Shown: one piece after another, positions 1 through 64,000 of the stretch
How the letters are laid out: each line of letters opens with the position of its first letter
Numbering within the stretch: position 1 is the stretch's first letter
NCBI GenBank assembly: GCA_012839485.1
Contig: DUNF01000058.1
Coordinates: 1,272-65,271, forward strand
Direction: 5' to 3'
Source: Acholeplasmataceae bacterium
Lineage (GTDB): Bacteria; Bacillota_I; Bacilli_A; ML615J-28; CAG-698
Length of the DNA stretch: 64,000 bases
Program-made: the position numbers and the translations under genes
The notes under the pieces: model-generated
What the model was told of the DNA's origin: nothing
Seen by the model: only the letters and a program-made list of their open reading frames with translations
Database searches by the model: none

Positions 1-1
1 T

Positions 2-316
2 GACAATATGCCTGATACTTCTTTTAAGGAAATTGTGGATAAATATATAGAGATGAATGTGGCACATCCGTTTATGGAAGGAAATGGAAGAGCAACGAGG
101 ATCTGGTTAGATTTCCTTCTTAAGGAAAGAATTAATAAATGTATTGATTGGTCAATGATTGAAAAGAAAGTTTATTTGTCTGCAATGGAAGTAAGTCCTA
201 TTGATTCTAAACCTATTTTTGAATTGTTGGGAAAAACTTTGACAGATGATATTAATAATCGCGAAATTTTCTTAAAAGGTATTGATTATTCGTACTATTA
301 TGAGGAAGATGAGTAA
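2..316 (+). CDS. Fic/DOC-family protein, C-terminal part (5' end outside window)
   Basis: Frame is open from the window edge (GAC AAT precede the ATG at 8). Translation contains HPFMEGNGRATR, matching the Fic active-site motif HxFx(D/E)GNGRxxR. A hairpin terminator follows. Confidence 0.8.
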   Translation, partial: DNMPDTSFKEIVDKYIEMNVAHPFMEGNGRATRIWLDFLLKERINKCIDWSMIEKKVYLSAMEVSPIDSKPIFELLGKTLTDDINNREIFLKGIDYSYYYEEDE

Positions 317-339
317 TTGAAATTATATATTTTATTTTT

Positions 340-361
340 AACGCCTAAATAAAGGCGTTTT
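340..361 (+). terminator. Rho-independent terminator after the Fic gene
   Basis: AACGCCT-aaataa-AGGCGTT hairpin followed by a T run. Confidence 0.7.
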
Positions 362-543
362 GATATTTCTAATAGATGTTTATGTGTTTTTGATCAAAAC
401 AGATTATTTGTAAAATTTAGGGTTGACATTTAAATTAAATATTTTTACATAATTACTTTATTTTTAAGGAATAATTAGGATAAAGTGCTACAATTATTCA
501 AACGTCATTTGAAATGGCATTTGAATAATAGGAGTAAATAATT

Positions 544-1809
544 ATGATTATCGTTTATGTAATAGATTCGTTTGATGAATTTTCTAATGAAACTACTATT
601 TTTGCTAGTTGTTCCAAAAAGATATTAGAAGGAATGGGACATATAGTTAGAGTTGTTTCTAACACCAAACTAAAAGGTAAAGAATATTTTAATCTTCAAA
701 ATGGAAAATCTAAAACGATGGCAAAGCAAAAATACTATTTTGCAAAACCAGATAAAGAAGTATTTAGAAAGGCTTTTGAGGGAGCAGATATAGTTCATTT
801 CTTTTATCCTTCTAAAGCAGGAAAAGTTGCTATTAAAGTTGCAAAAGAAATGGGTATACCAGTTACTGGCTCATATTACTGCTTAGAGCATAGGTTAGTA
901 TATAAGCGCAGATTTTATAAAAATATTAATCGTATTCATTGCCCAAGTCTTATTGTAGCTAACCAATTAAGAAACCACGGTTTTAAAAACATTTTTCATC
1001 CAATTGCTATTGGTGTTGGTAAAGAGAATCAAGACTTAATACAGAATTATCAAATTGAAGAAGCAGTTAAAAGATTAGAAGAGATGTTTAATGCCACTCT
1101 TAAAGACAATAAGATAAATAATTTGGAAAAAGATGTAGCTGAGAAAAAATATTTAAAGAGATTAAAACAAAGCAAAATTGGATTTTTGATTCTTAAATTA
1201 TTTTATTTATTGCTATTTCCGTTTGGTAAGCTATATGCTCATTTGTTTGGGAAACTTCATATTAAAGGTAAGAAAAACTTAAAATCAATTAAGGGTGGAG
1301 CTATTATAATTAGCAATCATGTTCATAATTTCGATGCTCCAATTAATACTTGTGCTGTTTATCCAAGATTGCCAGTCTTTACATCACAACCAGCAAATTT
1401 TGAACACAAAGTCTATGGACTTTTAATTAAAATGTTTGGAGCTATTCCAACACCGGTTGGGCTTAATCAAACTAAGATATTTATTAATGAAATAACTAAA
1501 AAAGTTAAAAATGGGAGATTAGTTTTAATTTATCCGGAAGGTAATTTGATATATAAAAATAAAGATCTTCAAAAATTTAAAAAAGGAGCTTTCTACATTG
1601 CCCAAAATGCAATGGCTCCAATTGTTCCAGCAAGAATTAGTTTTTTAGAGAAAAAGAAGAAAAACGGTAAAATTAAGAAACGTGTTATATTAAATATAGG
1701 AAAACCAATATATCCTAATTTTGCTATGACAAGAAAAGAATCAATTGACAATCTTATGGAAACATCGCTTGCCGCACTAGAATCATTAAAAGTCGAAGAA
1801 TATAAGTAA
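544..1809 (+). CDS. Two-domain protein: glycosyltransferase GT-B N-lobe-like region, hydrophobic hairpin, then PlsC/LPLAT-type acyltransferase
   Basis: 421-aa ORF with SD TAGGAG upstream of the ATG. C-terminal half carries the acyltransferase blocks NHVHNFD (HX4D) and IYPEGN. N-terminal ~170 aa resemble the first Rossmann lobe of GT4 enzymes (HFFYPSKAGKVAIKVAKEMGIPV). Hydrophobic segment IGFLILKLFYLLLFPFG lies between them. Confidence 0.6.
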   Translation: MIIVYVIDSFDEFSNETTIFASCSKKILEGMGHIVRVVSNTKLKGKEYFNLQNGKSKTMAKQKYYFAKPDKEVFRKAFEGADIVHFFYPSKAGKVAIKVAKEMGIPVTGSYYCLEHRLVYKRRFYKNINRIHCPSLIVANQLRNHGFKNIFHPIAIGVGKENQDLIQNYQIEEAVKRLEEMFNATLKDNKINNLEKDVAEKKYLKRLKQSKIGFLILKLFYLLLFPFGKLYAHLFGKLHIKGKKNLKSIKGGAIIISNHVHNFDAPINTCAVYPRLPVFTSQPANFEHKVYGLLIKMFGAIPTPVGLNQTKIFINEITKKVKNGRLVLIYPEGNLIYKNKDLQKFKKGAFYIAQNAMAPIVPARISFLEKKKKNGKIKKRVILNIGKPIYPNFAMTRKESIDNLMETSLAALESLKVEEYK

Positions 1810-1820
1810 AGGTGACAATA

Positions 1821-2327
1821 ATGCAATTTAGATTAGCTGAAAAACAAGATTTAATAGAAATAGTTAAAATGTATAAAGAAGTTGTAAAAAATATGAATGC
1901 AAATGGACTTCAAATTTGGGATGATAGTTATCCTTTTGCTTTTTTTGAAAGTGATATTCAAAACAAACAATTTTATGTTTTAGAAGAAGATAGTAAAATA
2001 ATTTCAGCTGTCGCTATTTGTGATAAACATATTGGAGAAAATGTAGGGAAATGGGAAAATCCAAATGCTAAGGCTTTTTATTTAAGCCGTTTTGCTGTTA
2101 ATCCTGACTATTTAAAACAAGGTATTGGTAGCCTAATGATAAGTAAAATAAAAAAGGTTGCTAAAGAACTTGGTGCTAAATATTTAAGATTATTTGTGGT
2201 CATAATAAATAAAAGGGCAATCCAATTTTATGAAAAAAATGGTTTTAGAAAAGTGGAAGGAATACTTGATACATTTTTAGATGATGGTTCTATTTTGCAT
2301 GAATTTGGATATGAAATGGAAATTTAA
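1821..2327 (+). CDS. GNAT-family N-acetyltransferase
   Basis: Acetyl-CoA-binding pattern RFAVNPDYLKQGIGSLMI...FYEKNGF. ATG at 1821 is better spaced from AAAGGTG than the track's GTG at 1812. Confidence 0.75.
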   Translation: MQFRLAEKQDLIEIVKMYKEVVKNMNANGLQIWDDSYPFAFFESDIQNKQFYVLEEDSKIISAVAICDKHIGENVGKWENPNAKAFYLSRFAVNPDYLKQGIGSLMISKIKKVAKELGAKYLRLFVVIINKRAIQFYEKNGFRKVEGILDTFLDDGSILHEFGYEMEI

Positions 2328-2506
2328 ATGATTTAGGCAACCTTAGTTTGTTTTGGACTGATGGAAAAGTTGTGAGATATATAGGTTTCTAAAAGGACGA
2401 AAAAAATAAAAAAATATATGAAATTAGGGTATGAACATCTTAATAAATGAAGTATTTAAAAATGGTGCAACAAAGGTTTATGTTGACCTTGTTGTTAAAA
2501 ATAAAA

Positions 2507-2530
2507 AAAACGACTTTATAAGTCGTTTTT
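2507..2530. terminator. Bidirectional hairpin terminator between convergent genes
   Basis: AAAACGACT-ttata-AGTCGTTTT flanked by an A run upstream and a T run downstream, between the convergent GNAT (+) and acyltransferase-like (-) genes. Confidence 0.75.
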
Positions 2531-2531
2531 A

Positions 2532-3242
2532 TTATACTGGAAGAGCAGGCAATTCCATTTTACCTAAAGCATTAGATTTGTTTAGTAAATAATTTGCCAT
2601 TTCTTCTCTTGTAGTTGCGATTTTTTTAAGTTCGCTATAACGAATAGGTTTATCAAAGATATGCACTTTATCTTTTCTTCGATAATAAGAAGTATAGATT
2701 AAGACATCCATTCCTCTTTTATAGAAAGTTTCTGCTAGTAAAGCAAATCCTGAGTAAAAACCTCTTAGTTCATCAAAGTATCCTTCTTCAGACATTTCTG
2801 GAAAGATTACAATATTTTCTCCGTTTTTCATAACTGCAACACTTTCTTTTAAAGTTCTCTTTAAACGAGCATCGCGATATGTAGAGATCAATCTAAGTCC
2901 TTTATAAAACAGATAAGTTAAAGGACTTGCAAGCAAACAAAATAGTCTAGCTAGATGGATATTCCATCCTTTCTTTTGGTGGTAATAAATTTTTGTTTGG
3001 TAATTGTAAAGAGACTTTAAACCAGAATTCATTTCATGAGTTCCCCACATCCTAAAAGGAAACTCTCCATATGATTCTAGTAAAAGCGGGCCTGTAGCGC
3101 CAACATGATTAGCTAAAACAATGCTATTAGTTGTTGGCTTTTCCCCTAAATAAATATATCTAGGTCTTCTGTAACGTAGTCTTATAAGTTTTTTAAAACC
3201 GCGAAACCAAAGTTTTCGGTCCTGTCGAAAAAATTTTGACAT
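2532..3242 (-). CDS. Acyltransferase-like protein (LPLAT-like, motif I degenerate)
   Basis: ORF on the - strand. The ATG giving MSKFFRQD is preceded by AAAGGTGA, and the track start 3251 is a GTG inside that SD. Has ANHVGATG (His kept, HX4D Asp missing) and FPEMSEEG in the positions of acyltransferase blocks I and III. Assignment is tentative. Confidence 0.35.
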   Translation of the reverse strand: MSKFFRQDRKLWFRGFKKLIRLRYRRPRYIYLGEKPTTNSIVLANHVGATGPLLLESYGEFPFRMWGTHEMNSGLKSLYNYQTKIYYHQKKGWNIHLARLFCLLASPLTYLFYKGLRLISTYRDARLKRTLKESVAVMKNGENIVIFPEMSEEGYFDELRGFYSGFALLAETFYKRGMDVLIYTSYYRRKDKVHIFDKPIRYSELKKIATTREEMANYLLNKSNALGKMELPALPV

Positions 3243-3445
3243 AAATATCACCTTTCAAAGAGTATAATATAAAATACATACTAACTATATCAATAATAAA
3301 ATAAATAGGAAACTTTATTTTGAAAACACTAATGCAACAATATTTTAATTTATTAATATTAAAACAAACTTGAAATATATTATTATTTATCAAAGATGAA
3401 ATAATATAAGTGAGTATTGGAACTTTTTTATTATGATTTCTTTTC

Positions 3446-3474
3446 TTTACAAATGTTGCAATTAAAGTTATAAT
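3446..3474 (+). promoter_or_regulatory. Sigma-70/SigA-type promoter for the GDPD gene
   Basis: TTTACA, 17 nt, TATAAT, located 18 nt upstream of the SD/ATG at 3492. Confidence 0.5.
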
Positions 3475-3491
3475 ATACCAAGGTGGAGCTT

Positions 3492-4211
3492 ATGGAAACT
3501 TTAAAAATTGACAAACAAAATACGAAGATGATAGCTCATCGTGGATTAAGTGGACTTGAACCTGAAAATACAATTCTAGCTTTTATTGCGGCTGGCAATA
3601 GAAGCTATTTTGGAATTGAAACTGATGTTAGGATTACTAAAGACAAGAAGTTTATTTTGTGTCATGATGATAATCTAAAAAGAATTTCTGGTATTGATGT
3701 GAAGATTTCTGATGCGACTTATGAAGAGTTAAGGAGTTATTGTTTATATGATTTTGATAGCAAAGAAAGAAAAGAACATGTAAGATTAGCTTCGCTTGAA
3801 GAATATTTAATTGTTTGTAAGAAGTATGATAAAGTTGCAGTTATTGAATTAAAAGAAGTTTATCGTGAAGAAGATGTTGTAAATTTACTTGATACTACTT
3901 TTCAGTATTTAAAAGAAGAAAATGTAATCTTTATTAGTTTTTATTTAAAGAACTTACAATACATTCGTAAATATAACTCAAATGTAAAGATTCAGTTTCT
4001 AACAAGCGACTTTGATAAAGCTATTTTAAATGAATTAAGAAAGCTAGAAGCAGGACTTGATATCAACTATCACCAATTATCTAAGGAGATTGTTGAGACG
4101 TGTCATAAATATGGGATTGAAGTTAATGTTTGGACAGTAAATAATCCAATTGAAGCATATTTGCTTTTAACTTGGAATATTGATTATATAACTTCAAATG
4201 TTTTAGAATAA
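3492..4211 (+). CDS. Glycerophosphodiester phosphodiesterase (GDPD family)
   Basis: HRGLSGLEPENT and GIETDVRITKD, the two catalytic GDPD motifs. ATG at 3492 follows AAGGTGGAG; the track start 3483 is a GTG inside that SD. Confidence 0.8.
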   Translation: METLKIDKQNTKMIAHRGLSGLEPENTILAFIAAGNRSYFGIETDVRITKDKKFILCHDDNLKRISGIDVKISDATYEELRSYCLYDFDSKERKEHVRLASLEEYLIVCKKYDKVAVIELKEVYREEDVVNLLDTTFQYLKEENVIFISFYLKNLQYIRKYNSNVKIQFLTSDFDKAILNELRKLEAGLDINYHQLSKEIVETCHKYGIEVNVWTVNNPIEAYLLLTWNIDYITSNVLE

Positions 4212-4969
4212 TGAATTATGTTTATATTTTAAAGTGTAGTGATGATACTTTATATATAGGTTGGACTAATGATCTTGAAAAAAGGATCAAAGCGCACAAT
4301 GAACAAAAAGGAGCAAGATATACTAAAAGAAGAACTCCAGTTAGATTAGTCTATTATGAAACATTTGAAACTAAGATTGAAGCTTTAAAAAGAGAATTTG
4401 ATTTAAAAAAGTTATCAAGAGAACATAAACTTTATTTAGTAAATAATGAAGTAAAAACTAATGTTTATGTTTTTAGAAGTTTAAATCAAGAAGAAGATGT
4501 TAAGAAGCTTTTAAAAGAAAAACTTCAAGAAGATTATAAATTAGATATCAAAACTTTAAAGTTTAAATATAATAAATATAAAAAACCTTATTTAAATTTA
4601 CCAGTTTATTTTAATATTAGTCATTCTTATGATTTAGTAGCTTTAGTTATTTCTAAATATGAAGTAGGTATTGATATTGAGAAAGTCCAAACAAGAAAAG
4701 AAAAGCTAGCTGATAAGATTTTTAGCGAAGAAGAGATGAAAGAGTATCAAGAAAACAAATCAGATTCTTACTTAATTAAGAAATGGACAGAAAAAGAAGC
4801 ATATTTTAAGTTATTAGGTACTGGTTTAATTTTAAATGAGTTAAAGCAAGATTATAGTAGATATGTAAAGAGTTATAAGTTAGAAGATAATAAGGAAATA
4901 TACTATTTATCTGTAGCAACAAACGAAACAATTAACATAAATATACTTGAAGAAAATATAAAAATTTGA
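4211..4969 (+). CDS. Fusion: GIY-YIG (UPF0213/YazA-like) domain plus Sfp-type 4'-phosphopantetheinyl transferase
   Basis: N-terminus YVYILKCSDDTLYIGWTNDLEKRIKAHN is a GIY-YIG signature. C-terminal part has FNISHS, GIDIEKV and WTEKEAYFK, which are PPTase motifs. Single uninterrupted 252-aa ORF with an ATG overlapping the upstream TAA. Confidence 0.7.
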   Translation: MNYVYILKCSDDTLYIGWTNDLEKRIKAHNEQKGARYTKRRTPVRLVYYETFETKIEALKREFDLKKLSREHKLYLVNNEVKTNVYVFRSLNQEEDVKKLLKEKLQEDYKLDIKTLKFKYNKYKKPYLNLPVYFNISHSYDLVALVISKYEVGIDIEKVQTRKEKLADKIFSEEEMKEYQENKSDSYLIKKWTEKEAYFKLLGTGLILNELKQDYSRYVKSYKLEDNKEIYYLSVATNETININILEENIKI

Positions 4970-5002
4970 TAAAATGAATAAACAAAAAAAGGATAAAAGG
5001 AA

Positions 5003-6154
5003 ATGGCAGATTTTAAAGAAAAAGTTTTAAATTTACATGAAAAATATCAAGGTAAAATTGAAATAACTTCTAAGTTACGAATCAATAGCAAAGAAGACTT
5101 AGCTTTAGTTTATTCGCCAGGAGTAGCAGAAGCTTCTCTTGCAATTAAAGAAAATAAAGAAGACGTTTATAAATATACATCTAAGGGCAAGTTTGTAGCT
5201 ATAGTAACTGATGGTTCAGCTGTTTTAGGTTTAGGCGATATTGGGCCAGAAGCTGCTTTACCAGTTATGGAAGGTAAAGCTTTACTTTTTAAGAAATTTG
5301 CAGGTGTTGATGCTTTTCCAATTTGTTTAAAAACTAAAGATGTTGATGAAATAGTTAATACTGTTAAATTAATTGCTCCTGGATTTGGTGGAGTAAATTT
5401 AGAAGATATATCTTTTCCACGTTGTGTTGAGATTGAAGAAAGGCTAAAGAAAGAATTAGATATTCCCGTTTTTCATGATGATCAACACGGAACTGCAATT
5501 GTAACTTTAGCTGCTTTAATAAATGCATGTAAAGTTGTTGGTAAAAAACTAGAAAACTTAAAAGTAGTTATTTCTGGTTTTGGAGCAGCAGGTTCAGCAA
5601 TTGCAAGATTATTAAGAAAAGCTAGTGTTCCATCTATTTATGCTACCAATCGTAGGGGTGTTTTAAGTAAACTAAAAGAAAACGACCCTATGGTTGATAG
5701 ATTTTTGGAAAAGGGAATTGTTGATAGCTATAATAAGAAAGACGGAAAGTTAGAAGATATTATTAAAGATGCCGATGTTTTTATTGGTGTATCTGTAGCT
5801 GATGTTCTAACAAAAGAAATGGTTAATATGATGGCAGATAAACCAATTGTTTTTGCTCTTGCTAATCCTAATCCAGAAATAAGTAGCATTGAGGTCAAAA
5901 AAACTAAAGCGTATATTTATGCAACAGGAAGGAGCGATTTACCAAATCAAATAAATAATGTTTTAGCTTTTCCGGGACTATTTAAAGGAGTCTTCGCATG
6001 TAAAGCAAAACAAATTACAGAGGAAATGTTATTAGATGCTAGTCATGCTATTGCTTCTTTAATTACTAAAGAAGAACTAAGTAAAGACTATATTATTCCA
6101 TCACCATTTGATGAAAGAGTGGCTTTAGTAGTTAGTAAGGCAGTGTCTAAATAA
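5003..6154 (+). CDS. NAD(P)-dependent malic enzyme (short form)
   Basis: 383 aa. VYSPGVAE, VTDGSAVLGLGDIG, GGVNLEDISFPRC, HDDQHGTA and GFGAAGSA match the prokaryotic short malic-enzyme layout. Confidence 0.85.
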   Translation: MADFKEKVLNLHEKYQGKIEITSKLRINSKEDLALVYSPGVAEASLAIKENKEDVYKYTSKGKFVAIVTDGSAVLGLGDIGPEAALPVMEGKALLFKKFAGVDAFPICLKTKDVDEIVNTVKLIAPGFGGVNLEDISFPRCVEIEERLKKELDIPVFHDDQHGTAIVTLAALINACKVVGKKLENLKVVISGFGAAGSAIARLLRKASVPSIYATNRRGVLSKLKENDPMVDRFLEKGIVDSYNKKDGKLEDIIKDADVFIGVSVADVLTKEMVNMMADKPIVFALANPNPEISSIEVKKTKAYIYATGRSDLPNQINNVLAFPGLFKGVFACKAKQITEEMLLDASHAIASLITKEELSKDYIIPSPFDERVALVVSKAVSK

Positions 6155-6178
6155 TAAAAGATATTGGGGGGATAAATT

Positions 6179-7306
6179 ATGAGATATCGTATTGAGAAGG
6201 ATAAAATAGGTAAACTTCAGTTGCCTTTAGAAGTGTATTATGGGATTCATACTGCAAGAAGTAAAGAAACATTTTCCTTAACTAAACACGGACTAAATAG
6301 GCAAATGATTAAAACTCTAACAAGTATTAAAAAAGCATCAGCTATTGCTAATACTAGTTTAAAACTATTAGATCAAAAAAAGGCTGAAGCAATTATTTTA
6401 AGTTGTGATGAGATTTTTAATGGAAGACTTCATGGTCAGTTTGTAACTGATTTAGTTCAAGGTGGTTCTGGTCATAGTATGAACATGAATGCTAACGAAG
6501 TAATAGCTAATCGTGTTAATGAAATGTTAGGGGGAACTAAGGGCGGTTACGAATATGTAAGTGTAGAAGATGTTAATTTAAATCAATCAAGTATAGGGGT
6601 TATTGTTTTAGCTGGTAAAATTACAGCGGTTAGATTAACTAAGAAATTACTTAATGAAGCTAAAAAATTAAGTGCTACTTTAAAAGAAAAAATAGCTGAT
6701 TTGAAAATTGGTGAATTTGATTATGAGAATTGTCTTATTTTCATGCAAGAAAACTTAGATCGCAATATCAAAAAAGTAACTAAAACTTTTGATAGTTTTA
6801 AAGAAGTAGCAATTGGTATGAGTTATTTTGAAACAAAAAAAGAAATTCCTGAAGAATTTCCTAAATTGTTTATTAAGCATTTAAATGCTGCATATCCAAG
6901 TGAAAAAGTAAAACAAGCTAGTAACTTAATTGAGAATGCTTCTGATTATTCTTGTTTCTTAGAATTATCATCTGCTTTAAGAACATTAATGATTGATGTA
7001 GCAAAAGCAGTAGATGATTTAAAACCAGGTATTGTTTCAGGTAAATTTGTTATTCCTCAAGTTCAAGAAAGTGCTGAACCAGAAGAACCGAATTTAATTG
7101 TTTTAGAAATGGTTAACCAAATTTCATTTTATATTATGGGTAATGATCTAACTATTGCTAGAGCGGTAGAAGCAGGTGAAGGAGTACATAACATTTACCT
7201 ACCAATGATCTATGCTTGTTTATTTGAAGAGATTAATTTAATTAGAAGAGCAATTAGAATTTTAAGAGAAAAAGCTCTTGTAGATTTAGAAATAAAAGAA
7301 GGCTAA
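6179..7306 (+). CDS. Aspartase/fumarase-superfamily homologue, truncated with degenerate catalytic motifs (probable pseudoenzyme)
   Basis: N-terminus aligns by eye with class II fumarase/aspartase (YRIEKD.IG...VYYGIHT, GGSGHSMNMNANEVIANR). The S-T-N-D region reads NQSSIGV, the GRTHLQDA histidine region is unrecognisable, and the GSSxMPxKxN loop is replaced by SGKFVIPQVQESAEPEEPN. 375 aa against about 460-470 for active enzymes. Confidence 0.6.
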   Translation: MRYRIEKDKIGKLQLPLEVYYGIHTARSKETFSLTKHGLNRQMIKTLTSIKKASAIANTSLKLLDQKKAEAIILSCDEIFNGRLHGQFVTDLVQGGSGHSMNMNANEVIANRVNEMLGGTKGGYEYVSVEDVNLNQSSIGVIVLAGKITAVRLTKKLLNEAKKLSATLKEKIADLKIGEFDYENCLIFMQENLDRNIKKVTKTFDSFKEVAIGMSYFETKKEIPEEFPKLFIKHLNAAYPSEKVKQASNLIENASDYSCFLELSSALRTLMIDVAKAVDDLKPGIVSGKFVIPQVQESAEPEEPNLIVLEMVNQISFYIMGNDLTIARAVEAGEGVHNIYLPMIYACLFEEINLIRRAIRILREKALVDLEIKEG

Positions 7307-7318
7307 AGCCTTCTTTTT
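7297..7318. terminator. Hairpin terminator overlapping the stop codon, shared by convergent genes
   Basis: AGAAGGC-taaa-GCCTTCT followed by TTTT. The stop codon TAA at 7304-7306 lies in the loop. Confidence 0.7.
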
Positions 7319-7326
7319 AATTAGTA

Positions 7327-8130
7327 TTATAATAAAAACTTCATCATTACTAAAGCATCATAGTAATCTTTAGTTTCATATTCAATCGCATCATCTTTGA
7401 TTAATTTAGCTCCCGGATAAAATGAAGCTTTGTATGCATCATTGAAGTTTTTATATTGAATTTCAATTTTGAATTTTTTAGGTAAAATACTTATTGGTTT
7501 ATTTGCTGGTTCTTTCTTTTTCTTTAAGGCTAATTCAACTTTATCTTCAATTTCTTGATTAGTTATATTTGGATGTCTTGAAACTACTGCTCCATGACGA
7601 CCTTCTTTAGTAGCTACAACTTCTGCCTCAGGGAAAAGTTTTTTTACACTTTCTGTTAACTTTAAATCGCCAGATAAAAATACTGTTGGTACGTTTAACC
7701 ATGCAGCATAATATGAATTAATTAAAAATTCTGAAGCTATTTCACCATTAATCTTTACATGATGTAATCTTGTATTCATTGTGTGACTTAATGGATTACC
7801 ATCAGATCTTGATGGGCTATGATAACCAATAAAAACAACAGCATCATAAGAATCATTTAATCCTGCCATCATTGAGCATGGACCACCTTCCCAACCTCTA
7901 TGTAGTGTTACATAATCTGGCAAGTCTTTAAAAATAATGTTTCTTGCATTATCGTGAGCATCCTTTACAAAAATTTCTGTTGCCCCCGCTTTATGAGCTC
8001 CTATACAAGCTCTTCTAACTTCTTCTGTCATTTGCTTACGAAAATATTCATAATCATCACCCTTTTCAGTTTCAAGCCAAGATACGATTCCGTTGATACC
8101 TTCGATATCAGCACTAATATAAACTTTCAT
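7327..8130 (-). CDS. dppA: D-aminopeptidase, peptidase family M55 (DppA-like)
   Basis: MKVYISADIEGINGIV N-terminus and overall 267-aa length typical of M55/DppA. Confidence 0.75.
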   Translation of the reverse strand: MKVYISADIEGINGIVSWLETEKGDDYEYFRKQMTEEVRRACIGAHKAGATEIFVKDAHDNARNIIFKDLPDYVTLHRGWEGGPCSMMAGLNDSYDAVVFIGYHSPSRSDGNPLSHTMNTRLHHVKINGEIASEFLINSYYAAWLNVPTVFLSGDLKLTESVKKLFPEAEVVATKEGRHGAVVSRHPNITNQEIEDKVELALKKKKEPANKPISILPKKFKIEIQYKNFNDAYKASFYPGAKLIKDDAIEYETKDYYDALVMMKFLL

Positions 8131-8192
8131 TTAAATTCCTCCTTTTTTCATATGAATATTATAACTATAAAATAAAAATAAAGCAATAAACA

Positions 8193-8221
8193 TTTACATT
8201 TTGGGAAAATTTGTGTATAAT
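8193..8221 (+). promoter_or_regulatory. SigA-type promoter for the YcxB-like gene pair
   Basis: TTTACA, 17 nt, TATAAT. Confidence 0.5.
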
Positions 8222-8251
8222 ATAGTTAATAAAAAAATGGAGGTTTTTAAT

Positions 8252-9064
8252 ATGAGTGAAAAAGATAAAGTAACTAAGAAAGTTGAAGAAGAAAAGAAAG
8301 AGGAAGTTAAGGCTGAAGTAGAATTAACTAGTGCTGAAGAAAGAATCAAAGAAGAAGAACAAATTAGAGCACGTGTTTCTGATTTTAAGCCTTTAGTAAA
8401 AAGTGATACTAAGTTTGATTTTAAAACATTAAAATATGCTAACTTATATTTATCTATGTATAAAAGAAAGAGTTGGGTTTTAAGTTTAGTTATTGCTATT
8501 GCTGCTTTAGGTATGGCAGTTTATTCTGCTATTGCTAGTCAATGGGCATTCTTTGTAATTTTCTTACTTTTTGTAGCTGTAATTGCTTATCAAGCATTAA
8601 CTGTAGAGAAAAAGATTGACCAAGAATTAGTTAAGTATTTTAAGAATCGTGCAGTTGGTGGTCAAGAAGTAGCCTTAAATAAAGAAATGATTTTAGTAGA
8701 AAATAAAAACTCTACAATTCCTTTTGTTTATGAATGGAATGATATTAAATCTGCAGATGAAATCAAAGATTTTGTTTACTTATTCTTAAGTGCACAAGCA
8801 CCAATTATTATCGATAAAGAACGCCTTATTGTAGGGGATGTAGCTTTACTTCAAAGTATTTTAAAAGAAAAATTCCCTGAAAAAGGTTATAAAGTTATGG
8901 AAAAAGATATTGCTAAGAGAAAGATTACATTCGAACACGCAAAAGTTGAAGAAGAAGACAAAGTAGAGATTGTAAAACTAAGTGCTGAAGAAGAAGCTCA
9001 AGTTAAGAAAGAGCAAGATCAAAAAGTAGCTGAAAAAATTAAAGACGAAGAAGGAAAAAAATAG
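8252..9064 (+). CDS. YcxB-like membrane protein with Glu/Lys-rich termini
   Basis: ATG at 8252 follows GGAGG; the track start 8201 has no SD. Two adjacent TM helices (WVLSLVIAIAALGMAVYSAIA, WAFFVIFLLFVAVIAY) followed by a small C-terminal domain, the same layout as the next gene. Confidence 0.5.
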   Translation: MSEKDKVTKKVEEEKKEEVKAEVELTSAEERIKEEEQIRARVSDFKPLVKSDTKFDFKTLKYANLYLSMYKRKSWVLSLVIAIAALGMAVYSAIASQWAFFVIFLLFVAVIAYQALTVEKKIDQELVKYFKNRAVGGQEVALNKEMILVENKNSTIPFVYEWNDIKSADEIKDFVYLFLSAQAPIIIDKERLIVGDVALLQSILKEKFPEKGYKVMEKDIAKRKITFEHAKVEEEDKVEIVKLSAEEEAQVKKEQDQKVAEKIKDEEGKK

Positions 9065-9068
9065 TAAA

Positions 9069-9587
9069 GTGAAAATTAGATATAATTCTTTTTTCACCGA
9101 GAAAGTTGCTAAAGATTTTTTTAAATTCCATCTCGGAGTAAGAAGTAATGCTAAGTATATTTACTTAGCATTTGCTTTATTAATGGTAGGTACTGGTGCT
9201 TTTTTAGCCTTCGGCAAGGACAAGCTAGTAATAGGAATTGTAGTTATGGTCTTAGCTCCAGTACTCCTTGCAATTAGACCAATTCAAGTTAATCACATGA
9301 TTAAAAAAACTCTTTTAAAACAATCATTTATTGGTTTAAGGTATAATGTTATTTTCACTGAAGAAAAAATAGTTTACCAAACGACTAAAAGTTCTAAAGA
9401 TTATAGCTGGGACGATGTATTAATAGTAACAGAAACACAAAAGTATGTTTACTATTATACTAGCCCCAATGCAGCTATTGTTACTGAAAAAGAACTAATG
9501 GATTATAACGAGCGTAAAATCTTAAAAGAGTTTGTTTTAAAGAAATTTAAAAAGGAAGCTAAATATAAAGAATACAAGCGAGTATAA
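9069..9587 (+). CDS. YcxB-like membrane protein
   Basis: GTG start. TM hairpin (YIYLAFALLMVGTGAFLAF / VIGIVVMVLAPVLLAI) followed by a ~90-aa domain. Paralogous layout to 8252-9064. Confidence 0.5.
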   Translation: MKIRYNSFFTEKVAKDFFKFHLGVRSNAKYIYLAFALLMVGTGAFLAFGKDKLVIGIVVMVLAPVLLAIRPIQVNHMIKKTLLKQSFIGLRYNVIFTEEKIVYQTTKSSKDYSWDDVLIVTETQKYVYYYTSPNAAIVTEKELMDYNERKILKEFVLKKFKKEAKYKEYKRV

Positions 9588-9589
9588 TT

Positions 9590-10333
9590 ATGAGTGAAAT
9601 CAAACTAATTAATCTAAAAACTAAAAAGGACTTAAAGACTAAGAAAATCGAAATCTTAGATTTTTCTCATGATTTGTTTGAAGTTATAAAGAAGAGTTTA
9701 GGTTTAACTGTTCTAAAACAAAACTTTACTTTCTTAGATGAAAAGATTAATTATTTGTTGCTTGATGAAAATAAGACAATTACTTTACTAGACTTCAAAA
9801 AAGAAAACTTTGGTCAGATTTTGGGACGTAGTTTATATTTAGTTGATTTAATTAGAGAAAACTTAGGTAAGTTAAAAACTTATTTAAGCGAAGATTTAAA
9901 AAAAGAAGAAATTTTAGAAATTGATTTTAATCCAAGAATTATTGTTTTAGGAACTAACTTTACTAAATATGATCACTATGCAATCAAACAAATCAATAAA
10001 GAAATTGACTTAATTAAATGTGAGGTGTTTGATTCTAATACTTTGGTTTTAGAGAAAAACTATCAAAGTCAAAACTATTTAGAAAATGGGTTTCCTAAAT
10101 CACAATTATTTAACGAAATTAAAGAACACTTATTAATGTTAGGAGATGAAATAGTTATTAAAGAGTTTCCTCATTATGTCGCTATTAGAAGAATTGCTAA
10201 TTTTGCTTATTTATACTATGATGAGGCATTAGTTTTAAGAGTTTTAGTTGATGGTAAATATAAAACTAAAGCAATTAAAAATTCCAAAGATTTGGAAACG
10301 GCTTTAAAACTATTAGAAGAAGCTTATGCCTAA
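9590..10333 (+). CDS. Hypothetical protein (no motif recognised)
   Basis: 247-aa ORF, translationally coupled: its end overlaps the rluA-like start by 8 nt. Confidence 0.4.
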   Translation: MSEIKLINLKTKKDLKTKKIEILDFSHDLFEVIKKSLGLTVLKQNFTFLDEKINYLLLDENKTITLLDFKKENFGQILGRSLYLVDLIRENLGKLKTYLSEDLKKEEILEIDFNPRIIVLGTNFTKYDHYAIKQINKEIDLIKCEVFDSNTLVLEKNYQSQNYLENGFPKSQLFNEIKEHLLMLGDEIVIKEFPHYVAIRRIANFAYLYYDEALVLRVLVDGKYKTKAIKNSKDLETALKLLEEAYA

Positions 10334-10982
10334 TTTAGAAGTTTTATACGAAGACAATCATTTGATTGTTGTTGTCAAGGAAGAAAATCTTTTAAGCCAA
10401 AAAGATATAACAGAAGATGAAGATATCTTATCATTAGTAAAAGCATATCTAAAAGAAAAACACCAAAAGTTAGGTAATGTCTATTTAGGACTAGTTCATC
10501 GTTTAGATCGAAGAGTTGGTGGAGTGATGGTGTTTGCGAAGACATCAAAGGCTGCATCAAGACTATCAGAAGCAATTAGAGAAAGAAATTTTGAAAAGAA
10601 ATACTTAGCGATTTGTACAGGAAAAGTAGAATCGGGAATCTTAAAACATAAACTAATCAAACAAGATCAAATGGCTTTTGAAAGTAAAGAAGGAAAAGAA
10701 GCAGTTTTAGAATATAAAGCAATCAAGTATTTAAAAGAAGAAGGATTAGATTATACTTTAGTTGATGTAGATTTAATTACAGGTAGATATAATCAAATTA
10801 GAGCTCAGTTTGCCTTAATAGGTCATCCTTTAATAAACGATTTTAAATACGGCTATCAAGGTAAAAACTATTTTGACCAACTTGGACTTTGGTGTTATGA
10901 GTTAAAGTTTCCTCATCCAATTACTAAAGAACAGGTGAGCTTTAAAAAAATACCTGAAGGAGGTATTTGGTCTTTTAAATAA
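10326..10982 (+). CDS. RluA-family pseudouridine synthase (no S4 domain)
   Basis: VHRLDRRVGGVMVFAKT (catalytic Asp motif) and GRYNQIRAQF. Confidence 0.75.
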   Translation: MPNLEVLYEDNHLIVVVKEENLLSQKDITEDEDILSLVKAYLKEKHQKLGNVYLGLVHRLDRRVGGVMVFAKTSKAASRLSEAIRERNFEKKYLAICTGKVESGILKHKLIKQDQMAFESKEGKEAVLEYKAIKYLKEEGLDYTLVDVDLITGRYNQIRAQFALIGHPLINDFKYGYQGKNYFDQLGLWCYELKFPHPITKEQVSFKKIPEGGIWSFK

Positions 10983-10992
10983 GGAGCTAGAG

Positions 10993-12531
10993 ATGAAAAA
11001 CAAGAGAATCTTAATTATTGGTATTGTAATTAATATAGTTTTATTGCTTGCTTTTTTAATTGGAACTAGTTTCATAACAAAAGAAAAGTTAAAAGAAAAA
11101 GTCAATAGTTTAGATGTAGAAGTAGACATAACTAATGACGGAACAATTTTAGTAACTGAAGATTGGGATATAGAGTTCTTAGAAGAAACGAATGAATATT
11201 ATCGTAATATTTACTATCATAAATTAGAAGCAACTAACCCTTTTATTGAAGCAGATGAAGTAAACAATAATATTGCTACTTTTTCTACAATTCCTAGTAC
11301 TTATGAGCAAAAACTATTTAAGGATGGCAAGGAGATAAATATTGAAAAAGGTTATTCCTTTAATCATGATTTAGATAGAGATGGAAATATAATTGGAGGA
11401 ATTGATAGAGTTAATTTAGAAGTTTTCTATTTTAAATCTGAAGAGGTTTTACTTGGAAACTATCAGATTAAGTATAAATATAAACTAGAACAGTTTGTTA
11501 CTCATTACTTAGATTGTAATGAATTAAGTTTGCTACTAATTCAAGAGCCAATTAAGATAGAAAAACTTAACTTTTCAGTTAATTTTCCTAACCCAATTTC
11601 TAAGCCATTTGCTTATAGTAATCAAGAGCTAAGTAGTACTTTTTCAGAAAACAGCTTAAATGCTAGCGTAACTAGCTTTTATAGTTTAGATAATGACTAT
11701 TTTAGATTAAGAGTTTTGTTTGATAAAGATTCACTTGCGATTAGCAATCCAAATCACATGATGAGCTTTAATGCTTTTAATGAATTAGAATCATATGAAG
11801 CAAGACAACAAGAAATAAATAAAACAAAAGATTTACTTAGCGTAGATCAAGCAAAAACAAAAACTGCTGTTTATATTATTAATATTGTGTTAGTTGTTTT
11901 GGTAATCTTAATAATGATTATCACCTATTTATATTTTGAGAATATTATTTTTAGACCGAAAGTTATTTCTAAAGCAACTTCAATAAATGAAAGCTTACTT
12001 GATTCAAGTTTAATTTTAGATAGCTTTTTGAAAAAAAGACATTTTTTAGGTTTAATTAAAAAAATGGAGTTAAATGGGAATATTGTTAGAGAAAATAATG
12101 TTCTTATTTATAAAAATAAAGATGGTCTTTCAGTTGAGGAAACAAAGATTTTATTAGGGATTTTTCAAAAACAAAAGACAGTTACTTTAGATAAAATCGA
12201 TTATTTAGCTTTAAAAAAGAAGGTTATTGATAAAGCTGAATATGAAGACAAACCGCAATTAATTTTATTGAATTTCTTGTTTATTTTCATTTTTTATTAT
12301 ATAATAATTTATAGAATGAAGGAAAAATTAGCTTTAGATTTAATATGGACTAAGGCTTTAATTGTGGTGTTGTTTGTAACTTCACTGGTTTTCTTTATTT
12401 TGCTTCGCTTTAAAAAGAGAAAGAAATATAAAGAAGTAAAAGCTTTTAAAAATTATTTAGAAGAAGCTAAATTAAAAGATGATGTATATTTACCATATTA
12501 TATTAGTTATGGTATTATTGATTTTAAATAG
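10993..12531 (+). CDS. DUF2207-type membrane protein
   Basis: N-terminal TM, ~280-aa extracytoplasmic domain, then several C-terminal TMs. It lies immediately upstream of lemA, a pairing I recall as common. SD AAGGAG. Confidence 0.55.
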   Translation: MKNKRILIIGIVINIVLLLAFLIGTSFITKEKLKEKVNSLDVEVDITNDGTILVTEDWDIEFLEETNEYYRNIYYHKLEATNPFIEADEVNNNIATFSTIPSTYEQKLFKDGKEINIEKGYSFNHDLDRDGNIIGGIDRVNLEVFYFKSEEVLLGNYQIKYKYKLEQFVTHYLDCNELSLLLIQEPIKIEKLNFSVNFPNPISKPFAYSNQELSSTFSENSLNASVTSFYSLDNDYFRLRVLFDKDSLAISNPNHMMSFNAFNELESYEARQQEINKTKDLLSVDQAKTKTAVYIINIVLVVLVILIMIITYLYFENIIFRPKVISKATSINESLLDSSLILDSFLKKRHFLGLIKKMELNGNIVRENNVLIYKNKDGLSVEETKILLGIFQKQKTVTLDKIDYLALKKKVIDKAEYEDKPQLILLNFLFIFIFYYIIIYRMKEKLALDLIWTKALIVVLFVTSLVFFILLRFKKRKKYKEVKAFKNYLEEAKLKDDVYLPYYISYGIIDFK

Positions 12532-12548
12532 AAAAGGAGGTGTTTCTA

Positions 12549-13088
12549 ATGAGTGCTGGTTGGATTATTACATTTGTAGTTATAGGACTTATAATTGTAG
12601 GACTAGTTGTCTTAATTATTTTAATTTATGATAATTTAGTTAAAGCGCGTAAAAGGGTAAACAATGGTTGGAATCAAATTAAACTATATGTAGAGCGAAG
12701 ATTTGATTTAGTTCCTAATCTTATGGAAACACTAAAAGGGGTCATTTCTGAAGAAGAAGGTATCTTAAGTGAGTTTGCTAGGGTTAGAGGAATTTATGCA
12801 AATTCTAATACACCTATGGAGATTGCTAAGGCAGACTTCTTATTAACTAATGTTTTGGATAGATTAGTTATTGTTCAGGAAGGTTATCCTTCAATTAAAA
12901 AGAATGGTAGTTTTCAAAGATTATTGTTTGATTTAGAAGATGATAAAGTTAAGATTGTATATAGTCAAGCATATTTTAACGATGCAGTTGATAAATACAA
13001 TTTGAAACTGGTAAAGTTTCCAAGTAAAATTGTAGCTGGTTGGATGAAACTGGAGCCACAAGAAAAATACGAATATGACTATAAATAA
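12549..13088 (+). CDS. lemA: LemA-family protein
   Basis: N-terminal TM, then YDNLVKARKRVNNGWNQIKLYVERRFDLVPNL, typical LemA. ATG at 12549 is 8 nt after AAGGAGG. Confidence 0.8.
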   Translation: MSAGWIITFVVIGLIIVGLVVLIILIYDNLVKARKRVNNGWNQIKLYVERRFDLVPNLMETLKGVISEEEGILSEFARVRGIYANSNTPMEIAKADFLLTNVLDRLVIVQEGYPSIKKNGSFQRLLFDLEDDKVKIVYSQAYFNDAVDKYNLKLVKFPSKIVAGWMKLEPQEKYEYDYK

Positions 13089-13115
13089 AAACACTGGAAT
13101 TAACCAGTGTTTTTT
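13087..13115. terminator. Bidirectional terminator between lemA and rpmE
   Basis: AAAACACTGG-aattaa-CCAGTGTTTT followed by a T run. Confidence 0.8.
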
Positions 13116-13155
13116 AATAGATATAAAAAAAGCAACATGATTGTTGCAATTTTTA

Positions 13156-13371
13156 TTACTTATCCTCTTCTTTTTTAGCCAAACGTTTTTGGAATTTTTC
13201 AACTCTTCCTGCTGCTTGTACGAATTTTTGTTGGCCAGTGTAAAACGGATGACATTTAGAACAAGTATCAACTTTGATATCTTCTACTGTAGATCCAGTT
13301 TCAAAAGTAGCACCACAAGCTGTACAAGTAACCGTTGCTTTGTGATATTTAGGATGAATACCTTTTTTCAT
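13156..13371 (-). CDS. rpmE: 50S ribosomal protein L31 (Zn-ribbon type A)
   Basis: [28 protein letters not shown]...[10 protein letters not shown]; both CxxC pairs present. Confidence 0.95.
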
Positions 13372-13430
13372 TTTTCTCTCCTTCCGCCATGGTTTTTATT
13401 TGCAAACCATAGTAAGTTTTATACTATGTT

Positions 13431-13459
13431 ATTATACCTTAAAGGTCCGTTTTTGTCAA
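13431..13459 (-). promoter_or_regulatory. Consensus SigA promoter of rpmE
   Basis: On the - strand: TTGACA, 17 nt, TATAAT (both hexamers perfect). The leader contains an ATGGTTT/AAACCAT hairpin just upstream of the SD. Confidence 0.7.
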
Positions 13460-13543
13460 CAAGAATAAACAAATTTGGAAATAAAAAGCTTGGATAATTA
13501 GTTTTTTAAGATTTATTATTCCTGCTATTTCACATCTAAAATA

Positions 13544-13571
13544 TTGAAAAAGAGAATAAATATGGTATAAT
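13544..13571 (+). promoter_or_regulatory. SigA promoter of tdk
   Basis: TTGAAA, 16 nt, TGgTATAAT (extended -10). Confidence 0.6.
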
Positions 13572-13598
13572 ATTATAGAAAGGATTAGAAGAGTAAAG

Positions 13599-14186
13599 AT
13601 GGAAGTACAAAGAAGAGATGGTTGGATAGAAGTTATCTGTGGAAGCATGTTTGCGGGAAAGACTGAGGAATTACTAAGAAGGTTGAAACGATTAGAATAT
13701 GCTAAGAAATCATACATGGTTTTTAAACCAGCAATTGATAATCGTTATAGTGAAACTGAAGTAGTAAGTCATAATAATAAACGTGTTGCAGGATATAATA
13801 TTTCGGAAGAGATGCAAATTTTAGAATTAGTTGCTAAGGGAAACCCAGATGTAGTTGCTATTGATGAGGCGCAATTCTTTACTGATAAGATTGTTGAGGT
13901 TTGTGAGACTTTAGCTGATCAAGGGAAAAGAGTAATTGTAGCTGGCTTAGATACAAATTTCAGGGGTGAACCTTTTGGACCAATGCCTTATTTACTTGCA
14001 AGAGCAGAATATGTAACTAAACTTCAAGCAATTTGCCAAGTTTGTGGTCTACCTGCAAGTAGAACACAAAGACTAATTGATGGTAAACCTGCATCTTATA
14101 ATTCTCCAACTGTTTTAATTGGCTCTGAAGAATCCTATGAAGCTAGATGTAGACATTGCCATCAAGTATTAAAAGATGATGAATGA
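13599..14186 (+). CDS. tdk: Thymidine kinase
   Basis: [15 protein letters not shown]-loop, IDEAQFF, and a C-terminal Zn cluster CQVCG...CRHCH. Confidence 0.95.
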
Positions 14187-14625
14187 TTTAGATTTTCTTA
14201 AATTAGCTTTCAAAGAAGCTAAAAAAGCTTACGGGCAAAATGAAGTCCCAGTTGGAGCTTTAATTGTAATTAATGGTGAAATTATCGCCAAAGCTCACAA
14301 CAAACAAGAAAGTTTAAAAGACCCAACACTACACGCAGAAATTGAAGTTATTAAAAAAGCATGTAAAGTATTAGGACGTAAAATATTAGATGATGCTACT
14401 ATTTATATTACTTTAGAGCCATGTTTGATGTGTGCTGGAGCAATTTTAAACGCAAGGATTAAAAAAATAGTTTATGGTGCTAAAGCTCCTAAGTTTGGTG
14501 TCCTAACTAGTTTAGGAAATGTTTTTGAAGACTTTAAATTCAACCACGAGCTTGAGGTAGTAGGTCCTTTAATGGAAGATGAAGTATCTGAAATCATGAA
14601 ATCATTCTTTAAAAATAAAAGATAG
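14176..14625 (+). CDS. tadA: tRNA adenosine(34) deaminase
   Basis: HAEIEVI and [11 protein letters not shown] deaminase motifs; 149 aa. Confidence 0.9.
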
Positions 14626-14630
14626 CAATC

Positions 14631-14659
14631 TTGAAAAAAAGAAGGGGAAATGCTATAAT
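14631..14659 (+). promoter_or_regulatory. SigA promoter of the SRP RNA gene
   Basis: TTGAAA, 17 nt, TATAAT, with the predicted start ~7 nt downstream at the base of the RNA terminal stem. Confidence 0.7.
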
Positions 14660-14665
14660 GATAAA

Positions 14666-14785
14666 GGATCTTATTTTAAGTCCCTATACCCAATATCTTG
14701 AAGTGAACCAGGTCAGGTCGTGACTGAAGCAGCCTTAAGCTTATGTAGGTATGTGGGTGTAGGCACTTAGAGTAAGATCTTTTTT
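14666..14785 (+). ncRNA. ffs: Signal recognition particle RNA, small (4.5S-like) form
   Basis: Contains ACCAGGTCAGGTC...GAAGCAGCC, matching the domain IV core I recall from E. coli 4.5S and B. subtilis scRNA. The 5' GATCTTATTTTAAGT pairs with the 3' ACTTAGAGTAAGATC, followed by TTTTTT. It lies directly downstream of tadA, as scr does in B. subtilis. Ends are approximate. Confidence 0.8.
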
Positions 14786-14802
14786 AAAAGGAGTTGATAG
14801 TT

Positions 14803-15771
14803 TTGAAAATTGGTAAATTTGAACTTAAAAACAAAGTAATTATCGCTCCTTTAGCGGGATACACTAATTATTCTTATCGCAAAATTATGAGAGAATTTGG
14901 TGCAAGTCTTTGCTATACAGAAATGATTAGCGCTAAAGGTATCAACTTTAAAAACAAAAGAACTTTAGAGATGACTAAAATAGAAGAAGATGATCATTTA
15001 GTAAATATGCAGTTATTTGGTGGTACTAAAGAAGATTTAGTTAAAGCGGCGATTTACATAGATAAATATAGCGATTGTGATATTATTGATTTAAATATGG
15101 GCTGTCCTGTAAAGAAAGTTTTAAAAGCTAAATCAGGAAGTTATTTACTTAAAGATCCTGATAATATTTATGAGATTGTGAAGGCAGTTGTAGAGAGTGT
15201 ATCTAAACCAGTTACAGTTAAGATTAGACTTGGTCAAACTAAAAATACAATTAATGTACTTGAAGTTGCAAAGAAAATTGAAAAAGCAGGTGCTTCAGCT
15301 ATTTGTATTCACGGAAGAACACAAAGTGATTTATATAAAGGCAAAGCTAACTATGATTATATTAGGATAGTTAAAGAACAAGTAAAAATACCAGTAATAG
15401 CTAATGGCGATATTAAATCAATTGAAGATGCTGAGTATGTTTTAGATTACACTAAATGTGATGCAATTATGATTGGTAGAAGTAGTATTGGCAATCCTTG
15501 GTTAATCCAAAATATTGTTAATCATTTTGAAGGAAAAGAGTTATTGGAGCCAACAGCTATTGAAAGAATACAAATGGTTAAAAAACACTATGAGTTATTA
15601 AAGGATGAGATGGGCGAAAAACTTGCTATTCTTAATTTAAGGTCTTTATTTTCTCGTTATTTAAAAGGGTTGGATGTTAAAGAATATAAGTTAAGATTAA
15701 TGAAAATTACTAAAGAACAAGAAATGAATGATTTATTCAAAGAAATGGAAGTAAAGTATGAAAACAGTTAA
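14803..15771 (+). CDS. dus: tRNA-dihydrouridine synthase
   Basis: APLAGYTNYSYRKIMREFGA, DLNMGCP, IHGRT. TTG at 14803 is better spaced from AAAGGAG than the track's TTG at 14794. Confidence 0.85.
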   Translation: MKIGKFELKNKVIIAPLAGYTNYSYRKIMREFGASLCYTEMISAKGINFKNKRTLEMTKIEEDDHLVNMQLFGGTKEDLVKAAIYIDKYSDCDIIDLNMGCPVKKVLKAKSGSYLLKDPDNIYEIVKAVVESVSKPVTVKIRLGQTKNTINVLEVAKKIEKAGASAICIHGRTQSDLYKGKANYDYIRIVKEQVKIPVIANGDIKSIEDAEYVLDYTKCDAIMIGRSSIGNPWLIQNIVNHFEGKELLEPTAIERIQMVKKHYELLKDEMGEKLAILNLRSLFSRYLKGLDVKEYKLRLMKITKEQEMNDLFKEMEVKYENS

Positions 15772-17032
15772 TACAAATATTCAAAACAATGAATTATATA
15801 TAGGTAATCATTCTTTAAAAGAGTTAGCAATGAAATATAAAACTCCTTTAATGGTTTATGATGAAGAAGGGATTAAATTGAGAATCAAACTAATTAAAGA
15901 TAGTTTTAGTTCTAAAAAACTAAAGACTAAAATCATCTACGCATCAAAAGCTTTTATAGCTCCTTATTTTGCAAACATCTTAAATGAAGAAGGTTTATGT
16001 GTAGATGCAACTAGCATAAGTGATTTTAGGTTGTTGGAAAAAGTAGGTTTTCCAATGGAAAGAGTCTTCTTTCAAGGAAATAATAAGACTGAAGAAGAAC
16101 TAAAATTAGCTTTAAATTTAAAGATTAATGCTTTTATTGTTGATTCATTTTCAGAGTTAAAATTAATTGAAAAACTGGCAAAAGCAAAAGTAGATACTTA
16201 CTTTAGAATAAATCCTTATGTTAAGGTAGATAGCCATAAACATATTCAAACTGCCAATTTAGATTCTAAGTTTGGAGAAGGTATAGATGATGTTGTTTGG
16301 GATAAAATAATTGAGTTTTATAATAATTCTAAGTATGTAGTTTTAAAAGGACTTCAAGTTCACTTAGGTTCACAAATTAAAGAAATAGATCCTTATTTAG
16401 AAGCAATAGATAAAATTTCTGATTTTAAAACAAAATTAGAGCAAAAGTTAAAATATAAAATCAAAGCTTTTGATTTAGGTGGAGGTTTTGGGGTTAAGTA
16501 TTTAGAATCTGATAGCGAGTTTCCACTAAAAGAAGGACTGAAAAAGATTATTAAGAGATTAGAAAAAACTGATTTTGAGATAGTAGCAATTGAACCAGGA
16601 AGAAGTATTGTAGGTAGAGAAGGTGTTACTATTTACCAATGTTTGAAACTAAAACAAAGTAAGTACTATAACTATTGTTTAGTTGATGGTGGTATGGCTG
16701 ATAATATTAGGCCTGCTTTATATGATGCTAAATACAGCTTTGATTGTGTTAATAATGTAATAAGCGAGAGTAAAGAAAAGTATCAGGTTGTAGGGAAGTT
16801 TTGTGAGTCAGGAGATATTTTAGGAAAAGACATTATTTTAAGCAAACTTAAAGAAAATGATTATATAGTAACATATACAACTGGTGCTTATTGTTATGCG
16901 ATGAGTTCTAACTATAATGGAGCATTAAGGCCAGCAGTTTTGTTTGTAAGTGATAAAGGTGTTAAAGAAGCAATAAGAAGAGAAACAGTTGATGACTATT
17001 TAGCTGTGTTTAATTTTAAAGGAGAGAAATAA
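15758..17032 (+). CDS. lysA: Diaminopimelate decarboxylase (group IV PLP decarboxylase)
   Basis: TPLMVYDE, YASKAF, EPGRSIVG, CESGDILG and GAYCYAMSSNYNGALRPAV match the LysA pattern. Overlaps dus by 14 nt. Confidence 0.8.
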   Translation: MKTVNTNIQNNELYIGNHSLKELAMKYKTPLMVYDEEGIKLRIKLIKDSFSSKKLKTKIIYASKAFIAPYFANILNEEGLCVDATSISDFRLLEKVGFPMERVFFQGNNKTEEELKLALNLKINAFIVDSFSELKLIEKLAKAKVDTYFRINPYVKVDSHKHIQTANLDSKFGEGIDDVVWDKIIEFYNNSKYVVLKGLQVHLGSQIKEIDPYLEAIDKISDFKTKLEQKLKYKIKAFDLGGGFGVKYLESDSEFPLKEGLKKIIKRLEKTDFEIVAIEPGRSIVGREGVTIYQCLKLKQSKYYNYCLVDGGMADNIRPALYDAKYSFDCVNNVISESKEKYQVVGKFCESGDILGKDIILSKLKENDYIVTYTTGAYCYAMSSNYNGALRPAVLFVSDKGVKEAIRRETVDDYLAVFNFKGEK

Positions 17033-17919
17033 TGAAAGTATTTGATATTCATAGTGATTTATTATATGACTTATTTAGAGGAAAAGGTGATAATAGATTT
17101 AAAGATATTCATGTAAAGCAATATAATAATTCTGTTATTAAAGGTGCAGTTTGGACTTTATATTCACCAGATGACTTTGATTTAAAAGAAGCAGTAAATT
17201 GTGCTTTAAAGAAAATTGATTGGAATGAATTAAAAGATTTTAAAGTTATTTTAGGTTTTGAAGGCTTAAGAAATTTAGAGAAGCCAGAAGATATTCGTTA
17301 TTTCTATAATTTAGGCTTTAGGCATGCTATGCTTACTTGGAACGAGGAAAACAAATATGCGACAGGTGTTAGTGGCCCAAAAGAATCTGGGTTAAAAGAA
17401 GAAGGTAAAAAGCTTTTAGATATAATGATTGAGCTTGATATGATTATTGATACAGCTCATTTAAATAAGAAAAGTTTTTACGATGTTTTAGAATATACTA
17501 ATCATAATATTGTTTATTCTCATGGTTTAGTTTATGATATTTGTGATCATAGAAGAAACCTAGATAAAGAGCAAATGCTTGCTTTAAAGAAAGCAAATGG
17601 TTTATTTGGTTTAACGCTAGCTAAAAATTTTGTAAGTAGAAAAGAAGAAGAAAGAGATTTAGAGCATTTCTTAGATCATGTAGACTTTGCAATTGAAGTT
17701 ATGGGTATAGATAATGTTTGCTTTGGCTTTGACTTTATGGATTATTTAGATGATGATTTTGAAAATGCGATGGTTAAAGAAGTTCCCGATGCTACAAAAG
17801 CCCATCTAATACTAGAAGGAATGAAAAAAAGAGGTTATAGTAAAGAAGATATTAAAAAAGTTGCTTGGGATAATTTCTATAATCGCTATGGAAACAAATT
17901 ATATAAAAGGAGTAAATAA
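17032..17919 (+). CDS. Membrane (renal)-type dipeptidase, peptidase family M19
   Basis: FDIHSDLLYD at the N-terminus and LTWNEENKYATG, typical M19. Its ATG overlaps the lysA stop codon. Confidence 0.75.
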   Translation: MKVFDIHSDLLYDLFRGKGDNRFKDIHVKQYNNSVIKGAVWTLYSPDDFDLKEAVNCALKKIDWNELKDFKVILGFEGLRNLEKPEDIRYFYNLGFRHAMLTWNEENKYATGVSGPKESGLKEEGKKLLDIMIELDMIIDTAHLNKKSFYDVLEYTNHNIVYSHGLVYDICDHRRNLDKEQMLALKKANGLFGLTLAKNFVSRKEEERDLEHFLDHVDFAIEVMGIDNVCFGFDFMDYLDDDFENAMVKEVPDATKAHLILEGMKKRGYSKEDIKKVAWDNFYNRYGNKLYKRSK

Positions 17920-19016
17920 TGTCGAAGATTAAATATTTAGATTCATTAATGGAACAAGCATTAAAAGACGAGGTTTTTCCTGGTTGTAATTATTGTTTGA
18001 TTGAAAGTGGAAATAAGCATTTTAATTCTTTTGGGTTTAAAGCTTTAATTCCTAAAAAGGAAGAAAATGATGTTGATACTATTTATGATATGGCTTCCCT
18101 TACTAAAGTTATTGCAACTGTTACATCAATTTTAATTTTGATGGAACAAGGGAAATTAAGATTATATGATAATGTAAAACAAATATTACCAGATTTTAAA
18201 AACCCTAAAACAACTGTTTTTGATTTAATTACCCACACAGCGGGATTAAAACCGGGAATTAGTTATACAGAATATATTGGTAAACCAAAAGAACAGTTTG
18301 TAAAGGCAATTTATGAATTAGAGCCAAGTAATGAAGTCGGTGAGAAAATCATTTACTCTGATTTAGGTTTTATTTATTTAGGCTGGATTATTGAGAAAAT
18401 TAGTGGTTTAAGTTTGCCTGAATTTACTTTTAAATATCTTTTTGAGCCATTAGAAATGTATCGTACAGGTTATAATTTAAGTCCAGATCTTCATAAAACA
18501 ATCGCTCCAACTGAGGTAAGAAAAGATAGGATTGCAAATGGTCCTGTAAGAGGAGTTGTTCATGATGAGAAAGCCTATCTTTTAGGTGGTGCTTGTGGCC
18601 ATGCTGGGCTATTTTCTTGTGTGAAAGATGTATCGCATTTTATGGAAATGGTTTTAAATGATGGTGTTTATAAAGGAAAGAGAATTTTATCTAAGGCTAC
18701 AATCGATTTAATGTTTACTGAACTTGCTAGTCAAAAAGAAAATGAGACAAGTGTAATTACAGAAAAAAGGTCAGTTGGGTGGACAATTATGGGTTCTTAT
18801 CCTCAATCTGGATGCCTTGCAAGTTCAAAAACTATTATGCATACTGGCTTTACAGGAACACATTTATTTATAGATAGATATAATCAAGTCGCATTTTGCG
18901 TATTGAGTAATAGAGTTCATCCAACTAGAGAGAATAATAAGATTATTGGATGGAGAGGAAGAATCGGAAATTACGTTATAAGTCATTTTGGGAAAGGATG
19001 TAAAGATGAAGTTTAA
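17919..19016 (+). CDS. Beta-lactamase-fold serine hydrolase (class C/AmpH family; possibly AmiE/YbbE-like MurNAc-L-Ala amidase)
   Basis: SxxK motif MASLTKV and YSDLGF (YxN-like position). No signal peptide. The amidase suggestion comes only from the family and the genomic context. Confidence 0.6.
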   Translation: MSKIKYLDSLMEQALKDEVFPGCNYCLIESGNKHFNSFGFKALIPKKEENDVDTIYDMASLTKVIATVTSILILMEQGKLRLYDNVKQILPDFKNPKTTVFDLITHTAGLKPGISYTEYIGKPKEQFVKAIYELEPSNEVGEKIIYSDLGFIYLGWIIEKISGLSLPEFTFKYLFEPLEMYRTGYNLSPDLHKTIAPTEVRKDRIANGPVRGVVHDEKAYLLGGACGHAGLFSCVKDVSHFMEMVLNDGVYKGKRILSKATIDLMFTELASQKENETSVITEKRSVGWTIMGSYPQSGCLASSKTIMHTGFTGTHLFIDRYNQVAFCVLSNRVHPTRENNKIIGWRGRIGNYVISHFGKGCKDEV

Positions 19017-19983
19017 ACAATTTACTAAAGATCAATTGCCAGCTTTAATAAAGCTTTGGAATGAAAATGCAACAGGAGAAAATGGGATTTTTAAGCCTTG
19101 GACGGAAGAATTATTTACAAATAAATTCTTAAATAATCCACATTTTAAGAATGAAAGTTTAGTTTTATTATATAAAGAGAATGAGTTAATTGGGGCTGGA
19201 CAAGCTAATTTTACTAATCAAAATCCAGAAAGTCCTGGTTTTATTACGTTTGTAGTGGTAAAGAAAGAGTATCAAAGACAAGGATATGGAACGCAAATTT
19301 TAGAAAAATTAGAGCAATATTTGAAGGATAATGGCAAAACTTTTGTTCGTTGTTACTTTGGAAACCCAACAAATTTAGAATGGTATGTACCTGGATATGA
19401 TAAACATAACCATCCAGGAGCGCCAGCAGTTGAGTTTAATTCAGCTTATTATTTCCTACTTCTAAGCTATGGATACAACGCTAATGGACAGTTAGATGCT
19501 TTTCATTTAGAGCTTGAAAATTATGAGTTACCAGAGTATGTAGTTAATAAGAAAAAGGAAAATGAAAAAGATGGTTATTATATAGATTTCTTTGATGAAG
19601 AAAAAGACTATGGTTTAAAAGAATTGTTTGAAGATTTAAATAGTCCTACATGGTTTGAGGAAATTGAAAGACAAAGAAAACTTGGCAATTTAAATAAATT
19701 ATTAGTTGTAAAGAAAGATCATTGTGCTTTAGGTTTTACTGGTCCAATCTTTACTGAACCTTCAGGAAGAGGTTATCTATCAGGGGTAGGAATTCATTCA
19801 AAGGTTAGAGCAAGAGGTTTAGGTAAAACAATGTTTTGCGAGCTTTGTTTGAGGTCAAAAGAAAATGGGGCTAAATTTATGACTCTATTTACTGGTAGCG
19901 ATAATAAAGCACGTAATATTTATTTGTATGCAGGGATGAGAATTGTAAAGTCTTTCGCAATTATGAGAAAGGATTTTAAATGA
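19006..19983 (+). CDS. Tandem-GNAT acetyltransferase
   Basis: Two GNAT cores (VVVKKEYQRQGYGTQILEKLE and GIHSKVRARGLGKTMF). ATG at 19006 follows AAAGGA; the track start is 18988. Confidence 0.65.
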   Translation: MKFKQFTKDQLPALIKLWNENATGENGIFKPWTEELFTNKFLNNPHFKNESLVLLYKENELIGAGQANFTNQNPESPGFITFVVVKKEYQRQGYGTQILEKLEQYLKDNGKTFVRCYFGNPTNLEWYVPGYDKHNHPGAPAVEFNSAYYFLLLSYGYNANGQLDAFHLELENYELPEYVVNKKKENEKDGYYIDFFDEEKDYGLKELFEDLNSPTWFEEIERQRKLGNLNKLLVVKKDHCALGFTGPIFTEPSGRGYLSGVGIHSKVRARGLGKTMFCELCLRSKENGAKFMTLFTGSDNKARNIYLYAGMRIVKSFAIMRKDFK

Positions 19984-21263
19984 AAAAAATAAAAAGAGAT
20001 CTAAAAGAAGGATATGTTACTTATTTTAGAAGCGATGAGCCAGTATTGATTCCTGAAAAAATAGAAGAAAAAGATGCTTTAAGGGGAGTTTGGGTATCAA
20101 CTGTAGCTAATATTGATTTACCAAAAATGAAAGATGTAGCAAGCTATAAAAAGCATTTAGATGATATTATTAAAACAGTAAAAGAATATAAAATGAATGC
20201 AGTTATCTTTCAAGTAAGACCTACTAATGATGCTTTCTATGAATCAGAGTTAAATCCTTGGAGTGCTTATATTACTGGTGAGCAAGGAAAATATCCTGGT
20301 TTTGATGTCTTTGGTTATTTTGTAGAGAAAGCTAAAAAGGCAGGAATTGAAGTTCATGCTTGGCTTAATCCATATCGTGTTAGTCAAGTTACTTTGGATA
20401 AGTTAGAAATGACCAAAGAAAAATTTTTAGCTTCGCTTCCTGATAAAAGTTTTGCTAAGAAAAACCCACATTTAGTTATGGAAACTAGCCGTAAAGCTTT
20501 AATTTTAGACCCAGCATCAAAAGAAGTTCAAGAATTTGTAAGTGATACAGCTTTAGAGATTGCCAAAAAATATGATGTTAAAGCTATTCATATGGATGAT
20601 TATTTCTATCCATATGAAGAATATGTAGATCCTAATGAAGAGAAGAAACAATACCAAGTTGGTATTAAAAACAAATCCGATTTTAGAAGGTACAATGTAA
20701 CTTGTTTGATTAAATTGATGAAAGAAAAGTTAGATACATTAGATCGCAAAGTTGAATTTGGTATTAGTCCTTTTGGTATTTATAGAACTAATACTAAATA
20801 TTCTTCTAAAGAAAGTGCTTGGGAATATGGTTCAAACAATGATGAATCTTGTTTCAATTGTTATGAAGGCTTATATGCAGATATCTATTATTGGATGGAA
20901 AAAGGTTATATTGACTATGTAGTTCCTCAAGATTACTTTAATTTGGATTATTATAAAGTTTTAGAAGATGGCAGCGAAAAAGAAATTGTTAAGTATGCTG
21001 ATTTAGCTAAGTGGTGGAATGAAGCCTCTAAAAAAACAAAAACAAAACTTTATATCGGTATGGGTTTATATCGTATGGGTGGTACTAATCAATGGGCAAA
21101 CCCAGATGAAATCAAAAATCAATTGTTATTTAACAGCACTTTAGATTGTGTTTCTGGGGAAATTTTCTTTACTTATCACAACTTAACTGATACAGTAGAC
21201 AAATATCCTGAGGCTCAAAAGTCAATTAAAAGTCTATGGACAAAAGAAGTAAAAAGCATTTAA
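19980..21263 (+). CDS. Glycosyl hydrolase-like 10 (GHL10, YngK/YddW family) protein, no signal peptide
   Basis: LRGVWVSTVANIDLP, NAVIFQVRPTNDAFY and HAWLNPYR are characteristic of PF02638-type proteins as I recall them. Confidence 0.6.
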   Translation: MKKIKRDLKEGYVTYFRSDEPVLIPEKIEEKDALRGVWVSTVANIDLPKMKDVASYKKHLDDIIKTVKEYKMNAVIFQVRPTNDAFYESELNPWSAYITGEQGKYPGFDVFGYFVEKAKKAGIEVHAWLNPYRVSQVTLDKLEMTKEKFLASLPDKSFAKKNPHLVMETSRKALILDPASKEVQEFVSDTALEIAKKYDVKAIHMDDYFYPYEEYVDPNEEKKQYQVGIKNKSDFRRYNVTCLIKLMKEKLDTLDRKVEFGISPFGIYRTNTKYSSKESAWEYGSNNDESCFNCYEGLYADIYYWMEKGYIDYVVPQDYFNLDYYKVLEDGSEKEIVKYADLAKWWNEASKKTKTKLYIGMGLYRMGGTNQWANPDEIKNQLLFNSTLDCVSGEIFFTYHNLTDTVDKYPEAQKSIKSLWTKEVKSI

Positions 21264-21286
21264 AAAGAGCATAAAATGCTCTTTTT
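21260..21286 (+). repeat. Direct repeat copy 1: stop codon plus terminator hairpin of the GHL10 gene
   Basis: TTAAAAAGAGCATAAAATGCTCTTTTT; identical 27-mer recurs at 21945-21971. AGAGCAT/ATGCTCT stem followed by a T run. Confidence 0.9.
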
Positions 21287-21375
21287 ATTTTAGATAATTG
21301 TTGCAATTTGTAGTTGTTTGTATTACACTATTAGTAGGAAAGTAGGAATTTCCAACAACAAAAGGAGGAATAAAT

Positions 21376-21645
21376 ATGATTGTTGAATTAAGAAAAAAAG
21401 CACAGATTACATTGCCGAAGAAAATTGTAGATCAATTAAATTTGTACGAAGGTGATAAGTTTGAAATATCTGTAAAAAATGGAATTATAATGCTTGAACC
21501 TGTTGCTATTTATCCTAAAGAATATATTGATAAGTTAGCGAAAGAAATTAGGTTACTTAAAGAGGATTCAAACTATAAAGACAAAGCATTTGATAATGTT
21601 GAGGATTTAATAAAGTATTTAAAACAAAGGGATAAAAGTGTATAA
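21376..21645 (+). CDS. AbrB/MazE/SpoVT-family antitoxin
   Basis: MIVELRKKAQITLPKKIVDQLNLYEGDKFEISVKNGIIMLEPV is a SpoVT-AbrB swapped-hairpin domain. SD AAAGGAGG. Confidence 0.8.
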   Translation: MIVELRKKAQITLPKKIVDQLNLYEGDKFEISVKNGIIMLEPVAIYPKEYIDKLAKEIRLLKEDSNYKDKAFDNVEDLIKYLKQRDKSV

Positions 21646-21900
21646 ACTATTATTAACTGAAAATTTTGAAAAAGCTTTTAATGACTTAACCAAAAAAGAA
21701 CAATCGCTATTTTATAAAAAATGAGATTGTTTGTTGAAAACATACTACACCCTTCGTTTAGAACTAAAAAACTTCGAGGACAAGAAGATTTGTATGAAAG
21801 CAGTATTAATATGGATATAAGAATTATTTGGTATTTTGAAGGAGATGAATTAATTGTCCTTATTGATATTGGACATCATGATATATTAAATAAATATTAG
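21638..21900 (+). pseudogene. RelE/ParE-family toxin gene interrupted by a -1 frameshift in an A6 run
   Basis: GTG at 21638 overlaps the antitoxin end by 8 nt. Frame 1 gives MYKLLLTENFEKAFNDLTKKEQSLFYKK, then TGA at 21722. The +1 frame continues MRLFVENILHPSFRTKKLRGQEDLYESSINMDIRIIWYFEGDELIVLIDIGHHDILNKY to TAG at 21898-21900. Adding one A to the run at 21716-21721 gives an 87-aa RelE/ParE-like protein. Confidence 0.75.
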
Positions 21901-21944
21901 TGTTTTCTAATTAATAAAACTATTTTAAAGTTGAATTATTTTGA

Positions 21945-21971
21945 TTAAAAAGAGCATAAAATGCTCTTTTT
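21945..21971 (+). repeat. Direct repeat copy 2 (terminator hairpin)
   Basis: Identical 27-mer to 21260-21286, here followed by a longer T run. Probably terminates the TA cassette. Confidence 0.9.
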
Positions 21972-21986
21972 TTATTCAATTTGCCC

Positions 21987-22015
21987 TTGAAAAAAAATGG
22001 GTTTTGTAGTATAAT
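21987..22015 (+). promoter_or_regulatory. SigA promoter of the 15.9-kb glycan-uptake operon
   Basis: TTGAAA, 17 nt, TATAAT. A 7-1-7 AT palindrome TTATATAgTATATAA follows at 22020-22034. Confidence 0.6.
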
Positions 22016-22054
22016 TTTGTTATATAGTATATAAACTCAAAACGAAAGGAATGA

Positions 22055-23917
22055 TTGAAATTGTATAAGATTTACCCAAAAGTAAAGTATATTAAATATA
22101 CGAAAGATGAATTTACAAAGAAAGACAAGTATTCCGTTTTTTTTACTGAAAATTTAGAAAACGTTTTTACAAACCTAAAGAGTTTTATTAAAGTAAAAAA
22201 AACTAGGAAAGTTGGGGATATTAATTTTATCTATGAAAAAGCAAGATCGGTTCAAACTTACAAACTTGTTATTGAAAAAGATAAAATTGATGTTTATTAC
22301 AATGATGCTAGTGGTGCTTATTACGCAAGCCAAACTTTAAAGCAAATTTTTAAATCTGAAAAGTTAGAAACTGTAGAGATTTGGGATGAACCTAAATTAT
22401 TAGTTAGAGGATTTACTTTAGATATTAGTCGTAATAAAGTGCCTTCATTAAAGACTATCTATAAAATCATTGACCTTATGGCTGAGCTAAAGATGAATCA
22501 TTTTGAGTTATATGTAGAGGGTTTTAGTTATGAGTATGACTTTGCAAGAAAGCATCTATTAGAAGATGGTTATATTACGAAAGAAGAATATAAATTGATT
22601 GAAGATTACTGTTTTGCAAGAGAAATAGATTTTGTTCCTAACCAAAATGGTTTTGGTCATATGGGACCTTGGCTAGCTACTAAAGAATATAAAGATTTGG
22701 CTATTTGTCCTGATGGAGCATTTTATTGGGGAAGACATAGAAGCCCAGTAACATTAGATCCAAAAGACCCAAGATCAATTCAACTTGTAAGCAAGATGTA
22801 TGAAGAGATGCTTCCTAACCGAAAATCTAAATATTTCAATATTAACTTTGATGAACCAATGGAACTTGGTATGGGGAAGACTAAGGAACTTGTGGAAAAG
22901 GAAGGTTTAAGTAATGTTTATTTAGATTATTTAAATCTTGTTTTAGAAGAAGTTAAAAAATATAATAAAACACCGATTATGTGGGGGGATGTTTTAATCA
23001 AAGACCAGGAAGCTTTGAAGAAACTACCTAAAGATATTATTTTTGTAGACTGGGGATATGATGCAACTTATAAGTTTTCTGAAACATTAAAAACTTTAGG
23101 AACTTTGAATATTAAGTTTGGAGCTGCTCCTGGTACTACAAGTTGGTGTAGCTTTACAGGAAGAACACAAGACTTTATTGAGAATATTAAAAGTGCTTGT
23201 GACAATGTTTATAAATACAATGGTTTAGGTATTTTACTAACTGATTGGGGTGATGCGGGACACTTGCAATTACTTCCATCAATTGTAGCACCTTTAGTAT
23301 TTGCAGGGTTTTATTCTTGGAGCCTGCAAGAAGGTGAAATGCTTAATGTAACTAAGTATTTAAACGAAGAAGTATTCCAAGATGAAAAAGGAAATTTTGC
23401 CCAAATATTACTTGGTATTGGTAATTATTATCAATTTGAAAATTACTACATTACAAATGCTACTTTAACTTTCTTTGGTTATATGTGGGCAGATTATGCT
23501 TTAAAGCAAGAAAAGCCATTAGATTATTACTATGAGAAAATTAAAAATAGTGTTATTGAAGATGTTAAATATAAAGCATTAGTAGAGTATTTAGAACTAT
23601 ATCGCAAAGGATTAAAAAACACTAAATTAAAGATTAAAGATAAGAAATTAGTTTTAGCTGAAATTAATCAAAGTATTGATTTAGTTTTAGTTACAAGATT
23701 ATTAATGCAAAGCTTTAATCCTAAATTAGATAAAAACAATAAACTTAAATTATTAGAAAAATTGTTTAAGAATGCAAAGATTTTAGAAAAACAAAAAGAA
23801 TTATGGCTAGCTAGAAATAAGAAAAGCAATTTAGCTGAGTCAATTGAGATGTTAGAGGCTGTCTTTAAATTAGGTAAGCTTCACTACAAAGCATTACAAG
23901 GAGAAAACTATGAGTAA
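22055..23917 (+). CDS. GH20-like beta-N-acetylhexosaminidase-family protein, no signal peptide
   Basis: N-terminal GH20b-like segment (ASGAYYASQTLKQIF), then VRGFTLDISRNKVPSLKTIYKIIDLMAELKMNHFELYVEG (TIM-barrel start) and NINFDEPMELG in the position of the HxGGDE catalytic motif. TTG start; 22061 is an alternative. Confidence 0.6.
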   Translation: MKLYKIYPKVKYIKYTKDEFTKKDKYSVFFTENLENVFTNLKSFIKVKKTRKVGDINFIYEKARSVQTYKLVIEKDKIDVYYNDASGAYYASQTLKQIFKSEKLETVEIWDEPKLLVRGFTLDISRNKVPSLKTIYKIIDLMAELKMNHFELYVEGFSYEYDFARKHLLEDGYITKEEYKLIEDYCFAREIDFVPNQNGFGHMGPWLATKEYKDLAICPDGAFYWGRHRSPVTLDPKDPRSIQLVSKMYEEMLPNRKSKYFNINFDEPMELGMGKTKELVEKEGLSNVYLDYLNLVLEEVKKYNKTPIMWGDVLIKDQEALKKLPKDIIFVDWGYDATYKFSETLKTLGTLNIKFGAAPGTTSWCSFTGRTQDFIENIKSACDNVYKYNGLGILLTDWGDAGHLQLLPSIVAPLVFAGFYSWSLQEGEMLNVTKYLNEEVFQDEKGNFAQILLGIGNYYQFENYYITNATLTFFGYMWADYALKQEKPLDYYYEKIKNSVIEDVKYKALVEYLELYRKGLKNTKLKIKDKKLVLAEINQSIDLVLVTRLLMQSFNPKLDKNNKLKLLEKLFKNAKILEKQKELWLARNKKSNLAESIEMLEAVFKLGKLHYKALQGENYE

Positions 23918-26900
23918 AAATAAGAAAGAATCTCAAGAAAAAGTTGAAGATGTTCAACAAGTAGAACAACAAAAAGAAGCAGTAGCAATTGAAGATGTTA
24001 AGATAACTACTGTGAACTATGATTTAGTTGATTCAAGCGAAAGTAAGTTAAAGCGTAGAACTAATCGCGTGAAGATGATTAAACGAGCAATTTGGCTTAC
24101 AATTTTAGTTTTAATCATGACTATTTTAGTAGTTTCAATTGTGAAGAGTTTTAGACCCGATAGAACAACATCTGATTCAACAATCCCAGAAGAATTATAT
24201 CCAGAAGGTGATTACAATAATTACTTAAGAGCTAAAGCTACAGGTATTACTGATCCTCAAAGGTTAGAAGTACTGGACTTTGATAAAGATATTAAACCAT
24301 TACTTGTAATGCCACAAATTGAAAGTATAGCAGTTAATTTAACTACTGGAGTAGCATCACCAGGATCAATTGATTTTAAATATATAGATGCAGATGATCC
24401 ATATAGCTCAATTGTTTTACCAAATGGGGAAACAAGAGCTGGATATTATACATCAGAAACAGGAAGTGTTACTTTTTCTGTTGATGTTCCAGAGGCTGGA
24501 TTCTATTATTTGAGTTTAGTATATTACGCAGAGAAATCTCGTGATGAAACTTTAAATATTAGAGAAACTAGTGGTGGAGCTAATATTGAAAGAAAAGTTT
24601 TAATTAATGGCCAATTACCATTTGATAGTGCTGGACACATTAGATTTTATAGAATGTGGAAAGATAGAGCAGCAATTGTTCAAGACATTAATGGTAATGA
24701 TATGAAACCATCACAAATGGAAGTATTTGATTTAAGTACAGCTTATGTAAGAGATTATACTGGTTATGTAATAGAACCATATATGTTCCATTTTAAATCG
24801 GGAGCTAATACAATTACTTTTGAGTCTGTTAGAGAAAATATGAGTATTATAGAGTTAAAACTAGAATCGGTTCCAGCAATTGTTACTTATCAAGATTATT
24901 TAAATCAACATCAAGACAAAGCAGAACCAGGTGAAGTAATGTTACAAGTTGAAGGTGAAGATTCGACAAAACGTTCATCTCCAACTTTATATGCAATTGC
25001 TGATCGTACTTCTCCAACAAACACTCCATCGCATCCAGTTAAAGTAACACTAAACTCAATTGGTGGTACAAAATGGACAGCACCTGGAGATTGGATTGAA
25101 TGGGAAGTTGATGTAGAAGAAGCAGGAATGTATGAACTTAGCTTTAAGGCTAAACAAAATACAGCTCGTGGACTTTTCTCTACAAGAAGATTATATATTA
25201 ATGGTGAAATTCCATTTATTGAAGCTAATAGTTCTAATTTTAATTACAGTACAAATTGGCGATTAGTTACGATGGGAAATAGTGAAGAAAACTATAAATT
25301 CTATTTCCATGAAGGTATTAATACAATTAGACTAGAATCTACACTTGGGGCTTATGGTAGTCCTATAAACAAAGTTAGAAATGTAGTTAATAGTTTAAAT
25401 AATATGTACTTGCAAATTATTTCAATAACTACAGTAAACCCAGACCCATATCAAGAATATCACTTATATGGAGACAATGCTCGTATTGTTGGTTTACTAG
25501 AATGTTTTGAAGAAAATGCTCAAGAATTAAGAGAAGTATCAGCCTATATTACTGAACTTTCAGGAGAAAAAGGAAGTTTAGTATCAGTACTAGATACAAT
25601 GGCAATTCAGCTTGAATCATTTTTAGAAAAGCCAAGAACAATTCAAGAAAGATTAGGAACGTTTGTTCAAAACTTATCTTCACTTGGAACTTGGATTACT
25701 AGTATTCAAGAACAATCACTAACAGTAGAAGCTTTATATGTTTCTAGTAGTGATGCAGAATTACCAAAACCAAATGCTGATTGGTTTAGTGATGTTTGGT
25801 TTGATATTAAAGCTTTCTTTATGACTTTCTTCTTTGATTATCAATCAATTGGAGTAACAAACGCTGAAGGTTTTGATAAAGAAATTGAAGTGTGGTTTTT
25901 AACTAGTGCTGTTGCCGGTAGGGAACAAGCTAACGCAATGAAGACTTTGTGTGACACAACATTTGTTAATCAAAAAGGAATTAACGTTATTTTAAAGGTT
26001 GTAGATCCGGGAGTATTATTACCGGCTACACTTGCTGGTACAGGTCCAGATGTAGCCTTGAACGTTTATAACGGATTACCTGTAAACTATGCTTTAAGAA
26101 ATGCTGCTTATGATATTACTCAATTTGATGACTTCCGATATGAAGTTACTGAATATGGTGTTAAGGTATGGCTAGATGGTGAAGCTAATCCAAGATTTGC
26201 TGATAGTGCAATGACGCCTTATGCTTTACAAAAGACAGCAGATATTCATGATTTAGAGTTTTATGCTTTACCAATCACTCAATCTTTCTTAGTTACTTTC
26301 TATCGTAAAGATATTTTCCAAGAAAGAGGTTGGACAGTACCTAAAACTTGGGATGAAGTTACAAGTTTAGTAACAGAGTTACAAATTTCTAACTTACAGT
26401 TCTATTTACCACTAAGTGCAGTTGGAGCATCAGCAGCAGTAAACCAAGTGTTCTCATCAATGTTATTCCAAAATGGTGGTGATTTCTATACTGAAGATAA
26501 AACAGCTACAGCCTTAGATAGCGAAGAAGCAATGCAATCATTTGAAACTTGGGTTAAGTATTATACAGATTATTCTTTCCCAACAGCCGCAAGCTTCTTA
26601 AATAGATTTAGAACTGGTGAAACTCCAATTGGAGTTGTAGATTATACAATTTTTAACTACTTAGCTGTATTCGCACCAGAGATTACTGGTAAATGGGGTT
26701 TTGCACCGATTCCAGGTGTGAGAAATCCAGAAACAGGTGTTATCAATAACAAAGGTGCATCAAGTGGAACAGCAGGTATTATTATGAAACAAGCAAAAGA
26801 TCCTGAGTCTAGTTGGGAATTCTTAAAGTGGGTTACATCAGCCCCAACTCAACTATCATATGCTCAGGAATTAGAGTCAATTTTAGGTTCAGCAGCTCGT

Positions 26901-27170
26901 CATAATACAGCTAATATGGAAGCATTCAAGAGTATGGCTTGGACAGTAGAAGAAAAAGATATTCTATTATCACAATGGGTTAATACAATTGGTATTCCAG
27001 AAGTAGCTGGTGGTTACTATACAGGAAGAAACGTAGAGAATGCCTTTAGAAAAACGATTAACGAAAAGTTAAATCCTAGAGAAGTACTACTTACCTATGT
27101 AGATACTATTAATGCCGAGTTAACAAAGAAAAGAAAAGAATTTGGTTTTATAACTAGAGAGGATGAATAA
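23910..27170 (+). CDS. Giant membrane-anchored extracellular solute-binding protein with two CBM-like beta-sandwich modules
   Basis: 1086 aa. Charged N-terminus, then one TM (AIWLTILVLIMTILVVSIV). Two segments with the CBM6/35-like pattern (GSVTFSVDVPEAGFYYLSLVYYA; GDWIEWEVDVEEAGMYELSFKAK). The C-terminal ~430 aa resemble family-1 sugar SBPs (GTGPDVAL, VPKTWDEVTSL). Confidence 0.65.
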   Translation: MSKNKKESQEKVEDVQQVEQQKEAVAIEDVKITTVNYDLVDSSESKLKRRTNRVKMIKRAIWLTILVLIMTILVVSIVKSFRPDRTTSDSTIPEELYPEGDYNNYLRAKATGITDPQRLEVLDFDKDIKPLLVMPQIESIAVNLTTGVASPGSIDFKYIDADDPYSSIVLPNGETRAGYYTSETGSVTFSVDVPEAGFYYLSLVYYAEKSRDETLNIRETSGGANIERKVLINGQLPFDSAGHIRFYRMWKDRAAIVQDINGNDMKPSQMEVFDLSTAYVRDYTGYVIEPYMFHFKSGANTITFESVRENMSIIELKLESVPAIVTYQDYLNQHQDKAEPGEVMLQVEGEDSTKRSSPTLYAIADRTSPTNTPSHPVKVTLNSIGGTKWTAPGDWIEWEVDVEEAGMYELSFKAKQNTARGLFSTRRLYINGEIPFIEANSSNFNYSTNWRLVTMGNSEENYKFYFHEGINTIRLESTLGAYGSPINKVRNVVNSLNNMYLQIISITTVNPDPYQEYHLYGDNARIVGLLECFEENAQELREVSAYITELSGEKGSLVSVLDTMAIQLESFLEKPRTIQERLGTFVQNLSSLGTWITSIQEQSLTVEALYVSSSDAELPKPNADWFSDVWFDIKAFFMTFFFDYQSIGVTNAEGFDKEIEVWFLTSAVAGREQANAMKTLCDTTFVNQKGINVILKVVDPGVLLPATLAGTGPDVALNVYNGLPVNYALRNAAYDITQFDDFRYEVTEYGVKVWLDGEANPRFADSAMTPYALQKTADIHDLEFYALPITQSFLVTFYRKDIFQERGWTVPKTWDEVTSLVTELQISNLQFYLPLSAVGASAAVNQVFSSMLFQNGGDFYTEDKTATALDSEEAMQSFETWVKYYTDYSFPTAASFLNRFRTGETPIGVVDYTIFNYLAVFAPEITGKWGFAPIPGVRNPETGVINNKGASSGTAGIIMKQAKDPESSWEFLKWVTSAPTQLSYAQELESILGSAARHNTANMEAFKSMAWTVEEKDILLSQWVNTIGIPEVAGGYYTGRNVENAFRKTINEKLNPREVLLTYVDTINAELTKKRKEFGFITREDE

Positions 27171-27172
27171 GT

Positions 27173-28168
27173 ATGGCTGAAAAAGTTATAGCAGATAATC
27201 AGGCTATTAAGAAAAGAAGATCTTTTCGTGAGTGGAAAGAAGATACTGCTCGCCGTTTAGATGTTTGGAGCAGGAAAAAGCCAGCAAGAAGAAAATTTTG
27301 GTTAAATAAAACATTATATTTAATGATGGTTCCTTATTTAGCATTATTTTTCTTATTTACTGTTTTACCTGTTTTAATGAGCTTCTTCTTAAGTTTTACA
27401 TATTTCAACTTACTTGAAGCTCCAAAATTTATCGGTTGGTCAAACTACTTAACACTATTATTAGATGATCCAATTTTCATTGTAGCGGTGCAAAATACTT
27501 TAATTATTGCGATTATTACTGGGCCACTTGGATATATAATTTCCTTTGTCTTAGCTTGGTTAATTAATGAATTACCAGATAAACTAAGAGCATTTATAAC
27601 TTTAATTTTCTATGCTCCATCTATTTCTGGAGGAGCGATTACAATTTGGAGTTTGATTTTCTCTAGTGATATTTATGGTTATGCCAATTCTTTCTTAATC
27701 AATTGGGGATTTATTAGAGAACCTATTCTTTGGCTTCAAACAGAAAAATACATATTGCCGATTGTAATTATTGTTCAGCTTTGGATGAGCTTAGGGGTTA
27801 ACTTCTTAACCTTAATTGCTGGTCTAAAAGGTGTAGACAGATCACAATACGAAGCAGCAGCAGTTGATGGTGTTAAAAACCGTTGGCAAGAGTTATGGTA
27901 TATTACTTTACCAAACATGAGACCACAGCTTTTATTTAGTGCTGTGTTGCAAATCTCTGCATCACTTGGTGTTGGTGCTGTAACTACTGCTTTAGCTGGT
28001 TTCCCTTCAATTAACTATGCCGGTCATACAATTGTAAACCACTTACAAGACTATGGTGGACAAAGATTTGAGATGGGTTATGCCTCAGCAATTGCCACAA
28101 TCCTTTTCGTTTCGGCGATAGCATTAAATAAATTAATTAGAAAAATTATTGGAAGGGTGGGATCATAA
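27173..28168 (+). CDS. Carbohydrate ABC transporter permease (MalF/BPD_transp_1 type), pair 1
   Basis: Six TMs and an EAA-like loop AAAVDGVKNRWQELWYITLPNMRP. Basic ~50-aa N-terminal tail. Confidence 0.85.
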   Translation: MAEKVIADNQAIKKRRSFREWKEDTARRLDVWSRKKPARRKFWLNKTLYLMMVPYLALFFLFTVLPVLMSFFLSFTYFNLLEAPKFIGWSNYLTLLLDDPIFIVAVQNTLIIAIITGPLGYIISFVLAWLINELPDKLRAFITLIFYAPSISGGAITIWSLIFSSDIYGYANSFLINWGFIREPILWLQTEKYILPIVIIVQLWMSLGVNFLTLIAGLKGVDRSQYEAAAVDGVKNRWQELWYITLPNMRPQLLFSAVLQISASLGVGAVTTALAGFPSINYAGHTIVNHLQDYGGQRFEMGYASAIATILFVSAIALNKLIRKIIGRVGS

Positions 28169-29163
28169 TGGCTGAAGCAAGAAAAAAATTAACTGCAGCT
28201 GAAAAAGCTCAGTTAAAAGAAGATAAAAAAGCTCTTCGTAATGCAAAACGTGCTAAACGTATTGACTCACGACCTTTCGCAGAAATAAGTACGATTAAAG
28301 TACATCGTCGTAGTAAGAAAAGAAAAAGAATTAATAGATCAGTTGGGGGAGACTTAGTACTATTTTTCTTCCTATGTTTAGCGGGAATTTTAAGTGCATT
28401 GCCATTAGTATTAGTAATAAACAATGCCTTTAAACCTTTAGATGAGTTATTCAAGTTCCCACCAAACATTATTGTAAGAAACCCAACTTTAGATAACTTC
28501 ACAGATTTGAGTGTTGCACTAGCTAACTCAACTGTTCCGTTTGCTAGATATTTATTTAATACAGTTATGGTAACAATACTTGGAACAGTAGGACACGTAG
28601 TTATTGCCTCAATGTGTGCTTATCCACTTGCAAAATATAAGATTCCAGGTGGAACGATTATCTTTACAATTATCGTTTATTCTTTAATGTTCCCAGGAGC
28701 AGTAACCTCTATTCCTAACTACATTATCTTTAACTGGATTGGTTTAATTGATAATCCACTAGCTTTAATATTGCCGATGATAGGATCATCCTTAGGATTA
28801 TTCTTGATGAAACAGTTTATGTCTCAAGTACCAACGTCCTACATTGAATCGGCGAAGTTAGATGGTGCTGGCGATTTTAAGATTTTCTGGACTATTGTTA
28901 TGCCATTAGTAAAACCAGCTTGGATTACTTTAATTATTCTAGTTTTCCAAAGTTTATGGAATACACAAGGAGCGATGTATATTTATCGTGAAGACTTTAA
29001 GATGGTAAGTTATGCCCTATCGCAAATAGCTACAGCTGGAGCTGCAAGATCGGGTACATTAGCTGCGGTAAGCTTAATTATGATTACCGTACCAATAACA
29101 ATGTTTATTATTTCCCAAAGTAGTATGCTTGAAACAATGGCTACAAGTGGATTAAAGGATTAA
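28168..29163 (+). CDS. Carbohydrate ABC transporter permease (MalG type), pair 1
   Basis: EAA-like loop ESAKLDGAGDFKIFWTIVMPLVKP. Lys/Arg-rich ~60-aa N-terminal tail. Confidence 0.85.
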   Translation: MAEARKKLTAAEKAQLKEDKKALRNAKRAKRIDSRPFAEISTIKVHRRSKKRKRINRSVGGDLVLFFFLCLAGILSALPLVLVINNAFKPLDELFKFPPNIIVRNPTLDNFTDLSVALANSTVPFARYLFNTVMVTILGTVGHVVIASMCAYPLAKYKIPGGTIIFTIIVYSLMFPGAVTSIPNYIIFNWIGLIDNPLALILPMIGSSLGLFLMKQFMSQVPTSYIESAKLDGAGDFKIFWTIVMPLVKPAWITLIILVFQSLWNTQGAMYIYREDFKMVSYALSQIATAGAARSGTLAAVSLIMITVPITMFIISQSSMLETMATSGLKD

Positions 29164-29166
29164 GCT

Positions 29167-30948
29167 ATGAAGAAAGTATTTTATTTGCTAATTGCTTTAT
29201 TGCTACTTGGTTCTGCTGTTGTTAGTGTTAATGCTAAGGGTGGATATACTTATGACCATAAAGGTACAGCTATCCACTCAACAGTGGGAATGAGTGCAAG
29301 TACTGATGGAATCTATACGATTACATCAAATGCCTGGGAAGGAATACCAGCTGATCAATTTACTTCTCCAGAAGACTTGTTTATATTTAAACACCCAGTT
29401 ACAGGTGAAGAAACAATTTACATTATTGATTCAATCTCTAACCATTTATATGTTTTTGATAGCACATTAACACTTAAACAAGGTAGCGATGCATCAAGAA
29501 GAACAAGAAGATATCGTATTAAAGGTGAAACTGTAGATAGGTTTTATGAAGGTGAAATTATTACTCGTTATGAGTTTAGACCAGATACAATTACTCGTTA
29601 TGAATATGATAGAGTTAAGTCTGGTACCGATACTGGTAATGAACTATTTAGAAATAAAGTTGACTGGTTAACATTTACGGCACCACTTCAAACTCCAGTA
29701 GAAAGTAGGGGGGATAGTCAAAGATGGTATATCCAACCAAAAAATATTTCTGGTGTTTATCGTGCTTTAAGACCTTTAAGAGATGAAGGTGGATTCATTA
29801 TTGAAGGTGAATATCAAGATGTTTTATATATTTGCGATAAAGGAAATAACCAAATTTTACTTTTAGATCCAGTTGATTACCACATTATTCAAGTTGTATG
29901 TCAACCAGAATCAATTGTTTTTGAAGGTAAGACATTCTCACCTTTAAAAATGGTTACTGACTCAACAGGAAGAATGTTTGTAATTTCTGAGTCTGTTTAT
30001 GAAGGTATTATGCAAATGAGCTACTTTGGTGAGTTCATGAGTTATATCGGTGTTAACTATACAACACTATCAGCTTGGGATAAGTTTTGGCGTAACTTCT
30101 CTACAGAAGAACAACTAAAACAACAAACAGCGATTGTAAATACTGAGTTTAGAAACTTATCAATTGATGATGCTGGCTTTATCTATACTGTTTCTAGAGC
30201 AACAAAGATCTCTACTTATAGTGAAGATGCAAAAACAATGATTAAGAAGATTAACCCATCAGGTAAAGATACTTTAGTTAAAAATGGTTATCATTTGCCA
30301 GTAGGGGATATTGCATTTACACTAGAAGGTAGTAGTGCAAGTGATGGAATTTCAATTTCATCAAGATTTGCAGGTATTGCAATTAATGATTATGGTGTTT
30401 ATACAGTAGTAGATGAAAAAGCAGGAAGATTATTTACTTATGATGATGAAGGTAACCTACTTTACATTTCAGGTAATTCAGGACCAGAGTTAAATAACAT
30501 CAACAGTCCAACTGCTGTTCGTTATCAAGGTGAAAATATCTTAGTACTTGATAAATACAATAAAGCAGTTATTCGCTTTGAACCAACTGATATTGCAAAG
30601 ATTATTAATCAAGCAGTTAAATATCAATACAATGGTCAATTGGCTGAAGCAGCAGAAGAGTGGAAGAACGTAGTTTCAGAAAACCCTAACTATGAGCTTG
30701 CTTATATTGGTATTGGTAAATCATTGTTAAACGAAAATAGATATCAAGATGCTATGGCTAACTTCCGTTTAGGATTTGAAACTAGTTATTATTCAAATGC
30801 TTATCAAAGATATCGTGATCGTGAAATTAAACTTAACTTTACAGCATTTGCTGTTTTAGCAATCGGAGCAGCTTTAATTTTAGTTGCTAGAAGTAAGATA
30901 GCAGAGCTACCAAGGAAAGACATTATTAGAATTGCAGGTGAAGATTAA
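29167..30948 (+). CDS. Secreted beta-propeller (NHL-like repeats) plus TPR protein with a C-terminal TM anchor
   Basis: Signal peptide MKKVFYLLIALLLLGSAVVSVNA. Repeated blade-like motifs (IYIIDSISNHLYVFD, VLYICDKGNNQILLLD, GRMFVISES, RLFTYDDEGNLLY, ILVLDKYNKAVIRF). TPR-like AEEWKNVVSENPNYELAYIGIGKSLL. C-terminal TM FTAFAVLAIGAALILVA. Confidence 0.5.
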   Translation: MKKVFYLLIALLLLGSAVVSVNAKGGYTYDHKGTAIHSTVGMSASTDGIYTITSNAWEGIPADQFTSPEDLFIFKHPVTGEETIYIIDSISNHLYVFDSTLTLKQGSDASRRTRRYRIKGETVDRFYEGEIITRYEFRPDTITRYEYDRVKSGTDTGNELFRNKVDWLTFTAPLQTPVESRGDSQRWYIQPKNISGVYRALRPLRDEGGFIIEGEYQDVLYICDKGNNQILLLDPVDYHIIQVVCQPESIVFEGKTFSPLKMVTDSTGRMFVISESVYEGIMQMSYFGEFMSYIGVNYTTLSAWDKFWRNFSTEEQLKQQTAIVNTEFRNLSIDDAGFIYTVSRATKISTYSEDAKTMIKKINPSGKDTLVKNGYHLPVGDIAFTLEGSSASDGISISSRFAGIAINDYGVYTVVDEKAGRLFTYDDEGNLLYISGNSGPELNNINSPTAVRYQGENILVLDKYNKAVIRFEPTDIAKIINQAVKYQYNGQLAEAAEEWKNVVSENPNYELAYIGIGKSLLNENRYQDAMANFRLGFETSYYSNAYQRYRDREIKLNFTAFAVLAIGAALILVARSKIAELPRKDIIRIAGED

Positions 30949-31673
30949 TGGAAGGAAAACAAATTATGACAACTGAAGTTTCTAAAAAAGAAAAGTTTCT
31001 TAATATTGTAAAGCTTGTTTTATCTAAAATCTCACAATTCTTTAAGTTTTTATGGAATGAAGGAGTTAAGTTTCCTGTTTATATTTTGTTCCAACCTTTT
31101 AAAGGATTTGATGAATTTAAGAGATATAAAAGAGCAAAGATGAGTTTAGCTATTACTTACATTGTTCTTTATATTCTTTTAAGTATTATGGATTTCCATT
31201 ATTCAGGTTTTATTGTAAACCAAAGAGACATTACTGATTTAAATACGATAGCAGAAATAGGATATGTAGTTGTACCCTTAGTTGTTTTAGTAGTTGCTAA
31301 CTGGTCAGTTACAACACTATTTGATGGTAAAGGGACGATGAAAGATATTTTCTTACTTACTAGTTATGCTCTATTTCCAATGATAGTTACTAAATTCTTT
31401 GGAATTTTTGTAAGTAATATTATCGTAGCTAAAGAAGTAGGTATCTATAGTTTAATTATGGGTATTGGAGCTTTTGGTAGTGCTTATTTCCTTTTCGTTG
31501 GTTGGATGGCTATTCATGAGTACGGTTTAGTAAAATGTGTCTTAATGGCAGTGTTTACTTTAGTTGCAGCTATCGTAATTTTATTTGCTGTTGCTTTACT
31601 ATTTGATTTATACCGTAGAATCTTTAGTTTCGTATACACAGTATATCGAGAGATATCCTTAAGATATTTCTAG
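30948..31673 (+). CDS. Yip1-domain membrane protein
   Basis: Five predicted TMs with the FDGKGTMKDIFLLTSYALFP motif typical of bacterial YIP1 proteins. Confidence 0.6.
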   Translation: MEGKQIMTTEVSKKEKFLNIVKLVLSKISQFFKFLWNEGVKFPVYILFQPFKGFDEFKRYKRAKMSLAITYIVLYILLSIMDFHYSGFIVNQRDITDLNTIAEIGYVVVPLVVLVVANWSVTTLFDGKGTMKDIFLLTSYALFPMIVTKFFGIFVSNIIVAKEVGIYSLIMGIGAFGSAYFLFVGWMAIHEYGLVKCVLMAVFTLVAAIVILFAVALLFDLYRRIFSFVYTVYREISLRYF

Positions 31674-31688
31674 AAGGAGGAAAATAAG

Positions 31689-34600
31689 TTGAAAATTATT
31701 AGATTAAGACATATTGTTTTAGGTCTATTAGTTATAGCAATTGGTATTACTTTAAGTGTTTACTTTATTGGTGGCCTAAAGGCAACAACTATTAGCTATG
31801 ATAATAAAGAATTCAATTCTGAAGAATTTTTGCTTGATTTTTCTCATCTAGAACAATATGATCGTAAAATTACTTTTAAGGCAGGATTTCCTGCAAGTGA
31901 TATTGACAATGTAGCTAATGCATTACAAACAGCAGGTTACAAAGTTGAAAAAACAGATTACTATGGCAATACAGCAATCTACCTTAACTTAAATGTTGGT
32001 TATAATGAAGAAGACATTGCTAATGAAATGTATATTGCTCAACTTGCTATTGCTAGACTTTTTGAAGCTGGTGATTTTGATATGGTCATCTATGAAGATG
32101 ATTTAGGTGAACCAGGAGTTGACAACTTAAAAATTGTAGCAACAACAGACAAGGGCAAAGCTGCTTTTCAAAAGATTGTAGATAAATTAACTGCATTAAA
32201 CTTCTTTGATACTTACGAAACAGCTATTATTCAAGTACCTAAAGAAGGTGGAGAAGAAGGTGAAATGGAAGATCAAGAAATCGTTCTTCCAAATAATACT
32301 AATATAGATTTTGATAATCATACTATTGTTTTCGATTATCCAATTAAGTTAATTGAAACTAAGATGTCAGAACTAGCAATAGTTCAAAAAGCAATTCCAG
32401 ATCCAGATGAAGAAGTTCTTGCAAATATTCGTCAAGATACACAAAGAGCAGTTAGTATTTTAAATGATATTGCTGAGTCAATTGTTTTAAATTCAGTTTT
32501 AGATAGCATTGAATATCAAACATCAATTTTTGAAGAAGAAAGAATTGTAGCTCAAAATGAAAAGTTTACAATGTATATTAACGAAAAAACAACGGCTATT
32601 TCGATTGGTTTAAATTCAACTGGAACACCAAAGAAAGTTGGTGGACTTCAAGTTCAAGATAAAAATGGCTTCTCAGTATATGAATCATTTAATGTTTTAT
32701 ATCAGTTAAGTGATTACACAAACGAAAGAGGCGAATTAGTTAGTGGTGATGTTTTTAGACTTCGTTATTTTGGTCGAAGCGGAAAAGTTTCAGCAACAGC
32801 TTTAGGAACATATTCGAAGAGTGTAGCTTATATGGACTTAATTAAAGGTATGGCTACAAAACACTACAAGATTAATTATGCTGGGGATAACAAAGTTCAA
32901 GTTTTATATGAAGTTGGTGAATTTACTAACGCTAACAACTTCTTCCCTAAATATATTGAAAGAGAAGTATTTGAAGATGTAGTTAGAGGTAACACTTGGA
33001 TTACAAAAGTTGTATCATCTGAGCGTGATTCACAAGGTCATTTTAATTTAATTTATCGTGAAAATGGTGTTACAACAAACGAAGAAGCTGCAAATTATAT
33101 TGAAGCAAATGGTTTAGGTAAAGCAACACCAGCTTATAGTGCTGATGGTACTAATACTTTCTTAGGCTATTGGGATTTAAGTGGATTGCTTTGGACAGAA
33201 GCAGATTATGAAGATGGTAAAGTAACTATAGATAAAGTTGGAAAACCAAAGTTGGTTGTGGGGGTAAACTGCAATACTAAAGATTCTCCTGTTCGAGTTA
33301 ACCCATTCTTAACAGCGGCTAATATTAAGTCAATTATGGATGGTAACTATGAACTTATCTATAACATAACTACTAATGAAACAAATAAAAACTATATTCA
33401 CTATACAGAAAATAGCTCTAAGACTTATGAGAATAAGGCTACATCAGAAGCAAGAAGAAATGAATTATATATGTTCTTATATGATACTAGTCCAACTAAC
33501 TATATGAGAACTAGTACTTCGGTTATAGATAAATATGATGATAGTAAAATTGTTTATTATGAAGGTAAACCAGTAGTTCAAGGTGGAGTTCCACTAAGAG
33601 ACGCAGAAGGAAACTATGTTTATGATCAACTAGGTAATCCAGTTCGTGCTCAATTTAGTGAACCTTTCTTAGCAGCTGAAGGCGAAGAAAGAAGAAATAT
33701 TGTAGAAGAGCAAAACAGGATTTACCAACAAAGTGCCGCTTCCGCAAGTGCGATTTTCCAAGTTGGAGTTCAATACGAGCTTACATTAAATGGTTTAAAA
33801 TTTGATGTTTTACACGATTCAATTAAAGAAGGCGCTAGTGGTGAAGATGGTTATCCTCATGAATTCAAAATTTCAAGTATTGAAGTTTTACCTTTCTTTA
33901 ATAAAAACTTTGACCATAACTCTGAAGGGGAAATTATTATCCCTGATGGTAGTGGAGCTGTTATTAGTTTTAATAGTGATAAACAAGATCAATTCGTAGC
34001 GGGTTATCAACCGAAAAAGATTTATGGTTTTGATAAATCGCAAATCTTACGTACAGCACCAGCTGATGTTCAAACAATAATGCTACCAATGTATGCTTAT
34101 TTAGATAAGACAGAAAATGTTGGGGTTATTGGTATTATTGAATCTGCTCCAAGTCATCATAGTATTGTAGCTGACTTTATGAGAACAAGAACAGCAGGTA
34201 GTTCAAACTATGTTAACTATGAAGTAAGTATGAGAGATTCTGAGTTTGTAAATGTTGGAAGATCATGGTATGTATCTTCATATCAAAAATGGTCAAAATC
34301 GATGATTCCTACGGACTTATCATATTACTTCCAGTTCATTGTTCCAGAAACAATTGAAGATGGGGAAGTAAAATCAAATGCTAACTTTAATTATGTAGAG
34401 GTAGCAAAGCAATATCGTCGTTATTTAATTAACAAATATAATTTAAAAGAAATTGATAAAACTAAGACTAATGTAGTTAATCTAAACTTCTTAGGTGCTT
34501 TTGAAAAAGATACAATGACAGCTGGATTTGTTTATCAAAAAACACATAGTCTAACAACTTTTGAAGAAGCACAAGAGATTATTGAAATCTTAAAAGAAAA

Positions 34601-35642
34601 AGGTGTAAAAAACTTTAGTGTTAGTTATACATCATGGACTAAAGATGAGATGGAACCTAAAGCAAGAAAAGATATTAGAATTTCTAACGTTTTAGGTGGA
34701 ACAAAAGGCTTTAAAAAGTTAAGTGAATTCTTAACTGAGAACAATATTAATTTCTATCCAGAAGTTAATGTTTCTACAAACCAAGGATATGACTATCCAT
34801 TTGGTATGAGAAAGTACAATGCTAAGAGTGTAAGTAATACAGAAACTGTATATTATCCTTATGTAGTACCTACTGGTAGATTTGATCGTTCTCTTGCTCC
34901 GATTTATCATATTTCACCTCGTTTTTATCAATCATACTTTAATAAATACTTAGCTAATTATGAGAAACTTAACACTTCGGGTATTTACTTATCTGATTTA
35001 GGTAACTTAAAAGTTTCATCATATGATAATAAAAAAGAAATTTTTACTGCTGTTGGTCAAGATTATCAAATAGCTACATTAGACATAGCTAAAGAGTCTG
35101 GTAAAAAGGTAATGCTTAAAAATCCGTTTGATTACGCATTACAATATGCAAATATTATTGTTGATGCACCAGTTACTACAACTTTATATCCAGCAGTAGA
35201 GCATTCGATTCCTTTATATCAATTAGCATTAAGTGGATTAGTTGACTATACAACAACTACAGTTAACTATAACAATCAACAATCTTATCGTTGGTATCTA
35301 TTAAAAGCTTTGGAGACTGGTTCGAATTTGAACTTCGTAATTTCATATGCGGATACTAATACCTTACTAACGACTGATTATACAGAGTACTTTAATACTT
35401 ACTTCCTAAACTGGGAAAACAAAATTGTTGAGATGAATCAAAGAATCAATGAGGCAGGAATTCACCAAGGAAGATTAGTAGACCATAAGTACATTACAGA
35501 CAACGTAGTTCAATCTACGTATGCAAATGATTTGGGTGTTGTTTGTAGAGTTATTATTAACTATGCCAATAGCCAATACTTAGATAGCGTAAATGGAATT
35601 TCCATTGCTGCAAATGACTATGTCATCTTGGAAGGAGAATAA
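31689..35642 (+). CDS. 1317-aa membrane-anchored extracellular protein of unknown function (possibly DUF5696-type, putative glycan-active)
   Basis: TTG start 8 nt after AGGAGG. N-terminal TM (IVLGLLVIAIGITLSVYFIGG). No catalytic motif recognised by eye. The DUF5696 suggestion rests on my recollection that such proteins accompany Yip1 plus ABC-permease clusters, and needs an HMM test. Confidence 0.4.
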   Translation: MKIIRLRHIVLGLLVIAIGITLSVYFIGGLKATTISYDNKEFNSEEFLLDFSHLEQYDRKITFKAGFPASDIDNVANALQTAGYKVEKTDYYGNTAIYLNLNVGYNEEDIANEMYIAQLAIARLFEAGDFDMVIYEDDLGEPGVDNLKIVATTDKGKAAFQKIVDKLTALNFFDTYETAIIQVPKEGGEEGEMEDQEIVLPNNTNIDFDNHTIVFDYPIKLIETKMSELAIVQKAIPDPDEEVLANIRQDTQRAVSILNDIAESIVLNSVLDSIEYQTSIFEEERIVAQNEKFTMYINEKTTAISIGLNSTGTPKKVGGLQVQDKNGFSVYESFNVLYQLSDYTNERGELVSGDVFRLRYFGRSGKVSATALGTYSKSVAYMDLIKGMATKHYKINYAGDNKVQVLYEVGEFTNANNFFPKYIEREVFEDVVRGNTWITKVVSSERDSQGHFNLIYRENGVTTNEEAANYIEANGLGKATPAYSADGTNTFLGYWDLSGLLWTEADYEDGKVTIDKVGKPKLVVGVNCNTKDSPVRVNPFLTAANIKSIMDGNYELIYNITTNETNKNYIHYTENSSKTYENKATSEARRNELYMFLYDTSPTNYMRTSTSVIDKYDDSKIVYYEGKPVVQGGVPLRDAEGNYVYDQLGNPVRAQFSEPFLAAEGEERRNIVEEQNRIYQQSAASASAIFQVGVQYELTLNGLKFDVLHDSIKEGASGEDGYPHEFKISSIEVLPFFNKNFDHNSEGEIIIPDGSGAVISFNSDKQDQFVAGYQPKKIYGFDKSQILRTAPADVQTIMLPMYAYLDKTENVGVIGIIESAPSHHSIVADFMRTRTAGSSNYVNYEVSMRDSEFVNVGRSWYVSSYQKWSKSMIPTDLSYYFQFIVPETIEDGEVKSNANFNYVEVAKQYRRYLINKYNLKEIDKTKTNVVNLNFLGAFEKDTMTAGFVYQKTHSLTTFEEAQEIIEILKEKGVKNFSVSYTSWTKDEMEPKARKDIRISNVLGGTKGFKKLSEFLTENNINFYPEVNVSTNQGYDYPFGMRKYNAKSVSNTETVYYPYVVPTGRFDRSLAPIYHISPRFYQSYFNKYLANYEKLNTSGIYLSDLGNLKVSSYDNKKEIFTAVGQDYQIATLDIAKESGKKVMLKNPFDYALQYANIIVDAPVTTTLYPAVEHSIPLYQLALSGLVDYTTTTVNYNNQQSYRWYLLKALETGSNLNFVISYADTNTLLTTDYTEYFNTYFLNWENKIVEMNQRINEAGIHQGRLVDHKYITDNVVQSTYANDLGVVCRVIINYANSQYLDSVNGISIAANDYVILEGE

Positions 35643-35644
35643 TT

Positions 35645-36880
35645 ATGAATCAAAATCAAACTAAAAAAACCTTCAAAGAAAAATGGAATGACTATTTTGC
35701 TAGGAGAAGATATTATATTGCTTTAGAAGAACAAGCAAAGCAAGATAAAATCCAAGCCAAAAGAGAAAAAGAGATGCAAAAGCAACTTGAAAAAGATCAA
35801 AAAGCTCAAGCTAGAAGAGACAAAGTTACTTGGTATAAAAAAGTTAAATGGGCAATTCAAGACTTTTTCCATAAGATTAACAACTCAAAACCAGTTGTAA
35901 AGGTAAAAGATGCTTTATCTTTTGTTCCAAGAAAACTAACTAGGAATTTAACTCATAGAAAAAAGAAAGCTTTATGGGGAGTTGTCTTTGTAATTCCGCT
36001 AATTATTGGTTTTGGTTATTTCTTCTTAATTCCGTTTATTACAACTGTTTTCTATAGTTTTTCTCATATTCAAACGATAGGTTTAAATCCTGTTACAGGA
36101 GATAATATGGGAGTTATTACTGAAAATATTGGTTTTGATAACTATCAATTTGTTTGGAATCAACATTCTACATTCAGACAAAGATTATTAACTTCATTTG
36201 GTAACACTTTACTTGAAGTACCATTAGTATTAATTTTCAGTTTAATTATCGCAGTTGTTTTAAATACACAATTTCCTGGCCGTAGTTTTGTAAGAGCAGT
36301 CTTCTTTATGCCAGTTATCTTTAACTCACAAGCAGTTGAAGTTGCAATGAAAACAGGAGCAGAATTAACAGCTGCTACTGCAGAAACAACAAGTACAATG
36401 TTCCAAGGTGGATTTGACTTTAGTTTCTTCTTACTCGAAGCGGGAGTTCCGGGAGGTGTTGTAACCTTCTTGGGCAATGTAACGTCCTCGATTTATGATG
36501 TAATTACATATTCGGGGGTTCAAATCTTAATTTTCTTAAGTGCGATTCAATCAGTTCCTAAACATCTATATGAAGCAGCTAAAATGGAGGGGGCAACTCA
36601 ATATGAAATCTTCTGGAAAATTACTTTCCCAATGGTTTCACCATTAATGCTTACGGCAGGTGTTTATACTGTTGTTGACTCCTTCTTACGAAGTGATCTC
36701 TTAAGTATTTTAGATTATTATTCAGTAAATAACTTTGTAGCCTTAACTGGTGGTTTAGGTATGGTTACTGCTCATGGTATTCATGCGGCTATGAGCTGGT
36801 TATTCTGTTTATCATCAATCATACTAATATCTTTAGTATTGATTGTAATATCAAGGGTGGTGTTCTATTATGACGAGTAA
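35645..36880 (+). CDS. Carbohydrate ABC transporter permease (MalF type), pair 2, with ~100-aa Lys/Gln-rich N-terminal extension
   Basis: EAA-like loop EAAKMEGATQYEIFWKITFPMVSP. N-terminal QAKQDKIQAKREKEMQKQLEKDQKAQARRDK. Confidence 0.85.
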   Translation: MNQNQTKKTFKEKWNDYFARRRYYIALEEQAKQDKIQAKREKEMQKQLEKDQKAQARRDKVTWYKKVKWAIQDFFHKINNSKPVVKVKDALSFVPRKLTRNLTHRKKKALWGVVFVIPLIIGFGYFFLIPFITTVFYSFSHIQTIGLNPVTGDNMGVITENIGFDNYQFVWNQHSTFRQRLLTSFGNTLLEVPLVLIFSLIIAVVLNTQFPGRSFVRAVFFMPVIFNSQAVEVAMKTGAELTAATAETTSTMFQGGFDFSFFLLEAGVPGGVVTFLGNVTSSIYDVITYSGVQILIFLSAIQSVPKHLYEAAKMEGATQYEIFWKITFPMVSPLMLTAGVYTVVDSFLRSDLLSILDYYSVNNFVALTGGLGMVTAHGIHAAMSWLFCLSSIILISLVLIVISRVVFYYDE

Positions 36881-37904
36881 ACAAAAAATTGTAGTACCAC
36901 AAGAATATTATTCTAAACCTGTTTTAACTGAGCATGAAAAAAAGACAAGAAGAAAAGTTTATGCCCAAAAAGTTGGTGGTAGAGCTGGTAGAATTTTTAG
37001 AACGCTTATTTTAATAGGATTATGTTTTGTAATTCTTTTACCGATTTTCCAAAAATTCTCTTATGCGTTTAGATCACCTAACGACTTAACTAATCCTCAA
37101 GTTGTTTGGATTCCATCTGAATTTAGTACAGCTAATATTGGTTTAGCCATGGACTTACTTGATTATTGGCCTACTTTAGTAAGAACTACACTTCTTTCTT
37201 TAGCAGTAATGTTTATCCAAGTTATGGCATCAGCAATAGCCGGTTATGCTTTTGCTAAGTTAAGATTTAAAGGAAGTAATATTCTCTTTTATCTTATTCT
37301 CTTTACCTTAGTTGTACCGAATGAGACTTTACATGTTTCAAGATCGTTATTCTTAGTTAACACAACATTTTTTGGTATAAAGTTGATGGGAACAGTACTA
37401 TCCATATTTATCCTATCAGCATTTGGTCAAGGAATAAGATCAGCGATTTTCATTTATCTTTTCAGACAGTTCTTTAGAAATATACCAGCAGAACTAGAAG
37501 AATCTGCGCAAGTGGATGGTGCTGGTGTTATTAGAACATTCTGGAGTGTAATGTTACCAAACGCTAGAGGAGCGATAGTTGTTGTGGCATTGTTTGCTTT
37601 TGTATGGCAATGGAATGATTATTACTTTGCGAGATTGTTTAGTATCGTTCAATCATATCCGGTATTAGCAGCTCGTTTAGGGGAAGGAACGGATCGTTTG
37701 TTTACGGTTATTAGTGGTTGGGTAGCCAAAGGTAAACCCATCTTTGATACTTTAACGGATGAAGCTTTAGCGACCGATCCGATGTTCTATGGATTAATTG
37801 CGAATACTGCAGCACTACTAATGATGCTACCGTTATTAATCGGTTATTTCTTCGTTCAAAAACAATTTGTAGAGGGAATTGAAAGAACCGGAATCACGGG
37901 ATAA
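36870..37904 (+). CDS. Carbohydrate ABC transporter permease (MalG type), pair 2
   Basis: EAA-like loop ESAQVDGAGVIRTFWSVMLPNARG. Overlaps the upstream gene by 11 nt. Confidence 0.85.
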   Translation: MTSKQKIVVPQEYYSKPVLTEHEKKTRRKVYAQKVGGRAGRIFRTLILIGLCFVILLPIFQKFSYAFRSPNDLTNPQVVWIPSEFSTANIGLAMDLLDYWPTLVRTTLLSLAVMFIQVMASAIAGYAFAKLRFKGSNILFYLILFTLVVPNETLHVSRSLFLVNTTFFGIKLMGTVLSIFILSAFGQGIRSAIFIYLFRQFFRNIPAELEESAQVDGAGVIRTFWSVMLPNARGAIVVVALFAFVWQWNDYYFARLFSIVQSYPVLAARLGEGTDRLFTVISGWVAKGKPIFDTLTDEALATDPMFYGLIANTAALLMMLPLLIGYFFVQKQFVEGIERTGITG

Positions 37905-37907
37905 ATA

Positions 37908-37940
37908 AAAGGTGCTATTTTATAAATAGCACCTTTCTTT
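37908..37940 (+). terminator. Strong hairpin terminator/attenuator at the end of the 15.9-kb operon
   Basis: AAAGGTGCTATTT-tat-AAATAGCACCTTT (13-bp perfect stem), then CTTTTGTTT. The next SD follows immediately. Confidence 0.8.
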
Positions 37941-37957
37941 TGTTTAAGGAGGATTTG

Positions 37958-40219
37958 ATGAAACTAAAAGATTTAAGTTTAAAACAAAAAGTTGGACAAA
38001 TGCTTATGTTTAGTTTTCATGGAACTAGTTATAATGAACAAGTAGATTATCTTTTAAATGAGTTAAAGCTTGGAGGCTTGATTTTATTTAAAAGAAACAT
38101 TACTTCTTTAAAGCAAGTAAGCAAATTAAATAGCGAGATTTCTCAAGATAAAAAGATTAGACCATTTATTGCTTTAGACCAAGAAGGTGGACCAGTTCAA
38201 AGAATTGAAAAAGGAATAACACCACTTCTTTCTGCGATGGGTTTTGCAGCTAATGGAAAGGATCCATATGAGTTATATAAAGGGGCAGGTAGGGACTTAA
38301 AACATTTAGGTTTTAGTATTAACTTTGCTCCCGTAGCAGATGTTAATAATAATCCTTATAATCCTGTAATTAACTCAAGGAGTTATTCTGATAATCCAAA
38401 ACTTGTTTCAAGGTATGTTTTAAGAGCAAGTCAAGGATTTAAAGATGCTAAGCTAATTGCAACTGTTAAACATTTTCCAGGTCATGGTGATACGAATGTA
38501 GATAGTCATTTAGGTTTACCAATTGTCAATAAGTCTTTAGAAGAAATTGAAAAAGTAGAACTTTATCCTTTTAAAGAAGCTATTGAAAATGGGGCTAATG
38601 GAATAATGATGTCGCATATTGTTTATCAATGTTTAGATAAAGATAATCCTGCTAGCCTATCTTATAACATTATTACTAAACTTCTTAAAGAAAAGTTAGG
38701 ATTTAAAGGACTAGTTGTCACTGATTCATTAACAATGAAAGCTATTTGGGATAACTATAGTATTAAAGAGATTATCAAGAAAGGAGTCTTAGCGGGAAAT
38801 GATATTTTATGTTTCTGCGGTAAGGCTGATTTAAATGAACAAAAAGAAATCTATAATACTTTTGTTAGTTTAGTGGAAGAAGGAGAAATTCCTCTTTCAA
38901 GAGTAGATGAAGCAGTTAAGAAGATTTTAGAATATAAAGAAATTTATTTGGAAAAAGATTTAGATTTTGAAAACAATTTAAGTGTTATTAAAAAGGAAGA
39001 AAAATCTAAACTAGCAGAAGAGTTTGCTTTAGAATCAATTACTTTAGTAAAAGATAAGGGGCTAGTTCCAATAAAAAAACAAGAAAAGATTTTTGCGATC
39101 TTTCCGGAAATTAAACTATTTAGTTTAGTTGATAACAAAGAAAATGATTATTTTACTTTACAAGATTTCTTAGATTGTAATGAAGTTGTAATAAATAAAG
39201 AATTTACTAATTATAAGTTAATTAAGGATGAGATTAAAAAAGCAGATAAAGTAATCTTTTGTACTTATAATGTAACTAAGGGGGATTATCAAACTAAAGT
39301 TTGGGAAGTTCTAGATCCAAATAAAACAATTGTAGTTAGCATGAGATCACCTTATGATATCTTACATTTAGAAAATGTTGAGAGTTATATTTGCTTATAT
39401 GAAGCAACTTTACTTTCTTTGAAAAGTTTAGTAAAATTAATATATAGTGGTAAGTTTAAAGGAAGCTTGCCGATTAAATTAGAAGGAGGAAATATGAAAA
39501 TTATTAGAGTTAAAGACTATGAAGAAATGAGTAAAAAGGCCGCTGAAATAATAGCTGATGTAGTTAAGAAAAACCCTGCAGCTAATTTAGGTTTAGCTAC
39601 TGGTTCAAGTCCTTTAGGTACTTATGAAAATCTAATTAAAAAGTATAAAGCTAAAGAGATTTCTTTTAAAGATATAAAGAGTTTTAATTTAGATGAATAT
39701 TGCCAGTTAGATAAGAATCATGAGCAAAGCTATTATTCTTATATGAATGAAAACTTATTTAAACACATTGATATTAAAAAAGCAAATACTCATTTACCTT
39801 CATCTGAAGGAGATGACTTAGAAGCTAACTGTAAAAAGTATAATGATTTATTAAAGAAAAATCCTGTTGATTTACAGTTATTAGGAATTGGTGGTAATGG
39901 CCATATTGGTTTTAATGAACCTGGAACTGCCTTTACTCAAGAAACATTTGTAGTTAAGTTAGCTGAGAAAACAAGAGAAGATAATAAGAGATTTTTTGCA
40001 TCAATTGATGAGGTTCCAAAGTATGCAATTACGATGGGAATTAAGAATATTATGGATGCGAAAGCAATTTTGATGGTAATTAGTGGAAAAGGAAAGCAAG
40101 ATGCAGTTAATAAACTTTTATCTAAGAAAGTATCTGAAGATTTTCCAGCAAGCATTTTACATAAGCATCCAAATGTTACGGTAATTATTGATGATGCTGC
40201 ATATGGAGATAATAAATGA
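37958..40219 (+). CDS. nagZ-nagB: Fusion: GH3 beta-N-acetylglucosaminidase (NagZ-like) plus glucosamine-6-phosphate deaminase (NagB)
   Basis: ATG at 37958 follows AAGGAGG. GH3 motifs: ALDQEGGPVQR, KHFPGHGDTNVDSHL, VVTDSL. From the in-frame ATG at 39494 there is a complete NagB (MKIIRVKDYEEMSKKAAE, GLATGSSPLGTY, GIGGNGHIGFNEPG). No stop codon between the two parts. Confidence 0.85.
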   Translation: MKLKDLSLKQKVGQMLMFSFHGTSYNEQVDYLLNELKLGGLILFKRNITSLKQVSKLNSEISQDKKIRPFIALDQEGGPVQRIEKGITPLLSAMGFAANGKDPYELYKGAGRDLKHLGFSINFAPVADVNNNPYNPVINSRSYSDNPKLVSRYVLRASQGFKDAKLIATVKHFPGHGDTNVDSHLGLPIVNKSLEEIEKVELYPFKEAIENGANGIMMSHIVYQCLDKDNPASLSYNIITKLLKEKLGFKGLVVTDSLTMKAIWDNYSIKEIIKKGVLAGNDILCFCGKADLNEQKEIYNTFVSLVEEGEIPLSRVDEAVKKILEYKEIYLEKDLDFENNLSVIKKEEKSKLAEEFALESITLVKDKGLVPIKKQEKIFAIFPEIKLFSLVDNKENDYFTLQDFLDCNEVVINKEFTNYKLIKDEIKKADKVIFCTYNVTKGDYQTKVWEVLDPNKTIVVSMRSPYDILHLENVESYICLYEATLLSLKSLVKLIYSGKFKGSLPIKLEGGNMKIIRVKDYEEMSKKAAEIIADVVKKNPAANLGLATGSSPLGTYENLIKKYKAKEISFKDIKSFNLDEYCQLDKNHEQSYYSYMNENLFKHIDIKKANTHLPSSEGDDLEANCKKYNDLLKKNPVDLQLLGIGGNGHIGFNEPGTAFTQETFVVKLAEKTREDNKRFFASIDEVPKYAITMGIKNIMDAKAILMVISGKGKQDAVNKLLSKKVSEDFPASILHKHPNVTVIIDDAAYGDNK
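39483..39496 (+). promoter_or_regulatory. Internal Shine-Dalgarno plus ATG at the GH3/NagB junction
   Basis: AAGGAGG (39483-39489), 4 nt, ATG (39494), in frame inside the fusion ORF. Spacing is shorter than the 7-10 nt seen at other genes here. Confidence 0.5.
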
Positions 40220-41172
40220 TAGAGTATAAAAACTTTAAACAATTTAAAGATTACCATTTAATCCAAGAATTATGGAATGATGATTTACTTGGAATGTATC
40301 CAATTTCTGATTTTATCTTTAAGCAAAATGTTACAGAGAATAAATATGTTCTTAAAGAAAATTCTTTTGTAGCATTAGCTGGAGATGAAGTTGTTGGGTT
40401 TATTATTTCTAAAGAGTTTATGAATGATATGGTTAAAAGATATCATGATATTGGTTTTATTAGTTTATTTTATGTAAAGAGAAAATATCGTAAGCAAAAA
40501 ATTGCCACAACTCTTTTTGAAAAAGTAGAAGCTGGTTTTAAGAAATTGGGTAAAAAGACAATTTGGATTGGAAAAGATATCAATAATTTCTTTCCAGGAG
40601 TTCCAGTTGATTTCAATCATCTAACAACAGACTTTTTAGAAAAAATAGGTTATAACAATTTAGGGCCTACTCATGATATGGTATGTTACCATTACCAAAA
40701 AGATGTAATTGAACATTTTGAGAATATGGAAAAATATCAATATCGTTATTTTGAGAAAAAAGATTATAAAGCTACTAAAGCATTTTTTGAGAAGTGTTTT
40801 CCTGGAAGATGGGAATTTGAATTCCAAGATTATTATGAGACAGGAATATTTGGTAAAGATTATATAATTTGCTTAGATAAAGATCAAGTTGTTGGTTTTG
40901 TAAGATTAAGTGATACAAAAGTTCCAGTATTTCCTTACCATATTACTTGGTATCAAAAGTTCAATAATCTAGGTGCACTTGGGCCTTTAGGTGTTGATAG
41001 TGACCATAGAAGACAAAAAATTGGCAGTAATTTATTAAAAATTGCAATTAAAGACTTACATGATCGAGGATGTACAGAACTTTTAATTGATTGGACAGGA
41101 CTTTTAGACGTTTATAATCGTTTAGGATTTGAGGTTTGGAAGAGTTATACAACTTACGATAAAAAGATTTAA
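40216..41172 (+). CDS. Tandem-GNAT acetyltransferase (paralogous in layout to 19006-19983)
   Basis: Two GNAT cores (FYVKRKYRKQKIATTLFEKVE; GVDSDHRRQKIGSNLLKIAI...YNRLGF). Start overlaps the nagB stop by 4 nt. Confidence 0.65.
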   Translation: MIEYKNFKQFKDYHLIQELWNDDLLGMYPISDFIFKQNVTENKYVLKENSFVALAGDEVVGFIISKEFMNDMVKRYHDIGFISLFYVKRKYRKQKIATTLFEKVEAGFKKLGKKTIWIGKDINNFFPGVPVDFNHLTTDFLEKIGYNNLGPTHDMVCYHYQKDVIEHFENMEKYQYRYFEKKDYKATKAFFEKCFPGRWEFEFQDYYETGIFGKDYIICLDKDQVVGFVRLSDTKVPVFPYHITWYQKFNNLGALGPLGVDSDHRRQKIGSNLLKIAIKDLHDRGCTELLIDWTGLLDVYNRLGFEVWKSYTTYDKKI

Positions 41173-41198
41173 AACTAGATATCGTTTCCAAAAAACTC

Positions 41199-41227
41199 TT
41201 GATATTTCAGGTATTATTTAGTATAAT
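41199..41227 (+). promoter_or_regulatory. SigA promoter of the Big_2-SBP lipoprotein gene
   Basis: TTGATA, 17 nt, TATAAT. Confidence 0.65.
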
Positions 41228-41276
41228 AATAATGAGGTCGTAGGACTTAAAGCAAATCAAACAAGGAGGAAAAATC

Positions 41277-44200
41277 ATGAAAAAATGGTTATCATTGCTT
41301 TTAGTATTTGGTTTAAGCTTATTACTATTTGGATGTAGCCGTGATGACAAAGTTATCGAAGTTACATCAGTAGAACTTAAATCAAATGCCGAAGAATTAC
41401 AAGTAGGACAAACTTATCAAATTACTCCTACTGTAAAACCAGCCGATGCCACTGATAAAACAGTGACTTACGACAGTAATAATAAAGCAGTTGCTACTGT
41501 TAGTGCTAGTGGTTTAGTATCAGCAGTTGCAAAAGGAACCGCTGTTATTACCGTTAAAGCAGGTACAAAACAAGCAGAGCTTACTATTACTGTAGTACAG
41601 GAAGAAGAAGTACAATTAGTTATTACTGTTCCACAGGAAGCAGCAACAATTGTTGTTGGCGGAACTTACACAATTGGAGCACAAGTGAAAGATCAAACTG
41701 GAGCTCCAAAACCAGCAACATTAGCATACGCATCAAACAATAACGATGTTGCTACTGTAGACGATAGCGGAAAAGTTACTGGACATGCAGCAGGAACTGC
41801 AGTTATTACAATCACATCTGGTGAACTTTCTAAGACTGTTACAATTACAGTTACAGCAGAAGAACCAAGTGAGCGTGCAATCGCAGGTGTTCCTGAGGAA
41901 GATCCAGAAAACAATGTATACATCTTTATTGGAAGAACATTTACTGCTACTGTAGCAAACTTAAGAGAAGGTGAAACAGTTGCTTGGAGCACTCAAGATA
42001 CTGAAGTTATCTCATTAAGCGATGAAGGTGCTGTAGAAGCTCTTGAAGCAGGTATTGCAACTATTCATGCAATTGTATCTGACGCAGAAGGAAATCAAGT
42101 AGCTGATTTAAGTGCAACTTTTGAAGTTATGGATGAATCAGTTCTACCATTATTCGTATCTGAACCAGGATACACATTAAAGAGAGAAGAAATTGCAGTT
42201 GATTATCAAGCTAACTACAAAACTAATAAAGTAGACGAAATTACTAAAGATGTAATTTACAAAGTTGAAGATATTACAGATCCTGAAAATCCAGTTGAAC
42301 TTGGACAAAACTATGAAGCTAACGAGCAAGAAATTCCAGCAGAAGATATCGCTGAAGTATTGACATTCGTTATCGCAGCAGATGGAACAAGTAAAACTGG
42401 TGTTAATAGAGGAAGATTAAGAGTTGTAGCGTTAAAGCCAGGTTTATTAAGAATCACAGCTAAAGTTGGCGACGAAACATCAGAGCCATTTGAATTAAGA
42501 TTAATTGATAGACCAATGCCAACTGAATTAGTAATTAGCGCACCAAACAATGACCCACAAATTGAAACTAAAGGCGGAAGCTTAAAATTATCAGCTTCAA
42601 GTAAACCAGCGTTCTCATATAGCACTGTTACTTGGTCATCAAATAATCCTTTAGTAGATGTTCGTGCAGATGGTACACTTATCTGCAACGGAACAGATGA
42701 TGATATTGGAACAGTTGTAACTATTACAGCTACATCAACTGTAGTTGAAGGTTTAACAGCTACAATTGATATTACAATAAAAGAAAAATATGTAGAAGTA
42801 ATTGAAACACCAGAACCAACAAGCATTACTATTAACGGTTATCCAGATGTTTTCATTGGTGAAACATATCAATTTACAGCTGACGTTGGACCAGCAGGTG
42901 CAAATCAAGCTGTAGTTTGGTCATCACAAAATGATGCTTATGCTACTGTTGATGAAAATGGTTTAGTAACTGTTCATGCAGCTGGCGAAGGAAAATCATT
43001 CTATATCATTGCACGTGCACCAAGTGTTGAAAACCCTGGTACATATGCAGTTACACAAAGATATCAAATTAGAGCTGCTAAGCCACCAATTGATCCAGAT
43101 CCAATTAACTTAAATGGATATCAAATTACAATTATGAACGCAGGCCATGCATTATTTGATCAAGATCCATTCTTACCACAATATGCAGGTGCTGATAAGA
43201 CTGCTAAACAAGCAGCTTGGCGTGAAGTTGAAGAAGCTTATAACTGTACAATTAAAGTTGTTGCTTATCCAGAAGAAGCTCCATGGGGACCAGCGAGAGT
43301 TCAATGGATTAACAACAATGCAAATAATACAAAAGGTGGAGCAGATTTCTATATCGTAACTACTACATGGTTAAATCAATTCTCTGCAAGTCAAGCATTA
43401 TTCCCAGTACAAGACTTATATATTCGTTTTGGAAAGAATAGTATGGACCCTGCATCAAGAGAAGCAGCTACATATAAAGGAAACTTATATGCTATGAGTG
43501 CTTCTACATATGGAGCTAACTATATTGACCGTGGTTTATTCTTCAACCTTAACTTACTAGAAGAAGTTGGAATGGAGAACCCTGCTCAAATGTTCATGAG
43601 CGATCGTTGGACACATAGTGATTTTGAACAATGGGTATTAGATGCACAAGTTGCAATCGGCCAAAAAGGTGAAGGTTATTATGCTATTTGCGGTAGACCA
43701 TTCTTCTACTGGGCAGGTATGATTAACGCAGCTGGTATTAAGATGGTTGACTCTGCAAGTGCTTCACTTAACGTTGATGGACCTATCCAAAGAAGTGTAG
43801 TTAACGTACTTAAGAGAATCTATATGAACCACCAAGCTTGGGATCCAACTCCTGGATATGATGGTCAAACTGAAGCATTCAGAACAGAAAAAGCAATTAT
43901 GGATGGCGGAGAAATGTGGTTTGTAAAGACTGACAACCGTTGGCCAATTGATATGTGGTCACCTAATGACTCATCTGGCACAAGATATGGATATGTTCCA
44001 TTCCCTTATCCAGATAATATGACAAAAGAACAAACTAAGGTTATTACTAAGGGTGGATCAATCTACGCTATGGTTAACCATATGACTCATAAACACGTAG
44101 CTGCAGGCTTAAACGATGATGCAGTAGCATATGAAGGTATTTACCGTGCTCTAAACGATGTATTTAGATGGACAGAAAGAAAACAAAAAGAAGCTGGAGA

Positions 44201-44462
44201 ATTAGTTGGAGAAACTGAATTAGACGTTAGACGTCAAAATGCTAGTTTAAGACTAGATGATCCATTCTCAATTGAATGTGTTCTATTCTATGACAAACGT
44301 AGAGTAATGTATGACCCATATGAAGAAGTAATCGGAATTTGGGCTACTCCATCAGCTGCAAGACCAGCTGAAGAAGGTATCCGTCAAGGAGCAGACTACT
44401 CAGCAGTTGTAGCAGAATGTATGCCAGCATGGCAACAAAAGGTTATCGCACAATTCGGATAG
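41277..44462 (+). CDS. Lipoprotein with at least 5 Big_2 (bacterial Ig-like group 2) domains and a C-terminal solute-binding-protein-like domain
   Basis: Lipobox LLLFGC. Repeated Big_2 pattern (VGQTYQITPTVKPADATDKTVTYDSNNKAVATVSASGLVSAVAKGTAVITV and four more). The last ~460 aa look like a sugar SBP (ADFYIVTTTWLNQF, SDRWTHSDFEQWV). SD AAGGAGG. Confidence 0.65.
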   Translation: MKKWLSLLLVFGLSLLLFGCSRDDKVIEVTSVELKSNAEELQVGQTYQITPTVKPADATDKTVTYDSNNKAVATVSASGLVSAVAKGTAVITVKAGTKQAELTITVVQEEEVQLVITVPQEAATIVVGGTYTIGAQVKDQTGAPKPATLAYASNNNDVATVDDSGKVTGHAAGTAVITITSGELSKTVTITVTAEEPSERAIAGVPEEDPENNVYIFIGRTFTATVANLREGETVAWSTQDTEVISLSDEGAVEALEAGIATIHAIVSDAEGNQVADLSATFEVMDESVLPLFVSEPGYTLKREEIAVDYQANYKTNKVDEITKDVIYKVEDITDPENPVELGQNYEANEQEIPAEDIAEVLTFVIAADGTSKTGVNRGRLRVVALKPGLLRITAKVGDETSEPFELRLIDRPMPTELVISAPNNDPQIETKGGSLKLSASSKPAFSYSTVTWSSNNPLVDVRADGTLICNGTDDDIGTVVTITATSTVVEGLTATIDITIKEKYVEVIETPEPTSITINGYPDVFIGETYQFTADVGPAGANQAVVWSSQNDAYATVDENGLVTVHAAGEGKSFYIIARAPSVENPGTYAVTQRYQIRAAKPPIDPDPINLNGYQITIMNAGHALFDQDPFLPQYAGADKTAKQAAWREVEEAYNCTIKVVAYPEEAPWGPARVQWINNNANNTKGGADFYIVTTTWLNQFSASQALFPVQDLYIRFGKNSMDPASREAATYKGNLYAMSASTYGANYIDRGLFFNLNLLEEVGMENPAQMFMSDRWTHSDFEQWVLDAQVAIGQKGEGYYAICGRPFFYWAGMINAAGIKMVDSASASLNVDGPIQRSVVNVLKRIYMNHQAWDPTPGYDGQTEAFRTEKAIMDGGEMWFVKTDNRWPIDMWSPNDSSGTRYGYVPFPYPDNMTKEQTKVITKGGSIYAMVNHMTHKHVAAGLNDDAVAYEGIYRALNDVFRWTERKQKEAGELVGETELDVRRQNASLRLDDPFSIECVLFYDKRRVMYDPYEEVIGIWATPSAARPAEEGIRQGADYSAVVAECMPAWQQKVIAQFG

Positions 44463-44480
44463 AATTTAAAGATATAAACA

Positions 44481-44510
44481 AAACCACATGATTTTATCGT
44501 GTGGTTTTTT
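44481..44510 (+). terminator. Rho-independent terminator
   Basis: AAACCACATG-attttat-CGTGTGGTTT followed by TTTTT. Confidence 0.8.
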
Positions 44511-44522
44511 ATTTCTCTTTTA

Positions 44523-44551
44523 TTGTTATTTGACCTTAGATATGGTATAAT
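44523..44551 (+). promoter_or_regulatory. SigA promoter (extended -10) ahead of the DUF624-like gene and the MurNAc operon
   Basis: TTGTTA, 17 nt (incl. TGg), TATAAT (extended -10). Confidence 0.55.
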
Positions 44552-44574
44552 ATAAAGAGTTTAAGGAGTTAATT

Positions 44575-45375
44575 ATGGATGTAGAAAAGTATGTCAATAG
44601 TAAAGCTTTTATCTTTTTTGAGTGGACATATCGTTTAATAATAATGAATTTATTGAATCTTTCAATAATTATAACTATGAGTTTTGGTTTTTGGGTGCTA
44701 TTTATTGCCATTCAAAAAATGACTTATTTTTATCTAGCAATTCTACTAACGCTTTTGGGCTTAATTATTACTTCAATTGCTAGTTTTAAAACGATTAAAG
44801 ACTTAAGTGGGTACCGAAGGAGTGGTTTGTATAAAACCTATTTTTCCAATCTTTGGTTTAGTTTTAAAGATCTTTGGTTTATAGAACTGCTTATTGTAAT
44901 TATTTATGCCTTTCTATTAGGATCATCATTAACATATAGTTTGATTTTAAATCACGAAGATTTTACTTATGATTTTATAGGGATAGTTTATACCGTAGGT
45001 TACTGGCTTGATTGGATTTTATTATTTTTCTTAACTCAAGCTGTGATTTCGTTTTGGGCTGTCTATAGTCATTTTCAAATGACAAAGTGGAATTATATTA
45101 AAGCTAGTTTTTATATGTCTTTTAAGTTATTTTTACCAACATTGTTAGCGGGTATTTTCTTCTTTTTAACACCAGTTTTAATAATTGTTTTAGGTTTAAT
45201 TCTTAGTCCAATGTTATCATTGTTGCTTATTTCATTTTTTAGTTTATTTGGAATTACCTTGCCTCAGTATTTATACTTTAGAATGATAAAAGGCAAATAC
45301 GCATATCTTACAAAAAACCCTGATGATATTCAGGATTTCGATAAATATGAATTAGAAAAGGAGAATGAAATTTAA
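44575..45375 (+). CDS. Polytopic membrane protein, YesL/DUF624-like
   Basis: 266 aa with 6 hydrophobic spans. The N-terminal FFEWTYRLIIMNLLNL pattern and a location next to sugar-transport genes resemble DUF624 proteins. Tentative. Confidence 0.45.
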   Translation: MDVEKYVNSKAFIFFEWTYRLIIMNLLNLSIIITMSFGFWVLFIAIQKMTYFYLAILLTLLGLIITSIASFKTIKDLSGYRRSGLYKTYFSNLWFSFKDLWFIELLIVIIYAFLLGSSLTYSLILNHEDFTYDFIGIVYTVGYWLDWILLFFLTQAVISFWAVYSHFQMTKWNYIKASFYMSFKLFLPTLLAGIFFFLTPVLIIVLGLILSPMLSLLLISFFSLFGITLPQYLYFRMIKGKYAYLTKNPDDIQDFDKYELEKENEI

Positions 45376-45455
45376 ATTAGGAATTGATTGTATTGATGAA
45401 CACTTAGATTTGTTTAAATGAAAAGACTAATTTAGTTGCTTTATTTAGTCCTGAG
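45365..45455 (+). pseudogene. Decayed duplicate of the namZ (DUF1343) 5' end
   Basis: 45365-45415 matches 46174-46224 at 46/51 nt, and 45417-45455 matches 46300-46338 at 37/39 nt. The intervening 75 nt of the intact gene are missing. The remnant reads MKFKLGIDCIDEHLDLFK, then TGA. Its ATG sits behind AAGGAG in the 3' end of the upstream gene. Confidence 0.8.
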
Positions 45456-45594
45456 TATTTAGATAATGAAGGAAATGTAGTTAAACATTCGCTAAGAGAT
45501 AAGATAGTTAGTTATGAAGTAAAAGCTGCTATCAAGGACAATCAAAAACATATAAATATCAAACAAAAATCAAAAAGTTATTAGAGGTGGAAGT

Positions 45595-47316
45595 ATGAAA
45601 AAAGTATTGAAATTTGTTTTAGTTCTTTTCCTTTTTGTAGTCTTAGTAGGTTGTAAGAAGGAAGAAGCATTTAAGGCTGTAGAGAATTTAATTGACAACA
45701 TCGGTGAAGTTACTCTAGAAGACGAAGCATTAATTAATGAAATTGAAGAAAAATTTAATGCTTTAAGTGAAGAAGATCAAGAGAAAGTTGCTAACTTAGC
45801 TGTTTTAGTAGATGCACAAGTTACGCTTGATAGTTTAAAATTCTTAGCTGAATTAGACATTAATTATGATGATGCAACTTTAGCTGTATTAACTGCTTTA
45901 AAAGGCAAGATTAACAATTTAAGTAATGATGTAGCTAATAAAATTCAAAATGAAATTAATGCAGCATTAGATAAAATTAATAAACACATTAAAAATTTAG
46001 AATTCGAAGCTGCTGTGTTAGCTTTAAATGGCGAGGTTGATAAAGAAGCATTAGCTCAACTAGACCTTGTATATGAATCTATAACAGAAGAGTTTAAAGC
46101 AAAACTTAAGGCAGATATTAAACAAACATATTTTACATTATCGGCGCAAGCTAAAGAACAAGGAGAAGAAAGAATGAAATTAAAATTAGGAATCGATCGT
46201 ATTGATGAACATTTAGATTTATTTGAAGGAAAGAGAGTAGGTTTAATTACTAACCCTACTGGGATAAATTCGAAATATCAATCTACAATTGATGTTTTGA
46301 ATGAGAAAACTAATTTAGTTGCTTTATTTAGTCCTGAGCATGGGGTAAGAGGGAACTTACAAGCTGGGATTAATTTAGGAACTTATGTAGACGAAGAGAC
46401 AGGGATTACTGTTTATTCGTTATATGGAGATACAAGAAAACCATCAAAAGAAATGTTAGACGAAATAGATATTTTATGCATAGATATTCAAGATGTTGGG
46501 GCAAGATTTTATACTTATGTTTATACGATGGCTTATTCAATGATGGCCTGTAAAGAAGAAGGAAAGAAGTTTGTAGTGTTTGATCGCCCAAATCCAATTA
46601 ATGCTTCTGATTATGAAGGCAATATTTTAGATATCAATTATCGTTCTTTTATTGGTTACTACCCAACAATCCAACGTCATGGAATGACAATTGGGGAACT
46701 TGCTTATTTATTTAATGAAGAGTTTGAGATTGGCTGTGATTTAGAAGTTATTAAGATGGCTAATTATGACCGCACTAAGTATTTAGATGAATTAGATATT
46801 TTATATGTTTATCCATCTCCTAACTTACCGACAGTTAATAGTTGTATTTTATATCCAGGTACATGTATTTTTGAAGGAACTAATCTGAGTGAAGGAAGAG
46901 GTACTGCAACTCCATTTGAGTTAATTGGGGCACCTTATATAAACTCAAAAGAATTAGCTGATAAATTAAATAGTATGAATATTGAAGGAGTTTACTTTAG
47001 ACCACAATACTTTACACCGATTTATTCGAAAAATAAAGATTTATTATGTGGTGGTGTGTATATTCACGTTTTAGATCGTAAGAAATTGAAGTCAGTATCG
47101 TTAGGGTTTATCTTACTTGATACAATTAGAAACTTATATCCAAATGACTTTAAAGTTAACCCACCTTGGAGCGAAGGCGGAAGAACGATGTTAGACTTAA
47201 ATACAGGGACAGATAAGATATCTAAATACTTACTTACTTTAGAAGAACAACTTGCTTGGATTAAAGAAGATACTAAAAAGTTTGGTGAGATTAGAAGTAA
47301 ATATTTAATTTATTAA
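45595..47316 (+). CDS. namZ: Lipoprotein form of exo-beta-N-acetylmuramidase NamZ (DUF1343/GH171) with a 193-aa helical N-terminal module
   Basis: Lipobox VLVGC, then helical repeats. From Met194 (46174, preceded by a vestigial AAGGAG) it reads MKLKLGIDRIDEHLDLFEGKRVGLITNPTGI...LFSPEHGVRG...DIQDVGARFYTY, the DUF1343 pattern. Confidence 0.75.
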   Translation: MKKVLKFVLVLFLFVVLVGCKKEEAFKAVENLIDNIGEVTLEDEALINEIEEKFNALSEEDQEKVANLAVLVDAQVTLDSLKFLAELDINYDDATLAVLTALKGKINNLSNDVANKIQNEINAALDKINKHIKNLEFEAAVLALNGEVDKEALAQLDLVYESITEEFKAKLKADIKQTYFTLSAQAKEQGEERMKLKLGIDRIDEHLDLFEGKRVGLITNPTGINSKYQSTIDVLNEKTNLVALFSPEHGVRGNLQAGINLGTYVDEETGITVYSLYGDTRKPSKEMLDEIDILCIDIQDVGARFYTYVYTMAYSMMACKEEGKKFVVFDRPNPINASDYEGNILDINYRSFIGYYPTIQRHGMTIGELAYLFNEEFEIGCDLEVIKMANYDRTKYLDELDILYVYPSPNLPTVNSCILYPGTCIFEGTNLSEGRGTATPFELIGAPYINSKELADKLNSMNIEGVYFRPQYFTPIYSKNKDLLCGGVYIHVLDRKKLKSVSLGFILLDTIRNLYPNDFKVNPPWSEGGRTMLDLNTGTDKISKYLLTLEEQLAWIKEDTKKFGEIRSKYLIY

Positions 47317-47327
47317 GGAGAAAATTA

Positions 47328-49949
47328 ATGAAAAAATTACATGAATTAACTTTAGAAGAAAAAATTGGCCAGTTGTTTATAGTTGGTTTTTATGGCGAGG
47401 AGTTTAATAACGATTTACTTAATTTAATTAAAGATTATAAAATCGGAAATGTAATTTTATTTTCTCGTAATATTTCTGCGGTAAAACAGTTATATAAATT
47501 AAATAAAGATATCCATACTAATATGGAAAAACATTTAGGAATTATGCCTTTCATTACAATTGACCAAGAAGGAGGAATGGTTACAAGAATCTTTAATGAT
47601 GCAACTTTTTTTCCTGGGGCAATGACAATTGGAGCAACAAAGCTTGATAATGCTTATTATGTGGGGCAAAAGATGGGAGATGAGTTAAGAGCTTTAGGAA
47701 TTAACTTTAACTTAGCCCCAACATTAGATGTGAATAATAATCCTCATAATCCGGTAATTGGTGTTAGAAGTTATTCAAGCAGTGAAAAACAAGTTGCAAA
47801 CTATGGCATAGCTTATATTAAAGGGTTACAAGAAAAAGGAATTATTGCAACTGCAAAACATTTTCCTGGTCATGGAGATACAAATATTGATAGTCATTTG
47901 GGACTGCCAATAATTGAACATTCAAAAGACCGTTTAAATAGAATTGAACTTTATCCATTTAAAAAAGCTATAGCTTCAGGTTTAGATGCGATTATGAGTG
48001 CGCATATTATTTTTAAAGCATATGATAGTGAAAAACCAGCTACTTTATCTAAAGCAGTATTAACTGATCTTTTAAAAAAAGAGTTGGGATTTGAAGGTTT
48101 GATTGTAAGTGACTGTATGGAAATGAAAGCTATTGATGATACAGTTACTGCACCAGTTGGTGTTTTAGAAGGTTTACTTGCAGGGCTGGATATGGTTTTT
48201 GTAAGTCAAACACCTGCCAAACAAATGAAAGCAGTAGAACTTGTGAAGGAAGCAGTGTTAAATGGAAAGTTTCCTTTAGATTTATTAGATGAAAAAGTAG
48301 AAAAGATATTAAAATATAAAGCTAAATCATACGAACTATTAAAGAATGAATTTTTTAGTAAAACATATAATGAGCAAGAAGAAATATTGCTTAATCCAGA
48401 AACTAAAGCTAAAGCTTTAGAGATTGTAGCTGAATCGTTAACTTTAGTAAAAGGAGATAATGTAAATCCAAGTTTAAAAACTTTAGTTTTAGCTCCAGAT
48501 CCATTTGCCTCTACAATCATTGAAGATGAGTTTTCTAAAAATGATCGTTCAATTTACGATATGGTAAGATTAGAAAATAATCCTAACTTAGTTCCTTATC
48601 GAATTAAGATTAAACCTTCAAAAGAAGAAATAGATAAATATTTAGAATTAGCAAAAGATTATAAACAAATAGTTTTATGTACATATAATGCTACAATTAA
48701 CCGAGGCCAAATTGAACTTGTTAGAAAACTAAATAATTTGGATAAAAAGTTATATGTAATTAGTATGAGAAATCCTTTTGATATTTTAAACTTTAAGGAA
48801 GTTTCTAATTACTTAGCATTATATGAATACACACCTAATTCAATTAAAGTTTTAATTAGTTATTTAAATGGCGAAATTAAACCAAAAGGGAAATTACCTG
48901 TTTCTTTAAAGGAAAAAACCGAGTTTGGTGCAAGTGTTTATTTAGGTTTAGATGATTATAAATTGGAAGATAATTTAAAATATTTAGAAAAGTTAAAGAA
49001 AAATGGCTTTAGTTTTGTTTTTGTATCGATGCATATGCCTGAAGCAGGAAGTCATGTTTATGATGAGTTTTTAGCGATTAAGGATAAAGCTAAAAGTTTA
49101 GGTTTAGAGTTAATAGTTGATGTTTCTAAACCAACTTTTGATAAACACAAGATGTTTGGTGTTGATCGTATTCGTTTAGACTGGGGTTTTAGTAAAGAAG
49201 ATATCGTTGATTTAGTTTTAGATGGTTATGATATTGAACTTAATGCTTCGACTTTAACGGAAGAGTTAGTTGATTATTTAAAAGAAAGAATAGATTTATC
49301 TTTAGTAACGGTTAGTCATAATTTTTATCCAAAGAAATATACTGGGTTAAAATATGAAGATGTGAAGGAAAGAAACAACTTTTTAAACAATTTAGGTTTT
49401 AAAGTTATGGGCTATATTGCATCGCTAGAAAACAAAAGACCTCCTTTATATCTAGGATTACCTACAGTAGAAACAATGAGAAAGATGCCAGTTTTTCTTC
49501 AAAAACAAGAAATGGAACTTTTAGGTTTTTCGAAAATTTGTTTTGGAGATGCGATTATTAGCAATAAAGAATTAAAAGAGTTAACAGAAGAAAAGGAATA
49601 TTTTACTGTACCTTTAGTTTTAAAAAAGGGAATTTCAGAAAAAGAAAAAGAAATTATTAATAAAGTTCATCGTGTTAGAATTGATCAATCAGAGTATATG
49701 ATTCGTAGTACTAAATATCGCGGAGAAAAAGGAATTGAACCAAATAATACAGAGAAAAGATCAAAGTATGATATTACGATTGATAATGATTTGATGAAGA
49801 GATATTCTGGTGAATTAAATATTATGCTAACTGATTTAGAAGCCGATAAAGCAGTTAACGTAGTTGGTAGAGCAATTTTGAGTGATTTTAGTTTAGACTA
49901 TTTAAAGATGCAAATACCATTTGTTTTTGAAGTTATTGGAGAAGAATAA
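47328..49949 (+). CDS. nagZ-mupG: Fusion: GH3 beta-N-acetylglucosaminidase (NagZ-like) plus DUF871/MupG-type 6-phospho-N-acetylmuramidase (GH170)
   Basis: GH3 motifs: TIDQEGGMVTR, KHFPGHGDTNIDSHL, IVSDCM, ending at KGKLPVSL. After a 6-aa linker comes GASVYLGLDDYKLEDNLKYLEKLKKNGFSFVFVSMHMPE, a DUF871-type N-terminus, and ~340 further aa. No signal peptide. Confidence 0.75.
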   Translation: MKKLHELTLEEKIGQLFIVGFYGEEFNNDLLNLIKDYKIGNVILFSRNISAVKQLYKLNKDIHTNMEKHLGIMPFITIDQEGGMVTRIFNDATFFPGAMTIGATKLDNAYYVGQKMGDELRALGINFNLAPTLDVNNNPHNPVIGVRSYSSSEKQVANYGIAYIKGLQEKGIIATAKHFPGHGDTNIDSHLGLPIIEHSKDRLNRIELYPFKKAIASGLDAIMSAHIIFKAYDSEKPATLSKAVLTDLLKKELGFEGLIVSDCMEMKAIDDTVTAPVGVLEGLLAGLDMVFVSQTPAKQMKAVELVKEAVLNGKFPLDLLDEKVEKILKYKAKSYELLKNEFFSKTYNEQEEILLNPETKAKALEIVAESLTLVKGDNVNPSLKTLVLAPDPFASTIIEDEFSKNDRSIYDMVRLENNPNLVPYRIKIKPSKEEIDKYLELAKDYKQIVLCTYNATINRGQIELVRKLNNLDKKLYVISMRNPFDILNFKEVSNYLALYEYTPNSIKVLISYLNGEIKPKGKLPVSLKEKTEFGASVYLGLDDYKLEDNLKYLEKLKKNGFSFVFVSMHMPEAGSHVYDEFLAIKDKAKSLGLELIVDVSKPTFDKHKMFGVDRIRLDWGFSKEDIVDLVLDGYDIELNASTLTEELVDYLKERIDLSLVTVSHNFYPKKYTGLKYEDVKERNNFLNNLGFKVMGYIASLENKRPPLYLGLPTVETMRKMPVFLQKQEMELLGFSKICFGDAIISNKELKELTEEKEYFTVPLVLKKGISEKEKEIINKVHRVRIDQSEYMIRSTKYRGEKGIEPNNTEKRSKYDITIDNDLMKRYSGELNIMLTDLEADKAVNVVGRAILSDFSLDYLKMQIPFVFEVIGEE

Positions 49950-50866
49950 TGAAGAAAGCAATGATAGGTGTTGATGCTGGTGGCTCTTCAACAAAACTAG
50001 CCTTGTTTTTAGAAGATGGGACGATTGTAAAGAAACTAAAAGCTAAGGCAGGATCTAGTGCATCAGTTAAATCAGCTTTGGAGAATGTAGAAGAAGGGGT
50101 TTATAAGTTGTACGAAGAAGTTAAAAATGAGTATGACTTAAAAGCTATCGTTATTGGTTTAAGTGGACTTAAAGCTAATTCTAAAGAATCTTTAGAAAAG
50201 TTAGTTTCTAATTTAAAAGCAAAAACTAATCTTGATGTATTATTAAACCCTGATACTTTAATTGCTTTATACTCTCATTTAAAAGATGAATATGAAGAAG
50301 GAATTGTTGTTATATCTGGTACTGGTCATGCTTCTTTTGGTTTAAATAAAAATGGTAAATCAATGATGATTGGTGGCTGGGGGTATATGATTTATGAAAT
50401 CGGTAGTGCCTTTAGTGCTGTTCAAGATTTAATTATTAAATCAGTTAGGCATTATGAAGAAGAAGGTAAAGTCTATCCGTTAGCCCAATCTTTAATAAAA
50501 GCAATTGGTTTAAGCACAATAGATGACTTAAGAGTATTTATGTATCATAATGATAAAAAAGAGATTGCAAGTTATGCTTATTTAATTACTGATGGAGCTA
50601 AAGCTGGAGATAGAATAGCCTTAGAGATTTTAGATGATGCAAGTAAAGGTATTGCTAGGTCAATTAAATTACTTGTAAAGCATTTAGAATTAAAGGAAAC
50701 TGCTGTTTTGGGATTTACAGGAGAATATATTAAAAACTCTAAAATCTTACAAGAATTAGTATTAGAAAAATTACAGAAAGAGAAGATAAAGTTAAAATAT
50801 TTAGAAGGTAGTATTGACCCTATTTATGGAGCCTATTACCTAGCTAGGAAGAAAGGCAAAATATGA
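49949..50866 (+). CDS. BadF/BadG/BcrA/BcrD-type ATPase; putative GlcNAc/MurNAc kinase (MurK-like)
   Basis: IGVDAGGSSTKLALF phosphate-1 motif and VISGTGHASFG. The family includes the clostridial MurNAc/GlcNAc kinase MurK. Confidence 0.65.
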   Translation: MKKAMIGVDAGGSSTKLALFLEDGTIVKKLKAKAGSSASVKSALENVEEGVYKLYEEVKNEYDLKAIVIGLSGLKANSKESLEKLVSNLKAKTNLDVLLNPDTLIALYSHLKDEYEEGIVVISGTGHASFGLNKNGKSMMIGGWGYMIYEIGSAFSAVQDLIIKSVRHYEEEGKVYPLAQSLIKAIGLSTIDDLRVFMYHNDKKEIASYAYLITDGAKAGDRIALEILDDASKGIARSIKLLVKHLELKETAVLGFTGEYIKNSKILQELVLEKLQKEKIKLKYLEGSIDPIYGAYYLARKKGKI

Positions 50867-51993
50867 AAGTTATTGGTTTAATGAGTGGGACATCTTTAGA
50901 TGGTGTAGATGCTGCATTAGTAGAAATCAAAGGTAAAAAAGTTCAACTTTTGAATTTTGTTACTTATCCTTATCCTAAAGAGTTCAAAGCTAAACTAAAA
51001 AAGAATTTAAATAACGAACAAGCAAAATTAGAAGAAATCTGCAGTTTGAATTTTGAACTTGGAGATTATTTTGTTTACGCAATTGATGAAGTTTTAAAAG
51101 ACAAATATAGTTATGATGATATTGATTTAGTTGCAAGCCATGGTCAAACAATTTGGCATAATCCTAAAGGATTAAAAGGCCAAAGAGCATCTACCTTACA
51201 AATAGGAGAAGCAGCTGTAATTGTGGCTAAGACAAACATCACAACAGTATCTAATTTTAGAGTTAAAGATGTAGCCTTAGATGGTGAAGGTGCACCACTT
51301 GTTCCTAAAACTGACTTTTTGCTTTATCATAACAATAAGAAAAACATTGTCTTACAAAATATTGGTGGTATTGGTAACTTAACATATTTACCAAAAGATG
51401 CTAAGGAAGATGAAATTTTGGCGTTTGATACTGGCCCAGGTAATGTAATGATTGATTACTTTATGCACAAGTATTATGGCAAAGCTTATGATGAAGATGG
51501 TAAAAAAGCCTTTAAAGGAATAATTATTAAACCTTTATATGATTATTTAATGAGTGATAAATTTATAAAAAAAGCTCCACCTAAGAGTACAGGTAGAGAG
51601 CAATATAATGAAACGTTTTTTGAAAGTTTAGTTAAGAAGTTCAATTTAGACCAATATAGTAAAGAAGATGTTATTTGTACAGTTACAAATATTACAGTAG
51701 ATTCTATTGTCTATAACTATGAGAAGTACTTAAAAGAGATTGATTTAGTTGTAGTTACTGGAGGAGGATCACATAATAAATACGTAGTATCCGAGTTAGG
51801 AAAAAGACTAGGAGTTGAAGTGGTTACAGGAACTGACTACGGAATTGAAAATGATGCTAAGGAAGCTTTAAGTTTTGCTTATTTAGGATATTTAAGTTTT
51901 AACTATAAAACAGGAAACTTGAAATCAGTTACTGGAGCTAAAGAAAATACTATTTTAGGAAATATTACTTATGGAAGGTATCGCCATGGTTGA
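50863..51993 (+). CDS. anmK: Anhydro-N-acetylmuramic acid kinase
   Basis: MKVIGLMSGTSLDGVDAALVEI, SHGQTIWH, FDTGPGNVMID; 376 aa. Confidence 0.85.
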   Translation: MKVIGLMSGTSLDGVDAALVEIKGKKVQLLNFVTYPYPKEFKAKLKKNLNNEQAKLEEICSLNFELGDYFVYAIDEVLKDKYSYDDIDLVASHGQTIWHNPKGLKGQRASTLQIGEAAVIVAKTNITTVSNFRVKDVALDGEGAPLVPKTDFLLYHNNKKNIVLQNIGGIGNLTYLPKDAKEDEILAFDTGPGNVMIDYFMHKYYGKAYDEDGKKAFKGIIIKPLYDYLMSDKFIKKAPPKSTGREQYNETFFESLVKKFNLDQYSKEDVICTVTNITVDSIVYNYEKYLKEIDLVVVTGGGSHNKYVVSELGKRLGVEVVTGTDYGIENDAKEALSFAYLGYLSFNYKTGNLKSVTGAKENTILGNITYGRYRHG

Positions 51994-52897
51994 TTTAAGT
52001 AAACTAACAACAGAAAAAAGAAATAAGAATACTTATGATATTGATAGTTTAGATAGTTTAGGAATTATCAAGAAAATCAATGAAGAAGATAAACAAATTG
52101 CTTATGAAATTGAAAAGCATTTAGAAGAAATTGCTTCAGTAATTGATGATGTAGTAAAAAGTTTTCTAGAAGGTGGAAGACTTATTTATATTGGTGCTGG
52201 TACTAGTGGAAGGTTAGGGATTTTAGATGCAGTTGAATGCCCACCTACATTTAGTGTGGATTTTGAGCAAGTTCAGGGGTTGATCGCAGGGGGAGAGAGA
52301 GCATTTATCAAAGCGGTAGAAGGAGCTGAAGATAATAAAGAGTTAGCTGTAAAAGATTTAAAAGCAATTAATTTGTCTGATAAAGATACTTTAATTGGTT
52401 TAAGTGCTAGCGGTAGAACCCCTTATGTAGTTTCTGGCATAGAATATGGCAATAAAATTGGTGCCAAAACAGCTTCAATTGCAACATCTTTAAATAGTGA
52501 AATTGGTAAGATTGCGAAGAAGAAAATTGAAGTTGTAACTGGTGCTGAAGTTTTAACCGGTTCTACCAGACTAAAATCAGGAACTGCTCAGAAGATGATT
52601 TTAAATATGATCTCAACTGCTAGTATGATTCAAATGGGTAAAGTTTATGAGAACTTAATGATTGATGTTAACCCTACAAATGAAAAGTTAGTTGCAAGAG
52701 CATTGTCAATTATTCAAGATATTACAAAAGTAGAAAAAGAAGAAGCTGCTTTGAAATTAAAGCGATATAAAACAGTAAAAAAGACTATTTTTCATTTACT
52801 AACTAAGGAAGAATCTTTAGAAAAAATAGATTATTACTTAAATAAAAATCATGGACATTTACGAAAGGCAATAGCTAGTTATGGTAAAAAGTGTTGA
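51986..52897 (+). CDS. murQ: N-acetylmuramic acid 6-phosphate etherase
   Basis: LTTEKRNKNTYDID, IYIGAGTSGRLGILDAVECPPTF and TGSTRLKSGTAQKM are SIS-domain MurQ signatures. ATG at 51986 follows GGAAGG; the track start is 51971. Confidence 0.85.
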   Translation: MVDLSKLTTEKRNKNTYDIDSLDSLGIIKKINEEDKQIAYEIEKHLEEIASVIDDVVKSFLEGGRLIYIGAGTSGRLGILDAVECPPTFSVDFEQVQGLIAGGERAFIKAVEGAEDNKELAVKDLKAINLSDKDTLIGLSASGRTPYVVSGIEYGNKIGAKTASIATSLNSEIGKIAKKKIEVVTGAEVLTGSTRLKSGTAQKMILNMISTASMIQMGKVYENLMIDVNPTNEKLVARALSIIQDITKVEKEEAALKLKRYKTVKKTIFHLLTKEESLEKIDYYLNKNHGHLRKAIASYGKKC

Positions 52898-53615
52898 TTT
52901 AAAAAATGGCGATTATACTTTAAGAGGTATATATAGTAAAGGTGAAAGTGAAAAGATAGTAATTATGTTTCATGGCTATACTGGTCATAAAGTAGAACAT
53001 AATGGAATGTTTCGAAGTTTATCAAGGATTTTATTAAAAGAAGATATCTCTTCTTTAAGATTTGACTATTATGGCAATTTTGATAGTGATGGTGAGTTTA
53101 CTGATTTTACCTTTGATACACTATTTAGCGATGCTAGATGTATTATTAAATACGCTTATGATTTAGGCTATAAGGAAGTTGTTTTATTAGGCTATTCAAT
53201 GGGTGGCGCTTTAGCTTTAGCAGTTGCTCATGAAGAAGCAAGAATAAAAAAGGTAGTTGTTTGGAATCCTGCTGGTAATATTAATGAGCTTGTGAAAAGA
53301 AGATATGAGATTACTGAAAAGGATGAAAAAGGTAATACAATTACTTTAAACTTTTCTTTATCAAAAGCGATGTTTGATTCTAGTTTTAAATATAAGTGGT
53401 ATGAGCTAGCAAGTAAATATCAAGGAAAAGCTTATGTAATTAAAGGCGCTAAAGATTTAGCTGTGCCTTTGTTATATAACGATAAATATTTAGAAGTGTT
53501 AAAAAATAAGGTTTCTTTTATTATCAAAGATGGAGACCATGGTTTTGATAATAAAAAAGATCAAGAGTTATTATATAAGAAAACGATAGAATATATTAAG
53601 GAGGAAGAAAGTTGA
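52881..53615 (+). CDS. Alpha/beta-hydrolase (serine esterase/peptidase)
   Basis: Nucleophile elbow GYSMGGA, an HG oxyanion motif (MFHGYTG), and a C-terminal DGDHGF. Confidence 0.65.
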   Translation: MVKSVDLKNGDYTLRGIYSKGESEKIVIMFHGYTGHKVEHNGMFRSLSRILLKEDISSLRFDYYGNFDSDGEFTDFTFDTLFSDARCIIKYAYDLGYKEVVLLGYSMGGALALAVAHEEARIKKVVVWNPAGNINELVKRRYEITEKDEKGNTITLNFSLSKAMFDSSFKYKWYELASKYQGKAYVIKGAKDLAVPLLYNDKYLEVLKNKVSFIIKDGDHGFDNKKDQELLYKKTIEYIKEEES

Positions 53616-54400
53616 AAATTATAGTATGTATTAAACAAGTACCTGCAAGTACTGAGGTAGAAATAGATCCCATTACAGGTAACTTAATTAGAGATGGTCG
53701 AAATGCGAAGATGAATCCTTATGATTTATATGCGATTGAAACAGCTTTAAGAATTAAAGAGTTCAATGGTGCTCATGTAGCTACAATCTCAATGGGTCCA
53801 CCTTCAGCTTTAGCAGTATTGAATGAATCTTTATGGATGGGTTGTGATGATGCTACAATCATGACTGATCGTAAATTTGGGGGAGCTGATGTTGTAGCAA
53901 CTAGCTATACTTTAGCTCAAGGAATTAAATTAATAGGCGGAGCTGATTTGATTATCTGTGGTAAACAAACAACAGATGGTGATACTGCTCAAGTAGGACC
54001 GGAAATAGCTGAGAATTTAAAGATTCCTCATTTATGTTATGTAGATAAGATTATCGAAATTAAGGAGAAATCAATTGTTGTTCAAGTAGATATGGATCAT
54101 ACTGAAGAAGTATGGGAGATTGATTATCCGTGTTTAATTACGGTAAATAAAGGTATTTTCACACCAAGACTTCCTTCTTATAGAAGAAGCAAAAAGTTTA
54201 AAGATTATGAAATTAGACAAATTCATTTTAGTGATATGGTTGATCAAAATGAAGCGCATTATGGTCTAAAAGGGTCGCCAACACAAGTTGAAAGAATGTT
54301 CCCGCCAATTAAAAATACTGATAAAGAATTATGGGAAGATACTGATGAAAATTTAGCTTTGAAATTGTCTAACAAATTAAAGGAAATGAAGGTAGTATAA
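53612..54400 (+). CDS. etfB: Electron transfer flavoprotein beta subunit (LctB-like)
   Basis: MKIIVCIKQVP..., NPYDLYAIE, ICGKQTTDGDTAQVGP. TTG start 7 nt after AGGAGG. Confidence 0.85.
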   Translation: MKIIVCIKQVPASTEVEIDPITGNLIRDGRNAKMNPYDLYAIETALRIKEFNGAHVATISMGPPSALAVLNESLWMGCDDATIMTDRKFGGADVVATSYTLAQGIKLIGGADLIICGKQTTDGDTAQVGPEIAENLKIPHLCYVDKIIEIKEKSIVVQVDMDHTEEVWEIDYPCLITVNKGIFTPRLPSYRRSKKFKDYEIRQIHFSDMVDQNEAHYGLKGSPTQVERMFPPIKNTDKELWEDTDENLALKLSNKLKEMKVV

Positions 54401-54401
54401 G

Positions 54402-55604
54402 ATGGCTAAAAAAGGAATTATTGTAGTTAACAAGAGTAACGTAAATAAAGATTTAATTGAAGATTATGTTAAGAGTTGTCCTTTTAAGGCGATTGTAGCT
54501 AAAGATGGTAGTGTTGATGTTGATCAATCTGCTTGTAAGATTTGTCGAATATGTGCTAAAAAGTTTGCTGATGTTTTTAAGTTTCAAGAAATTGAAGAAG
54601 AAAAGATTAATAAAGATGAGTGGGTAGGAATTACTGTTTTTATTGAACATGATGGAAATAAAATTCACCCAGTATCATTAGAATTAATCGGGAAATCTAA
54701 AGAGCTTGCAAAGGTAACTGGACATCCAGTTTATGCTATACTTTTTAGTGATGATGCAAATAAATTTACCGACACTTTATTAGCTTATGGAGTTGATAAA
54801 GTATACTCATATGAGCATAAACTACTAGGACATTTTAACGTAGAATATTATGTAGAAGTGATGGCGGATTTTGTTTCGAAAGTGAAACCTTCAACAATCC
54901 TTTATGGTGGTACAGCAATTGGTAGAAGCTTTGCCCCAAGAGTTGCAGCAAGACTTAAGACTGGTTTGACTGCTGACTGTACAATTTTGGATATGAAAAA
55001 GAATACAGATTTAGTCCAAAATCGTCCTGCTTTTGGTGGTAACATTATGGCTGGAATTATTTGTGAGAACACAAGACCACAAATGGCTACAGTTCGTTAT
55101 AAGATCTTCAAAATGCCAGAAAAGGTTAAACCTTTTGGTGCTGTTGAAAAGATGAGTTTGAAAGATATTAAGTTTAAAACTAATATGAGATTAGTTGAAA
55201 CAAAAGAAAAGCCAAAAGAAATTGATATTTCTGAGGCAGATACAATCGTATGTATTGGGAAACCATTTAAAACTAAAGAACAAATTCAAATGGCAAAAGA
55301 ATTTGCTGATTTAATTGGGGCACAACTTGCTTGTACTAGACCACTTGTAGAGGCAGGAGTTATGCCAGCTACAAGACAAATTGGCCTAAGTGGTAGAACA
55401 GTTTCGCCTAAACTTCTTGTTTGTTTGGGTATTAGTGGAGCTGTTCAATTTACTGCGGGAATGAAAGGCAGTGAAGTAGTTTTCGCTGTTAACAATGATA
55501 AAAATGCAGCTATTTTTGACTTTGTTCATTATGGTTTAGTAGGGGATATTTTTACAATACTACCTGAATTAATTAAGACTTTGAAAGGGGAAGAAGATGT
55601 ATAA
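54402..55604 (+). CDS. etfA: Electron transfer flavoprotein alpha subunit with N-terminal ferredoxin-like [4Fe-4S] domain (LctC-like)
   Basis: N-terminal Cys pattern SCPF...CKICRIC. The Etf-alpha core has GGTAIGRSFAPRVAARL, RPAFGGN and GISGAVQFTAGM. Confidence 0.8.
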   Translation: MAKKGIIVVNKSNVNKDLIEDYVKSCPFKAIVAKDGSVDVDQSACKICRICAKKFADVFKFQEIEEEKINKDEWVGITVFIEHDGNKIHPVSLELIGKSKELAKVTGHPVYAILFSDDANKFTDTLLAYGVDKVYSYEHKLLGHFNVEYYVEVMADFVSKVKPSTILYGGTAIGRSFAPRVAARLKTGLTADCTILDMKKNTDLVQNRPAFGGNIMAGIICENTRPQMATVRYKIFKMPEKVKPFGAVEKMSLKDIKFKTNMRLVETKEKPKEIDISEADTIVCIGKPFKTKEQIQMAKEFADLIGAQLACTRPLVEAGVMPATRQIGLSGRTVSPKLLVCLGISGAVQFTAGMKGSEVVFAVNNDKNAAIFDFVHYGLVGDIFTILPELIKTLKGEEDV

Positions 55605-56988
55605 AAAAGTGACAAACAAAGATGTTTTGGCTTTAGAGAAATTAATTGATAAAACAAGAGTTTTTATTTATGATGATTCAATTTCAGAATATTCAAAAGA
55701 TGAACTTGGTACTTTAATTGGTAAGCCAGAAGTGATTGTGAAAGTAGAATCGACTAAAGAAGTATCTAAAGTTGCTAAATATGCTTATGACAATAACATT
55801 CCATTAACTGTAAGAGGAAGTGGAACTGGTTTAGTTGGGGCATGTGTACCATTATATGGTGGTATTGTTTTGGATATGACTTTAATGAATAAAATTATTA
55901 ATTTAGATGAAGAAAACCAAATTTTAGAAGTTGAAGCGGGAGCATTACTAATGGATATTGCTGATTATACTAAAGCAAGAGGTTATCTATATGCTCCAGA
56001 TCCAGGCGAAAAATCGGCAACAATAGGTGGTAATATTACAACTAACGCTGGTGGTATGAGAGCCGTAAAGTATGGAGTTACTAGAGATTGGGTCCGTGCT
56101 TTAGAAGTAGTTTTAATGGATGGAACAATTTTAGAGTTTGGGAAGAAAGTTGTAAAAGATACTTCAGGTTATTCTTTGAAGAACTTAATTATTGGTAGTG
56201 AAGGGACACTAGCAATTGTAACTAAAGCTTATTTAAAGGTAGTTTCACTACCTGAAAAAAGTTTAAGTTTACTTGTTCCTTATGCTAGTTTAGAAAAAGC
56301 TATTGAACAAGTTCCGAAGATTTTGAATTCAGGAACTAATCCAACAGCAATTGAGTTTTTTACAAGAGAAGCTTTAGAGTATTCAGAGACGTTTTTAGGT
56401 AAAAAGTTCCCAGATCAAAACAGTCCTGCTTATATTTTACTTACTTTTGATGGTTCGCAAGCTGAGGTAGATGAGAATGCTAAGAAGGCGTCAGAACTAT
56501 TAATTAACAAGTTTGAAGCAGTAGATGTTTTGATTGTTGATACTGATGAAAGAAACGAAGATGTTTGGAGTGCTAGGAGTTCTTTCTTAGAAGCTATTAA
56601 AGCTTCTACACCTTTAATGGATGAGTGTGATGTAGTAGTGCCACGTTCTGAAGTGAGCGATTATATTAAATACACTTATGAGTTAGAAGAAAAGTATGGC
56701 TTAAGACTTCCTTCATTTGGCCATGCTGGTGATGGTAATTTACATATTTATATTTGTAAAGATGACTTATCAGATGAAGAATGGGAAGTGAAACTAGATC
56801 TAGTATTCCATGATTTATATAAGAGAGCTAAAGAAGTTGGTGGTTTAGTATCAGGAGAACACGGAATTGGCTATGCTAAGATGGAATATTTAAAAGAATC
56901 ATTAGGAGATGTGCAAATTAATTTAATGAGAAATATTAAAGCAGCATTCGATCCTAAAAATCTTTTAAATCCAGGAAAAATAGTGTAA
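55597..56988 (+). CDS. FAD-linked oxidase, GlcD/LctD-type (D-)lactate dehydrogenase
   Basis: VRGSGTGLVG, GGNITTNAGGMRAVKYG and GEHGIGYAK are FAD_binding_4/GlcD motifs. Overlaps etfA by 8 nt. Confidence 0.75.
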   Translation: MYKKVTNKDVLALEKLIDKTRVFIYDDSISEYSKDELGTLIGKPEVIVKVESTKEVSKVAKYAYDNNIPLTVRGSGTGLVGACVPLYGGIVLDMTLMNKIINLDEENQILEVEAGALLMDIADYTKARGYLYAPDPGEKSATIGGNITTNAGGMRAVKYGVTRDWVRALEVVLMDGTILEFGKKVVKDTSGYSLKNLIIGSEGTLAIVTKAYLKVVSLPEKSLSLLVPYASLEKAIEQVPKILNSGTNPTAIEFFTREALEYSETFLGKKFPDQNSPAYILLTFDGSQAEVDENAKKASELLINKFEAVDVLIVDTDERNEDVWSARSSFLEAIKASTPLMDECDVVVPRSEVSDYIKYTYELEEKYGLRLPSFGHAGDGNLHIYICKDDLSDEEWEVKLDLVFHDLYKRAKEVGGLVSGEHGIGYAKMEYLKESLGDVQINLMRNIKAAFDPKNLLNPGKIV

Positions 56989-57007
56989 ACGCTTTTTAAA
57001 AAGCGTT
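56988..57007. terminator. Hairpin at the end of the MurNAc-lactate operon (weak as an intrinsic terminator)
   Basis: AACGCTTTTT/AAAAAGCGTT perfect palindrome directly after the stop codon. No downstream T run on the + strand. Confidence 0.4.
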
Positions 57008-57046
57008 AAAAAAGCGCTAAAACAAAAGAGAAATTCTTGAAAAACC

Positions 57047-57075
57047 TTGACTTTTATACAGAGATAATGTAGAAT
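57047..57075 (+). promoter_or_regulatory. SigA promoter of the giant lipoprotein gene
   Basis: TTGACT, 17 nt, TAGAAT. ~75-nt leader, then AGGAGG at 57136-57141. Confidence 0.6.
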
Positions 57076-57151
57076 ATATGTGACCATATGTAATAGTATG
57101 GCGTATTATATAATAATGATATAAACATTCAGATTAGGAGGTAAAGTGTTT

Positions 57152-60100
57152 ATGAAAATGAGAAGATTTTTCGGTGCACTTTTGATGCTTGTATTTGCCT
57201 TAACTGTGGTAGGCTGTGTAAGCAACAAGAAGTACAACGATGTTGCTGAACAGCTAAACAACGCTCAAACTCAATTAGACGCAGCAAATGCACAATTGAC
57301 AGTATTAGAAGAGCAAAAAGCTGCTCTTGAGTTGCAACAACAAAATCTAAACGCAGAGAAGGCAGCATTAAATGCTAGAATCGCTCAACTTGAAGAATTC
57401 GAAGGTTTATCTGCCGAACTAGAAGAAGAACTAGCTCAATTAAACGAAGAGAAAGAGGCTCTTGATGCCAGAATAGCGGAAACAGAAGCTGATTTAGCAG
57501 CTCTTCAAGAGTTAGTTGCCGCACTAAGCAATAGACCTGTTGCGCCGACTTCATTAGAACTATTTTTAATCGGTTCAACGCTTGTAGGAACATCTACAAA
57601 TGCAGCTGAGCCTGATATTGACTATGTAGTTACACCAGCTGGCGCATATACTGGTTTATATTTTGAGGTTGAAAATCCTGAGATTGCAAGTGTTGATAGC
57701 TTAGGTCGTGTTACTGGTTTAAAACCTGGTAAAACTAAGATCAATGCTTGGTCTACACTAGATCCAAGTGTTAAGGATTCAGTTGATTTTGAAGTTATCG
57801 AAGCTGGAGCAGATTTAGATATCGTAATCGCTGCAGTTAACGAAATTTATGCTCAACTAAATAGATCATATGTTGCTGAAGATTTAGCATTAATGCATGC
57901 TTCAAACCCTTCAGTAAAGATCTCATACTTAAAAGGATCAGAAGTTATTGCTGAGTACGTAGATGGCGAATTAACACGTGGTACAGGTTACTACGCATAC
58001 GAAGCACCTGCAGTAGATAAACTTGAAAAAGTTACTATTAAAGGTGAATATGGCGCAAACAACGTACAACACAATATGGAACTTACTCTATTCGTTGTTG
58101 CTGATTTAGCAAACAATGCTTTCAATAGAGTACAAATGGCAAGAGATATCGTTGAATCTTACCTACTTCCTTATACATCAGAAGTAGAAAAAGTTTCAGC
58201 TGATTTAGCTTTAGAGGCTGAAATTGCTGGCGTAGAAATTGTATACACAAGCAGTGCTAAACAAGTTATTAGCAATGAAGGTGCATATGTACGTCCACTT
58301 GATGACACTAAAGTTAACTTCCAAGTTATGTATAAGTATCAAATCCCTGGTGGTGAATTATACACTGAATCAGCAGCATATGACGTATATGCTAATGGAT
58401 ATACTGCAGATGAAAAAATGGACTACATCGTTAATGAAGGGTCACTTGCTTTCTTAAATGGATATGCAAGCAACGTTAACATTAACTTACCAGCTGCAGA
58501 TGACAAATTTGATGCTAAATTAACTTATGTTTCAGATAAACCAGAAGTTTTTGATAACGCTGGTAAATATGCTAATCAAGAATTAGCAGAAGCTACTGTA
58601 GTTACTTACACAGTTAGTTTCGAATACCTAGGAGAAGTTTTAGGAACTAGAGAAGTTGCAGTTACTGCAAACTTACCTTCAGTTGCTTCAAAAGCAGCTA
58701 ATGCTTTTGCTAACAACAACGAAGTTCCTGCTCATTTCCCTTATGGTGTTAAAGGTAGAGCAGGCGGAAATGCTCTTCCAGGACTTGTAGCTACACAAGC
58801 AGTTGGCGAAGATACAGCTAACGTTGCTTGGGAAGCACTAGAACCTGAATTATGGGCAGACGGCTTTGTATTAAATGCACAATATTTAAGATACCGTGAA
58901 ACTGCTTTAAAAGCTACATTCACAAATGCAGCTGATGAAACAGATAAAGCTGAATTAGAATTAGTTATAAATATCGGTGCTGGAAAAACTAAAGATGATA
59001 TTATTGTTGCAGGACGTTTCTCACAACAAACATCTACAGTTTATAAAGAAAAATGTGATACATTAGCATTATTCTCATACTTTGATCCAGTTGTTGGTGT
59101 TTTAAATATGGCATTCCCAACATATTACTCAGGTTATATGTTCTCAATTCAAGGCGAATTCAGACAAGCTCCAAACAATCCTGATATTGAAATTTTCTAC
59201 CAAGGAGAAGATGCTTCTAGAAGCAACTTATATATCAGACATGACTCAGTAATTTATGTTACTGGTAAAAAAGACAATGGCGAAGGTATCTTTGATAATA
59301 GTACTTTAATTCAAGGTACTGGTGGTAACTGGCCTGTATTATATGTAAACAATTATACAGAAACAGTAAAAGTTCCACTTGCTGTTCACGTAACAGGCAA
59401 TGGTTCAGATGGAAATCCAATTGTATCAACTGGTTTCTCTCGTGAATTTGCTTTAACAGTTGACGGTTACAGAACTGTTTTCATTGTTAACTTAGAAACA
59501 GGTGAAGTAGTATCTGGTAATGGTAAGAGCGGAATTCAATTCGCTTACCCAGCAGGAACAAAATATCTTGAACTTCCTGCAAACCATGCTATTTACTGTC
59601 CAAAAACACAATCAAATAATGCTATTTACAATGGCGTATTCTGTGTACAAGGAACTCATCTAGAAGTTAATCATCATGATTTACATCCAAAGAACAGTTA
59701 TTTCATTGATACAGCTAATGCACAATTAGAAAACGCTGAAGCTTCAATTGCTAAGTTAGAAGCTGGTGAAGCATTAGGCGAAGAAGATGCTAACCCAGTT
59801 ACAGCTTTAGCAACAGCTAATGCAAGAGCAAACAATGCTAGATTATCAGATGCTGAAAAAGCTGGATTTAATGCCGCAAAATACGCTGAACTAGCTGGTC
59901 GTTATGCTTTATTATTCAATGAAGAATTACAAGCATTAAAAGATAGCAAAGGTGAAATTGGCTTCTATATGGAAGACTATGTAGTAGCATTACAAGCTGC
60001 TTATGATAAGTATGATGCTTTACCTGAAGCTGCTCAAGATGCTGTTCCATTAAAAGCTTGGTTACTTGCTGAAAAAGCACTTTACTTAGATACAAACTGG

Positions 60101-63100
60101 ACTATTACATATAACTTAAATGGTGGTTCAATTTATACTAATGAGAAAGCAAGAATTATTGATTTATTCTTTGATGATTTATATCAACATTTACAAGAAC
60201 AAAACTTTAATGCTTGGGTATCTCAAAAGCATGATTATGATGGAAATATTACACAAGCTGATGTAACTCATACATTACCATCACTTGCAGAGTTTAAAAA
60301 TCCAGATTCAGAAGATCCAAACGCATTTATTAACTTAATGAAAGGTGACGATGGAAATTACTTCGTATCATATCAAACAAAAGATCCAGATCACTTCGCA
60401 TTAGAGTTCTTAATTAAATTATATAAGAACATTGATGGAACTATTAATGAAGATTATAAGAAGTTAGAAGTTGGCGATAGACACTTCTTTAACAACAAAA
60501 AATATGGCCACTGGGCTGAATTAATGTTAGTTATGGAAGAAACATTCCTTGCAGGAACTTGCCAAATGAACGGTTATACTTCTATTAGAGATATTTATAA
60601 TAGAGTTGGTTTACCTGTTGCTCAATTCCTAGAAGGAAAAGATGCAGAAGGAAATAAGACATTTAAATATGCTCAAGATAGAGTAGGTTGGGGCTCAACT
60701 GTATATGCAACACAAGCTGACATTGCTTCATGGGTTGCTTCATACCGTCATATGACTCAATATATCTTCAATATGGCATTATCAACTGGTCAAACTATTG
60801 ATAATCCTGTAATTCCTCAAAACGTATACGTTATTCCTGAAGCTGAAGCTGCAGCTCAATTAAACGATGGTGTTGCTAACTTATACAACGTTGCAACTGT
60901 TGATTTCAATGTTCCAGCTCCAGTAAAACCTTACTCAGTATTTGATGGTTGGTATATGGATGCAGAATTAACTCAACCAGTTGTATGGACTGTTGATGGC
61001 TTAGGACAACAAGACGTTCAAGTATATGCTAAGTTTAGTGGAGATCCAGCTTATGCTAATAAAGTTACTATCGCTGCAGATCCTGCAATCGAAGTTAATG
61101 TACCTTATGGTGACAAATTAGCAGTTCCAGCTGTTCCAGCTCCAGCAGGCAAAGTTTTTGTAGGTCTATATGAAGATGCTGCATTAAACAATGCTTATGA
61201 CTTAAATACAGCTGTTTATGCACCTGTTACTTTATATCCTAAATTTGTAAATGCTGCAGATGTTTACGTTGTAGAATTCGTTTCTAACGTAGAAGGAGTA
61301 GCAATCGCAAATCAAATAATTGAAGTTGCTGCTGCTGATAAGAAAGCAGTTCAACCTGCAATTGTTAACCCAGGATATGAATTAGTTGGTTGGTATAAAG
61401 AAGCTGCATTTGAAAACTTATATAATTTTGCAGACGATGTTGCTGGTAACTTAAAACTATATGCTAAATGGGCAGTAAGTTTAGAAGTTTCATTTGATAC
61501 TGGTTTATTAGGAGTTACAATTCCTACTCAATCATTATTACCTGGAGAAAAAGCTACTCAACCTGCATTAGCTTATGAAGGTTATTCAGTTGAAGGTTGG
61601 TATACAGAAAAAGCATTTGAAAACAAATTTGATTTTGCTGTAGCTCCAACTGCAAGCGTAAAATTATATGCAAAATTAGTTATTAATCAACATACATTAA
61701 CATTTACAGATGAAGGTACTGCATTAGCTCCATTCACTGGAAACTATGGTGCTGCTATTGTATTCCCTGCTGACCCTGTAAAAGAACACTATGTATTTGA
61801 TGGATGGTATTATTTAGATGCTGAAGCAAATGAAGTTAAATTTGTTGCAACAGCTATGCCAGATGCAAGTTTAGCATTATATTCTAAATATGTTCCATAT
61901 CAATATACAATTACATTAGTTTCTAAGAGTCTTAATACATATCATTATAGTAAAGACTTATTACTAATGGAATTATTCGCAGATTATCACGAATTCTTAG
62001 GACGCACAGATTCTCTAACAGACTTCGTTCATGGTGCAGGTCTAACTGAAGGTTATGACGGTCCATGGCAATCAGTTAAGAAATTCTACAAAGCTAATAG
62101 AAGAGACGTTGATGATTCATTAGGAGTATTCGTATCTGATTCTAGATATCACGATAAATGGTTAGCATTCTTTGACCATGTAGAATACCTAGTTAGAAAA
62201 GCTAATCCAGCTCAAGGATTCTGGAGCTCAGAATGGCTTGGAAACTTAAGATTCCCTCAATGGATTAAAGGACAATCAATTATCGGTAATGCCACAAATA
62301 GAAACATTATTCCATTTACTTCAGCTGAAATTAAATATACTGTTGAAGATGGTGCAATTGAATTACCAGAATTATGGACAGTTGTTCCTATGTCATTAGG
62401 TACATTTGAAGGCTGGTATGAAATGACTCCTGAAGGATTAGAAGTTGTTACATCTATTCCAGCTGATGCTACTGGCGATATGACGCTTTATGCTGCTTTC
62501 GCTGCTCCTAAATTTGAAGTAGAATATTATGACGGAGCTTCATTATTAGAAAAAGAAGTTCTAAAAGAAGGTAAGAAGATTACTTTTGTTAAACCTGAAA
62601 AAGCTAACCATACATTTGAAGGTTGGTTCACAGATGCCGGATTAACACAAGCTTATGACGCAAGTGCTCCAGTTACAACTGATTTAGTTCTATATGCTAA
62701 CTTCGTATTAGAAAATAGAACATTAACATTCAATTCTAATGGTGGAGATGAAGTTGCTGCTATTACAGTACCTCATGGAACTCAAGTTCTAGCACCAGCA
62801 GATCCAGCAAGAACTGGATATACATTTGCAGATTGGTTTGCAGATGCTGACTTAACAGAAGCATACGCATTCCCAGTTAACTTAGAAGCAGATACAACTG
62901 TTTATGCTAAATGGAATGCAAATCCAATCAAGATTTCATTCGATCCACAAGGCGGATCAGCTGTAGCTCCTATTGATACAGAGTACGATGCTATTGTTCC
63001 AGCTCCAGAAGCACCAACACAACTTAACAAAGCATTTGCTGGTTGGTATAAAAATGCTGCATGCTCTGAAGGCGAAGAATATGATTTTGCTTTACCAGTA

Positions 63101-64000
63101 TCAGCACTTGCAGACTTCACGCTTTATGCTAAATGGGTACCAGCTCCAAGAACTGTTACATTTAATACATTAACTGATGAAGTTACTGTAGATCCTGTAG
63201 TAGTAGATCATGGTACAGCTGTTGCTGAACCAGCAGCTCCAATAAGAGAAGGATACACATTCTCAGCATGGTATACAGAAGCTTCATTAGCTACACTATA
63301 TGACTTTAATGATCTAGTAGTAGCAGATATTACACTTTATGCTAAATGGACTATTAAACAATATAACGTAACATTTGATGATAACCATGGATCAACAACA
63401 ACTGTTTCAGTTGAACACGGTTCATTATTAGATGTTCCTGCACCACAACCAGTATGGGTTGGTCACGACTTTGGTGGTTGGTACAAAGATCAAGAATGTT
63501 CTGAAGGACAACAATTTAACTTTGCTACTGAACAAATCAAATCAGACTTAACATTATACATTAAATGGAGTGTAACTCAAATTACATTAACATTTAACGT
63601 TGATGGCGGATCAGCAATTCCAGCTGTAACTCAAGATTACAACTCATCATTTGCTAAACCAGAAGATCCAACTAAAGAAGGATATACTTTCGATGGATGG
63701 TTCGAAGCTGATTTAGTAACTCCATTTGCATTACCTGCTAACTTAATTGCAGATGCTACAGCATATGCTAAGTGGACAATTACACAAACTAAACTTACTT
63801 ATGAAGTAAATGGCGGTTCACCAATTCCTGAAGATTTAGGCGATTGGAATAGAACAATTAACGCTCCAGCAGATCCAACAAAAGTTGGTTATGACTTCAA
63901 GGGTTGGTATAAAGATGCTGAATTTGCAGAAGCATTCGCATTCCCAGTTGATTTAAAAGTTGACACAAAGATTTATGCTAAATGGGATATTCAACAAGTT
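57152..64000 (+). CDS. Giant surface lipoprotein (at least 2283 aa, 3' end outside window): coiled coil, Big_2 domain, ~1000-aa unassigned region, then tandem Listeria-Bacteroides (Flg_new/InlB B-repeat-type) repeats
   Basis: Not in the supplied ORF track because it has no stop in the window. ATG at 57152 is 10 nt after AGGAGG. I translated the frame (position mod 3 = 2) by eye to 64000 and saw no stop; I re-checked lines 58021, 59041, 60001, 61021, 62041, 63001 and 63961. N-terminus MKMRRFFGALLMLVFALTVVGC (lipobox). Heptad-like AQLTVLEEQKAALELQQQNLNAEKAALNARIAQLEE. Big_2-like PEIASVDSLGRVTGLKPGKTKINAW. Repeats end in LYAKW. Confidence 0.85.
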   Translation, partial: MKMRRFFGALLMLVFALTVVGCVSNKKYNDVAEQLNNAQTQLDAANAQLTVLEEQKAALELQQQNLNAEKAALNARIAQLEEFEGLSAELEEELAQLNEEKEALDARIAETEADLAALQELVAALSNRPVAPTSLELFLIGSTLVGTSTNAAEPDIDYVVTPAGAYTGLYFEVENPEIASVDSLGRVTGLKPGKTKINAWSTLDPSVKDSVDFEVIEAGADLDIVIAAVNEIYAQLNRSYVAEDLALMHASNPSVKISYLKGSEVIAEYVDGELTRGTGYYAYEAPAVDKLEKVTIKGEYGANNVQHNMELTLFVVADLANNAFNRVQMARDIVESYLLPYTSEVEKVSADLALEAEIAGVEIVYTSSAKQVISNEGAYVRPLDDTKVNFQVMYKYQIPGGELYTESAAYDVYANGYTADEKMDYIVNEGSLAFLNGYASNVNINLPAADDKFDAKLTYVSDKPEVFDNAGKYANQELAEATVVTYTVSFEYLGEVLGTREVAVTANLPSVASKAANAFANNNEVPAHFPYGVKGRAGGNALPGLVATQAVGEDTANVAWEALEPELWADGFVLNAQYLRYRETALKATFTNAADETDKAELELVINIGAGKTKDDIIVAGRFSQQTSTVYKEKCDTLALFSYFDPVVGVLNMAFPTYYSGYMFSIQGEFRQAPNNPDIEIFYQGEDASRSNLYIRHDSVIYVTGKKDNGEGIFDNSTLIQGTGGNWPVLYVNNYTETVKVPLAVHVTGNGSDGNPIVSTGFSREFALTVDGYRTVFIVNLETGEVVSGNGKSGIQFAYPAGTKYLELPANHAIYCPKTQSNNAIYNGVFCVQGTHLEVNHHDLHPKNSYFIDTANAQLENAEASIAKLEAGEALGEEDANPVTALATANARANNARLSDAEKAGFNAAKYAELAGRYALLFNEELQALKDSKGEIGFYMEDYVVALQAAYDKYDALPEAAQDAVPLKAWLLAEKALYLDTNWTITYNLNGGSIYTNEKARIIDLFFDDLYQHLQEQNFNAWVSQKHDYDGNITQADVTHTLPSLAEFKNPDSEDPNAFINLMKGDDGNYFVSYQTKDPDHFALEFLIKLYKNIDGTINEDYKKLEVGDRHFFNNKKYGHWAELMLVMEETFLAGTCQMNGYTSIRDIYNRVGLPVAQFLEGKDAEGNKTFKYAQDRVGWGSTVYATQADIASWVASYRHMTQYIFNMALSTGQTIDNPVIPQNVYVIPEAEAAAQLNDGVANLYNVATVDFNVPAPVKPYSVFDGWYMDAELTQPVVWTVDGLGQQDVQVYAKFSGDPAYANKVTIAADPAIEVNVPYGDKLAVPAVPAPAGKVFVGLYEDAALNNAYDLNTAVYAPVTLYPKFVNAADVYVVEFVSNVEGVAIANQIIEVAAADKKAVQPAIVNPGYELVGWYKEAAFENLYNFADDVAGNLKLYAKWAVSLEVSFDTGLLGVTIPTQSLLPGEKATQPALAYEGYSVEGWYTEKAFENKFDFAVAPTASVKLYAKLVINQHTLTFTDEGTALAPFTGNYGAAIVFPADPVKEHYVFDGWYYLDAEANEVKFVATAMPDASLALYSKYVPYQYTITLVSKSLNTYHYSKDLLLMELFADYHEFLGRTDSLTDFVHGAGLTEGYDGPWQSVKKFYKANRRDVDDSLGVFVSDSRYHDKWLAFFDHVEYLVRKANPAQGFWSSEWLGNLRFPQWIKGQSIIGNATNRNIIPFTSAEIKYTVEDGAIELPELWTVVPMSLGTFEGWYEMTPEGLEVVTSIPADATGDMTLYAAFAAPKFEVEYYDGASLLEKEVLKEGKKITFVKPEKANHTFEGWFTDAGLTQAYDASAPVTTDLVLYANFVLENRTLTFNSNGGDEVAAITVPHGTQVLAPADPARTGYTFADWFADADLTEAYAFPVNLEADTTVYAKWNANPIKISFDPQGGSAVAPIDTEYDAIVPAPEAPTQLNKAFAGWYKNAACSEGEEYDFALPVSALADFTLYAKWVPAPRTVTFNTLTDEVTVDPVVVDHGTAVAEPAAPIREGYTFSAWYTEASLATLYDFNDLVVADITLYAKWTIKQYNVTFDDNHGSTTTVSVEHGSLLDVPAPQPVWVGHDFGGWYKDQECSEGQQFNFATEQIKSDLTLYIKWSVTQITLTFNVDGGSAIPAVTQDYNSSFAKPEDPTKEGYTFDGWFEADLVTPFALPANLIADATAYAKWTITQTKLTYEVNGGSPIPEDLGDWNRTINAPADPTKVGYDFKGWYKDAEFAEAFAFPVDLKVDTKIYAKWDIQQV
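60890..64000 (+). repeat. Tandem coding repeats (~70-75 aa, ~210-225 bp period) inside the giant lipoprotein
   Basis: About 13 units with the pattern (V/L)TF...GG......P..P.(K/R)(E/V)GY.F.GW(Y/F).....(A/E)..F......D..LYAKW. The DNA motif TATGCTAAATGG or a variant recurs near 61462, 62905, 63125, 63346, 63565, 63770 and 63975. Confidence 0.8.

Follow-up and report, generated by a model that had tools for sequence, protein, structure and literature searches.

A ten-gene operon from an Acholeplasmataceae genome putatively linking the catabolism of foreign MurNAc to an LctBCD-type lactate dehydrogenase

D-lactate is the product released by MurQ, and a transient build-up of lactate was observed when engineered C. 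glutamicum used MurNAc via MurQ, so this by-product is real (PMC6165865). Which fate it has is the question raised by a locus in an Acholeplasmataceae metagenome-assembled genome, in which murQ is followed by genes for two Etf subunits and a dehydrogenase. The window, i.e. the whole stretch of DNA that was analysed, comprises 64 kb. An earlier note on this DNA had proposed that the lactyl group is oxidised by the products of the same operon, and every part of this reading that could be tested with sequences held up. Ten genes (44575–56988) probably constitute a catabolic operon that would convert MurNAc from foreign peptidoglycan to central metabolites and would end in LctBCD, oxidising the MurQ-derived D-lactate.

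Borders of the transcription unit and the MurNAc genes

Nine genes, from namZ to lctD, run in one direction on the + strand (45595–56988), where all features described below are located as well. The ORF list and matches to Pfam and NCBIfam confirmed the order given previously, from NamZ to a GlcD/LctD-type dehydrogenase. The spacings are, in order, +11, -1, -4, -23, -17, -4, +1 and -8 nt; these values bear out the gaps and overlaps that had been claimed, as the -23 nt between anmK and murQ become the claimed -8 nt if MurQ starts at position 51986. The absence of an internal terminator was likewise confirmed: 8 terminator-like sites were seen versus 7.3 expected in shuffled sequences, those within the operon have no T-runs, and none is credible. 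Since nearly all genes of the window are encoded on the + strand, co-directionality alone is uninformative; the evidence for gene linkage that is not due to chance is its conservation across diverged genomes.

The unit most likely opens one gene before namZ and thus comprises ten genes. The probable first gene (44575–45375) encodes a polytopic, DUF624/YesL-like membrane protein of 266 aa. Pfam gave no match for this protein of the window, but its counterparts in relatives (27–39% identity), some of which give a weak DUF624 match, are encoded directly before namZ or overlap with it. The gene is preceded by the strong intrinsic terminator of the preceding gene (44480–44508; 13-bp stem, then a T-run), which marks the upstream border, and by a promoter-like site (44523–44551; TTGTTA and TATAAT 17 nt apart, plus the TG of an extended -10), which is a consensus match only. 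A namZ relic (45362–45458), the 5' end of a leaderless copy, consists of two fragments with stop codons and an internal deletion, which in blastx match residues 193–213 (81% identity) and 235–249 (93%) of the NamZ of the window. Relatives possess either a leaderless NamZ beginning exactly at this place or two tandem NamZ genes. Downstream of lctD, a weak hairpin was detected (56987–57019; fold -11.8 kcal/mol, z-score only -1.6), and the following gene has its own promoter-like match (57047–57075; TTGACT, 17 nt, TAGAAT). Such matches also occur inside the operon (e.g. 53545–53574) and may act as promoters in this AT-rich DNA. Gene layout and linkage together suggest a single transcript.

NamZ, an exo-beta-N-acetylmuramidase (45595–47316; Pfam NamZ_N 276 bits, NamZ_C 163 bits), carries a lipoprotein signal (lipobox LVGC) and is extended by some 190 aa at its N-terminus. 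The next gene (47328–49949) encodes an 873-aa fusion of a NagZ-like GH3 beta-N-acetylhexosaminidase and the 6-phospho-N-acetylmuramidase MupG (Pfam Glyco_hydro_3, MupG_N and MupG_C; NCBIfam NF003740 212.9 versus a cut-off of 207). A BadF/BcrAD-family sugar kinase (49949–50866; Pfam BcrAD_BadFG) is MurK-like, with the MurNAc/GlcNAc kinase 8zo3 as best solved relative (88 bits); none of the NCBIfam models matched it above its cut-off. It is followed by the anhydro-N-acetylmuramic acid kinase AnmK (50863–51993; NCBIfam NF007148 442 bits versus a cut-off of 387, Pfam AnmK 342 bits) and by the MurNAc-6-phosphate etherase MurQ (51986–52897, ORF open from 51971; TIGR00274 370 bits versus a cut-off of 302, NF009222 398 bits). 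The second ATG (51986) is likely the start codon of murQ, as it has the better ribosome-binding site (GGAAGG) and yields a protein of 303 aa as in relatives.

An esterase-like alpha/beta-hydrolase of the carboxylesterase type (52881–53615; Pfam Hydrolase_4, Abhydrolase_1) stands between murQ and the Etf genes. Among solved structures, 7q4h and 9h0z (118–121 bits), two uncharacterised proteins of the Hydrolase_4/S33 family, come closest to it, with ferulic acid, cinnamoyl and chlorogenic acid esterases ranking next. In other genomes this gene stays with murQ or mupG also when lctBCD is missing or lies at another place; judged by this distribution, it is to be counted with the MurNAc half rather than the Etf half, and a candidate role of its product is that of an O-acetyl esterase for MurNAc.

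Known MurNAc operons of Firmicutes are murQ-murR-murP-amiE-nagZ-namZ in B. subtilis and murQ-murP-mupG in S. aureus, and C. acetobutylicum possesses murK. The window likewise clusters NamZ, NagZ (GH3), MupG, a MurK-type kinase and MurQ. Unlike these systems, it contains neither the PTS transporter MurP nor MurR, the nearby uptake genes are of the ABC type, and AnmK, the fusion of GH3 and MupG, the appended esterase and LctBCD are added.

Relationship of the last three genes to LctBCD

The electron-confurcating lactate dehydrogenase LctBCD of Acetobacterium woodii was reportedly described by Weghoff in 2015. The structure of this complex (Ldh-EtfAB) is available as PDB 7QH2 (PMC9232219, Kayastha 2022), and, in line with the earlier note, the last three proteins are by their sequences clear relatives of it, encoded in the same order etfB, etfA, lctD. 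The best solved relative of each subunit is the matching chain, by a wide margin: EtfB (LctB; 53612–54400; Pfam ETF) yielded 310 bits with 7QH2_B versus 211 with the next match, EtfA (LctC; 54402–55604; Pfam ETF and ETF_alpha) 439 bits with 7QH2_A versus 245 with CarE, and LctD (55597–56988; Pfam FAD_binding_4 and FAD-oxidase_C), the predicted FAD- and metal-dependent D-lactate dehydrogenase subunit, 571 bits with 7QH2_C versus 211. The motifs are kept as well. The gene etfB starts with TTG, overlaps the stop of the hydrolase gene by 4 nt and has a strong ribosome-binding site, AAGGAGG, upstream.

D-lactate as the substrate of LctD and the ferredoxin dependence of the complex are both suggested by these similarities. 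LctD is 57% identical to LctD of A. woodii and possesses all ten substrate and metal residues (L80, R328, L332, E344, D346, H377, H384, Y386, E422 and H423, A. woodii numbering). A dehydrogenase of this type in F. nucleatum prefers D-lactate (PMC12630350), and gut strains without racemase used D-lactate only (PMC8914356). Annotation pipelines name LctD a glycolate oxidase or FAD-binding oxidoreductase, and the NCBIfam GlcD model matches it, albeit below the cut-off (368 versus 568 bits). That another D-2-hydroxy acid, such as glycolate, D-2-hydroxyglutarate or D-malate, is the actual substrate is nevertheless very improbable in view of the conserved substrate site and of only 195–211 bits to glycolate oxidase, D-2-hydroxyglutarate dehydrogenase and mitochondrial D-LDH.

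The Etf subunits show the signatures of bifurcating types. Gly123 of EtfB, the criterion for bifurcating Etfs (PMC12630350), is kept in a DGDTAQVG motif, and the N-terminal ferredoxin domain of EtfA has the cysteines for one [4Fe-4S] cluster (Cys26, Cys45, Cys48, Cys51), as in A. woodii, with the motif C(x)18CxxCxxC instead of C(x)17CxxCxxC (PMC9232219). Clusters of Ldh and Etf from Fusobacterium nucleatum and Lachnospiraceae also combine a D-lactate-preferring FAD dehydrogenase with EtfAB, but their Etfs are mostly canonical and pass the electrons to Bcd (PMC12630350, PMC8914356). A conventional, non-bifurcating Etf donating lactate electrons to another acceptor, such as the butyryl-CoA dehydrogenase of F. 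nucleatum, is known from other Ldh-Etf clusters (PMC12630350); it is improbable here, because canonical Etfs of lct clusters have a bulky residue in place of Gly123 (PMC12630350), the ferredoxin domain is essential in A. woodii (PMC9232219), the best solved relatives are all bifurcating Etfs, and no acyl-CoA dehydrogenase (Bcd) is linked.

Recurrence of the gene linkage

The gene-neighbourhood check that had been proposed gave a positive result: each of the seven further LctD homologues that were looked up (61–88% identity) lies in the same operon. Loci with the same gene order range from 30 to 51% GC, and while their LctDs are 61–88% identical, the kinases share only 31–39% and the hydrolases 37–44% identity. 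Altogether, the link of lctBCD to murQ or anmK recurs in at least three gene orders. In an Erysipelotrichales genome (murQ-etfB-etfA-lctD-GH4-kinase-...-mupG-hydrolase), etfB directly follows murQ, and lctBCD is enclosed on both sides by the genes of a rearranged MurNAc operon. In the third architecture, found in Tenericutes/Acholeplasmataceae MAGs (GH73-LdcA-...-etfB-etfA-GNAT-lctD-murR-anmK-kinase-GH4), no murQ occurs within 10 kb, and the link consists of murR and anmK.

Among 80 sampled metagenomic LctD loci, 12 were of the wall-sugar type and 23 of the classical lct type, which is defined by GntR, permease and LarA; none was both. Lactate permease, LarA racemase and GntR regulator were thus found in 0 of the 12 wall-linked loci, and the window also lacks the A. 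woodii genes lctA (GntR), lctE (permease) and lctF (racemase), having a MurNAc/peptidoglycan context instead. The absence of permease and racemase fits a substrate that is already inside the cell and already the D-isomer, i.e. a predicted internal source (MurQ) as opposed to the DL-lactate imported by A. woodii.

In a neighbour-joining tree, all wall-linked LctDs fall into one clade, separate from A. woodii, and their hosts all belong to a single set of related Bacilli (Acholeplasmatales and Erysipelotrichales-like), so that shared ancestry explains part of the recurrence. Moreover, lctBCD is absent from the MurNAc operon of the syntenic relative L108, and the module is therefore dispensable. 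Both observations would suit an LctBCD that serves external lactate, with a permease elsewhere (the inspection for which covered only 64 kb of the genome), and that came to lie beside the MurNAc genes by chance in one lineage of Bacilli. Such an inheritance is unlikely, since the link outlasts at least three gene orders and the whole GC range, lctBCD lies amid MurNAc genes in the Erysipelotrichales, the genes are translationally coupled, and permease, racemase and GntR occur at the 23 other loci but at no wall-linked one. Because the link recurs, the LctDs form one clade and these three genes are missing, the best reading is that LctBCD would oxidise the MurQ-derived D-lactate.

Proposed pathway and its role in the host

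According to this reading, the surface lipoprotein NamZ would cut MurNAc off the glycan ends, and the products of nearby genes for giant binding proteins and ABC permeases would import the fragments. Disaccharides would be split in the cytoplasm by the GH3 and MupG domains, and the MurK-like kinase and AnmK would convert MurNAc and 1,6-anhydro-MurNAc, respectively, to MurNAc-6-phosphate. An ester substituent would probably be taken off by the esterase, a role assigned by inference. [quoted passage not shown] The D-lactate would finally be oxidised to pyruvate by the co-translated LctB-LctC-LctD complex (lactate + reduced ferredoxin + 2 NAD+ -> pyruvate + oxidised ferredoxin + 2 NADH). As the electron transfer from lactate to NAD+ is uphill, flavin-based electron confurcation is predicted, as in A. 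woodii. A source of reduced ferredoxin has to be presumed; Rnf is reported for Acholeplasma spp. (PMC5861303), and genes for ferredoxin, PFOR, Rnf and NagA were not found within the 64-kb window.

In A. woodii the reaction can run both ways (delta G0' about +6 kJ/mol; PMC5861303), and its direction is therefore not readable from the sequence. The complex could accordingly act as an electron-bifurcating pyruvate reductase, forming D-lactate and reduced ferredoxin from NADH in an amino-sugar fermentation. This is improbable, as it would leave the specific, recurrent placement by murQ, anmK and murR, and not by glycolytic or GlcNAc genes, unexplained, would feed further lactate into a pathway of which lactate is already a product, and has no linked exporter.

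Use of MurQ-derived D-lactate requires a D-lactate dehydrogenase also in the aerobes E. coli and C. glutamicum, but their Dld is quinone-linked, respiratory and encoded elsewhere (PMC6165865), whereas a ferredoxin-assisted, NAD+-reducing complex from the same operon is predicted here. In the literature searched, no paper tied MurQ to an Etf or lactate dehydrogenase, in line with the previous remark that no description of this linkage was known.

Members of the Acholeplasma group usually have no cell wall, and the host is Acholeplasma-like and probably wall-less. When 13C-labelled dead E. coli were added to slurry, Acholeplasma was the main assimilator (PMC4628116). Unlike the MurNAc operons of Firmicutes, that of a host which probably makes no peptidoglycan would therefore serve feeding, by scavenging foreign peptidoglycan, and not the recycling of its own wall.

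The MurNAc genes and the probable extent of the transcription unit

The ORF list of the window contained the nine genes namZ, GH3-mupG, a kinase gene, anmK, murQ, an alpha/beta hydrolase gene, etfB, etfA and lctD (45595-56988), all on the plus strand and at the positions which the earlier note had assigned to them. The tight spacing described there was also found, with intervals of +11, -1, -4, -23 (or -8), -17, -4, +1 and -8 nt; the value of -8 instead of -23 nt holds for a MurQ start at the second ATG (51986), which possesses a better ribosome-binding site and leads to a protein length as in the relatives. The start codon of etfB is a TTG inside the stop codon of the hydrolase gene, 3' of AAGGAGG. 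No credible terminator was detected within the operon, as had been proposed, and the Rfam and tRNA scans gave no match inside it. Consensus scans for promoters and terminators yielded counts at or below the shuffled expectation in this DNA of 30% GC and are therefore uninformative on the presence or absence of internal promoters. Nearly all genes of the window are encoded on the plus strand, and the GC skew is positive throughout with a monotonically rising cumulative skew. The window is thus located on one replication arm with a strong leading-strand gene bias, and co-directionality alone says little about operons in this region.

The gene of a 266-aa membrane protein (44575-45375), whose counterparts in relatives abut or overlap namZ, lies downstream of a strong terminator (44480-44508) and of a promoter-like site with an extended -10 element (44523-44551). 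For these reasons, the transcription unit probably comprises ten genes including this one, so that the nine genes of the original proposal stand, and the start of the unit most likely lies one gene before namZ. The membrane protein of the window had no match in Pfam, and weak matches to DUF624 were obtained for some relatives only. Downstream of lctD, only a weak hairpin occurs, and the following gene (57152-64000, continuing past the window end) encodes a Flg_new-repeat lipoprotein of the cell surface with more than 2,280 aa and possesses its own promoter-like site. In relatives, the gene 3' of lctD encodes a giant Big_2/Flg_new protein, at times followed by an Amidase_2 surface protein (loci L024 and L026).

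The domain assignments of the genes were all confirmed by Pfam and NCBIfam. Both domains of NamZ are present, and the NamZ, NagZ (GH3) and MupG domains scored far above the Pfam cut-offs. GH3 and MupG are fused in one protein of 873 aa, which exceeded the cut-off of the NagZ equivalog NF003740 just slightly (212.9 vs. 207). MurQ (TIGR00274 equivalog, 370 bits, cut-off 302) and AnmK (NF007148, 442 bits, cut-off 387) were clearly recognized. The kinase, a candidate MurNAc kinase of the MurK type, belongs to the BadF family and has the MurNAc/GlcNAc kinase 8zo3 as best solved relative (88 bits), with no NCBIfam model above its cut-off. A MurR/RpiR regulator and a MurP PTS transporter were absent among the scanned ORFs of the window. 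The GH3 N-acetylhexosaminidase domain occurs in two distinct fusions, with the glucosamine-6-phosphate deaminase NagB (37940-40219) and with MupG (47328-49949); at locus L107 of an Erysipelotrichales MAG, GH3 and MupG are encoded separately.

The gap of 220 nt between the membrane protein gene and namZ harbors the decayed 5' end of a leaderless namZ copy with stop codons and a deletion (45362-45458). The relic shares 81-93% identity with the intact NamZ of the window over residues 193-213 and 235-249, and in relatives this place is taken by a NamZ gene without leader or by a tandem pair of NamZ genes. The intact NamZ has acquired a lipoprotein leader and is extended by about 190 aa.

Identity of EtfB, EtfA and LctD

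The three terminal genes had been assigned to the LctBCD type, and among solved structures each product indeed matched best, by a wide margin, its own chain of the Acetobacterium woodii Ldh-EtfAB complex (LctD, 7QH2_C, 571 bits vs. 211 for the next best; LctC or EtfA, 7QH2_A, 439 vs. 245 for CarE; LctB or EtfB, 7QH2_B, 310 vs. 211). The residues of the lactate and metal site of LctD (L80, R328, L332, E344, D346, H377, H384, Y386, E422 and H423; PMC9232219) were invariant at 10 of 10 positions when the window protein was aligned with five relatives, one Mitsuokella sequence and LctD of A. woodii, the positions in the window protein being one below the A. woodii numbering. The ferredoxin domain of EtfA carries one [4Fe-4S] motif, C(x)18CxxCxxC, formed by Cys26, Cys45, Cys48 and Cys51, which is one spacer residue longer than the C(x)17CxxCxxC of A. 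woodii LctC, where this domain is essential to the enzyme (PMC9232219). In EtfB, Gly123 in the sequence DGDTAQVG aligns with Gly123 of Acidaminococcus fermentans EtfB (4KPU_B). This glycine leaves room for the beta-FAD and is invariant in bifurcating Etfs, and it is replaced in the canonical Etf of the lct cluster of Fusobacterium nucleatum (PMC12630350).

By every feature that is testable in the sequence, EtfB-EtfA-LctD of the window is therefore predicted to belong to the LctBCD family. Gly123 and the ferredoxin domain contradict a canonical, non-bifurcating Etf, as does the fact that no acyl-CoA dehydrogenase is linked. Likewise, the active site of LctD and the score margins contradict another 2-hydroxy acid as the substrate, and an identity of LctD as glycolate oxidase was rejected on the same grounds.

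In public databases, LctD (55597-56988) and its relatives are annotated as "FAD-binding oxidoreductase", "glycolate oxidase" or "2-hydroxy-acid oxidase". NCBIfam holds no model naming LctD, and its GlcD model remained under its cut-off on this protein. Such generic pipeline labels hide the link to lactate in automated annotation, and this may be the reason why the connection has been overlooked; the genomic context of LctD could serve a better annotation.

Conservation of the linkage and the proposed role of D-lactate

The search for murQ beside etfBA-lctD that the earlier note had suggested was positive in relatives. Contigs of seven further LctD homologues (61-88% LctD identity) were examined, and all of them show the gene order of the window, namely membrane protein, NamZ, GH3-MupG, kinase, AnmK, MurQ, hydrolase, EtfB, EtfA and LctD. 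The GC content of these loci spans 30 to 51%, and their kinases and hydrolases are only 31-39% and 37-44% identical to those of the window, respectively; the arrangement has thus outlasted deep divergence. Database entries with an LctD identical to that of the window carry the source name "Acholeplasmataceae bacterium". The closest species-representative genome, Acholeplasma sp. AS08sgBPME_237, possesses the same operon with 84-96% protein identity.

A scan of genome contigs with a single LctD protein yielded 11 loci with one informative case (L007), because the patterns were too query-specific. A profile-based scan of metagenomes gave a sample of 80 LctD loci (50-63% identity), which were sorted by tblastn, ORF clustering and Pfam checks. 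Wall-sugar genes were linked in 12 of them, and 23 were of the classical type with a GntR/FCD regulator, a lactate permease and/or a LarA racemase, families that were verified by Pfam. Both sets of genes together were found in none of the 80, of which 45, many of them on short contigs, were uninformative.

The wall-linked loci show three architectures. The first is the order of the window (L027-L029), with a shorter form that lacks GH3 and the kinase (L109). The second was found in an Erysipelotrichales MAG (L107) with the order DUF624, NamZ, GH3, kinase, AnmK, MurQ, EtfB, EtfA, LctD, GH4, kinase, HAAS/DUF4097, MupG and hydrolase; here, lctBCD follows murQ directly and the module lies amid MurNAc genes. 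The third occurs in MAGs labelled Tenericutes GWE2_38_8 and Acholeplasmataceae, with the order GH73, LD-carboxypeptidase, x, NAGPA, EtfB, EtfA, (GNAT), LctD, MurR/RpiR, AnmK, kinase, GH4 and GHL10. In this architecture MurR is present and no murQ was found within 10 kb, so that it supports a linkage to anmK and murR only. One of its loci (L041) harbors a GH4 glycosidase gene beside a second BadF-type kinase gene, as well as genes of an LD-carboxypeptidase, a GH73 and a NAGPA-family protein. A gene of a GNAT acetyltransferase is located between etfA and lctD in this locus (9091-10005) and in other loci of the third architecture.

In a neighbour-joining tree, the wall-linked LctDs formed one clade apart from A. 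woodii and the permease- or racemase-linked sequences, which is indicative only, as the tree carries no support values. The loci L108 and L109 are syntenic, and the flanking aminoacyl-tRNA synthetases are 78% identical. They differ cleanly in etfB-etfA-lctD: in L109, these genes lie 3' of the hydrolase gene, before the convergent aminoacyl-tRNA synthetase gene, and a hairpin terminator alone occupies this place in L108. Hence, lctBCD acts like a cassette, and the hydrolase is to be counted with the MurNAc genes; this natural gain-or-loss pair is suited for experiments. An accidental neighbourhood kept by vertical inheritance would account for the single LctD clade and for the dispensability of the module in L108, but it explains neither the persistence of the linkage through rearrangements nor the missing permease, racemase and regulator.

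In the classical lct operon (lctABCDEF), these three genes are linked to the enzyme, whereas the operon of the window lacks all of them; tblastn with examples of all three detected none in the window or in the loci L001-L007 and L018-L026 of the first architecture. Their linkage is a trait of the context and no requirement for the LctBCD enzyme. In classical clusters, the permease imports lactate and the racemase handles the L-isomer. The absence of both from the wall-linked clusters is expected if the substrate is an intracellular product that comes as the D-isomer from the start. Judged from this gene content, it is likely that D-lactate released by MurQ is the substrate of the wall-linked LctBCD, as the earlier note had proposed. 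Engineered Corynebacterium glutamicum growing on MurNAc accumulates lactate transiently (PMC6165865). Ldh of F. nucleatum, with 51% identity to LctD of A. woodii, showed a measured preference for D-lactate (PMC12630350), and gut strains without a racemase in the lct cluster use D-lactate only (PMC8914356).

The transfer of electrons from lactate to NAD+ is uphill. In the A. woodii complex, reduced ferredoxin drives the reaction, which is reversible with a delta G0' near +6 kJ/mol (PMC5861303). Operation in reverse, as a bifurcating pyruvate reductase, is therefore thermodynamically possible, but it leaves the specific placement beside murQ unexplained, for which oxidation of MurQ-derived D-lactate is the likely reading. 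No ferredoxin-related genes were found in the 64-kb window. Rnf in cultured Acholeplasma, as cited in a review (PMC5861303), makes a ferredoxin metabolism plausible for this lineage.

The hydrolase, the host and the probable use of foreign peptidoglycan

The best solved relatives of the alpha/beta hydrolase are the uncharacterised Hydrolase_4/S33-family proteins 7q4h and 9h0z (about 120 bits); ferulic, cinnamoyl and chlorogenic acid esterases rank next, with 66-92 bits. Homologues are few (76 at E <= 1e-10), and nearly all of those with a named source are labelled "Bacilli bacterium". Membership in the Etf module was rejected, since the hydrolase gene accompanies murQ or mupG even in loci that lack lctBCD (L108) or have it at another place (L107). 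This constant association suggests an esterase acting on substituted MurNAc. Tentatively, it might remove the 6-O-acetyl group of MurNAc, which would block phosphorylation at C6.

The 30 kb upstream of the operon form an extensive region for the utilisation of amino sugars and peptides. Beside an M19 dipeptidase, a beta-lactamase-family protein, GNATs, GHL10, GH20 and the GH3-NagB fusion, it encodes four ABC permeases, a DUF5696 protein of 1,317 aa (31689-35642) and two binding-protein lipoproteins of more than 1,000 aa. One of the latter possesses an SBP_bac_1 domain (23910-27170), and the other contains Big_2 domains (41277-44462), its binding role being our reading with no Pfam match. The M19, beta-lactamase-family and GHL10 enzymes (17032-19016 and 19980-21263) and an M55 D-aminopeptidase encoded farther upstream (7327-8130, minus strand) could process the stem peptides with D-amino acids of peptidoglycan. 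In addition, a small SRP RNA (14677-14772, plus strand, 50.8 bits) and a borderline match to the L31 ribosomal-protein leader (13378-13412, minus strand, 34.4 bits at a cut-off of 33.3) were detected, and tRNA genes were absent from the 64 kb.

The host is probably a scavenger without a cell wall of its own. In slurry, dead Escherichia coli biomass was assimilated mainly by Acholeplasma, as stable-isotope probing revealed (PMC4628116), and the operon is thus best read as serving to feed on foreign cell wall. The open-access papers and preprints searched did not tie MurQ or MurNAc catabolism to an Etf-dependent lactate dehydrogenase, which agrees with the original view of the linkage as undescribed, and no paper on MurNAc catabolism in Acholeplasma was found in their full text. 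The parts belong to known systems; what is new is that they are fused into one operon in a conserved manner, that the LctDs form a clade of their own and that the setting is one of probably wall-less scavengers. We lean slightly towards the view that Bacilli with a thin wall or none (Acholeplasmatales and Erysipelotrichales relatives) have recruited a distinct LctBCD clade as the last module of their peptidoglycan-sugar catabolism.

To our knowledge, what becomes of the D-lactate from MurQ has so far been considered only for respiring bacteria with a quinone-linked Dld. If the proposed recruitment is true, the carbon balance of anaerobic MurNAc catabolism would be closed, and flavin-based electron confurcation would have an unrecognised role in the oxidation of internally made D-lactate, without permease or racemase. 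The uses of LctBCD would then widen from growth on external lactate to the clean-up of an internal by-product. Scavengers of this kind could use the lactyl ether in the MurNAc of other bacteria for fermentation without oxygen, which would provide a genomic basis for the consumption of dead bacterial cells by Acholeplasma and a testable gene set for peptidoglycan feeding by free-living Acholeplasma-like bacteria in digesters and sediments.

Follow-up and report, generated by a model that had tools for sequence, protein, structure and literature searches.

A conserved fusion of a NagZ-type GH3 module and a MupG (GH170) module in PTS-free, Acholeplasma-like bacteria

Of the GH170 family, only one member has been characterised biochemically and another genetically; both are PTS-dependent. 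In Tannerella forsythia, MurT-MurK-MurQ constitutes a PTS-independent route, and monosaccharides are, to our knowledge, the sole substrates reported for MurK. A phosphodiester to O6 of MurNAc anchors secondary polymers such as wall teichoic acids, and we know of no catabolic route for the 6-phospho-MurNAc left at such attachment sites. The two GH170 enzymes studied both act on 6-phospho-disaccharides (PMC6262408, PMC12791066), and the catalytic residues of the family are unpublished (PMC6262408). MupG and NamZ have been reported to be mutually exclusive across genomes (Müller et al. 2021, PMC8054146). We describe here a locus, found in a 64,000-nucleotide stretch of DNA (here termed the window), in which a MupG module is joined to a GH3 glycosidase and adjoins NamZ in a genome without a PTS.

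The ORF at positions 47328-49949 of the forward strand, on which all the features given below also lie, encodes a protein of 873 aa, with an ATG start, an AGGAG-type ribosome-binding site 5' of this ATG and no internal stops. The protein consists, in this order, of a complete two-domain NagZ-type GH3 module (residues 1-527; 47328..48908), a 6-residue linker (KEKTEF, residues 528-533; 48909..48926) and a complete GH170 MupG module, comprising a MupG_N TIM-barrel domain (residues 533-753; 48924..49586) and a MupG_C domain (residues 763-867; 49614..49928). Pfam searches identified Glyco_hydro_3 (PF00933) at residues 8-329 (E = 5.6e-93, 312 bits, cut-off 27) and placed MupG_N (PF19200; E = 7.5e-51, 173 bits) and MupG_C (PF05913; E = 5.7e-26, 91 bits) at the residues given above, both above the Pfam cut-offs, in agreement with an earlier, sequence-only reading that had assigned the C-terminal half to DUF871. 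The layout proposed in that reading is also borne out by the junction alignment: the GH3 part stops at KGKLPVSL (residue 527) and, after the six linker residues, GASVYLGL begins at residue 534. The AlphaFold model of the fusion was of good confidence, with a pLDDT of 88.4 and a pTM of 0.76. No signal peptide was found in the fusion protein, the N-terminus of which already aligns with the GH3 structure 6k5j from residue 6; judged from its sequence, the protein is cytoplasmic and has no leader.

Pfam, NCBIfam and PDB matches, together with the fold, place the GH3 module among the NagZ-type two-domain beta-N-acetylglucosaminidases. It scored 212.9 bits against the NCBIfam NagZ equivalog NF003740 (cut-off 207). 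The Glyco_hydro_3 and DUF871 (MupG) matches anticipated by the earlier reading were obtained, but the third, to Pfam Glyco_hydro_3_C, was not detected in the fusion protein. The PDB sequence match and the modelled fold nevertheless show that the protein does have a C-terminal GH3 domain: the alignment of residues 6-526 with 6k5j, a two-domain GH3, runs from end to end (E = 1.4e-104), and the AlphaFold model matches this structure with a TM of 0.90. This best solved relative of the module, from Paenibacillus sp. FPU-7, is presumably a chitin-oligosaccharide-degrading enzyme. The NagZ signature KH(F/I)PG(H/L)Gx4D(S/T)H, with its Asp-His dyad, occurs as KHFPGHGDTNIDSH at residues 177-190 of the GH3 module, and SDCMEM at residues 261-266 aligns with TDCLEM of 6k5j and 4zm6, the context of the catalytic Asp nucleophile. 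D262, H178, H182, D188 and H190, for which we assume the catalytic roles established for NagZ, are invariant in 49 fusion proteins.

The MupG module matched PDB entries 2p0o (E = 3.7e-31) and 1x7f (E = 1.7e-25). In 125 MupG homologues from outside its clade, 40 positions reach a conservation of at least 85%, and the module keeps all of them; 39 are identical, the other being a conservative change from F to Y at residue 696, and the conserved positions include eight Arg and seven Asp/Glu residues. These matches identify the C-terminal half as a bona fide MupG/DUF871 (GH170) module. The MupG of Halanaerobium is 39% identical to it (6e-62), as similar as sister-family members are. This PTS-linked MupG falls outside the Acholeplasma-type clade in a tree in which it serves as a proxy for S. 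aureus MupG and ChbE. Pfam MupG_N scores were about 1e-50 to 1e-60 in the clade versus 1e-80 to 1e-100 in PTS-linked Bacilli, and the clade is a divergent MupG subfamily that may have a different specificity.

The probable start of the operon is a promoter-like site (TTGTTA-17-TATAAT with TG; 44523..44551), identified by a consensus scan only, which follows a terminator-like hairpin at 44480-44508. The next gene (44575..45375) encodes a 266-aa protein of unassigned family, with no Pfam or NCBIfam match. It is conserved by synteny: a gene is present at the same spot 5' of namZ in all the related loci examined, with BLASTP homology to the 266-aa gene in most. The exo-beta-N-acetylmuramidase NamZ (45595..47316; NamZ_N and NamZ_C by Pfam) lies directly upstream of the fusion gene, which is followed by genes for a MurK-like BadF/BadG-type sugar kinase (49949..50866; Pfam, PDB match), the anhydro-MurNAc kinase AnmK (50863..51993; Pfam, NCBIfam), the MurNAc-6P etherase MurQ (51971..52897; TIGR00274, 370 bits) and an alpha/beta hydrolase (52881..53615; Pfam), the last of these always directly after murQ in related loci. 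Synteny of the form NamZ-[GH3]-MupG-[kinase]-AnmK-MurQ is conserved in related loci, such that NamZ and MupG, reported elsewhere to exclude one another, are neighbours here and throughout the order. In this genus only, the N-terminus of NamZ bears a lipoprotein leader (…LVGC) together with an additional module of some 190 aa; the NamZ of relatives begins directly at MKLGID…. The leader predicts a cell-surface location for the NamZ of this genus, which would leave the MupG module as its sole cytoplasmic muramidase. NagA is encoded elsewhere in the genome, and a GH20-like gene is found upstream of the fusion gene.

The sequence-only reading had noted ABC permeases and ATP-dependent kinases, but no MurNAc PTS, around the fusion gene. 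Both parts of this description stand: ABC permeases, the BadF/BadG kinase, AnmK and MurQ surround the gene, and no MurP or other PTS was found in the window, the rest of the genome or the genomes of two congeners (one 98% complete). Neither PTS EIIC nor HPr was detected by a genome-wide search (genome 88.7% complete) or elsewhere in the genus. The genome is thus PTS-independent, and so is the order, whose few EIIC hits are EIIC-EAL fusions rather than transporters of the MurP type. As its genus has no PTS, the MupG module must work independently of such a system, and delivery of the substrate by a PTS (MurP or ChbC), which is true of both studied GH170 members, does not apply here. Searches of the genus for SEDS proteins and PBPs were likewise negative; these bacteria are therefore probably wall-less, with an operon that scavenges foreign peptidoglycan. 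Complementarity between kinase and PTS was considered and rejected, because the EIICs of the few kinase-less MupG genomes that seemed EIIC-positive are EIIC-EAL fusions of about 700 aa and are not MurP-like.

The kinase scored 88 bits against PF01869 and had as its best PDB match 8zo3 (E = 7.9e-24), a MurNAc/GlcNAc kinase that we take to be MurK of Clostridium acetobutylicum; no NCBIfam equivalog scored above its cut-off. The suggestion that the MupG domain acts on a kinase-generated phosphodisaccharide is in keeping with several features of the locus and its relatives. The stop codon of the fusion gene and the start codon of the kinase gene overlap by 1 nt (TAATG); the kinase adjoins MupG in 54/84 MupG-positive genomes of the order; and in 16 of the best 120 relatives it forms the third part of a triple fusion, these clusters being about 1177 aa long and of single origin. 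Aligned with the window kinase, this third domain covers it from end to end (35% identity, 6e-57). Two other observations count against the suggestion. The orthologous kinase is missing from 25/84 of the MupG-positive genomes, so the link is not obligatory, and no alternative kinase was found beside MupG in the kinase-less loci checked, where MupG is instead flanked by genes for a tRNA synthetase, a WYL regulator and proteins of unassigned family. The kinase is also encoded without MupG, in a NamZ-GH3-kinase-AnmK locus of Haloplasmataceae, and it may for this reason be no more than a monosaccharide kinase of the MurK type.

The earlier reading had called for the distribution of the fusion to be checked in databases. 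All of the best 120 database relatives (45-93% identity) are GH3-MupG fusions, such that the fusion is the common state of the family rather than a peculiarity of this genome. MupG frames in the family are mostly 850-897 aa long, and fused frames were confined to this order (Acholeplasma-like MAGs) in a 400-genome sample of the class. The fused MupG domains form mainly one clade (FastTree support 93). Fitch parsimony on the FastTree tree gave nine changes between the fused and the stand-alone state, several of which correspond to gene-call fragments or frameshifts, and one for the triple fusion. In one related locus, GH3 and MupG are two genes with a TGA/ATG overlap (ATGA) at the place homologous to the linker; the fusion is therefore a small change (stop loss and frame shift) between neighbours, and it appears to have arisen from adjacent genes with overlapping stop and start codons. 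A second GH3 paralogue (37940..40219; Pfam, NCBIfam), which shares 38% identity with the GH3 module, is fused to NagB. It is thus true of this genome that both GH3 paralogues are fused to different enzymes, as the sequence-only reading had pointed out, but the NagB fusion is missing from the family relatives examined, in which the two are separate genes. The case for substrate channelling built on these two fusions is correspondingly weak: the paralogue and NagB catalyse non-consecutive steps, and GH3 and MupG also occur split.

The reading that we tentatively prefer, with somewhat less than even confidence, is that the fusion is a true and conserved exo-glycosidase with two activities, working in the cytoplasm as part of a PTS-free operon for growth on imported peptidoglycan sugars, with the phosphate required by MupG supplied by the coupled kinase. 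The NagZ-type GH3 module, given its family membership and intact motifs, would take non-reducing GlcNAc off GlcNAc-MurNAc, GlcNAc-anhMurNAc and longer glycan fragments. The GH170 MupG module, by analogy with the two studied members and with all conserved residues in place, would remove non-reducing MurNAc-6-phosphate. As a PTS is missing, the 6-phosphate would most probably come from ATP, transferred to the MurNAc newly exposed by GH3 by the MurK-like BadF/BadG kinase, whose gene is translationally coupled to the fusion gene. The three activities would act by turns on a glycan fragment, yielding GlcNAc and MurNAc-6P; anhydro ends would be handled by AnmK, and NagA and NagB would complete the route.

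That the fusion is an artefact of assembly or annotation, or else an inactive relic, is hardly credible. The source genome, a MAG, is fragmented into 124 contigs, and one relative has a frameshift in an A10 run at the junction, but the reading frame here is unbroken, the catalytic motifs are conserved in both halves, and more than 100 protein clusters of independent assemblies share the architecture. Proteins from independent assemblies, 93% and 88% identical to this one, have the same 873-aa architecture, which is therefore no assembly artefact. The explanations that accept the protein as real differ in the origin and nature of the MupG substrate. The kinase-based reading has to accommodate the MupG-positive genomes lacking both the orthologous kinase and, in the loci checked, an alternative; the kinase of Haloplasmataceae, explicable as an ordinary MurK acting on free MurNAc and GlcNAc; the lower MupG_N scores of the clade, a divergent subfamily of possibly different specificity; and the cytoplasmic NamZ beside MupG in relatives, as NamZ, GH3 and MurK would suffice there, leaving the extra MupG unaccounted for. 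The kinase-less genomes and the systematic NamZ-MupG neighbours, neither of which the kinase-based reading explains, would both be explained if MupG acted on MurNAc-6-phosphate already present in scavenged Gram-positive walls, at teichoic-acid attachment sites, without the need for a kinase. Polymer removal would leave 6-phospho-MurNAc, fragments would be imported by the ABC system, GH3 would uncap GlcNAc, MupG would release MurNAc-6P for MurQ, and NamZ would handle unphosphorylated residues. This would also give a logic, likewise lacking in the kinase-based reading, to the fusion of a cap-removing GH3 to MupG; it suits an organism living, with no SEDS protein or PBP, on foreign walls; and the phosphodiester linkage of wall teichoic acid to C6 of MurNAc is established (PMC9616470). 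We nevertheless consider it rather unlikely: it is purely inferential, no polymer-trimming enzyme giving MurNAc-6P was identified in the operon, the ABC importer would have to take phosphorylated fragments, and membership of a common pathway would be all that lay behind the triple fusion and the strong linkage of the kinase.

The missing PTS, the non-universal kinase and the divergence of the clade from PTS-linked MupGs could also be accounted for by a phosphate-independent MupG-like module, acting as a cytoplasmic exo-muramidase on unphosphorylated MurNAc-beta-1,4-GlcNAc or related glycosides, an activity rendered useful in this genus by the export of NamZ. This, too, seems fairly unlikely, given that every family-conserved residue is kept, including the eight arginines, that the cytoplasmic NamZ next door would serve exactly this reaction in most relatives, and that the two GH170 members studied so far depend on 6-phospho substrates (PMC6262408, PMC12791066). 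Cleavage of another phospho-glycoside, such as GlcNAc-6P-GlcNAc, with chitin or N-glycan fragments served besides peptidoglycan, is improbable. GH170 does have paralogues of other specificity (discussed in PMC6262408), ChbE of Lacticaseibacillus paracasei having been proposed to cleave GlcNAc-6P-GlcNAc (PMC12791066), and the upstream GH20-like gene and the relationship of the GH3 module to 6k5j point in the same direction. However, the module lies invariably between the MurNAc-specific NamZ, AnmK and MurQ, and its similarity to the MupG of the classical murQ-murP-mupG-murR operon of Halanaerobium is at the sister-family level.

The fusion is real and common among uncultured relatives; its parts were already known, the combination is absent from the literature searched, and that search yielded no report of a PTS-free MupG. 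A large GH170 clade in PTS-free, partly wall-less bacteria gives the family a second mode of substrate supply. Its modules are joined covalently to NagZ, with a MurK-like kinase added in some genera, and the clade contradicts the published MupG/NamZ exclusion rule. We give limited credence to the broader proposal that GH170 modules of the Acholeplasma type, both those joined to NagZ and those alone after NamZ, represent a PTS-independent use of phospho-muramidases, either in an ATP-driven GH3-MupG-kinase exo-depolymerase or as enzymes for the 6-phospho-MurNAc of teichoic-acid remnants. The former may walk along peptidoglycan glycan fragments, and one genus has all three activities on a single polypeptide of 1177 residues. 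These findings raise the questions of how bacteria that feed on the walls of others, in digesters and sediments, take glycan strands apart intracellularly, and of whether disaccharide kinases or a catabolism of teichoic-acid-linkage remnants exist. There is also an annotation problem: public records label such proteins just "beta-N-acetylhexosaminidase" or just "MupG family protein", hiding the other half.

The closest described counterpart of the C-terminal module is S. aureus MupG, a 6-phospho-N-acetylmuramidase of CAZy family GH170 (SAUSA300_0192; Kluj et al. 2018, PMC6262408), with which it shares the two-domain DUF871 fold, the family-conserved residues and an operon with murQ; like that enzyme, it would be cytoplasmic and presumably exo-lytic on MurNAc-6P. 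However, S. aureus MupG is a stand-alone protein of about 350 aa with a substrate made by the PTS transporter MurP, whereas the module described here sits behind GH3 in one protein, with a kinase and AnmK adjacent in a genome without a PTS, and belongs to a divergent clade confined to Acholeplasma-like bacteria. The conventional, PTS-coupled version is exemplified by the murQ-murP-mupG-murR-GH3 cluster of Halanaerobium saccharolyticum, likewise a single MurNAc cluster, with an orthologous GH3 (43% identity) besides its MupG; its genes are separate, a MurP-like EIIBC and a MurR regulator lying between MupG and GH3. B. subtilis NagZ/YbbD (PDB 3bmx, 4gyj) and the cytoplasmic Paenibacillus GH3 have the two-domain organisation, signature and Asp nucleophile context of the fusion, but B. 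subtilis NagZ is an extracellular, secreted lipoprotein, whereas the fusion lacks a leader and has a C-terminal GH170 module. In the NamZ/NagZ/AmiE system of B. subtilis (Müller et al. 2021, PMC8054146), glucosaminidase and muramidase likewise alternate from the non-reducing end, but that system is extracellular and feeds the MurP PTS. Finally, in MurK (8zo3) and the MurT-MurK-MurQ route of T. forsythia, as probably here, an ATP-dependent BadF/BadG kinase encoded near murQ replaces the PTS; the window kinase is only moderately similar to MurK (E = 8e-24) and is coupled translationally to GH3-MupG, to which it is covalently fused in some genera.

The ORF at 47328-49949 (+) is uninterrupted and encodes an 873-residue product that passed the NCBIfam NagZ equivalog cut-off. 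Of the domain matches expected from the sequence-only reading, Pfam analysis recovered Glyco_hydro_3 (residues 8-329, E 5.6e-93) and DUF871, as MupG_N (residues 533-753, E 7.5e-51) and MupG_C (residues 763-867, E 5.7e-26), but gave no match to Glyco_hydro_3_C. The proposed junction was exact: the GH3 module (GH3b) ends at KGKLPVSL (residue 527) and, after the six residues KEKTEF, the MupG module begins with GASVYLGL (G534). Residues 6-526 aligned over the full length with the 535-residue GH3 N-acetylglucosaminidase 6k5j (E 1.4e-104), and an AlphaFold model of the fusion protein with 49 homologues as input (pLDDT 88.4, pTM 0.76) was superposed on 6k5j with a TM of 0.90, indicating that both domains of a complete enzyme are present in the GH3 part. 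The NagZ signature KHFPGHGDTNIDSH (residues 177-190) and the nucleophile context SDCMEM (residues 261-266) of the GH3 module were invariant in 49 fusion proteins. The MupG half matched both solved DUF871 structures, 2p0o and 1x7f, and retained 40/40 of the positions conserved in at least 85% of 125 MupG homologues from outside its own clade, including eight arginines and seven acidic residues. No signal peptide was found in the fusion protein. This NagZ-MupG protein is conserved, intact and cytoplasmic.

GH3 and MupG_N occurred together in all 120 best relatives (45-93% identity) from a collection of 5.8 billion proteins, with MupG_C in all but one, a partial sequence. The fusion is thus widespread, rather than peculiar to the genome in which it had been noticed, and is scarcely conceivable as an artefact. 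Sixteen of these 120 proteins, of about 1177 residues, also contain a third domain, a BadF/BadG kinase, which aligned with the window kinase (49949-50866 (+)) over its whole length (35% identity, 6e-57). The species-representative genomes carrying the fusion were MAGs named Acholeplasma sp., Acholeplasmataceae, Mollicutes, Tenericutes or Bacilli bacterium, several of them from biogas and wastewater studies; the few further carriers were evidently mislabelled bins. MupG was present in 84 of the 106 genomes of the window's order, which comprises two families. MupG frames were mostly fused in the window's own family (850-897 aa, with triple fusions of 1181-1185 aa in one genus) and mostly stand-alone in the sister family (342-371 aa). 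Among 400 sampled genomes of the class, none of the MupG frames listed from outside the order was fused, all being of 240-412 aa. The fusion is confined to uncultured Acholeplasma-like bacteria. A MupG homologue from the representative library, P0249 (554 aa), ends in an additional domain of some 200 residues, GNAT-like in appearance, and constitutes a further GH170 fusion architecture.

The FastTree phylogeny of 278 MupG domains placed all those of the order in one clade (support 99) and most of the fused domains in a single sub-clade (support 93), with a second, small group of fused domains; the triple fusions had a single origin (support 100). In the family relative L010, GH3 and MupG are two genes with an ATGA overlap, and in Coprobacillus sp. 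CAG:698 (L011:8960-9120, same contig as L035) the GH3-MupG junction is frameshifted within an A10 homopolymer, the +2 frame running directly into the MupG domain; this reflects either a slippery run or an error in sequencing. Little is thus needed to fuse the neighbouring genes: the loss of a stop codon and a frame shift. The earlier argument for substrate channelling, based on two GH3 fusions, is weakened by this derivation from overlapping neighbours. Moreover, the other fusion, GH3a-NagB (37940-40219), links non-consecutive steps and corresponds to separate adjacent genes in the family relatives examined (L002, L003 and L010).

Synteny across the related loci was strongly conserved, in the order permeases-GH3a-NagB-(GNAT)-Big_2 protein-unknown gene-NamZ-[GH3b]-MupG-[kinase]-AnmK-MurQ-alpha/beta hydrolase-EtfBA/FAD-lactate dehydrogenase. 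The sister family lacks GH3b between NamZ and MupG, and MupG is missing from a Haloplasmataceae locus with the order NamZ-GH3-kinase-AnmK. In the sister-family loci L004 (14444-17956), L005-L009 and L015, homologous genes with products of 1000-1170 aa separate NagB from the GNAT gene; the product in L004, the only one scanned, had no Pfam match. Two features before 44575 in the window, a hairpin resembling a terminator and a promoter-like site, suggest an operon that starts with the unknown gene and extends to the lactate dehydrogenase. The unknown gene (44575-45375, 266 aa) has no assigned family in Pfam or NCBIfam; in both families of the order, all related loci examined have a gene directly upstream of namZ, and most of these genes showed homology to its product in BLASTP. 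The alpha/beta hydrolase (52881-53615), which overlaps murQ and etfB and invariably follows murQ in related loci, could be a de-O-acetylase freeing O6 of MurNAc. At the operon end, as in several relatives, EtfB, EtfA and an FAD-linked oxidase (53612-56988), resembling the lactate dehydrogenase LctBCD, are consistent with MurQ-released D-lactate being oxidized. A GDPD glycerophosphodiesterase, an M55 D-aminopeptidase, an M19 dipeptidase and a beta-lactamase-fold protein are encoded at 3483-4211, 7327-8130 and 17032-19016; the first resembles GlpQ and is a candidate for scavenging teichoic acid or phospholipid head groups, and the others are candidates for stem-peptide processing. NagA and two ROK kinases are encoded elsewhere in the genome.

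This MurNAc operon is PTS-free. Neither PTS_EIIC nor HPr was found in the window genome (939 kb, 88.7% complete) or in two other genomes of its genus, one of which is 98% complete, so the absence of murP and PTS reported for the neighbourhood extends genome-wide, with no murP elsewhere to render the pathway conventional. EIIC exceeded the cut-off in just 8 of the order's 106 genomes. Of the proteins concerned, the three examined (L096:5989-8115, L098:5855-7999 and L099:2131-4236; about 700 aa) are not MurP-like transporters but combine a cellobiose-type EIIC with an EAL c-di-GMP phosphodiesterase at the C-terminus; they may act in sugar sensing, as receptors, rather than in transport, and no HPr was found in these three genomes. 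The window's genus has no SEDS (FtsW/RodA) or PBP transpeptidase genes and is therefore probably wall-less, the operon serving scavenging rather than recycling; relatives with the same fusion have both.

The GH3 module would take off terminal GlcNAc, and the MupG module terminal MurNAc-6P, since both studied GH170 enzymes are phospho-dependent (PMC6262408, PMC12791066) and all conserved residues are kept. Set beside this, a MupG clade that is now phosphate-independent in this order appears improbable, and one with another phospho-glycoside specificity more improbable still. A phospho-dependent MupG in a PTS-free operon must draw its phosphate from another source. We tentatively prefer, at somewhat below even chance, a coupled kinase that phosphorylates the MurNAc exposed by GH3, such that imported glycan fragments would be processed stepwise by GH3, kinase and MupG in alternation; in the triple fusion, all three domains lie on one chain. 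In the window, the TAA stop of the fusion gene shares its last nucleotide with the ATG of the kinase gene (TAATG). The kinase adjoins MupG in 54 of the 84 MupG-positive genomes of the order and lies elsewhere or at a contig break in five, with no orthologue found in 25; the linkage to this MurK-like kinase is strong, but not obligatory.

These genomes with MupG and no kinase argue against the coupled kinase, as does the presence of the kinase where MupG is lacking, consistent with an ordinary MurK acting on monosaccharides. MupG also seems redundant beside the NamZ of relatives, which begins straight at the catalytic domain (MKLGID…) and is cytoplasmic. Unlike its counterparts in all the relatives, the window NamZ carries a lipoprotein leader, MKKVLKFVLVLFLFVVLVGC (…LVGC), and a helical module of some 190 extra residues at its N-terminus (45595-46240), which leaves the MupG module as the sole cytoplasmic muramidase here. 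Kinase-less genomes and MupG-NamZ coexistence would both be explained if MupG cleaved at MurNAc-6P already present in scavenged walls, at the points where teichoic acids are attached. Such attachment, by a phosphodiester at MurNAc C6, has been documented (PMC9616470), but we reach this account by inference alone and consider it unlikely.

No description of a GH3-MupG fusion or of a PTS-independent MupG was found in the literature, and public annotations of the fusion proteins name only one half. The individual parts are known; a GH170 enzyme without a PTS, covalently linked to NagZ and sometimes to a kinase, is new. Its interest would increase if the kinase acted on disaccharides or oligosaccharides, or if the MupG module cleared teichoic-acid-linkage remnants. 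Halanaerobium saccharolyticum, by contrast, has the conventional arrangement murQ-murP(EIIBC)-mupG-murR-GH3. Müller et al. (PMC8054146) report that the presence of a MupG-like protein always goes with the absence of NamZ, whereas NamZ and MupG are encoded by adjacent genes in the window's order.

Follow-up and report, generated by a model that had tools for sequence, protein, structure and literature searches.

A giant lipoprotein gene with a conserved cassette adjoins a peptidoglycan-catabolic cluster in an Acholeplasma-like bacterium and may encode a surface capture protein for cell-wall debris

Introduction

Salvage of peptidoglycan by the NamZ/NagZ/AmiE-MurQ route in Bacillus subtilis and scavenging of MurNAc by Tannerella forsythia are treated in sources that include PMC8054146 and 10.1101/2021.12.02.470905. 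In an RNA-SIP study, free-living Acholeplasma stood out as the chief and fastest consumers of dead bacterial cells (PMC4628116). That study of necromass consumption gave no genetic basis for the trait (PMC4628116), and no literature linking Acholeplasma to MurQ/AnmK-type peptidoglycan catabolism was found. The locus described here offers a concrete and testable basis: an island of ~48 kb for peptidoglycan sugars and stem peptides that ends in a giant surface lipoprotein.

Results

Extent and integrity of the gene

The window (the whole stretch of DNA analysed, 64,000 nucleotides) had been inspected in a first-pass annotation, which proposed a giant truncated lipoprotein gene with a coiled coil, a Big_2 domain and ~13 Flg_new repeats at its 3' end. 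The gene is real. It and its start signals are located as follows:

57047-57075, plus strand: candidate sigma-70-like promoter TTGACT-17-TAGAAT, matching the consensus at 10/12 positions
57136-57141, plus strand: Shine-Dalgarno sequence AGGAGG, 10 nt 5' of ATG 57152
57152-64000, plus strand: giant lipoprotein gene, 5' part (open frame, full-length relatives)

Full translation of the frame (6849 nt) from ATG 57152 to the window end gave 2283 codons without a stop, as had been proposed. The frame's absence from the ORF track was traced to ORFs that run off the source end going unlisted. Since stops make up ~7% of random codons at this composition, a chance ORF of 2283 codons has a probability near 1e-70 (composition-matched calculation). 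The 3' end lies beyond the window. Full-length relatives have 2410, 2550 and 2948 aa, and the gene measures ~7.5 kb overall, with ~2400-2600 codons of which the first 2283 are in the window.

Both upstream signals were found where the first-pass annotation had placed them. An alternative ATG at 57158, 16 nt 3' of AGGAGG, corresponds to the annotated start of relatives. The TTGACT-17-TAGAAT site is a mere consensus match, because a scan of the region returned 4 such sites versus 2.8 expected by chance. GC content was measured as 0.36 (0.34-0.375 per kb), in place of the ~47% counted earlier by hand. Horizontal transfer on grounds of GC was ruled out: GC3 (0.166) equals that of the neighbouring genes (0.16-0.19), and the higher total GC is due to the Ala-rich composition. 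Three full-length relatives (94, 90 and 67% identity) are found at the corresponding genomic position, and the JGI contig Ga0116243_10000944 is syntenic with the locus. These data show an intact, native gene. The part beyond the window is expected to encode at least 130 aa, with 1-3 further Flg_new units, a helical tail of ~65 aa and no LPXTG.

Signal peptide and anchoring

57152-57217, plus strand: lipoprotein signal peptide with lipobox VVG/C (Cys22)

The translation starts with MKMRRFFGALLMLVFALTVVG followed by the lipobox C. It has the positive n-region, the hydrophobic h-region and the lipobox ([LVI][ASTVI][GAS]C) of bacterial lipoproteins, in agreement with the original assignment. The lipobox Cys is kept in at least 90% of 33 relatives, and a lipobox was found in most homologues from fetched loci. 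Genes lgt and lspA are absent from the 64-kb window. At the C-terminus, full-length relatives carry a short helical tail, which in two of them (P0001, P0002) ends in ...AQADLVPAP/S; no LPXTG, TM segment or hydrophobic tail was present there. No Pfam match to GW, LysM, SLH or choline-binding domains was obtained in the giant protein. Anchoring by lipid only, without LPXTG or GW, is predicted, as before, with the C-terminus judged from the full-length relatives.

Coiled coil, Ig-like modules and repeat array

57224-57535, plus strand: heptad coiled coil, aa 25-128, rich in Ala/Glu/Leu/Gln (periodicity, composition, weak SMC-type coiled-coil matches)
57542-57799, plus strand: Big_2 Ig-like domain, aa ~131-216 (partial match to PF02368)
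57800-58978, plus strand: array of Ig-like (aBig_2-type) modules with helical linkers, aa 217-609 (aBig_2 in relatives, internal repeats)
61037-61891, plus strand: Flg_new units 2-5, aa 1296-1580 (Pfam, unit-end count)
62501-64000, plus strand: Flg_new units 7-13, aa 1784-2283, in an array that extends past the window (Pfam, unit-end count)

The coiled coil was borne out by a 3.5-residue periodicity of L/I/V/M over aa 25-130 (power 1.92 versus at most 0.24 at other tested periods). It is not universal in the family: one homologue (L008) has one, and two others (L004, L006) begin directly with Ig domains. Big_2 (PF02368) is likewise present as proposed, as a weak, partial match over aa 169-200 that passes the gathering threshold (26.2 versus 22.8 bits), and occurs in 29 of the 33 relatives. 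In the following array, internal repeats were seen by local jackhmmer, with clear Ig-like modules at aa 335-415 and 432-507. aBig_2 (PF20578) stays below threshold in the giant protein itself (17.4-23.5 versus 27 bits) and was matched at the homologous position in 32/33 relatives (E <= 0.001; best E = 3.4e-28).

For the distal repeats, PF09479 (Flg_new) gave 459.4 bits against a cut-off of 27 (E = 4.9e-141, 12 HMM stretches) and TIGR02543 gave 192.8 bits against 20.95. Counting of YAKW-type unit ends gave 13 units, which matches the ~13 Listeria-Bacteroides-type repeats first noted. Protein identity among the units has a median of 32% and does not exceed 48%, and TRF found no DNA tandem repeats in the gene. 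Both results contradict an assembly collapse of repeats, which the first-pass annotation had raised against itself. Repeat number varies between strains (2410 versus 2550 aa), and Flg_new was detected in only 17/33 relatives.

A conserved cassette with two modules lacking known structural neighbours

58979-59701, plus strand: all-beta core domain, aa 610-850, matching no known fold or family (alignment, AF2)
59702-60094, plus strand: helical segment, aa 851-981 (AF2 helix from aa ~850, no Pfam match)
60095-61036, plus strand: Flg_new unit 1, aa 982-1295, with an alpha/beta insert of ~230 aa (alignments, AF2)
61892-62500, plus strand: Flg_new unit 6, aa 1581-1783, with an insert of ~140 aa (match of the insert profile)

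The ~1000 aa after Big_2, described earlier as motif-free, are a conserved cassette of aBig_2-type modules, an all-beta core of ~240 aa, a helical segment and a Flg_new unit with an insert of ~230 aa. The core and the insert have no Pfam or PDB neighbour. The unassigned stretch is also shorter than first described, because the first Flg_new unit begins at aa ~982, not ~1250, and carries the large insert.

The core is carried by ~38 representatives and has the signature NxG..D..S..D..GGNW..FFVN..FDGYR.GFVAD.DGKV.G..IPAGGYG..K.Q. In an alignment of 16 sequences from diverse family members, three Asp (alignment positions D37, D46 and D172, corresponding to aa ~636, 645 and 771) and two Asn were invariant, with no invariant Glu, His, Ser or Cys. 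For structure prediction, MSAs were built from the family representatives of the exhaustive search described below. The AF2 model of the core has a pLDDT near 90 for aa 660-850; confidence was low for the first 60 core residues, where two of the invariant Asp lie. No structural neighbour was found by Foldseek in PDB or BFVD (best E 0.05-0.06, TM <=0.17 in PDB and <=0.23 in BFVD). Matches to cupredoxins, a phage spike and USP7 were at this noise level and were rejected.

The helical segment is conserved in ~29 relatives. Insert 1 sits between the first strand (TITYNLNGG) and the FDGWY...VYAKF half of unit 1 and is conserved in ~25 relatives. The model of unit 1 (pLDDT 84, pTM 0.84) had the InlB B-repeat 2y5p as its only Foldseek match (target TM 0.60, rmsd 2.5 A, prob 1.0), and none was returned for the insert. 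The insert of unit 6 is a shorter paralogue of insert 1, whose profile matches aa 1591-1794. Prediction of the central region, proposed as a check, thus yielded confident models of the core and the insert-bearing unit, but no neighbour for the core or the insert.

Neither sequence nor profile searches of PDB yielded a meaningful match for the central region, the core, insert 1 or insert 2. Scanning of all other window ORFs with the core and insert profiles showed that these modules do not recur in other island proteins. The HMM scan suggested by the first-pass annotation recovered Flg_new and Big_2, but no LRR and no enzymatic family. Specifically, peptidoglycan hydrolase and lytic transglycosylase families (GH23/25/73, SLT, MltA-3D, RlpA-DPBB, amidase_2/3, CHAP, NlpC/P60, M23, SpoIID) gave no Pfam or NCBIfam match down to E = 0.1-10, and such catalytic domains were not present among the 33 relatives. 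Peptidoglycan- and glycan-binding families (LysM, SH3b, SPOR, PG_binding, GW, CBM) were not detected in Pfam or NCBIfam, and Foldseek with both conserved modules (core, insert unit) gave no match to a catalytic family, none having E <0.05.

Family and host

An exhaustive search of 1.84 billion proteins returned 54 representatives of the cassette family, with minimal members of ~1190 aa; by this count the cassette defines a small, rare protein family. Word-indexed searches did not recover the family (one match for the central region, none for the core alignment). The counts for the core (~38) and insert (~25), set beside Flg_new in 17/33 relatives, indicate that the conserved part is the N-terminal cassette and not the generic repeats.

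For the genome scan, a 6-sequence core alignment was used. The best match was the MAG Acholeplasma sp. AS08sgBPME_237 (84% in the core, 88-96% in neighbouring genes), and other matches were to Tenericutes or Bacilli MAGs. Judged from these matches, the host is an Acholeplasma-like mollicute. It is probably wall-less, as the MAG names imply.

Upstream cluster and synteny

45595-56988, plus strand: conserved upstream partner cluster of NamZ (lipoprotein), GH3(NagZ)-MupG fusion, BadF-type sugar kinase, AnmK, MurQ, alpha/beta hydrolase, ETF-beta, ETF-alpha and GlcD-like FAD oxidase

The giant gene was said to sit directly after peptidoglycan-catabolic operons. Its immediate neighbour is not a hydrolase but the GlcD-like FAD oxidase, encoded with ETF subunits; the oxidase nevertheless belongs to the conserved cluster. 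The island of ~48 kb further contains GH20, GH3 fusions, two ABC-transporter gene sets (one with a 1086-aa solute-binding protein), a DAP-decarboxylase-type enzyme, an M19 dipeptidase and a beta-lactamase-fold protein, beside the NamZ lipoprotein. Judged by its predicted products, this ~48-kb region is directed at peptidoglycan and amino sugars. Among the window ORFs scanned, a subset of all, neither an endo-glycosidase nor a MurNAc-L-Ala amidase could be recognised.

For synteny analysis, GTDB loci were retrieved via two peptide patterns, both from the core domain only, and loci retaining the gene immediately upstream were taken as informative (n = 10). In each of the ten, which are in other genomes and nine of which are distant, the homologue came immediately after the cluster, downstream and in the same orientation, so that the link to peptidoglycan catabolism proposed earlier gained support. 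The run from AnmK or further upstream is visible in eight (AnmK-MurQ-hydrolase, then ETF-FADox in six). In L004 and L009 just the ETF/FADox end is left, and in L012 and L013 the ETF/FADox module is lost and the adjacency kept. Synteny of cluster and homologue holds in L001-L006 and L008-L013, and the core and insert modules are conserved wherever it holds. Identity in the nine distant loci is only 24-36% for the giant-protein homologue and 51-61% for AnmK. Downstream of the gene, no genes were conserved across the loci compared. Since the syntenic loci all come from one broad lineage (Acholeplasma/Tenericutes/Bacilli MAGs), conservation of the adjacency could partly be inherited gene order.

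Gene and cluster are separated by 120-220 nt across loci and by 163 nt here, where the spacer contains the promoter-like site, features that tell against taking co-transcription with the cluster for granted. A palindrome (AACGCTTTTTAAAAAGCGTT, 56988-57007) just 3' of the upstream stop, spotted by eye, was considered as a terminator, but it lacks a T-tract, and no terminator was predicted in the scan.

Discussion

We somewhat favour, on gene context, a role in capturing peptidoglycan or cell-wall debris at the surface, in the service of the peptidoglycan-utilisation island. The consumption of dead bacterial cells by free-living Acholeplasma (PMC4628116) is in keeping with this reading. The protein would be exported, lipid-modified at Cys22 and held outside the cytoplasmic membrane. 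The coiled coil and the chain of Ig-like modules would lift the conserved cassette of ~1300 aa above the membrane. At least 11 further Flg_new/B-repeat units, forming a lineage-specific array, would extend it and supply reach and multivalency in the manner of a stalk that adds avidity. Cell-wall fragments or walled bacteria may be captured at the cell surface. The captured peptidoglycan would be trimmed by the NamZ lipoprotein (an exo-muramidase) and other island glycosidases, and the products imported by the island ABC systems. The gene is locked in place directly downstream of a MurNAc/anhydro-MurNAc cluster (NamZ, NagZ-MupG, MurK-like kinase, AnmK, MurQ, hydrolase, D-lactate dehydrogenase/ETF module). 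Linkage of this kind in all ten informative loci suggests function as a PUL-type surface glycan-binding protein, with binding itself a prediction.

The possibility of an artefact (pseudogene, assembly chimera or collapse of the repeat array) is effectively refuted. Although the window ends within the repeat array and hides the 3' end, the 2283 codons are stop-free, DNA tandem repeats are absent with units at most 48% identical, GC3 does not depart from that of the neighbouring genes, and complete orthologues in colinear arrangement are found at this position in three independent assemblies (ENA, JGI). A fourth, partial copy comes from an Acholeplasma sp. MAG, whose contig breaks off within the gene. 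Architectures of Flg_new, Big_2 and coiled coil are typical of Bacillota adhesins and surface-coat proteins, and the giant protein could be a generic adhesin or coat of this type (for attachment to host, biofilm or other cells, or as a protective layer around a cell without a wall) with no specific role in peptidoglycan use, its position being inherited gene order. The strain-variable repeat number, the gene's own promoter-like site and 163-nt spacer, and the origin of all syntenic loci from related lineages fit such a protein, which would be an ordinary giant repeat protein. We nevertheless regard it as fairly unlikely, because the adjacency has persisted although the homologues have diverged to 24-36% identity, ETF/FADox has in places been lost and the downstream genes have turned over completely, the pattern expected from selection for linkage, and because it is the unique cassette that is conserved and not the generic repeats.

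The core, the insert or both might instead be a new peptidoglycan-cleaving domain (endo-muramidase, lytic transglycosylase or amidase) that takes the missing first step outside the cell and feeds NamZ and AnmK. Of the island enzymes, NamZ is exo-acting and NagZ, MupG, AnmK and MurQ are cytoplasmic, and the scanned ORFs include no recognisable endo-glycosidase or MurNAc-L-Ala amidase. AnmK implies anhydro-MurNAc substrates, and anhydro-MurNAc is the product of lytic transglycosylases. The invariant Asp and Asn residues of the core, the retention of both modules wherever synteny holds and the lack of a known fold in either would suit an enzyme. These residues, together with Gly in a beta-sandwich, are just as compatible with a structural Ca2+ site or a lectin, and the core offers no invariant Glu, His, Ser or Cys. 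Two of its Asp lie in the 60 residues modelled with low confidence, similarity to hydrolase or lyase families was found neither by Pfam, NCBIfam and PDB profile search nor by Foldseek, and an amidase could be elsewhere in the window, of which a subset of ORFs was scanned. A surface enzyme is thus considered unlikely. It is similarly doubtful that at least one novel-fold domain is either a new peptidoglycan-cleaving enzyme (e.g. endo-muramidase, lytic transglycosylase, amidase) or a new peptidoglycan-recognition fold, in a dedicated island of wall-less Acholeplasma-like bacteria.

Should the cassette bind or cleave peptidoglycan, it would add a new fold to those that recognise or attack the most abundant polymer of bacteria. 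It would also account for the feeding of a presumably wall-less cell on other cells' walls, a matter of relevance to the turnover of necromass in digesters, manure and guts, and cleavage or recognition would supply the missing extracellular first step for mollicutes that harvest or attack walled bacteria.

Of known proteins, those with InlB B-repeats or Listeria-Bacteroides repeats (PF09479, TIGR02543; 2y5p) are similar in the array, with 13 units, 459 bits versus 27 and a superposable model (TM 0.60). The giant protein would probably be named 'InlB B-repeat-containing protein' by NCBI, as its weak relatives are. Unlike internalins, it has no LRR domain and no LPXTG or GW anchoring, and two of its units hold inserted domains (~230 and ~140 aa) without known counterpart. 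Membership of the internalins was ruled out: the InlA and InlH models scored far below their cut-offs (NF033189, 250 versus 1600; NF033188, 185 versus 1050) over the B-repeats only, and Pfam gave no LRR match. With large surface lipoproteins and adhesins of Mollicutes it shares lipid as the sole anchor, very large size and repeats of strain-variable number; in contrast to theirs, its gene context is catabolic and not host-associated. Homology to characterised mycoplasma adhesins was not detected, the sole NCBIfam mycoplasma model matched being TIGR04523, a weak coiled-coil match (E = 0.001, 17 bits versus a cut-off of 270).

Similar in presumed function are SusD/E/F-type SGBPs of Bacteroidota and multimodular PUL proteins of Gram-positives, which are also lipid-anchored, built of Ig-like or beta-sandwich modules and encoded beside the glycosidase, transporter and catabolic genes for one glycan. 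The giant protein differs from SusD/E/F and CBM families in having no sequence or structural similarity to them, in its presumed target, peptidoglycan, and in its probably wall-less host, and its binding is predicted. As in the salvage systems of B. subtilis and T. forsythia, NamZ, a GH3 NagZ, a MurNAc kinase-type enzyme and MurQ are encoded together, here adjoining the giant gene; to our knowledge, neither of those systems includes a giant surface lipoprotein of this family. The island differs from them by the addition of AnmK, MupG and a D-lactate dehydrogenase/ETF module, and, if the host is wall-less as its relatives suggest, the pathway here would serve nutrition and not wall recycling.

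Reading frame and composition

The forward-strand frame from ATG 57152 was translated to the window end at 64000 and comprised 2283 codons with zero stops. About 7% of random codons at the composition of this gene would be stops, so that a chance ORF of this length (calculated at ~1e-70) was excluded. AGGAGG is located 10 nt upstream of the ATG. In both points the first-pass annotation was correct, as it was in presuming that the frame had been dropped from the ORF track for want of a stop: ORFs running off the source are omitted from these lists. The TTGACT-17-TAGAAT promoter it proposed is present at 57047-57075 but is regarded as a mere consensus match, because the scan returned 4 promoter-like sites in the region versus 2.8 expected by chance. 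In relatives, the annotated start is the second Met (MRRFF, 57158); both starts yield the same lipoprotein precursor.

GC content, previously hand-counted as ~47%, was computed as 0.36. GC3 (0.166) equalled that of neighbouring genes (0.16-0.19), so the gene is native, and the higher total GC is attributed to the Ala-rich protein. The suspected assembly collapse of repeats left no sign, since TRF detected no DNA tandem repeats and protein identity between plain Flg_new units had a median of 32% and never exceeded 48%.

Domain architecture and anchoring

The giant lipoprotein was divided as follows:
aa 1-22, signal peptide with lipobox VVG|C
aa 25-128, heptad coiled coil (3.5-residue periodicity)
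aa ~131-216, Big_2 (weak match, above cut-off)
aa 217-609, Ig-like modules of aBig_2 type (below threshold here)
aa 610-850, conserved all-beta core (alignment A3)
aa 851-981, helical segment
aa 982-1295, Flg_new unit split by a ~230-aa insert
aa 1296-1580, four plain Flg_new units
aa 1581-1783, Flg_new unit with ~140-aa paralogous insert
aa 1784-2283, seven further Flg_new units, leaving the window

The lipobox, the ~100-aa coiled coil (periodicity power 1.92 versus ≤0.24 at other periods) and the ~13 tandem repeats were thus recovered as annotated; 13 Flg_new units were counted, which Pfam resolved as 12 stretches (E = 4.9e-141). Big_2 was likewise found, but the ~1000 aa behind it, described as lacking recognised motifs, resolved into aBig_2-type modules, core, helix and insert-bearing Flg_new. 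The aBig_2 match was obtained in 32 of 33 relatives, and the Ig-like stretch contains internal repeats (aa 335-415 and 432-507).

Three full-length relatives (94, 90 and 67% identity; 2410, 2550 and 2948 aa) continue for another 1-3 repeats and a helical tail of ~65 aa. LPXTG motifs and hydrophobic C-termini are absent from all three, and Pfam matched no wall-binding domain. Attachment is therefore predicted to rely solely on the N-terminal lipid, in agreement with the earlier exclusion of LPXTG and GW anchoring at the visible end. The 94%- and 90%-identical orthologues (2410 and 2550 aa; locus L001, 10001-17653) differ by two Flg_new units, a repeat-number polymorphism. In locus L002 (966-13979), the 67%-identical orthologue carries extra C-terminal beta-helix-like repeats, and between it and the Zn-ADH gene lies an ORF of 1344 aa that Pfam did not match.

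Family and structural models

Searched exhaustively with aa 215-1290, a set of 1.84 billion representatives yielded just 54 proteins, about 38 with the beta core and about 25 with the insert. aBig_2, Big_2 and Flg_new recur among them; no recurring catalytic domain was found. Since the shortest members (~1190 aa) end directly after the insert unit, the cassette that defines the family is taken to be the N-terminal ~1300 aa, and the long tail of repeats to be lineage-specific.

AlphaFold2 modelled the core confidently (pLDDT 78 overall, rising to about 90 over aa 660-850) as some 12 strands followed by a helix, and also the insert unit (pLDDT 84, pTM 0.84). Against PDB and BFVD, Foldseek gave the core no neighbours (best E 0.05-0.06; TM ≤0.17 and ≤0.23, respectively). 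For the insert unit, the sole match was InlB B-repeat 2y5p (target TM 0.60), which in the model accounts for the split Flg_new scaffold, not the insert. PDB sequence and profile searches were empty. Core and insert are thus conserved and currently without a homologue of known structure. No papers describing this family were found.

Genomic neighbourhood

Loci were selected by the core domain alone. Eleven were returned, one of which (L007, 2.7 kb) has no flanks. In 10/10 loci keeping the adjacent upstream gene, the homologue lies directly 3' of the same MurNAc cluster on the same strand, bearing out the annotated position after peptidoglycan-catabolic genes. AnmK-MurQ-alpha/beta hydrolase is visible, from AnmK or further upstream, in 8 of the 10, and ETFbeta-ETFalpha-FAD oxidase follows the hydrolase in 6 of those; L004 and L009 retain just the ETF/FAD-oxidase end. 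L012 and L013 lack the ETF/oxidase module, and the homologue comes straight after NamZ-GH3-MupG-AnmK-MurQ-hydrolase; these are the two most distant syntenic loci. Homologues are 82% identical to the window protein in the Acholeplasma sp. locus L003 and 24-36% in nine distant loci, whose AnmK identity of 51-61% indicates deep divergence. The downstream gene is not conserved (Zn-ADH at this locus; a ~800-aa Big_2 protein in one subclade only). Adjacency that outlasts such divergence, the loss of an internal module and gene replacement on the far side is what a functional link with the MurNAc cluster would predict.

MurQ scored above the NCBIfam cut-off (398 versus 255 bits). NamZ has a lipobox and is therefore predicted to be surface-exposed. 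The alpha/beta hydrolase (52881-53615; Hydrolase_4 type, no NCBIfam above cut-off) lies 3' of MurQ in 8/8 fetched loci reaching that position and may be an uncharacterised pathway step. ETF-beta, ETF-alpha and a GlcD-like FAD oxidase (53612-56988) follow immediately. MurQ releases D-lactate, an obvious substrate for this set of genes, which has the appearance of a dedicated D-lactate dehydrogenase/ETF module. The final base of the FAD-oxidase stop codon opens a perfect 20-nt palindrome, AACGCTTTTTAAAAAGCGTT (56988-57007). It lacks a T-tract, no terminator was called there by the scan, and it could be an operator or weak terminator.

Island genes span ~15.7 kb to the window end and include:
15758-17032, Orn/DAP/Arg decarboxylase-type enzyme
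17032-17919, Peptidase_M19 dipeptidase
17919-19016, beta-lactamase-fold PF00144 protein
19980-21263, GHL10
23910-27170, 1086-aa solute-binding protein (~670-aa N-terminal extension ahead of SBP_bac_1)
31689-35642, 1317-aa membrane-anchored DUF5696 protein
37940-40219, GH3-NagB fusion (GH3 joined to a glucosamine-6-phosphate isomerase domain), no signal peptide
41277-44462, another large lipoprotein of 1061 aa (lipobox LLFGC, three N-terminal Big_2)
47328-49949, GH3 (NagZ-type)-MupG (6-phospho-N-acetylmuramidase) fusion, no signal peptide

Also encoded are GH20, two sets of ABC-transporter genes (one including the 1086-aa solute-binding protein), NamZ, sugar kinase, AnmK, MurQ, alpha/beta hydrolase, ETF subunits and GlcD-like dehydrogenase, and the whole has the look of an island for using peptidoglycan and amino sugars. 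Both GH3 fusions are unusual. The enzymes of 15758-21263 might break down the stem peptides and glycans of peptidoglycan; taken with the genes downstream of them, they suggest one peptidoglycan-utilisation island of ~48 kb. A GNAT-like protein remained below cut-off. The solute-binding and DUF5696 proteins both lie among ABC permease genes. Several hundred residues of the 1061-aa lipoprotein beyond Big_2 had no Pfam match.

Host

Genomes were scanned with two peptide patterns taken from the core domain. Acholeplasma sp. AS08sgBPME_237 matched best (84% over the core, 88-96% in neighbouring genes), and the other matches were 'Tenericutes bacterium ADurb.BinA124' and Bacilli/Bacillota MAGs. A small bacterial SRP RNA (14677-14772, +) and an L31-Firmicutes ribosomal-protein leader (13378-13412, -) fit a Bacillota/Mollicutes host, and GC near 0.30 agrees with an Acholeplasma-like one. 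Acholeplasmatales are wall-less, and from this affiliation the host probably is too.

Proposed role

With moderate confidence, the giant lipoprotein is most likely a lipid-anchored capture device for peptidoglycan/cell-wall debris or walled cells. Coiled coil and Ig modules would form a stalk and the conserved cassette the functional head, with the B-repeat array providing reach and multivalency. Captured substrate would then pass to NamZ at the surface and to the transporters, an analogy being the surface glycan-binding proteins of PULs. What the analysis establishes is the architecture, the family limits, the synteny and, from sequence, the anchoring mode; the ligand, the cooperation with NamZ and the role of the repeats are inferred. 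The island reading agrees with independent ecology: RNA-SIP identified free-living Acholeplasma as the main group to assimilate dead E. coli cells rapidly (PMC4628116). No papers tying Acholeplasma to MurQ/AnmK-type catabolism were found.

Alternatively, the cassette itself might be a new peptidoglycan-cleaving enzyme. Its conserved core and insert lie beside a peptidoglycan-catabolic cluster, but the hidden lytic enzyme suspected earlier gains no support from Pfam, PDB searches or Foldseek, which show no catalytic match, and we consider it unlikely. A generic adhesin or surface coat with inherited position is likewise unlikely; it would fit the recurrent Ig-like and Flg_new domains, but the persistent adjacency argues for a functional link. 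An artefact, with a chance frame excluded and repeats uncollapsed, is extremely improbable.

Comparison with known systems

The giant lipoprotein is a member of the InlB B-repeat (Flg_new) proteins and, as predicted from its lipobox, of the lipoproteins. It is not an internalin, is not among sortase-, GW- or LysM-anchored proteins and belongs to no known peptidoglycan hydrolase family. Its nearest functional likeness would be to PUL surface glycan-binding lipoproteins, although its domains are unrelated to theirs and the presumed glycan is another. As a class, the gene is ordinary. Out of the ordinary are the rare conserved cassette without structural neighbour and the strictness with which it is linked to MurNAc catabolism in an Acholeplasma-like, presumably wall-less lineage.
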